Program-made: the position numbers and the translations under genes
In this document: positions 1 through 64,000 of the stretch, piece after piece
Position numbering within the stretch: the first letter of the stretch is position 1
How the letters are laid out: the number at the start of each line of letters is the position of its first letter
DNA from: Selaginella moellendorffii
Taxonomy: Eukaryota > Plantae > Lycopodiophyta
Length of the DNA: 64,000 nt
NCBI RefSeq assembly: GCF_000143415.4
Contig: NW_003314379.1
Location: 310,001 to 374,000, forward strand
Direction: 5' to 3'
The notes under the pieces: generated by a model
What the model was told of the DNA's origin: nothing
Databases searched by the model: none
What the model saw: the letters and a program-made list of their open reading frames with translations, nothing else

Positions 1-1671
1 AGTTCCAAGGTTCTCGTGCTCGTATGCTAGATCGGTAGGCGGGCCTATGACGCCAACTTTGGCTCGTAAGTTTCTCACAGCCTTTCTGATTCGCAAGTTC
101 AGCAGTGGTGCCTCGGTTCGCACCTGAGTAGAAACACAAAAAAGTTCTTGAGAACTTAAAAAAACTGGAGAGCAAATCAAAGCAAAACGAAGCCTTACCT
201 GTGTTCCAACAAGGAGAATAACGTCCGCATTCTCCACTCCAGCAATAGTGCTGTTAAGAAGATACCTCGACCTCAAATCAGCTTGCGTATTCACGCTGTC
301 ACCCTCGCACCACAGGTTCTCGCATCCCAGTTTGTTGAAAAAATCCTTCATAGCAAGCATCGACTCGGCATCCGCCAGCTTTCCGGCAATAGCTGCCATC
401 TCCTCCGGCTTGGTGTGCTTCAATGCCTCGGCAGCGGCCCTGAAAGCAAGCTGCCACAGAACGGGTTCCAAGTTCCCATTTTCACCACGCAGCATAGGCT
501 CGTTGAGACGCTGGCGTTTTAAACCATCGTAACAGAACCGAGCCTTGTCCGATATCCATTCCTCATTCACATCCTGTCAATGTAGTAAGGTCAATAAAAA
601 AGCATAGCTTTTGCTGGGGTTTACCTCATTAAGACGAGGAACTATACGCATAACTTCAGCACCACGGCTCTCAATTCGGATATTGCAGCCTATCGCGTCG
701 CTCACGTCGATTGTCTCGGTCCCTTTGAGCTCCCAGTTCCTTGCAGTAAAGGCAAATGGTCTTGACGTAAGTGCTCCAACGGGGCACACGTCAATGACAT
801 TCCCCGAGAGCTCGCTTGTCATCAACCGCTCCACGTACGTTCCAATCTCCTCACTTCCACCGCGACCAAGAACTCCAAGGTCGGGAACGCCAGCAACTTC
901 GTTTGAGAACCTGACGCACCTGTTGCACCAATACCAGTTTTCGAAACCGCTTCATAGATGAAAGGAGATGGTTACCTTGTGCAGTGAATGCAGCGGGTCA
1001 TCACCGTTTTGACTAGAGGTCCCAAGTTTTTATCCACCACGGAGCGCTTCATGTCGGTGAAACGACCACGATCGGAACCAAAAACCATGGATTGATCCTG
1101 CAGGTCACACTCCCCTCCTTGATCGCAAATGGGGCAGTCGAGCGGGTGATTGAGGAGTAGAAACTCCATAACACCCTCCCGTGCTTTCTTCACCATTTGT
1201 GTCGTAGTCTTGATTTTCATCCCTTCAAACATGTAAGAGTTAAGAGTAGATCCTTTTTCTGAAAACAAAAAAGGTACCTGGTAGAGCTGGCATGGCGCAC
1301 GACGCAACTGGCTTCGGAGTTTTCTCCACTTCCACGAGACACATCCGACAGTTCCCAGCGATGGAAAGGCGGGGGTGGTAACAAAACCTGGGAATCTCGA
1401 TCCCAGCCGCCTCGCAAGCTTGAAGAACAGTCATACCTTTCTGGACTTGGATTGACAAACCGTCCACGGAGACTTCAATGGTATCTTCCGGCTTCGGCAT
1501 CTCGACTCGCAAGCCTCGAGCCACAGCAGCAGCGGTCTGATGGACCTGGCGAAGTCTAAAGTTGCGACAAGCTGCGTCGACCATGGTATCATTGTCGGCA
1601 TCTTGAAAAAATCCCAACTTCCGTCGCTGGTGCTTGAGCAATCGAAACAACAAAGAAGTCTGCCTCGCCAT
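1..1671 (-). CDS. NDUFS1: NADH:ubiquinone oxidoreductase 75-kDa Fe-S subunit (complex I), nuclear-encoded; 5' part only, the gene runs off the left edge
   Basis: Exons 1671-1278, 1222-976, 919-625, 573-199 and 123-<1 are joined by GT-AG introns of 55, 56, 51 and 75 nt. Motifs include [55 protein letters not shown] and [13 protein letters not shown]. The N-terminus is Arg-rich and presequence-like ([13 protein letters not shown]). Confidence 0.97.
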
Positions 1672-2158
1672 AGCTATAGCGAGTAAGTTGTGGAATAAAA
1701 TAATTCTCTCCCTAGGCCCTGAAAGGGAAGAAGGCAAGGAGTAAGTAAACCCATCCCTTTCAAGGAAACTCTCGCAGCTCTCCCTCGGAAATCTCTAGCA
1801 AATCTGGAATAAAGATGCGTAGCGAGGCAACCGATTACACAAGAGAAACACTCAAATCTGACACAAATGGCGGGATCCAAGACCTAGGACGAATCAAACT
1901 CACGCCCTACTTCGAATCTCTTGGACGAGCTCTCGGCCGGGGGAATGGAATGCTTACCGCGAGCCAGTGGAAGCCGATATCAGCAGCGCCATCGTCCGCC
2001 CATCGCGAATCAGCGTAAGCCCCAAAATGGAGCTCCGCCACGTGTACGGCTGAGAACAAAAGGAGATCTATATAAACGAAATATGTACTCGTGATTCGAA
2101 CCCGAGATCTATCTCTCTTTTCTTCCTTTAGGGTTTAGGCGCAAGTATTTTGGAAGCG
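1672..2158. promoter_or_regulatory. Shared (bidirectional) promoter region between the divergent genes
   Basis: The two ATGs are 487 bp apart. The interval has a G-box GCCACGTG (2037-2044), TATATAAA (2069-2076) and a telo-box-like TTAGGGTTT (2128-2136). Confidence 0.55.
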
Positions 2159-4104
2159 ATGCAGCAAGAACGATCGAGCGATGTCCGCGACGATCAGTGG
2201 GGCTATCCGGTGCGCACTAGCTCCGACCAGTGTATCAGCTATCTCAACAGCTACTACCAGCAGGTTTGGCGGAATCGAGTCTCTGCCTGGCATCGATTTT
2301 CTTCTTGTTTTTGATTGCTCTAGGTGCTGAGCTATGGATGGAATTGCAAGGTGATCCTCCAGGCTGCTGACAACGACGAGGATTGCGCCTTGGCAAATGC
2401 TCTGGCTGCGGGGCTTGCCGATCCCTCTGCTGCTCTGCGATATTCCGAGCGCTCCAAAAGAAATGCTGTCAGTATAACACTTCCTCTTCCTCTTTTCCTC
2501 TCAAGTTTTTTCATTCCAGGACAGAGCCACACAGTATGAGCGTTCGGTGATGGAAGCTCTAGACGCAATCGCTGAAGGTTCTTATGACAAGGCCCTTTCG
2601 TCCCAATCAAAGGTCAAAACCTTTACTTTTTCTTCTCGTGAATCGCTAAAGCTCTTTCTTTCACTGTTACAGGTGCTAGAAAATTTCCCCAAGGATTTAG
2701 CATCACTCAAACGTGCACAAGCTATGGCTTTCTCGAGGGGAAAGTCTCACTTGATGCTCAAATTTGCCTCTCAGGTAAGTTCACGGCCTTTTGTCTAAAC
2801 GCATGTCTTCGTTCTTTCTAGAATCGCTCTCGATGCGCAGGTCTTGCACGTAAACAGGGATCGGGCATACATGTATGGAATGCTGGCGTTTTCTCTGGTC
2901 GAGAACGATAGAACTGACGAAGCGGAAGTTGCTGCAAGGAGAGCTCTGTCCATCGAGAAGCACGACGTTTGGGCCCAGCATGCGGTGCGCTCAATGCCGT
3001 GAAGGCACGGCTACCATCTGTTTTGCATTCTTGTCGTTAACACACAAACTTTTGCTGCAGTTGTGCCACGTCTTTCAGGAGCGCCAGCAATACAAGGACG
3101 CCATTATGTTCATGGAGAGCAACTCGGAATCTTGGGAGAGATGCGGCTCATTCCTGTAATGTTCGCCACCGTTGTGAACTTAGTGCTGTGATTACGAACT
3201 TACTCCTGGTTTCTGTTTTTTTCTTTTGCAGGTATAGTCATAACTGGTGGCATTTAGCGCTTTGTCATCTAGAGGGTGATGATAATGGGAATGCAGCCGG
3301 GAACGCGCTACGGATATTTGACACACGTATATGGGGAGACCGCGAAAGAGCTGAAAAGGATACATTTGCGGTAAGCTCTCTTTACAACTCTGGAAGAAAA
3401 ATCCAACACAAAGTAAACAATACTGTACAGGTGAGCCTGAACGCGTTGGGACTTTTGCTGTCTCTTCAAGTGAAAGGATTTGGAGAGTACGTCGGCGAAC
3501 GAGTGAGTCACATCGCGAAGCTCTTTGTGGACGAGGTACGTTGGCTGGCGGTCATCTTCAAACTTATACTTTCTGTGTTTAGTCAACATGGCACAAGGAG
3601 TGGCTACTTGATCTCCTGGTCCTTTGGTCACTGGCTCGAAGCTCTTTCATTGCAGAGGCCAGACAGTTACTGTCATCTCTGGATAAACGGTGAGAAATTT
3701 TTGTCAAAGTGATCGGACTCTGATTCTCACACATTCCCAGAGCACATATGATCGGTTCTACAGAGGAGATTCACCAAATGATAGTCTCGGTAATCAATGC
3801 TGATTTAGTTTGCGTTTCTGTGATAGTCTCGTTTAAGTTGCGGACGTTGTTTTCGACGTGTCAGCTTGCTTCAGCACTGTACGAGTATGGCTCCGGCAAC
3901 GAAAGGGCGGTCTCTTCACTCTTGGGATCACAATTTAGTGCTCGGGAGCTCAAGGTTTGTCTGTGTATTTATTGTGCTTGAGTTACACATACTTTGTCTT
4001 TTCGGTGGCTCTCTCAGGTGATTGGAGCCTCGAATGAGCAGATGAGAGTGTTTGGGCACCTGTGGGCAACAGCAAGCGGTCTCATATCTGCTGGGATCAG
4101 GTAG
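2159..4104 (+). CDS. TTC38: Tetratricopeptide repeat protein 38-like, multi-exon, possibly 3'-truncated
   Basis: Exon translations: DQWGYPVRTSSDQCISYLNSYYQQ|VLSYG, YMYGMLAFSLVE, DVWAQHA|LCHVFQ, YSHNWWHLALCHLE, LNALGLLL and IGASNEQ. Introns are short GT-AG (e.g. 2264-2323). The frame ends at TAG 4102-4104. Confidence 0.85.
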
Positions 4105-4451
4105 TATGGAAAACTTTGTTATGTACAGGCTTGTTGTGTAATAATAGATTGCTCAACTCGAGCATACACAAACGTGTGAACCTTGGATCCAGCCTCCAGC
4201 TTGTTATTACGAAGTTACAGGAAAAAGATCTTAATAAAAGTTTAAACTAATTAGTATAACCTTAATAAGCATTGTCAATCAAGGTTGGATGAATTTGACA
4301 AGTGAGATGACCAAGTTTTGTGCTGAGAAGCAATTGAAGTATAACCACAAAGACTAGAAGAGAACAGACAGAACATCCAATCATAAGTTGACTTTTATGT
4401 TCATCACAATCCTATATATAGATTTATGTTCATCATAATTCTATATATAGA

Positions 4452-6945
4452 CTAGCACTTGCCCAGCATATGCTGCCTAGTTAGCAAAATACTGTTTTGA
4501 TTATTATAATTTTATTATATTAAAAATTAAATTTAGAATAGTATAAAAATAATAAATATTGTATTCCACTTTGAAAGAAGAATTGAGGGAATTATACCCA
4601 GCAAATGTTAGATGAACACAAAAATCAATTCTTGTAAACTTGATAATATAGATACTTAGAACAAAATATATTCCTAGGCATAAGTAAGAATAAATATTCA
4701 TTAATAAAAATATTAGATACAAATTATTATTTAAAAATATGAATTTATTTAGAAAAATACCCGACCCAAAAAAAAGTAAACATGAATTTTCTATTATTAA
4801 TAATATGTTATATGTAATATACATTTTTACATGGGATAAACTTATATTAAGATTTTATCAAACAAAAGAGAATAATTACTAAGAATAATTATTACTCATT
4901 TTTATTAGCAAGACATTACTTAATTATGCAGTTTACTTAGAATATTACTACCCAAATCCAGTCAAGAAAATAATTACTAACAAAATATTTTGTAAATATA
5001 TATGCTATAGAAATTGTAATTCCATATTATTATGTACTAAGAAAACTATATTTACAGTCAGGAAAAAGATTTTAAAATATTACTGCTCAATCAAATACTG
5101 TATACATTATCTTATTTTTTCTGATAATGAGTTAGATTATTAAAAGACTACATATAAAAATATAATATGTACTTTTATTGTTGAATTTTTTTTTTTTTTT
5201 TGTATTAACACTTGAAGCTTTGATCATGATCTTACACATTGATAAAACTAAGTCAACCCATATTTGATATACCATCACTTAGTGTTGGGTTTCATATATT
5301 ATAGTGATATTAAACATGCCATCTGAGTTTTCATATTATATTTACAAATACAGTTAAATTAAATTATAAAAGTTAATTTTGACCTTAAATATTCAAAGAT
5401 TATAATAATTTATAAAACAGAATAAATTTAGGATTAAAAATAAAGCTGTTCACTTAAAAATAAATATTTACTCTCTTAGAATAACCTGTTAAACAAAATT
5501 CAAATCTCTGGCAATTTTGGATTTTGATTTGGTGATACCATCTATCTAAGACATACATAATTTATGTTATAACTTGTCATTGATTGTCAATGGCACTGTG
5601 CATTGCCATTTAGATAACCTAAAATCTTTTGATACCACACTTCCATCACCATAGCAAGAGACAGGATCTGCCACAATGAGAAGCATCTAAGCTGCTCCTC
5701 TGATGCTAGTGGCTGAGAAACTATATGCCAAGCAATTCTTCTGTTAAGTTTAGAGCATAAGAAAGTGAAAACTTTCAATGGGATTCTCCAGAGCAAAAAC
5801 ACCACAAAGTATCGCAAAAATCAAATCAGGAAGACACCACAAAGTATTGCAAAAATTAAATCAGGAAAGAACGAAAACAGCAAGAAAAGACACCAAGAGT
5901 TGAAACATGCCTCTTTGGTGCCTCGCCCAGCACTCACCTCTGGCCAGTGTCAAGTGCCTGGCACCTTTGTCAATGCCTCTACCTCGCACGCCCTAGCACT
6001 CTAATGCAGTCTCTGCTTAGCCAGCCCTCTCTCAGTGCCCTTTGCTTGCCCAGCCCTCTCTTCTGCCAGTGCCTTAGTGCCTTGCTGAGCACCCTAGTGC
6101 ATTCCTAGCTTGGTGCCGCTCTCTCACACCAGCGCCTCACTCAGCGCTCCGCATTCTAGTCGAGCGGTGCGTCCGGATGCTGCGACACCTCACTCCACTG
6201 CCAGGAGGATGATCGATCCTGCTCCAGTCGCCAGATCTTCCTCATGGCCTTGGGCTGCTGCTGCTGCTCGAGCGATCTCGATGCCCAGACGACGCCCACG
6301 AGAAGGATCCAGCCCTTACAAGCCACCAGCTTGGGGAGATAGTCCTGGATCTGGGAGGGAATGCCAGAGGCCAACATGGCAATCTCGTGCTAGGAGTTTT
6401 GCTTGAGATCCAGCACCATGAGCTTGTCACTATCCAAGTAGCAGTAAAGCATGCCCTTGGCGCATAGTGATCCAAGTTCTCCATAATCTCCCCTCCAAAG
6501 AAGCATCCAGTGAGCCATTTCCCTTGCGGCACATAGAGGGTCGTGCCTCCCAGCTCGCCAAAGCTACCAATGTGATTGATTGCCTTCTGGAACGCCTTGG
6601 TGTTAAGTTTGATCCCATCGCTCACTCCCTCAAAATCAGCATTTTCTGCATTGGTGTTGCATCCTTGGATAGCCGGCCAGCAATCACCCAGCAGGAACAC
6701 ATCTGTCATGCTGCTTTCTTTGCTCGACGGTCAACACCTTGCATGCGCCACATGTCGCTCTGCCTTCCTCTCTCGCCCCATGCGGCTTGGCCGCCTCCCA
6801 TTGGCCAGGGGCAAACATCAGTGCGATTATTCGCTAACACGTGGTTAAAAAAATAACCCCTTTACAGTTACCCCCCATCGGATGGCTGCGATTGGCTAGA
6901 TCCGGCGGCCCAGAAAGTTTGGCAACTCCTCCTTATTGTGATAGA
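4452..6945 (-). mobile_element. Non-autonomous Helitron (about 2.5 kb) carrying a captured gene fragment
   Basis: On the - strand it starts TC (TCTATCACAATAAGG, 6945) and ends CTAG (4455-4452). A perfect palindrome CAGCATATGCTG (4464-4475) lies 8 nt before the CTAG. It is inserted between A and T with no TSD. The joined flanks match a nearby duplicated empty site at 6996-7030. Confidence 0.8.
6500..6650 (-). pseudogene. Captured fragment of a glycoside hydrolase family 28 (polygalacturonase) gene
   Basis: DFEGVSDGIKLNTKAFQKAINHIGSFGELGGTTLYVPQGKWLTGCF matches the GH28 N-terminal DFGxxGDG...NTxAF...LYVPxGKWLTG pattern. No other GH28 sequence was recognised around it. Confidence 0.8.
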
Positions 6946-8947
6946 TTATGAAGATTTCAAATGAGGATCACGACACTTTTATGTTGATCACAATCCTATA
7001 TATAGATTATGAAGATTTCAAATGAGGATCTTGATCTTTGGCTTTTAGATGATAAAGTTTATATAAAAGCTTTTACAAATTAGACTTAGAAAAAACCAAT
7101 TCTAGCTTGAGTTTTTTTAGCACTTCAAAGTGAAGTTGCAATTGCAGTTAAACAATCAAACTCAATTGATAGTAGCATTTATAGTGTATGATACAGCTCC
7201 TCTTGCTCTTGCTGCCAATCTTTGCGTTTGGCTTAAGTTTTTATGTGGGCATCTTGGAGATGATGTGTACCATTGATTTGATCACTTTACAATGATTGCA
7301 ATATATTATTCTTGGGATGATGCATGGTGTTTATATGAATTTCCCATGTATTTCCAAGAAACGACATTGTAGTGGTATAATGGTTTAAGCGTAACTACTC
7401 GTACAGATTGGAGCATTCTCCTGAGTGTCTTCAAATGCGTATTTGGACATGCCAACGATTGTGATGATGCTTTTCAACAATTGCATCGTCTTCGTTAAGG
7501 GCTATTTGAGTCGGTGATGCAATTTAACATTTGTTTTTTAAGCCTCTTCCTTCATGTCAAGCTAAATATATCGGAGCGAATCAAGTTGGGAATGTTGTGG
7601 CCAGCACTTCGTCAAGATCTTGTAGGACTTGTGTATACACTTGCTCCAGCCACCCTTGATGATGTTCTTTGCTTGGCATAACATTATGAGATGTCATGTT
7701 TTTCATTTCTTACTGCACGTCCTTTAACTCCACTTGCTGTAGGAGATGCTCATGTTCTAATGGAAGTTGATGCTACTGCTACCTGAGTTTAAGGACAAGG
7801 GCGAGCACGTGGTTGTGTCCATGATGTTCATGTAAGTGACTAAATTTTCCATTCTACTTTAATCATTTAACCACACCTCCAACCACTTGGAGGAGTTTCA
7901 CTCACAACCTCCGTAAATCCTATTTCGGACTTAGGGCTTGCTAGCCCCACAAATGGCATCCATGCCACTTAACCTTTGCACTTGGTCCAAGTGCTTCACG
8001 TGTCTAACACCCAAAAGTACCACTGACATATAAGCCTATTATGCTAAGACCATACTTATTCACTTTGTTACACTAGTGATCCAACACCACTTACATCACA
8101 GTCCCGTCTCTCAAATATTGGGTTATCCATCCATGAGTGATCATTTTAAATCCACTCTTTAGCATCTTTAGGATACCTGTAAACATGGGGAACATCCTTC
8201 CCCAATATCCCTTTTACAGTCCCCATTAAGTCCCTTTTCTATCCATGGCCGTGTTTACCAATACTGCCACTAGATCAAGGCTCATAGGCCCGACCACTAA
8301 GTCCCACTGTCCTCTAGGACTTCCTCACCATATGACTGTATTGTTGGTCATTACACCAGAGGACTAATCTTCTTCCTTTTCACAATCCAGGACTTTGGGA
8401 TAACATTTTGAAACACTGTGGCCCTACGCAAGCCTTATGGGTATTCTCCCCACCTTCTGCCTTTGGGTGCCCCAGTTATGTGGCTAGAGCGAGGTTCTGA
8501 TGAGCCATGCTAGGTATCCAAGTAGGTAGTGCCACCCATACTTGGATTGGGAGCATTGGCCATTTGATCTCTCAAAGGAACTAGAGTTAGCTTTTGAACA
8601 CTTCACTAAACTACCCCGCTTGTCAATCCATATTCACTCTAGCTTTGGACTCTTCAATGGATATATCATCATCCAACACGTAGGCATAGCCTTCTTGGGT
8701 CACATTGGCATTTTCTGGCCAAACTGACTCCACTAGAGTCTAACCCCCACACTTTCCCTACTATACTTTTGGAACCCCCTATAGCCCCCCCCTCAGGGGA
8801 CGATCGCTTTAGGCTTTCACCTAACAGCTTGTATTAGTATTCGGACTCAGACTCGGACTCGGACTCAGACTCAGACTCAGACTTGGTCTCAGTTCCATCC
8901 TAAACTCAATCTCAGACTCCATCTTGAGTCTATCTCGGATCCATCTC

Positions 8948-11783
8948 TGTAGCACACCTGAATTTGGAGCCAAACTCCAAGCCTGTTGCACTACGAACGA
9001 GGGTTTGGTACAATCCCACAAGTACCAACTCCCCGTATCCAACACCTGCATGCAAAATGGTGTTAGACGGAGTCTGGCACAATTTTGGCATACCGGTGGC
9101 CTAACGCAAGGAGGAAGGTACCCCATCGACTAGAGCAGTGTGGAGCTTGGGCTTAGACCTAAATCAGATGTAGAACAAGGAGCAACACAGCCTAGTGGGA
9201 GACAAACTAATGTCTTAGGTGGTCGGACATGCATTCTAACCATTATCCCTACTATACATTTAGAACCCCCCATAGCCCCCCCCCCTGCCTTGAGGAACAT
9301 ATGCTTTGGGCTTTCACCCCAAGCTGCCCTTAGTACCACGAGTTAGTCTCTGGGACAAGCTCGAAACTTACTAAATATGGAATGACTTTAGATTGCGAAT
9401 TTGGACACGTGACGAACACCATTGTGTTTAGGCCAACCTCTACATTCTGTAAACATGCCAAATGAGCGAATCTAGACACTTTCTATAAATAGCATTTGGG
9501 ACCAAAATGAGACTAACACAAAGGGCGTGATAGCGAGGGTGTTTAGCAGATATAGTAAGCTATTATTTGATGATACCCGGACCGCAAATGAAGTCACGTA
9601 AAATATTTAGCCTTTAAAAGTTGGTCAAACAAGTCATCAATGCGAGGCAAAGGATAATTGTTTTTAACCGTGATCTTGTTGAGTGCCCGATAGTCAATGC
9701 ACATCCTCATGGTTCCATCCTTTTTTATAACAAAAAGGATTAGCGCTCCATAAGGTGATTTGCTTAGTTGAATATGACCTTTGTCAAGAAGCTCCATGAG
9801 TTGCTTCTTGAGTTCAGCCATTTCCTTGATGTTCAATCGATATGGAGCTTTCGTAGGTGGTTTAGAACCCGAAATAACCTCAATCCGATGATCAACCTCA
9901 CGGCTAGGAGGTAGCTCTGGTGGCAAATCTTTTGGGAATATCTTGATTCCATGCTAACAACTCCAATATTTTCTTGGGTATAGGATCAACTCCGTCGCCA
10001 ATTTGAACTGAGTCACCAACACCCTCAGCTTCCATCACTTGAACCCAAAAGGTTCGACATCCCGTCTTAGCTGCTCTTTGAGTGGCCCTCGCAGTCAGGA
10101 ATTTAGCATCCCAATCCTTTGAGGAACGCTTTTGCAATTGGAAGGACACATCAGAACGTCCTTCTGACTTCAATATGATATAACTTTGTCCAGCACCATA
10201 AATCCCTTTTATATATTTGTTGAAGAAATCCATACCAAACACCATCTGAAAATCTGATATTTTCAACACTACCAAGTTCACTCTTTCTTTCCACTTAGAT
10301 ATTTTTATTGGAACATCACTCACAAACTTTCTAGCTACTTGCCCACCTTCCGCAAACCGGAGGTGCATAGGTGACATTTGCTCAGCATTCAATCCTAACA
10401 ACTTAGCTAAGTCTTTGGATATCATGCTGTGCGTAACTCTCGTGTCAATCATCACTCAGATTCGGTGTCCACGGGCAAAGCCTACCCTATACATCAACAG
10501 ATCAGTATTTGCATTGACTGCAAGAAAAGCTTGAGGAAAGCAACGAAAGTTACTCACCTTTTCTTCCTCATAGTTTGCATTGACTAATTCGTCAACCCCT
10601 TCGGCTTCACCACCACCATCTTCCCTCATGACATTAACACAAGACCTTGTCTTATGCTTGTTGGGACATTCCAAGGACCTATATCCTAACTCTCCACAAT
10701 GGAAGCAATGACCCACACTACCTGTTCCGCTAGGAGTAGGTTTTGTAGGTTGCTACTGCTTGTACCCACCAGAAGGAACAAAGGGCCTAGGACCAGAAGA
10801 AGTTGCTAGTGGTCTCTAACCACCACCACCTTTGTTAACCGTTGCTTGTGAGCCTCTAGAGCGGAACCTGCCTTCCACCCTCTGTTTCTAATCACCTTAT
10901 ATATTCCTAGAATTCCTATTCTTATTCGAGTTACTAGCATACAGTTGCTGATATTGTTCCATGAGCGAGTGACTAAAGGCAACTTGCTGCACTGCCTTCT
11001 TACACTCTAGGTACGTCTTTGGCTTAAACTTCAAAATCTCATTGCGAGAAAATGAACTTAAGCCTTCTAGAAAATAACTTTGAGCATCTTCATCACTCAT
11101 ATTTGCAATCATAATGTGCTTTTGAGTAAACGTATTAACGTAATGCATGAGATCCCCTCGCTACTTTAACTGCTGCAGCTCCGCACGTAGTCTCTAGGAC
11201 AAGCTTGAAACTTACTAAATATGGAATGGCCTTAGATTGTGAATTTGGACATGGGATGAACACCATTGTGTTCAAGCCGACCTCTACATTCCGTAGACAT
11301 GCCAAATGAGTGAATTTAGACACTTTCCATAAATAGCATTTAGGACTGAAATGGATACAAGATGGAATCTGAGATGGACCTGAGATGGAGTCTAAGATGG
11401 ATCTGAGATAGAGTCCGAGATTGTCGCAAATGTGACTTCGGGTATCGAAAGATACTTGTCGGCCAGTCCTTACGGACATTCTTTCCTTACTGCCATGACG
11501 ACAAAAGGTCGGTACTACTGGTTCCCTTTACTAGCCCCTCTTGTCCAAGTGTTAGTAAACTGGACTTAGCATTTGTACTTGGCCGGATGAGCATAAGGAC
11601 GGAATTCCTAAATGTCTATTTGGCCAAGCATACTTGGCTCGGCTTTTTAGTTCTCTTATGCTCTGTCTTGCATTGGCTTGGCAAGAACCCTCGCATATTG
11701 AGATTAGTCCCTCAATATTGCCGGATGATAGCTTACTGTGTCTGCCAAACACCCTCGCTATCACACCCTTTGTGTTAATCTCA
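8948..11783 (-). mobile_element. Internally deleted Ty3/gypsy element (family D) inserted in the repeat array of the A1 LTR
   Basis: Gag fragment (10897-11148), CCHC knuckle-like CFHCGELGYRSLEC, protease MIDTRVTHSMIS and RT start [30 protein letters not shown] segment 9346-9505 is repeated at 11190-11352. TSD ATCTC is recovered if 11353-11783 is inverted. Confidence 0.8.
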
Positions 11784-12966
11784 TCTCGGACTCCATCTTA
11801 GACTCTATTTCAGACTCTATCTTGGTCCATCTCCAGTCCATCTTAGATTCCATCTCGGACTCCATTTTGGGTCCATCTCAAACTCCATCTCTGGTCCATC
11901 TCGAGTCCATCTCGGACTCCATCTCAGACTCCATCTCAGGTCCATCTCAGACTCCATCTCGGGTCCATCTTAGACTCCATCTCATACTCCTTCTCAGACT
12001 CCATTTTGGACTCCTTCTCAGACTTCTTCTTGGACACTTCTACGTGTCATGTGTTAGTCCTTTTGTGTCCCTTTTTTAAAGAATCACTTATTGCTTGCTT
12101 CGTGCTCGTTCCTTGAGCACCTTGTTGGGAGTTCCACTCCCACTCTCGACTTTTCAAGTCGATGCTTTTAGTCCAAATATGTTACGCTCATTTGGCTTTT
12201 GCCTTAACCACTACCACATGGCACCCTTTTGGCTCCTCTTTGGGGCCTAAGGATTTTGTGTCTCACAACTCTACCACCCATAGACAAAGTTCAATGTCCT
12301 CATTGAACGATAAACCATTTTTTAAAGTAATCCCATCTTAGATTACCATTTTTCATCCTTGGCACCCATCAATATTTGTCAATAGTTTGACACAAAAAAC
12401 TTACCATGCTTTGCCCATCCTCTAAGAAGTATAACCTCTCCAACTTAAAGATTTATTAGACCATTTGTGGTGGTTTTTTCCCTTTATTTGGTTTAATTCT
12501 TGCTAAACCTGTTAAGGACACCTCCTCTATTTCAATCCCACTACTCATTCCCAAGTAGTCTCAACTTCTATCAACATAATTATTACACTTTGGAATTTTT
12601 TTTTTCGACTTCTCAAAGTTAATTTTTTGGGTATCTCTAACGCCTTACATTGCACATATTATGTAAGCTCCACTTTCCCATCTTAGGAAGTTCTTTACTT
12701 GAGGATACCACTATCCTCTCTTCTATTTCGTGGCATTCTAGGCACTAAGTTACCTATAATTTGTGTTAAAGTTATCCATGGCCTTATCATTTGGCTACCT
12801 TGTCGCTTCCTCTTTTGGAGATTTCACCTTTGCTAAATTAGAGTATTTGGGAATCCATCCTTGAAAACATATTTTTTTTCCTATAATCTGTTAGAACCCA
12901 ACATATAAGTGTTCTTTGCCTAACATTGCCATTTGGATTCATTCCAATGATTTCCATGATATATTT

Positions 12967-13160
12967 TGTAAGTAACTAAAGAGAATGACTTGAGAGATGA
13001 TTCACAGGGGTTTAAATATAAAGGGAAAGGGCTCATGAACAAGAGTGCACTCTTTTTTCAAACGGTTAAGAGTTTTAGAATATTTGGAGTTAAGTGTCCT
13101 TGGGTTTGAATAGTTCTAGGTTGGGTGACCTTCTGGGAATTCCAAACTCATGAACTTACA
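12967..13160 (+). mobile_element. Solo LTR of the Cassandra-like TRIM (5S rRNA-derived)
   Basis: TGTAAG...CTTACA, 194 bp. Contains GTTAAGTGTCCTTGGGTTTGAATAGTTCTAGGTTGGGTGACCTTCTGGGAATTCC (5S A-box, IE and C-box-like). TSD is TATTT/CATTT. Confidence 0.85.
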
Positions 13161-14529
13161 CATTTTTTGCCACTAATGTTTTGCTCCTATCTTTTGGTTA
13201 TTACACCAAACAACATAAGATCACTACCTTTTGGTCCCATAGCAAAAGTTTAGAGGGTGTTCACCTCTAGTAGGTCTCTTTAGCATTTTTTGCTATGGGC
13301 TCTATGTATAACCCAACCTAGCAACTCACCCACGAGTTTTTTTTTTAGACTTGTAATAGCACTTATTGTCACAGTTTATTTCTCTTAGGTGTTTTTCCCA
13401 CTTGGTTGTAAGGAACCAACTCCCCGAGATGTTGTAGGCTAAAAGATCCCCGAAAGCACGATTGAAATGATAAAGAATTCATCGGATGGGACCGAGTCTG
13501 AAATCAAGTTCAAGACTGACTCTGAAACCGAGTTTGAGATAGAGTCCGAGATCAACTCCGAGGCTGACTCCGAGACCAAGTTCAAGACCGAGTTCGAGAC
13601 AAAGTCTGAGATCTGAGATCGAGTCCAAGATCGAGTCCGAGGTCGAGTCCGAGATCGGGTCCGAGATCAAGTCTGAGACCGAGTTGGAGGTCAGGTCCAA
13701 GATCGAGTCCAAGATCAAGTCTGAGACTGACTCTAAGTACTAATATAAGTCGAGGGGTGAAAGCCCAAAGTGTGTGTCTCCTGGGGGGGGGATGCAGGGG
13801 GTTCTAAAAGTATAGTAGGGATAGTGAGGTCTAGGAACCAGTCTTGAAAAAACTCTCCAATGGTGTTTCCAAACTGACTTGAGGTTAAGATTGGGGCCAA
13901 AGGCCTTGGGTGGGAGTGAGCATGGACTTAGGTGGTGCTAGAGGGGCCACCTAAGGAAATGCTCAAGAGCAGCTCCCACCCCCAGAAGGGAAATCTACTG
14001 TGGTGCTCCCGGCTCATGTGGAGTGGTGCCCTACTTGAGTACCTTATGGCTCATTGGTCCTTGCCCTTCCTAAAGGCTTGGGCTTTCCCTTCGGGATGGA
14101 AGTGGGGGGGTAGAGGTACCCATACTGGGCCGTTAGGCCATGGTGTTTCCCCCCGGCGTCCCGAAGCAAGTGTTGCACCCAAGGCTTGGGATTTAGAGGG
14201 TCTTATAATCAAACCTTGTTGTACCAAGGGATGTTAAGAACCTGAAGGCTTGGTGTGTTTGGCTGTTTGTGCTTGTGGGGAGTGTAATCAAACCTTAAGT
14301 CCAGTCTAACTCAGGGAGGGGGATTGGGAGAGATTTGGGAATCCGTGGATAGATGACTAATGCTCTGTTGCTCGTGCAGTGAGTAACTAAAACCAAGTAA
14401 GACCAAGTAGGAGCTAGTACAATAGGTGGGAACCTTGGCGAGAGAACTTAACAAAGGCCAAGGTAGTGTTGGTTGGATAGATGAGGTAAGCTGGCAAATT
14501 GGAAATGAAAAATTTATGGCTTACAATTT

Positions 14530-17500
14530 GGAGCTAGAGCCTCCGGTCAAACAAAAGGCTATGGATGAGGAATCCTTGCATGAGGAGGACTCCAGTGAGG
14601 AAACTTCCAAACAAGAGTCTGGTGGTGAGGTTCGGTCGTCCAAGGCTCGATCGAATGTTCTAGAAGGACAATTAGCACAGACCAATGCCCTGCTGGAGAC
14701 TCTCGTACACAAGCTAAAGTGAGACGAGAAGCAGAAGAAAAGATGAAAGACTGTAGATGTTGGCAACACAGAAGGTACGGACCTTTTGGCAGGGACTAAG
14801 GTAAAACCAAACAAGGTTAAACAAACCGAAGTGGAATTAGTCCCTCAAGCAGTTCCCAAGTACAAACCAAAACCCCTATCGGTCTTTAAGGGAGTGAATG
14901 ACTATAAAGTGGTGGAGGATTGAGTTTATGATATGGAGGATTACTTTCGAGCATTGCGGTTACTGAGCTCGGAGAAGGTCCCATGGGCAAAACCATACTT
15001 GGTAGATAATGCCAAGTCTTGGTGGAGAACAACAGAGGCCAACAAAGGACCAGTGGCCACTTGGAAAATGATGAAGGCGAGGATCCGTGCGACTTACATT
15101 CCTCCGAATGTTACTTTGCACCTAAGGGATGAGCTAAGTAGGCTAAAGCAGACCGGAAGTATTCAAGAGTATGTGAATAAGTTTATGGCCAAGAGGATAC
15201 TTGTCATGAATATGGGTGATATGGATGTGTTCCATGCCTTCATATTAGGCTTGCAAACCTGGGCTCGCGGCAAGGTGATGCGTTGGAACCCGACCAACTA
15301 CAAGGAAGCGTTGGATGTGGCTATCAAGGTGTATTTCAATGATAATTTGCGAAAGGGGAACACGACAGGGTCAAAGTTCATATTTAGCAAAAGGGCCAAA
15401 CCAAGGGAAACATATAGTAAAAGGAAATTCAAGAAGGGTTTCTCTAAAAATGAGTCCTCAAGGTTTCCGAAAAGGCAGATCTGGTGGCCAGCAAGCAAGT
15501 ACATGGGGGAGTCAAGCAAAAAAAGACAAACCCACGGATAAAAAGGTCAAGTCTGCTAGCAGTATGGGAAACAACGTATGCTACAACTGCGGTGAAGTGG
15601 GACACTTTTCAAGGGAATATCCTTACCCAAAGAAGGCCAGAGCCAATATGGCCATTAAGTCAAGTGAAATTCAAATGGAGGTACGTGATTCAGTCCCTAA
15701 CTCAAAGTTACTCATTACACGAGCAACTTTGGTAGAGAGTCATTTGTGACATCTACTAGCCCTTCGAAGGAAGCTCAAAGGTAGCTTTGTTAAGATCCTT
15801 ATTGACATGGGTGCTTCAGATAATTTTGTAGTTGTAGACATAGTCCGGCAAGCCCGATTAACAATGCAGCGGCTAGGTGAACCAAGGATGATAGAGTTTG
15901 TTCAAGGTAGCCAAAGCACTGATGAGGTAGTTTGACAAGTGAGAGTCGAAATAGGGACATAAAAAGTAAACATGGATTTCACCGTGTTGGACATGGCGGG
16001 ATTTGATATAATCTTCGGGATGGATTGGTTCAATCAATTCATAGTAGCTCTGCATGGACAAGGTAGGAACCTTGTGGTACTGGTGAATGCCTGGGGAGAA
16101 CGATCTAAGGTGAAGGCCCAGGATCTAAAGGTAGGGCAATATAAGGTCAAAGACTCTTACTTAAACCTAGTGTCCATGAAAGGACAACTCACTAAAAGAA
16201 CCAAGGCAACATTTTTGTGCTTACACTCGGTGAAGAGTAACAAAAAGACAGAAACAAAAGAAGTGCCTTTAATCATCTAGCGGGTGTTAGACCAATTCCA
16301 GGATACCATACTGGAGGAGCTACTAGCAGGGTTGCCCCCCGCACGACCAATAGAACATAAAATTGAGCTAATCGAGGGTGCTAAGGTGGTGGTTCGCCCC
16401 CCTATCATTTGAATGACAAGGAACTCAAGGAGGTCAAGTGCCAACTAGAAGAGTTAGTGGACAAAGGGTATATTAGGTTGAGCAAGTCGTTGTATAAGGA
16501 ACTGGTGTTATTTGTGAAAAAGAAAGATGGATTTATACGCATGTGCATAGACTATTAGTTGCTTAACAAGTATACAAAGAAGAACAAATACCCTTTGCCA
16601 AGGATTGAGGACTTGTTCGATAAGTTGGGAAAGGCAAAATACTTCTCGAGGATTGACCTAAGGTCAGGATACTATTAGATCAAGGTAGCAGAGGAAGATG
16701 TCGAAAAGACAACCTGTCGAACAAGGTATGGGAGCTTTGAGTTTCTAGTGATGCCCTTTGGGCTGTGCAATGCGCCGACAACGTTTTTGGTGCTAATGAA
16801 CCACATCTTTATACCCTATCTAGATCACTTTGTGGTCGTCTATATTGATGACATCCTGATTTATATTGAGATGAACACTTGACAAAGGTGTTTGAGAAAC
16901 TAAGGGAACACCAAGGTAAAGTTTCTCGGGCATGTGGTGGCAAGGATGGGCTCAAGGTGGACCCTGAGAAGGTCCAAGCGATCTAGGAATGGGAACGACC
17001 ATCGAATGTACACGAGTTAAGGGCATTCTTGGGGCTATGCAATTACTACTGAAAGTTTATCAAACACTATTCGAGAATAGCCCTACCTTTGACGGACTAA
17101 ACGGGAAAAGGGAAGATGGTATGGACAATGGAATGCGAGGTGGCATTTGTCCACCTCAAAGGGAAGTTGAGGAAATCTCCCGTATTGGCGTTACCAGATT
17201 TTGGTAAGGACTTTGAGGTAGAAAAAGATGCTTCGGATTTTGTGTTGGGCACAGTTTTGAAGCAAGACAACCATCTAGTGGTGTTCTTCTTGAAGAAGTT
17301 GGACAAGGCTCAGTGGAAGTGGCCTGCCCATGAGAAGGAATTGTTTGCAGTGGTCATGGTGCTCAAGGAGTGGAGACACTACCTTGGGAGACACTTCAAG
17401 GTTTACATAGACAATGTGGCAATGAAACACTTTTTGTTACAACCCGACCTGAGAGGGAAACTGGGTCAGTGGGCCAATGTTTTGGCCGAGTTTGATTGCG

Positions 17501-19197
17501 AGATTCTGTATAAGCCTGAGAAGAAGAGCAACATCTTGGTAAATACTCTAAGTCAAAAAGCAAGTTTAAAGTTGGCGATATCTAGTGCGACAACAACCTT
17601 TTGGGATGATGTGTGGACAGCATATGAGAACGATGGTTTAGCACAAAAAGTGTTGCTGAGGAACCTCGAGGCGCAAGAAGCTCACTAGAGAGGTGAGCTG
17701 CCAACGAAAGAGAAAACAAGCTATGCGGAATGCAATGGACTCATTTATTATAAACAAACGAAAATGTATATTCTAGAAGGGGAACTAAGGAAAGTAACAT
17801 TAGAAAAGTGTCATGATGGACCTCTTGTGGGACACGGCAGAGTGCCCAAGAAGATGGGCTTACTCAAGAGGAAGTATCACTGACTAGATATGATTAAGGA
17901 CGTCCAAGACTATGTAAAGACATGCTCAACATGTCAGCAAGTCAAAGCCATAACTAAGGCTAGTGGGGGCTCATTACAAAGTATCCCAATTCCAAATCGT
18001 CCGTGAAAATGTCTTACGATGGACTTCATCACAGGATTCCCCCCAAGTGAGGGGTTTGATGCGATATTCGTGGTGGTAGACTGATTTTCAAAGATGGCAC
18101 ATTTCATACCCACCACAACGGAAGTGGATGCAGAAGGTGTGGCGAAGCTATTCTTCGAACAAGTGGTTTGAGTGCAGGGAAGGCTAGAGGAGATCATCTC
18201 AGATTGAGATAAGATCTTCACCAATAGGTTCTGGAGAACTCTCTTGGAACAGTATTGCACCAAGTTGAAATTCAGCACATCCTATCACCCACAGACAAGT
18301 ATTGGGTATTAAGTCAAGTTTGATGGCACTAACACTTCTTGACAGACGGACAAATGGAAAGGGTGAATAGGCAGTTGCAGGATTATTTGCGATGTTATGT
18401 CTCGGGAGACTAGACCAATTGGGTAAGTCATTTGGGACTTGCAGAAATATGATATAACAACTCACTACACTCAAGTATCAGGGTGAGTCCATGGGAAGTC
18501 ATTAATGGGCAAGCTATTGAAAGTCCTGTGGAACTCGACGTGGCCAAGTATCATGGAGAGTTACCCGCAGTGGAGGCATTCATGGCAGAAAGACTTAACA
18601 TTTGGAATCTAGTGAGGGATTCCTTGGAACGGGCTCAACAAAGGCAAACCAAGTACATGAACCAGAAGCGCCGGGATGTAGAGTTCCAAACTGGGGAGAA
18701 GGTGTGGCTGAACACCAAGAACCTTAGACTACTAAGTGGGATCAACCGGAAGTTGACCCAAAGGTAAAAATGCATGTATTCCTATAAATGAATTAATTTT
18801 GAGTTCCTTAAGCAAGTTTGCAGGGCCTTACAAGATTGAGGCACGAATCGGTAAAGTGGTTTATTGTTTCCGACTTCCTTGAGAGATAGGGAAGATGCAC
18901 CTAGTGTTCCATGTGAACTTATTCAAGCCGTACTTTGAGGATCTGCATCACAAGGACCAAGTAAGACCTTTACCTAAGGTTATCCAAGGGAAAGAGGAAT
19001 ATGAAGTCGAGGCTATCCTCAATTCGCGCAAGAGTAAGCAACAAGGACGTGAGGTGAGGGAGTTCCATGTGAAGTGGAAAGGATTTCCACATTGCGAAGC
19101 AACATTGGAACTAGAAGAGAACATAGCAAATGTGTGAGATCTAATGGAGGAATTTGTACAAGGCAGAACTCTATGTACTTATGCAAAGTTCAATTAA
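14530..19197 (+). pseudogene. gag-pol of chromovirus C (disrupted)
   Basis: ORF fragments 14933-15541 (gag), 15972-16280 (protease), 17116-17688 (RNase H), 18483-18767 and 18895-19137 (INT C-terminus and chromodomain). Confidence 0.9.
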
Positions 19198-19882
19198 AAT
19201 ATCAATTTGTGAAGTTGAGCAATGGCATATGTTGGAACCTGAAGGTGTGCCAAAGGTAAGCTAATTAACATGGGTTAGCTAGGTCGACCAGGTGTAGGGA
19301 ACTACACCCGACTCCCTATAGGGATATCGAATCCATAGATGTATTTTACGGAGGTTGGGTTCGAGTCCCAACCCCCTAGTAAAGCAAACTTGGGTTCAAG
19401 TCCCAACCCCATACTAGGGCGTGGTGAGGTGAGGGGTATAGAGACACCTATATTCCATTGTCATGGGCTCTTGGCTAGGGAGGCTAACTTAGGCACACTA
19501 CTAAATGGGGGGATGCCTTCGGAGACATGGTCAACAAATCGTAAGATTAAAAAGAGACGTTTGATGTGGGCATTGAACTTCTTCTATAGGCGGTGAAGTT
19601 GTAAAGAATCAACTCCCCGAGGTGTCGTAGGCTAAAGGATCCCTGAAAGCACGACCGAAATGATAAAGAGTTTATCGGATGGGACCGAGTCTGAGATCGA
19701 GTCCAAGACCGACTCAAAGACTGAGTTCGAGATAGAGTCTGGGATTGAGTCCGAGGTCAACTCCGAGACCGAGTTCAAAACAGAGTCTGAGATCCGAGAT
19801 CGGGTCCAAGACCGAGTTCGAGTCGGAGGTTGAGTCTAAGGTCGAGTCCGAGATCGGGTCCGAGGTCAAGTCCGAGACCGGG

Positions 19883-20275
19883 TGTTAGGCACCAGGTCAG
19901 GATAATAGGATAAGGAAAGGGCCCTACAATCAAGTGATCACCCCTTTAGCCAGTTGGCTTAGGGTGTAAGGGATAGGATCCTAACAATGGTATCAGAGCC
20001 TAGTTCGATTCTCGTGGCTGACGAGTGGGGTAGGAATATTCTGAGGAATATTCAACATGGTGGATCTAGAGGGAGAACCAAGGTTTGGTAGACCCTAAGA
20101 GAAGGACCATGGTGACCGGATGGTGGCCTAAGTATGATCGCGGACGATCATTCCCTGACGAGGGGGAGGATTGTTAGGCCCCAGGTCAGGATAATAGGAT
20201 AAGGAAAGGGCCCTACAATCAAGTGATCACCCCTTTAGCCAGTTGGCTTAGGGTGTAAGGGATAGGATCCTAACA
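19883..20275 (+). mobile_element. Young TRIM (393 bp) inserted in the 3' LTR of element C
   Basis: 104-bp LTRs at 19883-19986 and 20172-20275 (TGTTAGG...CCTAACA) differ at one base. PBS TGGTATCAGAGC (tRNA-iMet), PPT GAGGGGGAGGAT and perfect TSD CCGGG. Confidence 0.95.
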
Positions 20276-23200
20276 CCGGGTCCGAGACTGGGTCCGAGAT
20301 CGAGTCCGAGACCGAGTCTGAGTACTAATATAGATCAAGGGGTGAAAGCCCAAAGTGTGTGTCTCCCAGGGGGGGGGGGGGGCTGTAGGGGGTTCCAAAA
20401 GTATAGTAAGGATAGTGAGGTTTAGGAACCAATCTTGAAGGAACTCTCTAGTGGTGCTTCCATACTGACTTGAGGTTGAGACTGGGGCTAAGGGGCCTTA
20501 GGTAGGAGTGAGCATGGACTCGGGTGGTGCTGGAGGGGCCACCCAAGGAAGTGCTCAAGAGCAGTTCCTACTCCCAGACGGGAAATCGACTACGGTGCTC
20601 CCGGCTCATATGGAGTGGTGCCCCATTTGAGTACTTTGTGGCTCATTGGTCCCCACCCTTCCTAGGGGATGGGCTTTCCCTTCAGGGTGGAAGTGGGGGG
20701 GGGGGGGGTAAGGTGCCCTTTGGGCCGTTAGCATGGTGTTTCTCTTGCATCCGAACAAGTTTGTCCCCAAGTTTGGGATTTAGAGGGTCCATGATCAAGC
20801 CTTGTTGTACTAAGGGATGTTAGGAACTTGAAGGTTTGGTGTGCTTGGCTGTTTGTGCCTGTGGGGAGTGTAGTTGAACCTTAAGTTCAGTCTAACTCGG
20901 GGAGGGGGATTGGAAAAGATTTGGGAATTTATGGATGGATTGCTAACGCTCCGTTGCTCGTGTAGTGAGTAGTTGAAATCCAATATGACCAAATAAGAGC
21001 TAGTACAATAGGTGGGAACCTTGGCAAGGGAACTTAGCAAAGGCTAAGGCAGTGTTGGTTAAATAGACCAGGTAAGCTGGCAAATTGAAAATGAAAAATT
21101 TGTGGCTTACATTGGTCACTTTAACCAAGCCATACTATTATCAATAGTTCAAATTAACACTTTGAATTAGGAATTTTATTCCTTAACCTCACAAGGACTT
21201 TATTATTTTAGCCATAAAATCACGTAGTGATATAACCTTGACACTTTAACAGGTTTACCAATAGGTATTAGGTTTTTTAGACCTTTAACTTGTTGACTAT
21301 AACCTCGGGAGTATCCCTCATGCTTGGTAGTGCGCGCAAGCTAGCCCTTCCGACCAAAGGTTCATAGCAATTGAAACTAGGTGTCCCCATCTCATTCACC
21401 ACATCTTTGGTGCCACTTGCACCAAAGTGTTCAAGTTAGATATGCCAAGCTTTCACACTAAACACTTTAACTGTGCATCATGACTCTAGGGCATCCCCAC
21501 TTGGCAGTGTGCCCAAGCCAATCTCCTCATTGAGAGTGTATGACCACCAAAAAATGAGTGTCCTTATATTCCAAACCATCACCATGCCCTAGTGAGTTGG
21601 GATCGAACCCAAGCACTAGAGGGTTGGGACTCAAACCCAACCTCTGTATATGCATCTATATATGGCATCACCTAAGATACTTGGCATAATTCCCCATGCT
21701 GGTGCACTAATTTATACTTCTATGAATCACAGTTTAAGAACCCATTTCTCCAAACTACCAAATCCTCTCACTTGACAAGTCTGTGATCATATATGGACTC
21801 CTCCATGTTTGGCCCTATAAGCCACCTTTTTTTGAAGTCAACACCTTTAACTATGGTCTTTGTTCCCTTTGACTTGCCAATCTCACTTAACAAGTCATCC
21901 AACTAGCATAACATGCTTTTATGCATAAGCGTGAAAGTCCTTAACTATCGACTTTAGTACAAAGCCATCTCTTTGAACACTTAGGGACTACTTCTCCAAC
22001 CTTGATAGCCTCACCTCATAGCAAGTTTCAAGACCACGCTTCTATTACGCCACTTTGACTTTGTATGTTTTATGAACCATTTACACTTGTCTTTTTAGGT
22101 TAGAATTGTTTTTGGGAACCTTAAAAAGTTTATTATGAGCTCAACTCAACTTTGGACCATCCCTTTTGAAGGGACTCTGTACCTTAGCTTATTAAGGCCT
22201 TTCCTTTTGCATGCTTTTTAATTGCCATATTGTCTAATATGAACAATTCTATACTTTAGACTCTTTATGGCATCATAGTTGTTAATAGCAACACGTTCGA
22301 GCACTCACTTGATTCTCCATTCTTAACTTTTATAACCACCCTTGGTTATACCTTTCGATTCTTATGGTTTGGTTCTATCCTTTTACTACTTATTTTTTAT
22401 CCTTACGCTTTCTCCTTTTATCTAGGAGGGTAGTTTTGTACTTTCCACCATGCATTAGCAAGTATTCTTAAGGATGAACTTACTCAATAATTTAGGGAGT
22501 GGTTCTTCAATCTGGATATGCTCACCGTGTAATCCCACATATTGGAATTAATATCACTACGTATAGGCCTCTTTATGCCTATTGCTAGTTATGCCAAAAA
22601 CCCTTTTTAACTTTGTCCAATTCAGATGACAAACTTCTCCATTTCTGCAACCTTGGACGTTGGATGGCACCTCCTATCCATTATTCATTAAAGACTTAGT
22701 CCTTTACTAATGCCCTCATGATTCCAAATACCACTCTTTAGTGTTTTAGAGTGTTTTGGTGTCTCAATGATAACCTTATTTGACAATGAGCATTTTCCTT
22801 TACAACATTGATTTACTATATCTCAACATAAGCAATTTATCCCTTGAAGGGGTACATTTAACCTCCTCATCCCAATAAAAAGTTTTGGGTAGTTAACTTC
22901 TACTAATTCAATCAATTATTTGCACAATTTGCTTAGTTTCCTCATAGTTATCAAATCTTATAATTCATTGTTGATGCTTTCAAACCTCCATCATTATTTG
23001 GGTCACTAAACTCTAACCACATGCCTTCTAGCTTAGGCTATACTATTCCCATTTCCATTGAGATTCCTTTTGGCAAGGGGTTCTGATGAATCTATTAACT
23101 TGACCTCAAGACATCACACCTTGGCACATTTGGTGCCTCCACACCATTAGCTTTACAAGTTTACTCTTATGACACTTCTCACTTGTGTCTAGGTCTTTGC

Positions 23201-25966
23201 CAAGACTACAGGTATTGTTTCTTAAACCAACTATCAATTAGCACTACATCATAGCATTCACACACTAACTATGTACCAAAGTTATTTTCTTTCGGGAACA
23301 CCTTTCCCACGATTTTAGTATGACATATTTTGCCATCAATGAGATACCCATTGTTCTCATACTTAGATTTTATGATCCTCCCTATCCTTTGTAGGGTACA
23401 ACACACTTAAGTCCAAATACTTTCATCAATCCTTTAGAACCATTCCTTGACTACACTTGAGTTATCTAGCTTTTTGGACTTTGCTAATTCAACAACTCAT
23501 AAAATCCTAACCTCCTGGCTAGTTTTTAGGTGTCAATTCATTAGAATACATCTTCTTGTATTCATGTCCTACTCACAAGGATCATCTTTACAAATGTTAC
23601 TCTGACACTTAAATTATTTTTCATTATTTATGAGTTACCTTTGCCCTTTAGGACTATTCATTCATATGATGAGAATACCGACACATCCTCTAAGTACAAC
23701 CTCAACTCCTTGGGTTTGTTTTAGCATTTATAAAAGGTAGCCCCGTCTACCATTTCAAGGACTCGTGTCCTCATCCATCTTTTGACCTCCCACAGTCATT
23801 AATTCTGATTTCAAATTCATGAGCACCAGCCTCAACTATATGAGGATAATTTTGTGATTCCTTTATTGTTTTTGGAGTCTCTATCTTTCTCGTGATCTCA
23901 ACTATAGTTGTTTACCATAACTATATTAGCTAGTTTGCTAAGTTAAATACTTATCTGGATCACATCTTCAACTCCCTAAGAAAAACTTTATATTGTTCCC
24001 AAGATCCCAAAGTTGTACACAAATTGACCCTTTTTTATCCACCACATTGTGAATAGGTTCATTTATGAACTAAAGTGGAGAATCATGCCCTTTTGATATA
24101 TTGCTCCTCGAGGATAGGCCCACTCTCAGGACCTTCCAATGCTAAAACAAGTGGTAATATATTTGACCACCAATAAAAGTCGGACTAAGGAACAGCTCCG
24201 ATATCAAATTGTAAGCGACTAAATTTTCCATTCTACTTTACTCACTTAACTACACTTTCAACCACTTGACTCACAACCTCCATAAATCTTATTCTGGACT
24301 TAGGGTTTGCTAGCCCTGAGAATAACATCCATGCCACTTAACCTTTCCATTTGGTCCAATAGCTTTATTGGGATGTCCTCTAAGACTTCTTCACCATGTA
24401 ATTGTATTCTTGGTCACTACACTAAATGATTACTCTTTTTCCTTTCCACAATCTGGGACTTTGGGATAACATTTTGGAACACCATGGCCTTATGTAAGCC
24501 TCATAGGTACTCTCCTCACCTTCTGCATTTGAGTGCTCTAGCCATGGGGTTAAAGTGAGATTCCGTTGAGCCACACTAGGTATCCAATTAAGTAATGCCA
24601 CCCACACTTGGACTGGGAGCATCGACCATTCAATTTATTGGGGAACTAGAGCTAGCTCTTGAACATTTCACCAAACTACCCCACTTATTAATCTATATTC
24701 ACTTTAACTTTGGACTCCTTAATAAATATATCATCGCCCAACACGTGGGTAGAGCCTTTCTAGGTCACACTGGCCTTTTCTTGCCAAATTGGCTCCACTA
24801 GCATCCAACCCCCACACTCTCCCTATTATACTTTTGGAACCTCCTGCAACCCCCAACCCCCCGCCCCAACAGCTTATATTAATATTTGGATTTGGACTTA
24901 GACTCGGTTTCGATTTTGGTCTTGGTCTCAGTTTCGGTCTTAGTTCCATCTCGGACTCCATCTCATACTCTTTCTTGGACTCCATCTCGGACTCCATCTC
25001 ATACTCTTTCTTGGACTCCATCTCGGACTCCATCTTAGACTCCTTCTTAGACTCCTTCTTAGACACTTCCACATATCATGTGTTGGTCCTCTTGTGTCCC
25101 TTTTTTAGAGACTCACTTATTGCTTGCTTCTTGCTCGTTCCTCGAGCACCTCGTTGGGAGTTCCACTCCCACTTGTAACTTTTTGAGTCGTCACTTTTAA
25201 TCTAATTGTGTTACACTCATTTGGCTTCCATCTCAACCACTACCATATGGCACCCTTTTAGCTCCTCTTTGGGGCCTAGGGGTTTTATGTCTCACAGTCC
25301 ACTGTTGGGCATATGATGAAGTTGGTCATATTTATCAGTGTTGCCAGCATTTTCTAGACTAATGACCTCCATTTCTTGGGTGGAGACTTTGGCATTAACA
25401 ACATCCTATTGCCAAAGGTGACTATTGACTTCATTAGTGATGTCTTGATTCATTTGAAAGGGACATAGAAGGACCCTATCCGTGATGTTCGTAAAGTGTT
25501 AGATCAGCTACGAGAAGTTGGTTTAAAATTGAAGTGGTTGAAGTGCGTGTTTAAGTCTAAGGACATGATTATCTTGGGTATCATATTTCTTGTGAGGGTT
25601 TGTAAATTGATCCTGACAAATTTATGGCTATTCTAAAGTTCTCTACTCTGAAGTATGTGAATGATGTGCAGCACTTTCTAGGCAAGGTGCAATATCTCAG
25701 TCATTTTGTGGATTATCTTTCTGATTGCACTACATCATTATGAGCATTGCTGAAGCTATCAATATCATCTTTCATCTAGTTTGTGGACTGTGGAAAAACA
25801 TTTATGGATCTCAAAAAGATATTAACAACTCCTCCAGTTTTGGCATATCTTAATTCCACTTGACCTTTCATTTTACATATGGATGCTTCTGATATTGGTT
25901 TTAGAGGTGTGTTGATGCAAGAGTGCCTAAGTATGCCTGTCATTGCCATCCTATGCATTTTTCAGC

Positions 25967-26066
25967 NNNNNNNNNNNNNNNNNNNNNNNNNNNNNNNNNN
26001 NNNNNNNNNNNNNNNNNNNNNNNNNNNNNNNNNNNNNNNNNNNNNNNNNNNNNNNNNNNNNNNNNN
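25967..26066. other. Assembly gap (100 N)
   Basis: Run of N. Confidence 1.
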
Positions 26067-26324
26067 ATCACATTGCATTTTTAGCTGTATATTACAACCA
26101 GTAGAGGTGAATTACTCGCATAAAGGATAGAGAAGGAGCGTGGAACAGCAAAGGGGGGTTTTTAAAGAACTCCATATCAACATGGGTTTCAGACATTACT
26201 AAAAGGTGATCATGTTGCAGTTACTTTATTATTGAAGCAGAATAACCTGGTTAGTTATACTATTTGGTGAGTTTTGAAGCTTTAAATATATAATTTTTAT
26301 GTTGTTCATTGCCCAAGGAGTTCT

Positions 26325-28820
26325 TGTGAGATATAAATCCCTAAGCCCCAAAGTGGAGCCTAAAGGGTGCCATGTGGTTTGGACTAGAAGCTTCAACTTG
26401 AAAACTCGAGGGCAGAAGTGGAACTTCTAATGAAGTGCTCAAGGGATGAGCATGAAGCAATCGGTGAATGAGTCTCTAAAAAGGGACATAAGAAGGACTG
26501 ACACATGGCAAGTGTCATGACACATAGAAGTGTCAGGAACGAGTTTGAGATGGAGCTCTAAGATGGACTCGAGATGGAGTCCAAGATGGATTTGAGATGT
26601 AGTTCGAGATGGAGTCCGAGATGAACCCGAGATGCAATCTGAGATGGAGTCCGAGATGGACCCGAGATGGAGTCTAAGATAAAGTCCAAGATGGACCCCA
26701 GATGGAGTCTGAGATGGACCCCAGATGGAGTCTGAGATGGACCCGAGGTTGAGTCCAAGATAGACTTGAGATGTAGTTCGAGGTCAAGGCTAAGAAAGAG
26801 ACCGAGACCGAGACTGAGACCGAGACCGAGACGGAGGCCGAGACCAAGACGGAGGCTGAGATGGAGACGGAGGCCGAGATGGAGATGGAGACCGAGTCTG
26901 AGTTCAAATCCATGTCCAAGTCCAAGTCTAAGTTTGAGTTCGAGTTCAAGTCCAAGGGTGAAATCCCAAAGTGATCATCTCCCAAACCCTAGGGGGTTTG
27001 GTGAGCTCCAAAAGTATAGTAAGGGGGAGGACTTTAGTGGTGTTAATTTGGCTAAGAAAGGCTAGTATGACCAAGGAATGCTATATCCATGTGTTGGGTG
27101 ATGATATAACCATTGAGGAGTCCAAGGCTAGAGTGAATACAAATACACAAACAAAGTAGCTTGATGAAATGTTCAAAAGCCAGCTCTAGCTCCCTTGGGA
27201 GATCAAATGGTTAATGCTCCCAATTCAAGTATGGGTGGCACTACCTACTTGGATACCTAGCGTAGCTCATCAAAACCTCACTTTAACCACATAATTGGGG
27301 CACCCAAAAGTAGAAGGTAAGGAGAGTATCCACGAGGCTTGTGTCTTGCATAGGGCCACAATGTTTCGAAATGTCATCCCAAGGTCCTAATGTGGAAAGG
27401 AAGAGGAGAAGTTGTCTTGCATAAAGACCAAGGATATAGTTATGTGATAGGGAAGTCCTAGAAGTCAATAAGACTTAGTGGTCAGGCATTCAGGCATAGA
27501 CCCAAGGGCAATGTTGATGAACACTGCCAAGGATAGAGAGGGATTTGGCAGGGACTAAAGAAAGGATATTGGGGAAGGGTGTTTTCTATATTTCCAGACA
27601 TCCTAAGGACGTTAAGATGTGGTCATGGAATGACCACTCATGGATGGATGATTCAGTCTTTGGGAGATAAGATTGTGGTGCAAGTGGTCTTGGACTACTT
27701 GTGTGACAAAGGGGAATGGACATGGCCTTAGTGTAACAGGCAGATATATTAGTGGTACCTTTAGGTATTTGTCGTGGGATCAAACACATGGAGCATTTGG
27801 ACCAAGTGTTATGGTAGAATGGCATAAATGCCAGTCATGGGGCTAGTAAGTCCTTAAGTTGGGAATAGGACTTATAGAGGTTGTAAATAAGACACCTCCA
27901 AGTGGTTGAAGGTATAATTAAGTGACTAAAGTAGAATGGAAAATTTAGTCGCTTACAACTTAGTATCAAAGCTATTCCTTAGTCTGACTATTATTGGTGG
28001 CCAAGTATATCACCACTTGTATTGACATTGGAAGGTCCTAGGATTAGGCCTATCTTCGAGGAGTAGCAAGTCGGGAGGACGTAGCTCTTCATTGTAATTC
28101 ATGTGTGAACTTGTATGCAATATGGTAAATAGAAAGGGGCTAACAAGGGAACAACTTTGGGATCTTGGGAATAGTATAAAGTTTTCCTAAAAGAGTTGAG
28201 GATGTGATCCATATAAACATTTTATTTAACAAACTGGCTAATGTGGTTGTAGTGAACAACTACAATTGAGATCATAGGAATGATGGAAACTCCTAAACAA
28301 TCAAGGAGTCATAAGGTTATCTTCATATAGTTGAGGCTAATGCTCATGAATTTGAGACTAAAATTAATAACCTTGGAAAGTCAAATATGGATAAAAACAC
28401 AAGTCCTTAAAATAGTACCTGGGGCTAGCTTTAATAAATACTAGAACAACCCAAAAAGTTAGGGGTATATTTAAAGGATGAGTCAGTATTCTCATCATAT
28501 AGATGGATAGTCCTAAGGAGCAAAAGTAGCCCACAGAGAATAAAGAATAATCAAGTGTCAAAGTAATACTTGCAACGATGATACTTACAAGTAGGATATG
28601 AATACAAAAAGTTATATTTCAATGAGTTAACACCTCAAAAATAGCCATAAGGCTAGGACCTTATGGGTCGTTAAATTAGCAAAGTCAAAAAGGCTAAATG
28701 ACTCAAGTGGAATCAAAGAATAGTTCTAAAGGATTGATAAAAATATTTGAAAGAGGGGGGAAGTATCTAAATATGGGAACAGTGAGTATCTTATTGATAG
28801 CAAAATATGCCATACTAAAG
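26325..28820 (+). mobile_element. LARD family A, copy A2 (5' LTR, PBS and truncated internal region)
   Basis: LTR at 26325-27957 (TGTGAG...GCTTACA) with the repeat array and a decayed PBS TAGTATCAAAGC. The internal sequence matches 56990-57855 and then stops. Confidence 0.85.
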
Positions 28821-28829
28821 TTTAGTTGT

Positions 28830-30718
28830 TCTTTTGAGGATGGTAAATGAGTGGAATATAGATTTTGATGAAAAGTATGCTGTTAGTAATGATAGTCATA
28901 ACGATGAGGAAAAAACTCTCAATAGTGTCATAGTTGCTAGATTACTGAGGTTTAGAATGTCATTAAAGAGGTTAAGAATTCCATTAGGATTTCCTATTTT
29001 ATATGAACTTTCAAAGGTTGAATCAATCTTATATCCGTGATTACCATTGGTAAATTAAGCATTCTATAAGGATTATGGTATTATAGAATGGAAATCATCA
29101 TTAAATATTTGTGATAGCTAAAAAGTTGATTCTTGGTTGGAATTGTGAGAAAGTTGTTGGTCTCACAATTCTTATGAGGATAAGGTGAAGTTTGTTTTTT
29201 TTTTTTTGTGACAAAGCTCATGGACCATGCTTCTTTGTGGTGGAAGAACTACATCAAAACTACTTTTAAACCAATTTCTTAGAGTGATTTGAAAAAGTTT
29301 TTTTACACTTTGTTTGTCAAGAATTTTGAAAAAAATTATCTTGTGAACCAGTTGCTAAAAATCAAGTAGAGGACTTTGTCTTTGGATGCGTATGCCCAAT
29401 AGTTCCATGATCTTTGCCTTAGTCTTATAGATATTTTTAATGAACTGCTAAAGGTGTAACATTTTATCAAAAGTTTAAGCTCAATGGATATGCACCAAAA
29501 AGTCAAGAAGGATTTTCCAAAAATGTTGATTGATGCTATCACTAAGGCTTAAATCTTTTTGCCCAAACCATTATTCAACTCAGTCAACTCTAGTCAATGG
29601 GATGTCTATGGGGTAGTCAACCTGCCAATGTTTCATATTCAAGGAAGAAATGGCCATTAGTATATCATGGCTCAAAGTATGGAGATAATAATAAGGCTAA
29701 GAAATTTCATTTGGACTAAGGGAAAAAAAGACAAGGTAGAGGGCAATTATTTTCATTATCATAAGGTTAGGCATTAGAACAAGGATTGTTTTGAAGAGGT
29801 CAACAAATGTTAAGGTGACTAGTGGAATTTATAGACAATATTCTTTTATGGTTATGAGCCATAAGTTTGATGTTATACAGTGGAATTGGCCTATTCGAGA
29901 CAAAGAGTTGTATGTTGTGATTGTTGTTGTGAAGGAATGGCAACGTTATTTGTATGGATTAAACTTCCACTAAAACAGTGAAAAGGTTTAAAAATTACTA
30001 AATATTCAACACAAATTTTTATTTGTATTAATTCTACATTTATTAGTATAACAATTAATGTGGATTCAAACCATCAGTCTCTCCAATATTTCAATCATCA
30101 AAAGGACCTTCAAGGCCACTTTACTCATTGGCAAGTGTTTTTGCAAGAAATATTTGTTACAATACAATACAAGTATGGAGGCAACAATAAAGTGGTTAAT
30201 ACATTATCTAGGATAATAAATTCTATCTCATTCATGAAGATATCTAGCAATCTCTTGAGTGAGATTAAGGAGTTTATTGACTTTAGCTCCTTTATTAATG
30301 ATACTCGTGTGAAGGTTTTATTGAGGGATGTCTTTACAAATTTGAAAGGTGACAAGTTTATATCATTTGTGATATAAAATGAAATCTTAGTGAAAAAGGG
30401 ATATATAGTGGTTTTTCGTGTTGACAAACTTATCAAATAAATTTTGGTTGTCTCATGAGAGCCAAGTGCTAAGCATCTGAGGGTACTAAGAATCTATATA
30501 TTGGTGAAAAGGCATTTTGTTTTGCCTAGGATAAAGTTAAATGTTGAGAAATATGTATATGGTTACTTGACCTACTAGATAGTCAAAATTAATCATCAAA
30601 AACTTATTGGCCTCTATCATCCTCTATGTGTACATAAGAATAAGTGAGATAGCATCTCAATGGACTTTATCATTGGTTTGCCCAAAACCTTTCAAAAAAA
30701 TGATACTATGTGGATTGT
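28830..30718 (+). mobile_element. Highly decayed Ty3/gypsy remnant (gag, RNase H, integrase)
   Basis: WPIRDKELYVVIVVVKEWQRYLYG and NHQSLQYF (RNase H), and ISMDFIIGLPKT (integrase). AT-rich with many stops. Confidence 0.75.
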
Positions 30719-30913
30719 TATAAATAAATAAAAAATGACTTAAAAAATTATTTATAGAGATTTAAATATAAAGGGAAAGGGTCTATAGACAAAAGTGCAC
30801 CTCTATTAAGGATCTTGGGATATTTAAAGTTAAACATTCTTGGGTTTGAATAGTATTAGGTTGGATGACTTCCCAAGAAATCCAAATCTAAGAGCTTACA
30901 TTTGGTATTAGAG
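30719..30913 (+). mobile_element. Heavily mutated Cassandra-like LTR followed by a PBS
   Basis: Aligns with 12967-13160 (AAATATAAAGGGAAAGG...TGGGTTTGAATAGTATTAGGTTGGATGACTTCCCAAGAAATCC...GAGCTTACA at 30900), followed by TTTGGTATTAGAG. The left boundary is approximate. Confidence 0.75.
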
Positions 30914-31792
30914 AAAAACATGTTAAGAAATAATCTATAAAAATTTAAATATAAAAAGAAAGGGTTAACTATTGTAAATTGATATTGTTGTGGCTCCACA
31001 AGGTCTAGCATCACTCCTTCTCGCACCCATTCAGGCTCATGATCAGCATATAGTGGTGCAGGGAGTTGTTGTTTGTGTGGCCATGAAGCAGGTTGCAGTG
31101 GTATCACCAACAATTAGATAGTGCAGCCCAATGTCTAGATCACAGTTTGGTGGCCCTGAATGAGAAATGCTTTCTTTGAGTGTGTAAATCCTGGGCAACG
31201 GTGGAAATTATCCATCCCAGTAAGCTAGTTTATCTTGCCAGGGACATGGCAAGCAGTGAGAAGTTTGCGGTCAAGTATGTTCAACAGTACGGGTAGGCAC
31301 AAATGTGGGCTACACACCCCACAACCTGGCTGGAGGTGGAAATGGAGTACCTGGATAGTAAGACAGGCTGGATGCGGAAACACTCTGGGATTAGAGGGTG
31401 GTGTGTCTGAAGGCTGCTCACAGGTGAAAGTTGGCGAGACAAGCAGGCCACATATGACGTGCATAGCAACATGCATGACAACAATGTTAGGTTCATTGAC
31501 TTTGACTGGGCCATGGAGAGGGATCACTGTATCCAACCTTTATGACAACGATGGAGGGAGTTTGAACCAACAGGCCTATGATACAAGCATGATTTGTTCC
31601 TTTCACAATGCAGGCAGGATATGGAACTGAAGAATGTGTTTTTATTGACAGCAACAACAGAAGATTACTAGGCCTAAACCACTCTGGAAAGAAGATAAGT
31701 AAGAGATGATAGGGAGAAGAGAGTGCTCTATGCACAGGCTGCTAGTCAGATTTCAGCCACTTCTTAGTCAACACGCACGAGTGCAAGAGCTT

Positions 31793-33241
31793 TTAGAAGT
31801 GGTATCTTTTTGAACTCTTGGCGCTGTACGAATTTCTCGGCTTCACGCCAGGTTTCCATGCACAAATCCCAAACGCCAGGGCGTCCTTCCATGCCAGTAG
31901 CAACCAGTGCCCATCCCTGTACAAGCTAAACTTCTCGCCTCTCCAGATCAGCCTGGCTGTCTCGATAACTTGGTCGCTCAGAGGCAGCTGCTCGAATCCA
32001 GCTTTCTTTGCCGTCGAATCCCAGTAGTAGTATGGCCCCGGCCGTTCCACTCGATCCACCCCTTCACAGGCCACCACATTCATGATGCTCCTCTCCACAA
32101 ACTTTCTTGCGAAGCCAAGCTCTTGCGGATGATCCTTAAGAACCTCTCCAAAACCGTTTAGAATGTTGGCATAGTACGCAAGTGTCGCCTCAAAGCGCTG
32201 GACGAAGAACGGGGATGAGACGTTGGGGTCGGCGTTTGGCAGAGACTGGATCAACAATGCCGGCTGGAGCTTGAGCATGCGATCGAAGAACACTTTCCTT
32301 AGATTGTTTGCTGCGGTGGAGTCGTCCCTCAAGAATCGCAGTCTCCTGTTTGTGTTGATGACCACAAACTCGTTCAAGCTGTTGCACTGCGGCTGTGCGA
32401 GCTCCCAAGAGTCTGCAGTGATGTAGTTAAACTCAAACGGAATCCCACACTATTCTGCGAACTCGAGTAAATGCTTCCCAATCTGTGCACCATCTATCAT
32501 CCCAGACGAGTCGATTCCTGTCATCCTCAGCAGTGGAGCTCCCTCGGGTCGCTGAGATAAAGCTCGGATAAGCCACGGCCACTGGCTGCCATACAGTATC
32601 CCGTAGTCCACAATATGAATCCGCTTGGCTCCCTTGCACGCCTCGAGAATTATGTGATTCGAGATCACCTCGGTGGCGCTGAACCACGGGAGGTTCATGC
32701 ACAAAAGCCCCACGTAGCGCTTCTGAGAAACCTCTCTGGACAGAGCCGAGTAGAGCTGTGAACCACACCCTTTAAGCCTTGCTACCAGTGCGTTGACGAA
32801 GAACAATGCGGTCCTTTTTAAGTGGCTGTTTTCGGATGTCACTGAGTTCTTGATCAATCCGATGAGATTGTAAACCTGTGCCGAGTTCCTGGCTGCTACT
32901 GCTCTTGCGCACTCTCTGAGCAAGCTAAATACTTCCTGGTCGACCTGTTCTTGATCACTGTCCGGAGACTGGACGCAACCTCTTATGATGGAATTCAAGT
33001 CGTCCATGTAAGCCTGGTATCTGTTCTGCTGCGGGGTTGCAACCTCCTGCTCGTCACTATCACTATCCCCGTCTAAAAGCATCTTGGAAAGGTAACTCAG
33101 CGCAGGATCGTCCAGCTGCAAAACAGGAGCCGCAACTGGAAGTGGTTGAATTCTTACTTGGTGTTGCAAAAGGGCCTTCTGCAGCAGCGGAATCAAGCTG
33201 CCCGTTGTCATTTGCGACCTGTAGCCCTCTTCCTCCATCAT
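31793..33241 (-). pseudogene. GRAS-family transcription regulator (LISCL/SCL14-like), intronless, with one in-frame TAG at 32450-32452
   Basis: Motifs LSYLSKMLL, HIVDYGILYGSQWPWLIRALSQRPEGAPLLRMTGID, FFVQRFEATL, NVVACEGVDRVERP and terminal CAW (SAW motif). ORFs 32450-33289 and 31793-32377 are in the same frame across ...FAE*CGIPFEF. Confidence 0.9.
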
Positions 33242-33439
33242 GACCTCCAAAGTCAAAAACCCTCCAAGCCGGAAAGAATTCATATACAAGTCAAAAAGGT
33301 GTTCTGATTTACCTCAGAAATGTGATCACAATTGATCACATTCCCCGAATTTCAGAGAAAGATCGTATCAAAAAAGTCAATAGAAGGATCAGTGACTGCA
33401 TGTTTTCACATAAAAATGTGACGTGTTCTTGCCTGGATA

Positions 33440-34925
33440 CATGTCCATCAAGCTCGTTCAGAACCTCGACGCGGAAGGCCAATGGATAGATGCTGGAAGG
33501 CACGCTCAGCTTGTAAACCGCCACCACCTTGGCTTCCAAGCCGCCATCACTGGGAACTTGGATCACGTTCAAATTCTTCTTCTGGCAGCTCACAGCGTGG
33601 AGCGAAAACTTGTCATCGCTGGAAGAAGCGTTAATCAGCTGGAGCGTCTCCCACGATTTCTTGCCAGTTTTGTATCTTAACAACAACGATTTGGCCATGT
33701 CGGGCTCGTACATCCAGTTGGAGTGCACAAAGCAGTGGTGCCGCTCCTGCAATCCAGGGATGTCCGCCACTTCCCAGGAAAGATGAGAAAACAAGCGCCC
33801 GCACGAGCTCACTACCATCTTGATCGACAACAAGGGCGTCGCGAAAGGCTATGGTCTCCAGCGATGGTGATAGGGGCCATCGATCCTCCACCGGAGTCCA
33901 GTTCCACCCCCTCACGGTTGCTACCCACGACATAGAGCCGACCCTCCATAGCCGGGGACATACAGAACCTTTGAGAACACAGCGTTGGCGCCGGGACGCT
34001 CCGTCGATTCGTGCATGCATCGAAGACGCCCACGGATTTGCTGTAGCCGAGGGCCTTGCACCTGCGAGTAGCTAATAGCTGTCCCGATCGAAGAGGAATA
34101 TTTTTATCACCGATTCTCTCTGGCAATCGATCACAGCTTACCGGGGCCACAACGGGATTCCACTGCCAGAACGGTCACAGAGAATTGCAAGGCCGTGAAA
34201 GCGATCCAAGTTCCCAATGATGGCGGCTTGGAATAAAAACTTGTCACCTCTATGACCGCCCACATGATCTTCTGCCGGAACAAAAACTTGTCACTGCTGT
34301 CTCGAGCTGAGAAAACAATGGGCCACCACAGCACGAGGTCACAACCATCTTGCTGTCATCGACAAGGAGGGCGTTGTGAAATCTGTTTGGTGGAGGGGGG
34401 AGAGGAACCCATCGATCCTCCACTGGTTTGTATACCTCAGCATCCGGTTCCTCCCCCATACTGTTGCCACCCACGATGTAGAGCTGACCCTCCATAGCTG
34501 CGGACACATAGCACCTTCGTCAATGCAGCATTGGCGCCGTGACGCTCCATCAATTTGTGTGTGCATCAAAGACACTCACTGATTTGTTGCGGCCCCATCT
34601 CCCAAGAAGATAGAGCTTGCTGCTGACGGCCCTGCACTTGAATCCTCTCCTGGTGTCGAGCATGAAGCCCTACAAGGAGGAGGAGGTAATATCATCCATT
34701 CACTACTGGATTGAATGCAATGATCGGAAGCTCGTCCCTGAGCAACACCGTGGCAACAAGTGATTCCTTGTCCAATCCCTGGGCGGAGCAATCATCATAG
34801 AATTTGGCACTGGAGATGAGATTCCTCCATGCTCGGCTCACTTGGTACATCTGCTTGTGGGATGAGAGTGACACTTGTAGGAGGCACTGGTAAGTGCCAT
34901 TGTTATCCAGGCCAGGGATAAGCAA
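33440..34925 (-). pseudogene. F-box/kelch-repeat pseudogene(s): two tandem frameshifted partial copies (about 34160-34925 and 33440-34060)
   Basis: F-box start LIPGLDNNGTYQCLLQVSLSSHKQMYQVSRAWRNLISS. Kelch pieces MEGQLYIVGG, AEVYKPVEDRWVPLPP and MEGRLYVVG. The IQVPNDGG/IQVPSDGG block is duplicated. Confidence 0.75.
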
Positions 34926-35539
34926 TACTATTGCTGCCTTTTACCCTATTGATGATTGCCACTTTTTCAACTGCCAAATTTTATAGTTTGTGGCTGATGC
35001 CTCTAGTTAATAAAAGAACTTATGTAACTTTTCAATCATAGAACAATGTCCTTTATATTTATTTAAAATAGAAGAATCATAGTAAGTGTGGAAAAAAGGG
35101 TGGAATAAAGATTGAAGGTTTGATTAGCCATAAATAATTATTAAGATTTGTCCTCACAAAATAAAGAAAATCATCTTTAAGGTGATATTGAGAATGTAAA
35201 TGCTGAAATGGCAAATTATCAATAAATGATGTAAAACTTTCAAATCCATCACAATGCCTTTAGATTCATGGTTTAACTTTTAGAGCCTTATGAACCTCAT
35301 CAAAAAAAGGTAAATTTTGTTCTGCACTTTGTGGACACTAAACATCAAATATAACAACCACTAACAGCATGAAATCCTCATATAAAAAATCCATAAATGT
35401 TAGAAAAATAAACTTGTAAGAAACATGGTAAAAGAGCAAAGAAGAGAGAGAAGTTTGAGAAAAAACATTAGTATCAATTATAGAACTCTTTAGGCAATAA
35501 ACAACATCAAAGTCATATATCTAACATTTCAAAAAGAGG

Positions 35540-36420
35540 AATCTTATCTCTAATACCAAATTCTACAATGATTGCTTTGCAAAAGGGTTTAATGAAGAGC
35601 CATAATGATCCTCAAGCAAGAGAACAAGCTTTTGATCCTAGTGTTAAATCCCAGTAGCTCAAAGAAAGTGTGGGTGGTTCTTCCTCCTCCACCACAGGAC
35701 TTCAATGACATTGGAGGATTTGATTGCAAGGCCCTTGGCAGAAAGCTCTATCTTATTGGAGGATGGGGCCACAGTAAATCACTGAGTGTCTTAGATTCAC
35801 ACACGAATCAATGGAGCGCCACAGCACCAATGCTGTGTCCTTGATTCTTCTTTGCGTCCGCAGCTATGGGGGGTTGGTGGCAACCATGAGTGGGAGAAAC
35901 AGGATGCTAACGCAAACAATCTGCTGGAGGACCAATGGTATCCTCTCCTGCCATTGCCACCGCATGGGACCATGGCCTTTTGCAATGCTCTCATCGTGGA
36001 TGGTAACAAGAACGTGCTGGTAATGGAGAGACACTTGTTTTCTCAGTAGAAGACCATTCCTGGGAAGTGGTGGACATGACTAGATTGCATGGGTGCTGCT
36101 GTATTGTACATGCGAACCAGATGTACAATGCTGACATAACTAAATTGTTGCAGAGATATGACAGTGGCAACAACTCATGGGAGGCACTCCAGCTGACAAA
36201 CACTTCTTCCAGGGATAGCAAGTTTGGGTTCTGCGGTGTGAGCTGCAAGAAGAACATCTGGGCAGTCAAGGAGGATTGCAAGGTCATGAAAGTGATCCAA
36301 GTTCCCAACGATGGTGGCTTGGAAGACAAGATGATGAAAGTTTATGAGCTCAGCGTGCCTTTCAGCAGCAATCCATATCCATCATTCCAACTCAAAGTTC
36401 TTCAAGCTAGATGGATCCTG
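35540..36420 (+). pseudogene. F-box/kelch-type pseudogene, a divergently oriented paralogue of 33440-34925
   Basis: GFDCKALGRKLYLIGGW, LQRYDSGNNSWEALQL and VIQVPNDGGLE. It is frameshifted and the F-box is missing. Confidence 0.75.
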
Positions 36421-37722
36421 GAACAGCTACTATCTAAAGGAAAGTTCTTTACATGGATGTCGTGTTTGCAGCAAATGCCCAATAAAGGCATGTTCTAAAA
36501 AGATGGTTTTATCTCATTTAAGGGGGCATTACAATGCGCTGAGGTGGCTTGTAGGGAAGCAGCAGAGCATTGTGTTTGTGTCACTCCAGGATGCTAATGT
36601 TTATTGGAGTGTTTTGCAAGAAACAAAAAGAGGCCTGGGCTTAGCTTCAAGTATATGCAGGACATCTTGGTTTAGATTTTGCTTTCAAGCACGTTGATTG
36701 ATGGTTTATTTTGTCCAGATTAAAGTGGGATGAAAAAAACTAACACTATCTAGCATACACTCTTTCACTTTAACAGAAACTTCAGATGTCTTCCAAATAC
36801 CATTCAGGTTTTTATTTTATTCTACAGCTCTTCTTTAAAATGGGATTCAATAAGTGAGCTTTGGAATGGATACAAAGGATTTGCCAATGGTGCAGCTATA
36901 CGTGAAGGTGGAGCTAGGTAAATTGCGGGACATCATTTAGCAGGGTGGACAGCCAAGTCGTTGTGGATGTCGAGAGGAAGGTGCTGATGACAAGCTGTGG
37001 TCATCCTGGATTGCCTATAGAAGTCTGGGGGTCATACAAAGTGGTGTCACCACTAAAAACTGCACCAGAAGGCGAGTGGAAAGCTCAAAGTTGAGGAAGC
37101 CATGCTCCCCCTATCATGCTGTGTCCAAGAGTGCCAGAAAAATCTCTTATATCCAAGAGTCTTGCTGAAAAGGTACTGAAGTTGTGAAAAAGCTGTAGAG
37201 TGCTCATGTCCACCACTTTCATTGCTGTGAAGCTGTTAAAAGAATGAGGTGCTCTGATTGACTGCTACAGGTGTGGATGGCCATGGTCTAGAGCTGAGTG
37301 TGGTTGAAAAGAGTCACTGCTCCAAGTCAAAGTAGGAAAAACATGCTGGAGAAAACTAGAAGAGTCTCCTGAATATCATTGTGAAGGCCTAGTGTCAGAA
37401 GCATAGAAATAGAACTCACTATTTGATAAAACTTATGTCAAGCATCTATGATAAGCTTAGAGTACTTGAAAGTCACACATTAGTGAGAGGTGGATACATT
37501 GCCTTCACAGTTGGCCAAAGAAAGCCTTTAATAAAAACTCTACGACTGCTTTTGTTAGAAGATTCATAGGCAACTATTCAAGAGCACAAACTTTATGTTC
37601 TTCAATAAATGGTCTTTTATATGCTATTAATGATGTCTAAAAACTAGGAGAAAATCTTTGGTGTGGTTTAGCTTGCAATTGCGATTAGCTGCACCAGGCT
37701 GCTGCTATGGTTGCAGAACGAC

Positions 37723-38587
37723 TGTAGCGCACCTTATCTCTCTTCCCTTAAGCCAACTGGAAAAGGGGCAATTGCTTGATGAGAGAGCCCTTAGTGGCTA
37801 TTTTATCCCCATTTATCCCCCAAGGTTCCAAGGATCCACGGTGACAGTATATTTAAATTTCATCCCATGATCACATATGCTACACTCACCCCCTCTTCAA
37901 AGATGTCAATGTCCTCATTGACTATTGACTAGCAACCCCTACTGAGCCAAAGTCTCTGATACCAATGTTATGATCCGGCGCAAAAAGACAAAGATCTAGT
38001 TGCCCTAGACTATACTACGCCACTTCTTGAGGTTCTTCACCACCCAACCACCCCCGAGCTACCTCAAAAGCTCCACTGCGCCGCCGCTCCACTATGAGCC
38101 CTAGGGTAAGTTAAGTCCCTTACTTTAACATAGGTAAGGGGAACCTATTAAGGGGAACCAACACCTCCATTTCCACACTCAATCTACCAATCCTTCTATT
38201 GTGTAGACCAGTTATTCCATGTGAGGCAACTAATCATCCACCAATACCGTAGTCCCATGGTGGATACCTTCGTCCATGGATACTCCACACAAGAGGAAGG
38301 ACGTACGCATGGATGCTCAATACGTAATTTAGGGGTAGGAATATACCTTGCTCAAGGGTATATTATATTTTTAAGTAGCCACTAATCAATGGAAATCGAA
38401 CCCGTGCCATTTGCTCTGATACCAACTGTAGTGCACTTTATCTCTCTCCCCTTAAGTCAACTGGAAAAGGGGCAATTGCTTGATGAGAGAGCCCTTAGTG
38501 GCTATTTTATCCCCATTTATCCCCCAAGGTTCCAAGGATCTACGGTGACAATTATCCAAATCTCATCCCATGATCACATGTGCTATA
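37723..38587 (-). mobile_element. Composite TRIM-like element (161-bp LTRs, two PBSs)
   Basis: Direct repeats 37723-37883 and 38427-38587 (TGTAG...GCTACA/GCTATA) with TSD ACGAC/ATGAC. PBS TGGTATCAGAG on the - strand at about 38413-38424 and again at about 37954-37964. PPT GAGGGGGTGAG. Confidence 0.8.
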
Positions 38588-38899
38588 ATGACAGAGAGCT
38601 TTCATTGTCATTGATCTTGCATTTATGCAATAATCCTCCCCCTGGAACAAGTTACCAAACACACAAGTTAATTAGAAATTAACCTGAGACTTTCGATCCT
38701 TAAAAAGGCTCATGTCAGTGGTCATGAGTAAGGATAGGCTTGACATCACTAGAATACTCCGAGTCTTGAGCAAATGGATGTGCATTGGTGATAGGTTAGA
38801 ATACAACAGAGATAGGGATAAGGGTCGAGTGCTAACTCTCCCCTTTAACTACTTCTACATAGTGGCAATTGCCACTTCTTCCTAAGTCCTAACTGTCAA

Positions 38900-41800
38900 G
38901 ATCGTAATCTTGAGTGTCAAGGTCGTAATCTTGACTGTCAAAAAAATGCTCAAATGCATGCTTAATCTATTGTACTTCACTCTCCCACGACTGAACAAAA
39001 CTTCATCTCAAAGCTCCTACTGCTCCATTGTATCAGTTAGCTTTGTTGGCACTGAATTTCCTATGAGTTTGACTTTGAATTTGTTGAGTTGCTAATGGAA
39101 CTCTTCATCATCATCATTCCCCTCGTTGTACTTGCTTTCATTGTTGTCTTCCATTACTACAGGCTGCTTTGCCGTCAGAATGGGGATCTCACTACAAAGG
39201 TCTACATTTTCTTTAGCGAGCTTGTCGTTGATGCATTGTGTCTCTGCACATAGTATCCCCTAGAAGGACATACCTCAAATGCTCCTTTTGAGCTGCTGGA
39301 TGTCGCTTTGGATCTTGTTGAGCTTTGCGTCCAGGGGCTGGAAGACAACTACGTTGATCATGGCCTATACTCCGTTGTGTAGAAAGATGCTCATCTATTC
39401 GTCATGGAACTGTCATGCGAAGTCCAGCAGGATTGGCATCTGCAGCGTTGGCTGGAAGTGTTGGACTTCATCAACAATCTAGAGGAACACTGAGCTGAGC
39501 AGCTTGTGTGGCAACTCTGGTTCATGTTGTCACTCTTGCTTTGGCTCCCTGCATCATTCCTGGTCTGGACGCTCCTTGCTGTGGTGCTCTTAGTGCTAAG
39601 GCATAGTGCTGTTGTCAATTGGCACTTTTGCAGGTGGGGATGCTGGCCCTTCTTTCTTGGTGTGAATTGCTACACCATTGGTCGGGGTGGTTGTGGAGTC
39701 AAGATTGATTTCTTGATTTTGTTCTTGACTCTTTTCCTCCAATTCTTCCTTGGAGATGATGCTTTTGATTTGGCTTATGGTCGTCCTGTTCTTTGGGGGT
39801 GAACCTGTTGTCATCTTGGTTCTTTTTGCTAGTGGAGTTGTTGTCCGTGGCAAAAGCTCTTTTTTGTCCTCTTGTTCTTCCTCCTCTTCATCTTCTTCAT
39901 TGGATATATGGAGCAGATCCTCTCTTCTTTTCGACGCACATTCCCACTTTCTTCTAGTTTGTGGTGTTGTCATAGGTACTTTCACTCTGAGTGGAAATGC
40001 TGAGTCAAGAGCTAGCACAAATGCAGCAACATAGGGGAGTGCAAGTGTTTCACATTTCTAGTTGTTGTGGATCAGTTTTGTTGTTGAGTAGATTTCCTTG
40101 ATGAGTTTTTTGTGGAGGTAGCTTGTGATGTTCACTTTGATTTTGTGTTGCAAGTTGTCATAGAGGATTGCAATGGCTTTGCTGGCAGAGCTACTTGACT
40201 TGCACATCTCAAGAGTTGAGATGAAAAACTTGAGCCTTGGCTTTGCCTCATCGGTGATGTTGCTAGAGTTGTAATTCTCAATGATCTTGATGCATCCCAG
40301 TGGCATCCCTTTTGTTTGCGACACAAATGTGACTTGCTTTCTGCTGTTTGGAAGCTTGAATACCCATGTGATGTAGCCCATGGTGAAAATATATTTGTAT
40401 ATAGACGGATAGTCCTAAGGGGCAAAAGGTAACCCACAGAAAACAGAAAACAATCAAGTGTTGGAATAACACTTGCAAAGATGGTCCTTATGAGTAGGAC
40501 ATGAATACATGAAGTTGTATTCCAATGAGCTGGCACCTAAAAAATAGAAGTTTATGAGTCATTGGTAAAAAAATGTTAGATTACTCAAGTAGAGTCAAGG
40601 AATGGTTTTAAGGGATTGATAAAAGCATTTGGACTGAGGTGTGTTGTGCCCCACAAAGGATAGGGAGGATTATAAGATCCAAGTATGAGAACAGTGGGTG
40701 TTCTTGGGCACACACCATTTCTTCTCGAAAAGTTGAAAGCATTTGCTTTGCAATGTTAATCTTGTACTATTTCTTCATGATGCAGGAAAACTCATAGAGG
40801 CTAGCCTCATGCAGCCAGTCATCTAATGCCCTTGTCCTCTTCTATGCTAGATTATAGGCGAAGAAGAGATTTGCACTCTCTGGACTCACCATTGTTGGCT
40901 CAAAGACAAACTCCTTTGTGAGAGGGTGTGTTGCCATACTACGTTGCTTCCCCATAGCTGTTGTAGATCCTGATCTCAATACTTGGAGATATAGCCACAT
41001 GGAGTGTTAAGTACTAGCTTCCTTGAGTTTTCTCTTTGTTGGTGTAGTAGTGTTGGAGAAGCTTACTTCGTGTTGGTCTTTGGTATGTTTGTTGATGAAT
41101 CTTGAGAGATTCATTGGCCTCTAAGTCTTGTTTTCTGTCAAAGTTCTTCAAGTTGTTGTTTTTTTTCATATTGCTTTCTTGAGCATGATTCTTCAAAGTC
41201 TTTCTTGTGTTGGATTTGTATTTCTTGATTGTGTTGAGTTCTTGAGCTTGAACTTTGTAAACTTTGAATATGTTGAATTCTTGAGGTCAAGTTTTCATAG
41301 TCTTGGTCTCTTGATCTTCATACTTGTAGTTCTTCTATGTTTTGTTCTTGATCTTCAAAGTTGAAACTATCATTTTTTTCAATGTCTGATGTTTGAGTTG
41401 TATAATTGGTATTTCTTGAGTTTGTTGAGGTTGACGGTTTGGAGATGCTGGCCATTGAGTGTTGCAATTGCTGCTTTTCTTGAAACTCTAAATTTTTGGA
41501 TGAAGAATGGTCCTTCCCATCTTGACTTCACTTTAGAGCCAATTTTCTCGATGTTTCTTTGAAACCAAAGTACTTAATCATTGATCTTGAATTCTTTATT
41601 TTTCTTTAGTCTTCTTTTTCTATCATGGTTGGCTTTTCTTTGAGCTTGAATTGTTTCGAGTGTCTAAATTGCTTGTAGTATTTTTTTGTCAAGTTTTTCT
41701 AGCATTGTTAATCTTTTCTTGATTGATTCTTTTTGGTTGCTCTCATAGTGTATTGTCATTCGCAATGAAGGAACGATGTATTCGAGTGGTATCAGGGCTT

Positions 41801-41962
41801 CTATGCCATAAGTGAGCTTGAACAATGTCGCAATGAAGGAACGATGTATTCGAGTGGTGTCAGGGCTTCTATGCCATAAGTGAGCTTGAACGATGTCGAA
41901 TTTGTTGAAACCTTATATGCTATTTGATATGCCTATAGGGCATCGTAGATGCAATTGTCCTG
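38900..41962 (-). mobile_element. 3' part of an old non-chromovirus Ty3/gypsy element (Athila/Tat-like): integrase C-terminus plus a long downstream region with decayed ORFs
   Basis: AYQIAYKVSTNSTSFKLTYGIEALTPLEYIVPSLR and WEGPFFIQK (GPY/F motif) on the - strand. A 68-bp tandem duplication lies at 41761-41896. Charged or coiled-coil ORF remnants at 39000-40380. Confidence 0.6.
40400..40700 (+). mobile_element. LTR-less internal fragment of LARD family A
   Basis: TAGTCCTAAGGGGCAAAAGG...AATCAAGTG...GCATTTGGACTGAGGTGTGTTGT matches about 57525-57820. Confidence 0.7.
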
Positions 41963-42484
41963 TGTAAGCTCCTAAGTTTAGATTTCCTGGGAGGTCACCC
42001 AACCCAGTACTATTCAAACCCAAGGACATTTAACCCCAAATATCCCAAGACCCTTAACCGATTGGAAAAGGGGGTGCACTCTTGTTCATAGGCCCTTTCC
42101 CTCTATATTTGAACCCCAACGGATCGTCTCTCGAGTCGTTCCCTTTGGTTGCTTACAATCCACTATGCTTCCCTGCAAGTTCACGCCCTTGTGAACGGAA
42201 GCTGAGAGTTGTAGCTCTCCCGAGAGCCCCACTCTCTTGACACCCTACCCCTTGGGTCGAGCCCAGCGGGAGCAAATTGAACCAGCCAGATGTCAATCAA
42301 CATGTGGTGTGATTCCCCTAGCCAACCAACAGAGTCGGACCTGAGACCCCTCTGATACCAAATGTAAGCTCCTGAGTTTGGACTTCCCGAGAGGTCACCC
42401 AGCCCAATACTATTCAAACCCAAGGACGCATAACTTCAACTATCCCAAGACCCTTAACCGATTGGAAAAGGGGGTGCACTCTTT
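41963..42484 (-). mobile_element. Cassandra-like TRIM module (LTR-PBS-internal-PPT-LTR) forming most of the 3' LTR of element B
   Basis: 195-bp LTR at 41963-42157, internal region 42158-42362 with PBS TGGTATCAGAG, and a second LTR from 42363. Each LTR carries a 5S rRNA-like segment. Confidence 0.85.
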
Positions 42485-42950
42485 GTCATTTTGGTTATGC
42501 TTTTGGGGATCCTTTAGCCTACAACACCTCGGGGAGTCGGTTCCTTACAACTCCACCACCCATAAAAGAAGTTCGATGCCCACATCGAACGTCTCTTTTT
42601 ATCCTACAACTTGTTGACCATGTCTCCGGGGGCATCCCCCCACTTAGCGGTGTGCCTAAGTTAGCCTCCCTAGCCAAGAGCCCATAACAACGGAGTATAG
42701 ATGTCCCTATACTCCTCACCTCACCACGCCCTAGTATGGGGTCGGGACTTGAACCCAGCCTTGCTTTACTAGGGGGTTGGGACTTGAACCCAACCTCCAT
42801 AGAATATGTCTACGGATTCGACATCCCCGCGGGGAGTCGGGCGTAGTGCCTTACGCCTGGTCGACCTAGCTAACCCATGCTAATTAGCTTACCTTCGGCG
42901 CACCTTCGGGTCCCAACATATGCCATTGCTCAACTTCACAAATTGATACT

Positions 42951-45900
42951 TTAATTGAACTTTGCATAAGTATATAGAGTTTTGCCTTGCAGAAATTCCT
43001 CTACTAGATCTCGCGCGTTCGCTAGGTTCTCCTCCGGTTCCCATGTTGCTTCGCAGTGTGGAAATCCTTTCCACTTCACATGGAACTCTCTCACCTCGTG
43101 TTCTTGTCGCTTGCTCTTGCGCGCATTGAGGATGACCTCGACTTCGTATTCCTCTTCCCCTTGGATAACCTCAGATAAAGGTCTTACTTGGTCCTTGCGA
43201 AGCGGATCCTCAAAGTACGGCTTGAGTAAGTTCATGTGGAACACTGGGTGCATCTTCTCCATCTCTCGAGGAAGTCAGAGTCGGTAAGCCACTTTACCCA
43301 TTCGTGCCTCAATCTTGTAAGGCCCCGCGAACTTGCTTAAGGAACTCAAGATCAATTCATTTACAGGAATACATGTGTTTTTACCTTTGGGTCAACTTTT
43401 GGTTGATCCCACTTGGTAGCCTGAGGTTCTTGGTGTTCAGCCACACTTCTCCCCAGCTTGGAACTCTACGTTCTGGCGCTTCTGGTTCGCGTACTTGGTT
43501 TGCCTTTGTTGCGCCCGTTCCAAGGAATCCCTCACCAGATTCCAAATGTTGAGTCTTTCTGCCATGAATGCCTCCATTGCGGGTAGCTCTCCATGATACT
43601 TGGCCACACCGAGTTCCACAGGACCTTCAATAGCTCACCCATTGATGACTTCCCATGGACTCACCCCGATACTCGAATGTGGTGAGTTGTTATAACACAT
43701 TTCTGCAAGTCCCAAATGACTTACCCAATCGGTCTGGTCTCCCAAGACATAGCATCGCAAATAATCCTCCAGCTGCCTATTCACCCTTTCCGTTTGTCCG
43801 TCTGTCAAGAAGTGTTAGTGCCACCAAACTTGACTTAATACCCCATACCTATTTGTGGGTGATAGGTTGTGCTGAATTTCAACTTGGTGCGATACTGTTC
43901 CAGGAGAGTCCTCTAGAACCTACTAGTGAAGATTTTATCTCGATCTGATATTATCTCTTCCGGCCTTCCCCGCACTCGAACCACTTGTTCAAAGAACAGC
44001 TTTGCCACACCTTCCGCATCCACTTCCGTTGTGGTGGGTATGAAATGTGCCATTTTCGAAAATCAATTCACCACCATGAATATCGCATCAAACCCCTTGC
44101 TTGGGGGAAGTCCCGTGATGAAGTCCATCGTAAGACATTTCCACAAACGATCTGGAATTGGGATGCTTTGCAACAAGCCCCCACTAGCCTTAGTCATGGC
44201 TTTGACCTGCTGACATGTTGGACATGTCTTTACATAGTCTTGGACGTCCTTAACCATATCTGGCCAATGGTACTTCCTTTTGAGTAAGCCCATCGTCTTG
44301 GGCACTCCGCCATGTCCCGCAAGAGGTCCGTCATGACACTCTTCTAAGGCTACCTTCCTTAGTTCCCCTTCTGGAACATACACCCTCGTTTGCTTCTATA
44401 GATGAGTCCGTTGCATTCCACATAGCCCGTTTTCTCTTCCGTTGGCAGCTCACCTCTCTGGTGAGCTTCTCGTGCCTCTAGATTCCTTAGCAACACTTCT
44501 TGTGCTAGACCATCGTTCTCATATGCTGTCCGCACATCGTCCCAGAAGGTTGTTGTTGCGCTAGATATCACCAACCTTAAGCTTGCTTTTCGACTTAGCG
44601 CATCCGCCACAATGTTGCTCTTCCCAGGCTTGTACAGAATCTCGCAATCAAACTCAGCCAAGGCATTGGCCCACCGACCTTGTTTCCCTCTCAGATAAGA
44701 AGTGTGACAAGAAGTGTTTCGTTGCCACATTATCTGTGTAAACCTTGAAGTGTCTCCCAAGGTAGTGTCGCCACTCCTTGAGCGCATTGACCACCGCAAA
44801 CAATTCCTTCTTGTGGGCAGGCCACTTTCGTTGAGCCTTGTCCAACTTCTTTGAGAAGAACGCTACTGGATGGTTGTCTTGCTTCAAAACTGTGCCTAAC
44901 GCAAAGTCTAAAGCATTCGTTTCTACCTCTAAGTTCTTACCAAAGTCTGGTAATGCCAACACGGGAGCCTTCCTCAACTTCCCTTTGAGGTGGACGAATG
45001 CCGCCTCGCATTCCACTATCCATACCATCTTCCCTTTTCCTGTTTGGTCCGTTAAGGGCAGGGCTACTCTCGAATAGTGTCTGATAAACTTTCCGTAGTA
45101 GTTGCATAGCCCCAACAACGCCCTCAACTCATGTACATTCGATGGTCGCTCCCATTCCTGGATCGCTTGGATCTTCTCCGGGTCCACCTTGAGCCCGTCC
45201 TGGCCCACCATATGCCCAAGAAACTTTACCTCTTGTTGAGCAAAGTCACATTTGCTCTCTTTAGCATACAGTTTGTGTTCCCTTAGTTTCTCAAACACCT
45301 TCGCCAAGTGTTCGGCATGCTCCTCTAGCGTCTCGCTATAGATCAGGATGTCATCGATATAGACGACCACGAAGTGATTTAGATAGGGTACAAAGATGTG
45401 GTTCATCAGTGCCGAAAATGTTGCTGGCGCATTGCATAGCCCAAAGGGCATCACCAGAAACTCAAAGCTCCCATACCTCGTTCGACAGGTTGTCTTCTCG
45501 ACATCTTCTTCGGCTACCCGATCTGGTAGTATCCTGACCTTAGGTCAATCCTTGAGAAATATTTTGCCTTTCCCAACCTATCAAATAGGTCCTCAATTAT
45601 TGGCAAAGGGTACTTGTTCTTCTTTGCATACTTGTTGAGCAACCGGTAGTCTATGCATATGCGCATAGAACCATCTTTCTTTTTCACAAATAACACCGGC
45701 ACCCCATACGGCGACAACCTAACATACCCTTTGTCCACTAACTCCTCTAGTTGGCACTTGAGCTCCTTGAGTTCTTTTTCGTTCAAACGATAGGGGGGAC
45801 AAACCACCGCCTCAGCACCCTCGACTAGCTCAATCTTATGTTCTATTGGTCGTGCGTGGGCAACCCCGCCGGTAGCTCCTCCGACATGGTATTCTGGAAT

Positions 45901-47704
45901 TGGTCCAACACCCGCTGAATCACTAAAGGTACTTCTTCCGTTCCTGTCTTTTTGTCACTCTTTACCGAGAGTAAGCACAAAAACGCTGCCTTAGTTCCTT
46001 TAGTGAGTTGTCCTCTCGTGGACACCAGATTTAAGTAGGAATCTTTGGCCTTGCTTTGCCCTACCTTTAGATCCTGGGCCTCCACCCTAGATCTTCTTCC
46101 TTGGGCATTCGCCAATACCACAAGGTTCCTACCTTGTCCATGCATGGCTACCACAAACCGATTGAACCAATCCATTCCAAATATCACGTCAAATCCCGCC
46201 ATGTCCAACACGGTGAAATCCATGTCTACTTTCCATGTCCCTACTTCGACTCTCGCTTGTCGAAGTACCTCATCGGTGCTTTGGCTACCTTGAACAAACT
46301 CTATAGTCCTTGGTTCACCTAGCCGCTGCACCGTTAGTCCGGCTTGCTGGACTATGTCTGCAGCCACAAAATTATCCGAAGCACTTGTGTCAATAAGGAT
46401 CTTAACAAAGCTAAATCTGAGCTTCCCTCGGAGGGCTAGTAGATGTCGCAAACGACTCTCTACCAAAGTTGCTCGTGTAATGAGTAACTTTGAGTTAGGG
46501 ACTGGATCACATACCTCAGTTTGGACTTCACCCGAGTTGATGGCCATATTGGCTCTGGCCTTCTTCGGGTAGGGACATTCCCTCGAAAAGTGTCCCGCTT
46601 CACCGCAATTGTAGCATACGTTGTTTCCCACGCTGCTATATGACTTGACCTTCTCATCCGTGGGTTTGTCTCTTTTTGCTTGACTCCCCCACGTACTCGC
46701 TCGCTGGCCACCGGATTTGCCTTTCCGGAACCTCGAGGACTCATTCTTAGAGAAACTCTTCTTGAATTTCCCCCTGCTATACGTTCCCCTTGGTTTGGCC
46801 CCTTTGCTAAATGTGGATCTTGACCCCGTCGTGTTCCCCTTTCGCAGGTTATCGTTGAAATGCACCTTGATGGCCGCATCCAACGCTTCCTTGTAGTTGG
46901 TCAGGTTCCACCGCATCACCTCATTGCGAGCCCAGGTTTGCAAACCTGATATGAAGGCATGGAACGCATCCATATCCCTCATGTCTGTCACAAGTATCCT
47001 CTTTGCCATAAACCCATTCACATACTCCTAAATGGTTCTGGTCTGTTTCAGCCTACTCAGCTAGTCCCTTAGATGCAAGGTAGCATTCGGAGGAACGTAA
47101 GTCGTGCGGATCCTCGCCTTCATCATTTCCCAAGTGGCCACCGGTCCTTTGTTAGCCTCTGTCGTTCTCCACCAAGACTTGGCATTATCTGCCAAGTATG
47201 GTTTTGCACATGGGACCTTCTCTGAGCTTGGTAACCGCAACGCTCGGAAGTAGTCCTCCATATCGTAAAACCAATCCTCCACCACTTTATAGTCGTTCAC
47301 TCCCTTGAAGACCGGTGGGGGCTTTGGTTTGTACTTGGGAACTACCTAAGGGATTGATTCCACTTCGGTTTGTTTCGACCTTGTCTAGTCCCTGCCAAAG
47401 GGTCTGCACCTTCTGCGCTGCCAGCATCTGCAGTCTTTCGCTTTTTCTTCCACCTCTCGTCACGCTTTAGCTTGCGTACGAGAGTCTCTAGCAGGGCATT
47501 GGTCTACGCCAATTGTCCTTCTAGAACGTCCAATCAAGCCTTGGACAACCAAACCTCGCCACCGGACTCCTGTTTGGAAGTTTCCTCACTAGAGTCCTCC
47601 TCATACAAGGATTCCTCATCCATAGCCTTTTGTTCGACCGGAGGCTCCAGCTCTGGCGGAGGCTCTGTCTCCACCTGGGTTCGCTTAAGCCCTGCCTTTG
47701 CCAT
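42951..47704 (-). pseudogene. gag-pol of chromovirus copy B (few disabling lesions)
   Basis: Start MAKAGLKRTQVETEPPPELEPP, knuckle CYNCGEAGHFSREC, protease [31 protein letters not shown] (CHDGPLAGHGG...CPTCQ) and chromodomain EEYEVEVILNARK...VKWKGFPHCEATWEPEENL. Confidence 0.93.
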
Positions 47705-48819
47705 CCGTCTCCACCTGGGTTCGCTTACACCCTGCCTTTGCCATCTCCCTGCAATCCACCTCTATCCTTCGTTAGAACTGAGGAAAAGGCTCCGATACCA
47801 AATGTAAGCTCCTGAGTGTAAGCGACTAAATTTTCCATTCTACTTTAGTCACTTAACCACACTTCCAACCACTTGGAGGAGTCTCACTCACAACCTCCAT
47901 AAGTCCTATTTCAGACTTGGGCTTGCTAGCCCCAAGAATGGCATCCCCGCCACTCAACCTTTGCACTTGATCCAAGTGCTCCATGTGTCCGATCCCATAA
48001 CCGACACCCCAAGGTACCACCAACATATCAACCCGTTACGCTAAGGCCATGCCCCTTTACCCTGGTCACACCGGTGGTCTAACACCACCTACATCACAGT
48101 CCCATCTCTCAAGGACTGGGCCATCCGTCCATGAGTGATCATTCCAGATCCACTCCTTAGCATCCTTAGGATGCCCACAGACATGGGGAATAGCCTTCCC
48201 CAATATCCCTTTTCTGGTCTTCACCAAATCCCTTTCTGCCCATGGCCGTGTTCGCCAACACTGCCACTAGATCAAGGCCCACAGGCCCGACCACTAAGTC
48301 CCACGGTCCTCTGGGACTTCCTCACCACACGACTGTGTCCTTGGTCACTACCCCAGAGGACTGCTCCTCTTCCTTTCCACAGTCTGGGCCTTTGGGACAA
48401 CATTTCGGAACACCGTGGCCTTACGCGAGCCACCTGGGTACTCTCCCCGCCTTCCGCCCTTGGGTGCTCTAGCCATGGGCTTAGAGCGAGGTTCCGTTGA
48501 GCCACGCCTGGTATCCAAGTAGGTAGTGCCACCCACACTTGGAGTGGGAGCATCGGCCAGTCGATCTCCCGGGGGAACCAGAGCCGGCTCTTGAACACTT
48601 CACCAAGCTACCCCGCTTGTCGGTCCGTGTTCACTCTAGTCTTGGACTTCCCAGTGGGCAGCTCATCACCCAACACTGGGTCCGGCCTTCCTGGGCCAAA
48701 CTGGCCTTTCCTGGCCAAACTGGCTCCACCACAGTCCTCCCCCTACTATACTTTTGGAGCTCACCAAACCCCCCAGGGTCTGGGAGACGAACGCTTTGGG
48801 CTTTCACCCTCTCATGCTC

Positions 48820-49425
48820 CGGATTCGGACTCGGACTCGGACTCGGACTCGGACTCGGACTCGGACTCGGACTCAGACTCGGATTCGGACTCGGACTCGG
48901 ACTTGGGCTCGGCCTCGGTCTCGGTCTCGGTCCCGATCTCGGTCTCGGTCTCGGTCCCGATCTCGGTCTCGGTCCCGGTCTCGGTCTTGGTCTCGGTCTC
49001 GACTTCGGACTCCATCTCGGGTCCATCTCAGACTCCATCTTGGACTCCATCTCGAACTCCATCTCGGGTCCACCTCGGACTCCACCTTGGACTCCATGTC
49101 GGGTCCACCTCGGACTCCACCTCAGACTCCATCTCGGGTCCATCTCGGACTCCATCTCGGACTCCACCTCGGACTCCACCTCGGACTCCATATCGGGTCC
49201 ATCTCGGACTCCATCTCGGACTCCATTTTGGGTCCATCTCGGGTCCACCTCGGACTCCACCTCGGACTCCATCTCGGGCTCCATATCGGGTCCATCTCGG
49301 ACTCCATATCGGGTCCATCTCGGACTCCATCTCGGGTCCATCTCGGACTCCATCTCGGACTCCACCTCGGACTCCATATCGGGTCCATCTCGGACTCCAT
49401 TTTCGGTCCATCTCGGGTCCACCTT
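48820..49425. repeat. 6-bp/12-bp tandem repeat array inside the family A LTR (GACTCG, GTCTCG, then GACTCCATCTCG variants)
   Basis: Directly visible. Equivalent arrays lie at 54810-55038, 55270-55970, 61270-61815, 62823-63290, 26540-26950, 24900-25060 and 11780-12030, with related arrays in the C LTRs (13490-13735, 19680-20320). Confidence 0.95.
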
Positions 49426-52400
49426 AGACACTTCCACGTGTCATGTGTTGGTCCTTTTGGGTCCCTTTTTGGAGCCTCGCCTATGGCTCGCTTCGTGCTC
49501 ATTCCTCGAGCACTTCGTTGGGAGTTCCACTCCCGCTCTTGACTTTTTCAAGTCGGAGCTTTTGGTCCAAACGTGTTACGCTCGTTTGGCTCTCGCTTCG
49601 GCCACTACCACGTGGCGCCCTTTCCGGCTCTACTTTGGGGCCTAGGGATTTTGTGTCTCACAACTCCACCACCCATAGACGAAGTTCGATGTCCTCATCG
49701 AACGGTAAACCATTTTATAAAGTAACACCCGCATGTGTTACCATTTCCATCCTTGGCACCTAGCCAATATTTGTCAATGGTTTGACATTGAAGGCTCACC
49801 ATGCCTTCTCCATATTCGTCAATGGTTTGCCATTGAAGGCTCACCATGCCTTTTGCATATTCCTCAATGGTTTGACACCAAAGGCTCACCATGCCTTACC
49901 TATCCTCTAAGGAGGGTAGTCTCTCCAACTTAGAGATTGATTGGACCACATGTAGTGGTTCTCTCCTTTTATTGGTTTAGTTCTCGCTAAACCTCTTAGA
50001 GACCCTTCTCTAAGTCAATCCCACTACTCCTTCTCAAGTAGTCTCAATTTCCATCTATTGAACGTTTGCACCTTGGAACTTTTACTCTTTTGACTTTTGG
50101 AAGTCAATTTCCTAGGTGTCTCCAACACCTTGCATTGCATAGATTGTGCAACTCCACTTCCCCATCCTAGGAAGTTCATTACTTGAGGGCACCATCATCC
50201 TCTCTTTTATTTCGTGCCACCTTGGGCACTAAGTTCCATTTATCATACTTTGTGCTAGGGCTGTCCATGGCCCTATCATTTGGCTACCTTGCCGCTCCCT
50301 CCCTTGGAGCTTCCACTTTTGCCAAATCGGAGCAATTCGGAATCCATCCTTGGAAACACACTTCTTTTCCCGCAATTTGTTAGCGTCCAACACATTAGTG
50401 TTCCTCGCCTAACTTTGCCACTTGGATTCCTTCCAAGGGATTCCATGGCCCTATCCTGGCCACTCATCTTTTGCTCCTATCCGTTGATTGTTGCACCCAA
50501 CAACACCGAATGTCTACCTCCCTCCTTGAGGTATTCCTTTGATTCCATAGCAAAGGTTTTGCTTTGCCAAGACTAGGGTGTTCACCCCTAGTAAGTCTCT
50601 TTAGCACCTTCTGCTGTGGGCTCTATCCACGGCCCAACTTGTGACCCTCCCATGGGTCTCTTATAAAGACTACTTTCCTTGCTCACACTATGCCATCGCA
50701 ATGACATAGCTTACGTGCTTTTCCCACTTGGTCACCTTGACCAAGCCACACCATCATCAATAGTTCAAATCAACACTTTGAATTAGGAACCTTATTCCTT
50801 AACCCAAACAAAGACCTTGTCCTTATTTAGCCACAAGATCACCTAGTGATCTCACCTCGGCACCTTAACAAGTTTGCCAATAGGTACTAGGTCTTTTAAA
50901 CCTTCAAATTGTTGACTATAACCCCGGGGGCATCCCCCACACTTGGCAGTGCACCCAAGCCAGCCCTTACGGCCAAGGGTTCATAGCAACTGAGATTAGG
51001 TGTCCCCATCTCACTCACCACGTCCTTGGTGCCACTTGCACCAAAGCGTTCAAGTTAGATATGCCAAGCTTTCACACTAAGCAATCTAACCGTGCATCAC
51101 GACTCCGAGGCATCCCTCGCTTGGCGGTGTGCCCAAACCAGTCTCCCCACTGAGAGTCCATGACCACCAAAATATGAGTGTCCTCATATTCCAAACCATC
51201 ACCACGCCCTAGTGATTTGGGACTCGAACCCAAGCACTAGAGGGTCGGGACTCGAACCCAACCTCCATATATGCATCTACGGACGGCATCACACAAGATG
51301 CCTGGCGTGACTCCCCACGCCGGTGCACCAACCTATATTTAAAGCGCGCTACAAATCACAGCTTAGGAACCTAGTTCCTTCGCACTGCCAAGTCCTCTCA
51401 CTTGACAAGCCTGTGATCATGCATGGACTCCTCCATGCTTGGCCCCATGGGCCACCCCTTTGAAGTTGGCTCCTTCAACTAGGGTATTCGTTCCCCCCCA
51501 ACTTGCCAATCTCACTTAACAAGTCATCCAGCCACTGTAATATGGTTCATGCATAAGCGTGAAAGCCCTTGATCCTTGACTTTCGTTCAAAGCCTTCTCT
51601 TTGAAGGCTCGGGAACTACTTCCCTAACCTTGAAAGCCTTGCCTTATGGCAAGCTTCAAGACCACGCTTCTGCTGTGCCACTCTGATTTCGCGTGTTCCT
51701 TGAACCATTTATGCTTGGCCTTTCTAGGTACTAAGCTACCTAGAATCCTCTTTGGGAACCTTGAAGGAACTTTGTCCCTCAGCTTGCTAAGGCCTCCCTT
51801 TTTGCAAGCTTTATAGTTGTCATATAGTCTAACATGGACAATTCCATATTTTAGACTCTCCATGGCATCACGGTTGCTAGCGGCAACACCCTCGAGCCCC
51901 CACTTGATTCTCCACTCCCAGCTGGCATAACCAACCTTGGTTATGCCCTTCGATTCCTGTGGTTCGGTTCTATCCCCTTACTTCTTGCTTTTGGCTTCAC
52001 ACCTTTCCTTCGGTCATTCTCCTCCAGACCAGGAGGATAGCTTTGCACTTTCTATCATGCCTTAGCAAGTATTCTTAGGGATGAACCTACCCAATAGCCC
52101 ATGGAGTGGTTCCTCAATCCGGGTATGCTCACCTTATAATCCCACACACTGGGATTACATTGTTGCTTATGGGCCTTTACATGCCCATCACTAGCCTTGC
52201 CAAAATTCCATTTTTGGCTTTGTCCAACTCGGGTAGACAGTCCTCTCCTGTCTCCGCAACCTTAGACATTTGGATAGCACCTTCTATCCATCATTGGCTA
52301 GGGACTTAGTCCCTTGGGTCTTATCCATTGCCCTCGCGACATCAAACACCACCTTCTGGTGTTCTAGAGTGTTCGGGTGTCCCAATGATGGCTTTCTTGA

Positions 52401-55038
52401 CAATGAGTATTTCCTTTTATGACATTGACTTACTATATCGCAACATAAGCAACTTATCCCCCGTAAGGGTATATCCAACTTCCTTATGCTATTAAGAAGT
52501 CTTGGGTAGCTACCTTCTACCCGTTTAGCTAGTTATTTTGCACCTCTTGCTTAGTTGCCTCATAGTTGTCAAGTCCTACAACTCATTGCTTGGTGCTTCC
52601 ACACCTCCATCATTATCTGGATCACCACACTCCAACTGCATGCTCTGCAGCTTAGGCTATGCCATTCTCGTTTCCATTGGGATTCCTTTAGCAAGGGGTT
52701 CTCATGAACCCACCAACATAGCCTCAAGGTATCACACCTTGGCACATTTGGTGTCTCCACACCATCAGCTCCACAAGCCTACCTCTATGACACTTCCCCT
52801 TCGTGTCTAAGTTTTTGCCAAGACCAACACCGCCCTTTCTCATGCTAGCCATCCGTTAACACTGCACCATAGAGGTCCCACACAACTTTGTGTCAAAGTT
52901 GTTTTCTTCTGGGAACACCTTTCCCATAACTTTAGCATGGCACATTTTGCCATCGATGAGATACCCTCTGTTCTCATCCTTGGATCCTATGATCCCCCCC
53001 CATCCTTCGTGGGGTACAACACACCTTAGTCCAAATGCTTCCATCAGTCCTTTTAGGACCATCCCTTGACTCTACTTGAGTCATCCAGCAGTTTTGGACT
53101 TGGTTAATCCACAGACCCGTAAGGTCCTACTTGTGAGGCACTAGCTCACTGGAATACACTTCTTGCATTCCTGTCCCACTCAAAAGGACTATTTTCACAA
53201 GTGTTACTTTGACACTTGATTTTGTTCTCTGGGGGCCACCTTTGCCCCTTAGAACTACTTGTCCATGTGATGAGAATACCACTCATCTTTAAGTACACCC
53301 CCCAACTCCTTGGGTTGTTCCAGCATTTATTAAAGGTAGCCCCGGCTACCATTTCAAGGACTTGAGTCCTCTTCCGTATTTGACCTCCCACGGTCATTAC
53401 CTCTGGTCTCACATTCATGAGCACCAACCTCAACTATATGAGGATAATCTTGCGACTCCTTTATTGTTTTGGAGTCTCTATCTTTTCCGTGATCCCAACT
53501 ATAGTTGTTTACCACAACTACCTTAGCCAATTTGCTGAGACAAATGCTCATCCGGATCACATCCTCAACTCAATGAGGAAAACCTTGCACTGTTCCCAAG
53601 ATCCCAAAGTCGTTCCATTATTGGCCCTTTTCTATCCACCACCTCGTCTACAAGTTCACACATGAACTGTAATGGAGAGCCATGTCTTCCCGACTTGCTA
53701 CTCCTCAAGGATAAGCCCACTCCTCGGACCTTCCAATGCCAACACTAGTGGTGATATACTTGAGCACCAATAAAAGTCGGACTAAGGAACAGCTTCGATA
53801 CCAAATTGTAAGCGACTAAATTTTCCATTCTACTTTAGTCACTTAACCACACTTCCAACCACTTGGAGGAGTCTCACTCACAACCTCCATAAGTCCTATT
53901 TCAGACTTGGGCTTGCTAGCCCCAAGAATGGCATCCCCGCCACTCAACCTTTGCACTTGATCCAAGTGCTCCACGTGTCTGATCCCATGACCGACACCCC
54001 AAGGTACCACCGACATATCAACCCGTTACGCTAAGGCCATGCCCCTTTACCTTGGTCACACCGGTGGTCTAACACCACCTGCATCACAGTCCCATCTCTC
54101 AAGGACTGGGCCATCCGTCCATGAGTGATCATTCCAGATCCACTCCTTAGCATCCTTAGGATGCCCATAGACATGGGGAATAGCCTTCCCCAATATCCCT
54201 TTTCTGGTCTTCACCAAATCCCTTTCTGCCCATGGCCGTGTTCGCCAACACTGCCACTGGATCAAGGCCCACAGGCCCGACCACTAAGTCCCACGGTCCT
54301 CTGGGACTTCCTCACCACACGACTGTGTCCTTGGTCACTACCCCAGAGGACTGCTCCTCTTCCTTTCCATAGTCTGGGCCTTTGGGACAACATTTCGGAA
54401 CACCGTGGCCTTACGCAAGCCACCTGGGTACTCTCCCCGCCTTCTGCCCTTGGGTGCTCTAGCCATGGGCTTAGAGCGAGGTTCCGTTGAGCCACGCCTG
54501 GTATCCAAGTACGTAGTGCCACCCACACTTGGACTGGGAGCATCGGCCAGTCGATCTCCCAGGGGAACTAGAGCCGGCTCTTGAACACTTCACCAAGCTA
54601 CCCCGCTTGTCGGTCCGTGTTCACTCTAGTCTTGGACTTCCCAGTGGGCAGCTCATCACCCAACACTGGGTCCGGCCTTCCTGGGCCAAACTGGCCTTTC
54701 CTGGCCAAACTGGCTCCACCACAGTCCTCCCCCTACTATACTTTTGGAGCTCACCAAACCCCCCAGGGTCTGGGAGACGAACGCTTTGGGCTTTCACCCT
54801 CTCAGGCTCTGGACTCGGACTCGGACTCAGACTCAGACTCAGACTCGGACTTGGGCTCGGCCTCGGTCTCGGCCTCGGTCTCGGTCTCGGTCCCGATCTC
54901 GGTCTCGGTCCCGGTCCCGGTCTCGGTCTCGACTTCGGACTCCATCTCGGGTCCATCTCGGACTCCATCTCGGCCTCCATCTCGGGTCCACCTCGGGTCC
55001 ATCTCGGACTCCACCTCGGACTCCACCTCGGACTCCAC

Positions 55039-58000
55039 TGTGAGACACAAAATCCCTAGGCCCCAAAGTGGAGCTGGAAGGGCGCCACGTGGTAGTGGCC
55101 GAGGCGAAAGCCAAACGAGCGTAACACGTTTGGACTAAAAGCTCCAACTTGAAAGGTCGAGAGCGGGAGTGGAACTCCCAACAAAGTGCTCGAGGAACGA
55201 GCACGAAGCGAGCAATAAGCGAGGCTCCAAAAAGGGACCCAAAGGGACCAACACATGACACGTGGAAGTGTCCGAGATGGACCCGAGATGGAGTCCGAGG
55301 TGGAGTCCGAGGTGGACCCGAGATGGACCCGATATGGAGTCCGAGATGGAGTCCGAGATGGAGTCCGAGATGGGACCCGAGATGGAGTCCGAGATGGGAC
55401 CCGAGATGGAGTCCGAGATGGAGTCCGAGGTGGAGTCCGAGGTGGAGTTCGAGGTGGACCCGAGATGGACCCGATGGAGTCCGAGGTGGAGTCCGAGGTG
55501 GACCCGAGATGGACCCGATATGGAGTCCGAGATGGAGTCCGAGATGGGACCCGAGATGGAGTCCGAGACGGACCCGAGATGGAGTCCGAGATGGAGTCCG
55601 AGGTGGAGTCCGAGGTGGAGTTCGAGGTGGACCCGAGATGGACCCGAGATGGAGTCCGAGGTGGAGTCCGAGGTGGACCCGAGATGGACCCGATATGGAG
55701 TCCGAGATGGAGTCCGAGATGGGACCCGAGATGGAGTCCGAGATGGGACCCGAGATGGAGTCCGAGATGGACCCGAGATGGAGTCCGAGATGGAGTTCGA
55801 GTTGGAGTCCGAGATGGACCCGAGATGGAGTCCAAAGTCGAGACCGGGACCAAGACCGAGACCGGGACCGAGACCGAGACCGAGATCGGGACCGAGACCG
55901 AGACCGAGGCCGAGCCCAAGTCCGAGTCCGAGTCCGAATCCGAGTCCGAGTCCGAGTCCGAGTCCGAGTCCGGAGCCTGAGAGGGTGAAAGCCCAAAGCG
56001 TTCGTCTCCCAGACCCTGGGGGGTTTGGTGAGCTCCAAAAGTATAGTAGGGGGAGGACTGCAGTGGAGCCAGTTTGGCCAGGAAAGGCCAGTTTGGCCCA
56101 GGAAGGCCGGACCCAGTGTTGGGTGATGAGCTGCCCACTGGGAAGTCCAAGACTAGAGTGAACACGGACCGACAAGCGGGGTAGCTTGGTGAAGTGTTCA
56201 AGAGCCGGCTCTAGTTCCCCCGGGAGATCGACTGGCCGATGCTCCCAGTCCAAGTGTGGGTGGCACTACCTACTTGGATACCAGGCGTGGCTCAATGGAA
56301 CCTCGCTCTAAGCCCATGGCTAGAGCACCTAAAGGCGATAGGTGGGGAGAGTACCCAGGTGGCTCGCGTAAGGCCACGGTGTTCCGAAATGTTGTCCCAA
56401 AGGCCCAGGCTGTGGAAAGGAAAGGGAGCAGTCCTCTGGAGCAGTGACCAAGGATGCAGTTGTGTGGTGAGGAAGTCCCAGAGGACCGTGGGACTTAGTG
56501 GTCGGGCCTGTGGGCCTCGATCCAGTGGCAGTGTTGGCAAACACGGCCAAGGGCAGAAAGGGACTTAGTGGGGACTGACAGAGGGATATTGGGGAAGGCT
56601 ATTCCCCTTGTCGGTGGGCATCCTAAGGATGCTAAGGAGTGGATCTGAGATGACCACTCACGGATGGTTTGCCTAGTCTTGGAGAGCCAAGATTGGGATG
56701 CAAGTGGTATTGGACTACCAGTGTGGCAAAGGTGATTGGGCATGGCCTTAGCGTAACGGGCTGCCATGTCGGTGGTACCTTTGAGTGTCGGTCATGTGAT
56801 CGGACACGTGGAGCACTTGGACCAAGTGCAAATGTTGAGTGGCATGGATGCCATTCTCGGGGCTAGCAAGTCCCAAGTCCTGGATTGGACTTATGGAGGT
56901 TGTGAATGAGACTCCTCCAAGTGGTCGGAGGTGTGGTTAAGTGACTAAAGTAGAATGGAAAATTTAGTCGCTTACAATTTGGTATCGGAGCTGTTCCTTA
57001 GTCCGACTTTTATTGGTGCTCAAGTATATCACCACTAGTGTTGGCATCGAAAGGTCCGAGGAGTGGGCCTATCCTTGAGGAGTAGCAAGTCGGGAAGACA
57101 TGGCTCTCCATTACAGTTCATGTGTGAACTTGTAGACGAGGTGGTGGATAGAAAAGGGCCAATAATGGAACGACTTTGGGATCTTGGGAACAGTGCAAGG
57201 TTTTCCTCATTGAGTTGAGGATGTGATCCGGATGAGCATTTGTCTCAGCAAATTGGCTAAGGTTGTTGTGGTAAACAACTAAAGTTAGGATCACGGGAAA
57301 GATAGAGACTCCAAAACAATAAAGGAGTCACAAGATTATCCTCATATATTTGAGGTTGGTGCTCATGAATGTGAGACTAGAGGTAATGACCGTGGGAGGT
57401 CAAATACGGAAGAGGACTCAAGTCCTTGAAATGGTAGCCGGGGCTACCTTTAATAAATGCTGGAACAACCCAAGGAGTTAGGGGTGTACTTAGAGATGAG
57501 TTGGTATTCTCATCACATGGACAAGTAGTCCTAAGGGGCAAAGGTTGCCCACAGAGAACAAAATCAAGTGTCAGAGTAACACTTGTGAAAATAGTCCTTT
57601 TGAGTAGGACAGGAATGCAAGAAGTGTATTCCAGTGAGCTAGTGCCTCACAAGTAGGACCTTACAGGTCTGTGGATTAACCAAGTCCAAAACTGCTAGAC
57701 GACTCAAGTAGAGTCAAGAGATGGTCCTAAAAGGACTGATGGAAGCATTTGGACTGAGGTGTGTTGTACCCCACAAAGGATGGGGGGGGATCATAAAATC
57801 CAAGGATGAGAACAGAGGGTATCTCATCGATGGCAAAATGTGCCATGCTAAAGTTATGGGAAAGGTGTTCCCAGAAGAAAACAACTTTGACACAAAGTTG
57901 TGTGTGACCTCTATGGTGCAGTGCTAACGGATGGTTGGCATGAGAAAGAGCGGTGTTGGTCTTGGCAAAGACTTAAACACGAAGGGGAAGTGTCATAGAG

Positions 58001-61000
58001 GTAGGCTCGTGGAGCCGATGGTGTGGAGACACCAAATGTGCCAAAGTGTGATACCTTGAGGCTATGTTGGTGGGTTCATGAGAACCCCTTGCCAAAGGAA
58101 TCCCAATGGAAATGGGAATGGCATAGCCTAAGCTGCAGAGCATGCAGTTGGAGTGTGGTGACCCAGATAATGATGGAGGTGTGAAAGCACCAAGCAATGA
58201 GTTGTAGGACTTGACAACTATGAGGCAACTAAGCAAGAGGTGCAAAATAACTGGTTAAACGGGTAGAAGGTAGCTACCCAAGACTTCTAGCATAGGGAAG
58301 TCGGATATACCCTTACGGGGGATAAGTTGCTTATGTTGCGATATAGTAAGTCAATGTCATAAAAGGAAATACTCATTGTCAAGAAAGCCATCATTGGGAC
58401 ACCCGAACACTCTAGAACACCAGAAGATGGTGTTTGATGTCACGAGGGCAATGGATAAAGCCCAAGGGACTAAGTCCCTAGCGAATGATGGATAGAAGAT
58501 GCTATCCAAATGTCCAAGGTTGCAGAGACAGGAGAGGACTGTCTACCCGAGTTGGACAAAGCCAAAAATGGAATTTTGGCAAGGCTAGTGATGGGCATGT
58601 AAAGGCCCATAAGCAACAATGTAATCCCAGTGTGTGGGATTATAAGGTGAGCATACCCGGATTGAGGAACCACTCCCTGGGCTATTGGGTAGGTTCATCC
58701 CTAAGAATACTTGCTAAGGCATGATAGAAAGTGCAAAGCTATCCTCCTGGTCTTGAGGAGAATGACCGAAGGAAAGGTGTGAAGCCAAAAGTAAGAAGTA
58801 AGGGGATGGAACTGAACCATAGAAATCAAAGGGCATATCCAACAGTGGTTATGAAAGTTGGGAGTGGAGAATCAAGAGGGTGCTCGAGGATGTTGTTGCT
58901 AGCAACCGTGATGCCATGGAGAGTCTAAAATATGGAATTGTCCATGTTAGACTATATGGCAACTATAAAGCTTGCGAAAAGGGAGGCCTTAGCAAGCTGA
59001 GGGACAGAGTTCCTTCAAGGTTCCCAAAGACGATTCTAGGTAGCGTAGTACCTAGAAAGGCCGAGTGTAAATGGTTCATGGAATGCGCGAAATCAGAGTG
59101 GCGCAGCAGAAGCGTGGTCTTGAAGCTTGCCATGAGGCAAGGTTATCAAGGTTAGGGAAGTAGTTCCCGAGTGTTCAAAGAAAGGGCTTTGAACGAAAGT
59201 CAATGGTCAAGGACTTTCACGCTTATGCAGGAACCATGTTACAGTGGTCGGAGGACTTGCCAAGTGAGATTGGCACGTCGGGGGAACAAAGACCCTAGTT
59301 GAAGGTGATAACTTCAAAAAGGGGTGGGCCATGGGGCCGAGCATGGAGGAGTCCATGCATGATCACAAACATGTCAAGTGAGAGGACTTGGCAGTGTGGA
59401 GGAACTAGGTTCCTAAGCTGTGATCTGTAGCGCGCTTTAAAAATAGGTTGGTGCACCGGCGTGGGGAGTCACGCCAGGCATCTTGTGTGATGCCGTCCGT
59501 AGATGCATATACGGAGGTTGGGTTCGAGTCCCAACCCTCTAGTGCTTGGGTTCGAGTCCCAAATCACTAGGGCGTGGTGATGGTTTGGAATATGAGGACA
59601 CTCATATTTCGGTGGTCATGGACTCTCAGTGGGGAGACTGGTTTGGGCACACCGCCAAACGAGGGATGCCTCGGAGTCGTGATGCACGGTTAGATTGCTT
59701 AGTGTGAAAGCTCGGCATATCTAACTTGAACGCTTTGGTGCACGTGGCACCAAGGACGTGGTGAGTGAGATGGGGACACCTAATCTCAGTTGCTATGGAC
59801 CCTTGGCCGGAAGGGCTGGCTTGGGCGCACCGCCAAGTGTGGGGGATGCCCCCGGGGTCGTAGTTAACAAGTTAAAGGTCTGGAAGACCTAGTACCTATT
59901 GGCAAACCTGTTAAGGTGTCGAGGTGAGATCACTAGGTGATCTTGTGGCTAAATAAGGACAAGGTCCTTGTTTGGGCTAAGGAATAAGGTTCCTAGTTCA
60001 AAGTGTTGATTTGAACTATTGATGATGGTGTGGCTTGGTCAAGGTGACCAAGTGGGAAAAGCACCTTAGGGAAATGAGCTATGTCATTGCGATGGCATAG
60101 TGTGTCTAAGGAAAGTAGTCTCTAAAAAGACCCATGGGAGGGTCACAAAGTTGGGCTGTGGATAGAGCCCACTGCAGAAGATGCTAAAAGAGACTTACTA
60201 GGGGTGAACACCCTAGTCTTGGCAAAGTAGAGCCTTTGCTATGGAATCAAAAGAATACCTCAAGGAGGAAGGTAGAGATTCAGTGTTGCTTGGTGCAACA
60301 ATCAACAGATAGGAGCAAAAGATGAGTGGCCAAAATAGGGCTGTGGAATCCCTTGGAAGGAATCCAAGTGGCAAAGTTAGGCGAGGAACACTAATGTGTT
60401 GGACGCTAACAAATTGTGGGAAAGGAAGCGAGTTTCCAAGGATGGATTCCAAATTGCTCCGGTTTGGCGAAAACGGGAAGCTCCGAGGGAGGGAGCGGTA
60501 AAGTAGCCAAATGATAGGGCCATGGACAGCCCTAAAACAAAGTATGATAACTGGAACTTAGTGCCCAAGGTGGCACGAAATAGAAGAGAGGATGATGGTG
60601 CCCTCAAGTAAAGAACTTCCTAGGATGAGGGAGTGGAGTTTCACAATATGTGCAATGCAAGGTGTTGGAGACACCTAAGGAATTGACTTCCAGAAGTCAA
60701 AGAGTAAAAGTTCCAAGGTGCAAACGTTCAATCAATGGAAATTGAGACTACTCGAGAAGGAGTAGTGGGATTGACTTAGAGAAGGGTCTCTAAAAGGTTT
60801 AGCAAGAACTAAATCAATAAAAGGAGAGAACCACTGCATGTGGTCTAATCAGTCTCTAAGTTGGAGAGACTACCCTCCTTAGAGGATGGGCAAGGCATGG
60901 TGAGCCTTCAATGTCAAACCATTGACGAATATTGGCTAGGTGCCAAGGATGGAAATGGTAACACATGCGAGTGTTACTTTATAAAATGGTTTACCGTTCG

Positions 61001-62822
61001 ATGAGAACATCGAACTTCGTCTATGGGTGGTGGAGTTGTGAGACACAAAATCCCTAGGCCCCAAAGTGGAGCTGGAAGGGCGCCACGTGGTAGTGGCCGA
61101 GGCGAAAGCCAAACGAGCGTAACACGTTTGGACTAAAAGCTCCGACTTGAAAGGTCGAGAGCGGGAGTGGAACTCCCAACAAAGTGCTCGAGGAACGAGC
61201 ACGAAGCGAGCAATAAGCGAGGCTCCAAAAAGGGACCCAAAGGGACCAACACATGACACGTGGAAGTGTCCGAGATGGACCCGAGATGGAGTCCAAGGTG
61301 GAGTCCGAGGTGGACCCGAGATGGACCCGATATGGAGTCCGAGATGGAGTCCGAGATGGAGTCCGAGATGGGACCCGAGATGGAGTCCGAGATGGGACCC
61401 GAGATGGAGTCCGAGATGGACCCGAGATGGAGTCCGAGATGGAGTCCGAGGTGGAGTCCGAGGTGGAGTTCGAGGTGGACCCGAGATGGACCCGATGGAG
61501 TCCGAGGTGGAGTCCGAGGTGGACCCGAGATGGACCCGATATGGAGTCCGAGATGGAGTCCGAGATGGGACCCGAGATGGAGTCCGAGATGGGACCCGAG
61601 ATGGAGTCCGAGATGGACCCAAGATGGAGTCCGAGATGGAGTCCGAGTTGGAGTCCGAGATGGACCCGAGATGGAGTCCAAAGTCGAGACCGGGACCAAG
61701 ACCGAGACCGGGACCGAGACCGAGACCGAGATCGGGACCGAGACCGAGACCGAGGCCGAGCCCAAGTCCGAGTCCGAGTCCGAATCCGAGTCCGAGTCCG
61801 AGTCCGAGTCCGAGTCCGGAGCCTGAGAGGGTGAAAGCCCAAAGCGTTCGTCTCCCAGACCCTGGGGGGTTTGGTGAGCTCCAAAAGTATAGTAGGGGGA
61901 GGACTGCAGTGGAGCCAGTTTGGCCAGGAAAGGCCAGTTTGGCCCAGGAAGGCCGGACCCAGTGTTGGGTGATGAGCTGCCCACTGGGAAGTCCAAGACT
62001 AGAGTGAACACGGACCGACAAGCGGGGTAGCTTGGTGAAGTGTTCAAGAGCCGGCTCTAGTTCCCCCGGGAGATCGACTGGCCGATGCTCCCAGTCCAAG
62101 TGTGGGTGGCACTACCTACTTGGATACCAGGCGTGGCTCAATGGAACCTCGCTCTAAGCCCATGGCTAGAGCACCTAAAGGCGATAGGTGGGGAGAGTAC
62201 CCAGGTGGCTCGCGTAAGGCCACGGTGTTCCGAAATGTTGTCCCAAAGGCCCAGGCTGTGGAAAGGAAGGGGAGCAGTCCTCTGGAGCAGTGACCAAGGA
62301 TGCAGTCATGTGGTGAGGAAGTCCCAGAGGACCATGGGACTTAGTGGTCGGGCCTGTGGGCCTCGATCCAGTGGCAGTGTTGGCAAACACGGCCAAGGGC
62401 AGAAAGGGACTTAGTGGGGACTGACAGAGGGATATTGGGGAAGGCTATTCCCCTTGTCGGTGGGCATCCTAAGGATGCTAAGGAGTGGATCTGAGATGAC
62501 CACTCACGGATGGTTTGCCTAGTCTTGGAGAGCCAAGATTGGGATGCAAGTGGTATTGGACTACCAGTGTGGCAAAGGTGATTGGGCATGGCCTTAGCGT
62601 AACGGGCTGCCATGTCGGTGGTACCTTTGAGTGTCGGTCATGTGATCGGACACGTGGAGCACTTGGACCAAGTGCAAATGTTGAGTGGCATGGATGCCAT
62701 TCTCAGGGCTAGCAAGTCCCAAGTCCTGGATTGGACTTATGGAGGTTGTGAATGAGACTCCTCCAAGTGGTCGGAGGTGTGGTTAAGTGACTAAAGTAGA
62801 ATGGAAAATTTAGTCGCTTACA
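55039..62822 (+). mobile_element. LARD family A, copy A4 (youngest), inserted antisense into the LTR of A3
   Basis: LTRs at 55039-56976 and 61037-62822 are near-identical outside the repeat array. PBS TGGTATCGGAGC, PPT ATGGGTGGTGGAGT and perfect TSD TCCAC. Confidence 0.95.
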
Positions 62823-63528
62823 TCCACCTCGGACTCCATATCGGGTCCATCTCGGACTCCACCTCAGACTCCATATCGGGTCCATCTCGGACTCCATCTC
62901 GAACTCCATTTTGGGTCCATCTCGGGTCCACCTCGGACTCCACCTCGAGCTCCATATTGGGTCCATCTCGGACTCCATCTCGGGTCCATCTCGGACTCCA
63001 TCTCGGACTCCACCTCGGACTCCATATCGGGTCCATCTCGGACTCCATATCGGGTCCATCTCGGACTCCATTTTGGGTCCATCTCGGGTCCACCTCAGAC
63101 ACTTCCACGTGTCATGTGTTGGTCCTTTTGGGTCCCTTTTTGGAGCCTCGCCTATGGCTCGCTTCGTGCTCACCTCGAGCTCCATATTGGGTCCATCTCG
63201 GACTCCATCTCGGGTCCATCTCGGACTCCACCTCGGACTCCATATCGGGTCCATCTCGGACTCCATTTTGGGTCCATCTCGGGTCCACCTCAGACACTTC
63301 CACGTGTCATGTGTTGGTCCTTTTGGGTCCCTTTTTGGAGCCTCGCCTATGGCTCGCTTCGTGCTCATTCCTCGAGCACTTCGTTGGGAGTTCCACTCCC
63401 GCTCTTGACTTTTTCAAGTCGGAGCTTTTGGTCCAAACGTGTTACACTCGTTTGGCTCTCGCTTCGGCCACTACCACGTGGCGCCCTTTCCGGCTCTACT
63501 TTGGGGCCTAGGGATTTTGTGTCTCACA

Positions 63529-64000
63529 CTGAGTTTGGACTTCCCGGGAGGTCACCCAGCCTAGTACTATTCAAACCCAAGGACGCTTAACCCCAAATAT
63601 CCCAAGACCCTTAACCGATTGGAAAAGGGGGTGCACTCTTGTTCATAAGCCCTTTCCCTCTATATTTGAACCCCAACAGATCGTCTCTCGAGTCGTTCCC
63701 TTTTGTTGCTTACAATCCACCACGCTTCCCTGCAAGTTCACGCCCTCGTGAACGGAAGCTGAGAGCTGTAGCTCTCCCGAGAGCCCCGTTCTCTTGACAC
63801 CCTACCCCTCGGGTCGAGCCCAGCGGGAGCAAACTGAACCAGCCAGATGTCAATCAACATGTGGTGTGATTCCCCTAGCCAACCAACAGAGTCGGACCTG
63901 AGACCCCTCTGATACCAAATGTAAGCTCCTGAGTTTGGACTTCCCGGGAGGTCACCCAGCCCAGTACTATTCAAACCTAAGAACGCTTAACTCCAACTAT
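63529..64000 (-). mobile_element. Cassandra-like TRIM module in the 5' LTR of element B
   Basis: LTR remainder 63529-63714, internal region 63715-63919 with PBS, and the next LTR from 63920. The 5S-like segment is at 63537-63591. Confidence 0.88.

Follow-up and report, generated by a model that had tools for sequence, protein, structure and literature searches.

The stretch of DNA analysed here (the window) comprises 64,000 nucleotides of the Selaginella moellendorffii genome (contig NW_003314379.1, positions 310,001 to 374,000), with a GC content of 45.5%. A gene with short exons that resembles the mitochondrial complex I 75-kDa subunit (Fer2_4 and NADH-G_4Fe-4S_3 domains) lies at 1-1794 on the minus strand, and a GRAS-domain gene at 31793-33313, also on the minus strand, is split by an in-frame stop at 32450-32452; database matches to this pseudogene were none at a first search and then three at 41% identity, two of them from a fern and a liverwort. 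A 100-N assembly gap (25967-26066) is located far from element B, the composite retroelement with which we are mainly concerned.

Several LTR elements surround B. Element C (13407-21111, plus strand, TSD TTGGT) is an ordinary, older member of B's chromovirus family, with ~1.1-kb LTRs bearing poly-G tracts; most of its PBS and 5' leader is deleted just after the 5' LTR (14526-14531). Nested in its 3' LTR is a 393-bp TRIM (19883-20275, plus strand, TSD CCGGG), whose 104-bp LTRs show one difference. This small TRIM has ~70 bp, from the TATA to the predicted R, in common with the LTR of the 5S-bearing TRIM described below, has no 5S part, and looks like a 5S-free relative or progenitor of it. The 5S-bearing TRIM is itself present outside B as a solo LTR (12967-13160, plus strand), with flanks TATTT and CATTT that match at 4 of 5 positions, and as a decayed PPT-LTR-PBS segment (30700-30916, plus strand, nhmmer E 1e-43), likely the inner LTR of a tandem TRIM array. 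Members of a further family, D (47817-63528, 7830-12418 and 21112-28822), carry 12-bp tandem repeats in their long LTRs; their 4-kb internal region gave no match to the proteins of B, and with the B/C family they share the PBS, the 3' end of the LTR and a stretch of 42 bp ahead of the PPT. The family gives the impression of a LARD-type dependent of the B/C machinery that was active recently. One of them, the non-coding D1 (47817-63528, minus strand, TSD CTCAG), holds a second, D2 (55039-62822, plus strand, TSD TCCAC), whose LTRs are 99.6% identical. Since LTR divergence (K2P) falls from 0.056 in B to 0.010-0.033 in D1 and 0.004 in D2, D1 and D2 are younger than B, as the nesting order demands. 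A second gypsy fragment (protease and RT, the latter 60% identical to that of B) is found at 9344-11353 on the minus strand, between 166-bp direct repeats (9344-9509 and 11188-11353) and within a D-type element; it could represent a short-LTR gypsy family, and with it a rival helper for the TRIM.

Element B, on the minus strand, is a decayed chromovirus gag-pol between near-identical units of a non-coding, 5S-bearing TRIM. Its 587-bp 3' composite unit (42549-41963) starts with the head of a chromovirus LTR, a U3 start of 72 bp (42478-42549) that includes the microhomology AAGAGT (42478-42483), equivalent to positions 75-80 of the TRIM LTR. From there the sequence continues as a partial TRIM LTR, L3 (42363-42483), a predicted R-U5 with 5S box A, IE and box C; as a non-coding internal region of 205 bp (42158-42362) with a TT spacer, a Met PBS (42360-42350), a PPT and no T4 run; and as a full 195-bp TRIM LTR, L4 (41963-42157), with a TATA-like box at LTR positions 51-56, a T4 run at 89-92 and box A from 123. 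The candidate target-site duplication TCCTG follows at 41958-41962 (plus strand), and its other copy would fall outside the window. The head is identical to the 5' LTR of C at 60 of 71 positions and to the 3' LTR at 61 of 71 (85%), with a score of 102 against a shuffle mean of 21 that none of 2000 shuffles reached.

The chromovirus internal region (42550-47802, 5253 bp) comprises a TT spacer, a 13-bp Met PBS (47800-47788), a broken gag-PR-RT-RH-INT and a PPT, and is 88% identical to that of C. Pfam matches to gag, protease, RT, RNase H, the integrase zinc finger and a chromodomain were obtained in a broken reading frame, and the domain order, with the chromodomain 3' of gag-PR-RT-RH-INT, marks B as a chromovirus (Ty3/gypsy). 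The chromodomain is encoded by a separate 309-bp ORF (42954-43262; PF00385, E 8e-16), in which a Y/W/F aromatic cage was read by eye. On the other side of gag-pol, the TRIM LTR L2 is split by D1, so that its last bases (the duplicated CTCAG plus 9 bp, 47803-47816) stand directly before the gag-pol PBS, with chromovirus sequence at once after the TT spacer, and its first 186 bp lie at 63529-63714. Beyond them are a second TRIM internal region (63715-63919), identical to that of the 3' unit at 197 of 205 positions, and L1 (63920-64000), inside which the window ends; the 5' end of B would be expected at 64106 or 64114. Over 64000-63529 this unit aligns with the 3' unit gap-free, with 447 of 472 positions identical (94.7%). 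The first-pass annotation had described the C-type head and its switch at AAGAGT into the TRIM, the same module on the far side of gag-pol and the flanking TCCTG, and the three observations are borne out.

The 5S-bearing TRIM and the Cassandra lineage

The Cassandra lineage of TRIMs, said to have been described by Kalendar in 2008, is the natural comparison for the short element. The complete TRIM unit measures 595 bp, with LTRs of 195 bp and an internal region of 205 bp that shows no similarity to gag-pol. The Rfam 5S rRNA model (RF00001), which the first-pass annotation had named as a check on the 5S rRNA it saw in these LTRs, matches five copies (L1 to L4 and the solo LTR) with 25-33 bits, none of them reaching the gathering score of 38; E-values are 0.006-0.75 over 4227 families, the best becoming ~1.5e-6 against the 5S family alone. 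The 5S likeness stands but is partial, being confined to the promoter region, some 55 bp at 63-93% of the LTR, and the 5S string quoted in that annotation was a blend of copies rather than the sequence of any one LTR. The published Cassandra query would miss the TRIM, in which box A and box C are each off by one position; a box A-box C pattern that was relaxed after the sequence had been seen gave three matches, against none in 100 shuffles. Box C (42390-42405 and equivalents) reads GGGCTGGGTG or AGGCTGGGTG, not AGGATGGGTG, and Cassandra is described as mirroring shifts in the box C of its host (accessible part of PMC10853983). Folding of the predicted R-U5 gave z-scores of -0.4 to +1.0, none of the four copies being more stable than shuffled sequence. 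In the 5S-derived 3' arm (41963-42053 and 63923-64000, minus strand), both strands of a stem depart from the 5S consensus in their letters and yet retain standard pairs, a hint of selection on RNA structure.

In the accessible text of PMC10853983, Cassandra is defined by the 5S promoter alone. The TRIM is non-autonomous, non-coding and shorter than 1 kb; its LTR pairs are 86-94% identical, where at least 74% is asked for, and come with a Met PBS and a PPT; and 5S box A, IE and box C are recognisable in each LTR, in matches that lie below the RF00001 gathering score. Judged by these sequence features, the TRIM would be of the Cassandra lineage in the structural sense of PMC10853983, an assignment that does not extend to kinship with fern or angiosperm Cassandra. 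Selaginella is absent from the Cassandra lists in the accessible supplements of PMC7215508 and PMC10853983. Cassandra has been dated to the ancestor of ferns and angiosperms (PMC10886601), and it has also been said, loosely, to occur in all vascular plants (PMC12486564). It could be that the element is one of the eight spikemoss TRIMs of PMC4717578 under another name, as far as the accessible part of that paper goes, or that it is already in Repbase. Neither the 5S TRIM nor the 5S-plus-PBS pattern had any match in the metagenomes and viral contigs scanned.

Identity of the chromovirus

SM1-Galahad of S. moellendorffii, a member of the Galadriel clade, has been described as an element of ~7.5 kb with poly-G-bearing LTRs of more than 1 kb, a 13-bp Met PBS and a 309-bp chromodomain ORF (PMC3350952, in part). 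The chromovirus of the window agrees with this description, C measuring 7.3 kb with ~1.1-kb poly-G LTRs and B having a 13-bp Met PBS and a separate chromodomain ORF of exactly 309 bp. The chromodomain is of type I with an aromatic cage, a feature which, together with the tRNA-Met PBS, is that of Galadriel elements, and the cage is reported to be confined to non-seed plants (PMC6317226). Tcn1 elements mostly have no tRNA PBS according to the accessible text of the same source, so the tRNA-Met PBS of B argues against a Tcn1-like chromovirus. The best database matches to the RT of B are 56-58% identical and mostly unnamed. The B/C chromovirus is therefore probably SM1-Galahad-like and of the Galadriel clade, by comparison with a published description rather than by alignment or tree. 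Together with the SmoRetroS4-like sizes of the TRIM nested in C and the GC content, this also makes a spikemoss the probable host on sequence grounds.

Formation of the composite element

The position of the junction is what bears most directly on how B arose. Box A starts at position 123 of the TRIM LTR, from which the Rfam model numbering predicts a Pol III start at 73-74, and the usual convention of box A at +50 leads to the same position. The chimeric junction, at LTR positions 75-80, coincides with this predicted 5' end of the TRIM RNA, and it is at an RNA 5' end that minus-strand DNA must jump. The start is a prediction from box positions, and the TRIM LTR has seven exact matches of at least 6 nt to the initial 280 nt of C's 3' LTR, of which AAGAGT is one, so that the coincidence is worth about 1 in 7 to 1 in 20, which is modest evidence. 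With the TATA-like box at 51-56 and the T4 run at 89-92, an R region of 18-20 nt would be predicted, and that of Cassandra is 18 bp (PMC10886601). The spacer between LTR and PBS is TT in B, as in the TRIM, and ATT in C, D1 and D2; a TT spacer is what priming on TRIM RNA predicts.

We infer the following course of events, in a particle that would have contained both TRIM and chromovirus RNAs. A tRNA-iMet would have primed at the TRIM PBS, and reverse transcriptase would have copied one complete TRIM LTR, then the internal region, then another R-U5; the template could have been a tandem read-through transcript, or two TRIM RNAs bridged by an ordinary jump. At the RNA 5' end (LTR position ~74) it would have jumped, via AAGAGT, to a chromovirus RNA instead of a TRIM R, and would then have copied the chromovirus U3 head, the PPT and gag-pol. 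Plus-strand priming at the chromovirus PPT would have doubled the 587-bp composite into both LTRs, and integrase would have inserted the chimera once. That B was made in this way, in one round of reverse transcription with a mis-targeted strand transfer between co-packaged TRIM and chromovirus RNAs, the chromovirus being the leading helper candidate, is the reading that we favour, with a probability of roughly 0.7. Complexes formed by template switching and flanked by TSDs are known (PMC1950507, in part). With about 1 kb of the chromovirus LTR missing, the product was probably inactive from the moment of its insertion.

Variation between the two units is consistent with their having been copied together. 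L1 (from 63920) and L3 (ending at 42363) carry two variants, at LTR positions 118 and 123, that have no counterpart in L2 and L4, and none of the 16 variable sites of the TRIM LTR backs a different pairing. Because a normal TRIM is born with identical LTRs, the same mismatched pair would be hard to gain independently in both units. The variants had been taken by the first-pass annotation as the sign of a chimera copied as a unit; the pairing holds, but in the contigs both variants are common polymorphisms of the TRIM family and not private marks. Both units of B also carry a minority internal allele (42342 and 63899), the other letter being found in 89-96% of the contig depth at this site (X1, X4, X7; depth sums, which are not copy numbers) and in 15 of 15 RNA reads. 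Decay, on the other hand, is uneven between the units, with 6 transitions in one and 17 in the 3' unit (p=0.035), and three control LTR pairs decayed evenly (51/46, 6/5 and 8/10 transitions). The unevenness could be due to chance or to conversion of the 5' unit.

A rearrangement at the DNA level is unlikely, but it would account for the uneven decay by giving the 5' unit another history. According to it, a tandem TRIM array had an internal segment swapped for chromovirus DNA through microhomology at the PBS and AAGAGT, or neighbouring insertions recombined, and L1 is an ordinary LTR. Such arrays are typical of Cassandra (PMC7215508, in part), and the window contains a tandem remnant at 30700-30916. 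Two precise microhomology events would be needed, however, one of them at the predicted RNA 5' end, and an unequal crossover should make the inner LTRs alike, whereas L2 and L3 differ at both diagnostic sites. That B is an assembly chimera of two abundant repeats is very improbable. None of the 32 contig pieces listed bridges the junction (8678 more pieces exist besides, and contigs drop rare forms), and the best public runs contain 54-61% of the sampled words. On the other side, the joins rest on similarities of 6 bp and ~20 bp, which are too short for overlap assembly, and the two junctions and two nested, TSD-bounded insertions agree with each other.

It can also be the case that the chimera became a family of its own, in which gag-pol transposed repeatedly from 5S-bearing composite LTRs. 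This is what the first-pass annotation had implied in stating that the chimera went on to transpose, and we hold it to be quite unlikely, a shade more so than the rearrangement. Both units are present, B has kept the full set of domains, and the TATA-like box at 51-56 could serve Pol II. A single round of reverse transcription already yields both composite LTRs, however, so that no later spread is needed, and Pol III, starting in L2, would run into T4 at 47787 and into eight further T4 runs within gag-pol. Both parents, the ordinary TRIM and the ordinary C-type chromovirus, are abundant in contigs of two organisms, and the best-supported loose ends at both junctions in public contigs are ordinary TRIM LTRs and ordinary C-type LTRs; the contigs listed show the parental forms only. 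One RNA run, sampled to ~12% (36 reads), covered the TRIM at a depth of 9-12 and gag-pol at no more than 1.9; the TRIM reads map to one strand, which would be the sense strand for a library prepared by the common stranded protocols. These reads carry the alleles of other copies at 3 of 3 listed sites; the TRIM family appears to be transcribed, and transcription of B itself was not seen. Compared with seven X4 contigs of high depth, the internal region of B shows 80 differences in ~2,190 bases (3.6%, summed by hand with one low-depth record excluded), which places B near the main sequence of its family when it was formed. B is thus probably a single event, with no sign of a family. Of the template switching between co-packaged RNAs proposed in the first-pass annotation, the junction at the predicted TRIM RNA 5' end and the TRIM-type spacer speak in favour, and the subsequent transposition is not upheld.

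A candidate helper and comparison with known systems

If B arose in one round of mis-targeted reverse transcription, the simplest source of the particle is the B/C chromovirus family itself, which makes it the leading candidate helper. The TRIM and the B/C family have in common an atypical PPT core (GTGGTGGA), an LTR start TGTAAG.AAC and an LTR end GCTTACA, which are lacking in the 104-bp-LTR TRIM; the D family likewise has a PPT and LTR ends that match those of the TRIM. The likeness of the LTR ends, already pointed out in the first-pass annotation, is weak when taken alone, since the score of the first 80 bp was reached by 173 of 2000 shuffles and that of the last 40 bp by 2 of 2000. Spacer length also differs, being 2 nt in the TRIM and 3 nt in the chromovirus. 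A 160-bp likeness between L4 and the interior of the 5' LTR of C (0 of 2000 shuffles) was rejected as unproven, the profile search having missed the region; among eight TRIM-by-C-LTR pairs, those passing were L4 (0 of 500) and L2 (1 of 500), both against the 5' LTR of C.

The first-pass annotation had regarded the chimera as identifying this chromovirus as the helper, which is too strong for one event when generalist mobilisation is argued in print and the TRIM has a lineage link elsewhere. The chances that Galahad is the regular mobiliser of the TRIM are about even, and they are lower for such a partnership extended to Cassandra in general. Only slightly less probable is that the co-packaging was accidental and that the TRIM usually relies on a different gypsy element, or on whatever machinery is active, which would be compatible with the one-round origin. 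The TRIM LTR core is kin to that of the 104-bp-LTR TRIM over ~70 bp (0 of 2000 shuffles, z ~10, nhmmer E 4e-4), and the latter has the same sizes as SmoRetroS4 (393/104), for which a 4373-bp gypsy partner has been proposed (PMC4717578, Table S16). Short LTRs and a spacer of 2 nt, as in the TRIM, are found in SM-Cranky, and the survey that describes it found no intact SM1-Galahad (PMC3350952, in its accessible part); mobilisation by generalists is argued in a 2026 survey (PMC13570524); and the chimera is a single event and the end matches are short. Against an accidental encounter, the PPT and LTR ends of the TRIM match those of the B/C and D families and not those of the 104-bp-LTR TRIM, and where an LTR core came from does not have to tell what mobilises the element today.

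The autonomous partner of Cassandra was given as unknown in papers of 2020 (PMC7215508) and 2024 (PMC10886601). In the literature searched, part of it in excerpt, neither a named Cassandra helper nor a Cassandra-gag-pol chimera was found, though partners or lycophytes may be treated in Kalendar 2008 and Maiwald 2021. A broader proposal can be put forward tentatively, and we give it clearly less than even odds: that Galadriel chromoviruses are the long-sought helpers of Cassandra-type TRIMs, the machinery of Galahad having carried the RNA of the 5S TRIM through priming, copying and integration, and the break being the trace of the Pol III start, and that the lineage is present in lycophytes, in which case it would be either much older than the cited age of 250 million years or of a second origin from a 5S-free TRIM. 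LTR similarity is not expected to lead to the partner of a Pol III TRIM. A chimera at the obligatory point of strand transfer is evidence of another kind, as it tells which RNAs met in one particle, and it gives a testable helper candidate, the Galadriel clade, which would be the first to be named for such elements. As a general method, genomes could be screened for places where a TRIM start site is joined to an autonomous element. The presence of a 5S-bearing TRIM in a lycophyte moreover matters for how old Cassandra is and whether it arose once, although the one decayed copy that is B settles neither this question nor that of the helper.

Among known systems, the TRIM is closest in build to Cassandra, with which it shares its non-coding nature, the Met PBS and PPT, a 5S control region in each LTR, and tandem and solo forms. 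Its dimensions (595/195/205 bp) approach those of the Cassandra of the fern Nephrolepis (565/187/191 bp), and its 5S domain stops a few bases before the PBS, as in fern Cassandra, where the PBS lies 8 nt from the 5S part (PMC7215508, in part). It differs in its 5S core, which at ~55 bp and 63-93% of the LTR departs from the core of ~70 bp at 25-75% that the accessible text of PMC10853983 gives in descriptive terms, and in being found in a lycophyte and fused to gag-pol. Ajax, a TRIM that likewise has kept only the promoter part of 5S, is of independent origin in ribbon worms and has a tRNA-Leu PBS (PMC10886601, in part). With SM1-Galahad, C and B share size, poly-G LTRs, PBS, chromodomain ORF and the occurrence of many copies ~4% apart, but the poly-G tracts are of 7-14 nt here and of 11-25 nt in SM1-Galahad, and B has lost the LTR of its family beyond the first 72 bp. 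SmoRetroS4 and SmoLTRA4 (PMC4717578, in part) are a spikemoss TRIM and its proposed gypsy partner, and the TRIM of the same size in the window has the LTR core of the 5S TRIM; that pair, however, has whole LTRs in common (98%) and was read as a case of deletion derivative, with no 5S reported in the accessible text. As for the complexes of PMC1950507 (in part), they resemble B in being fused cDNA from more than one RNA, in a single insertion with matching outer repeats, but in them the LTR is the joint between two members of the same family, whereas in B a Pol III-type TRIM and an unrelated autonomous element are joined at a 6-bp microhomology.
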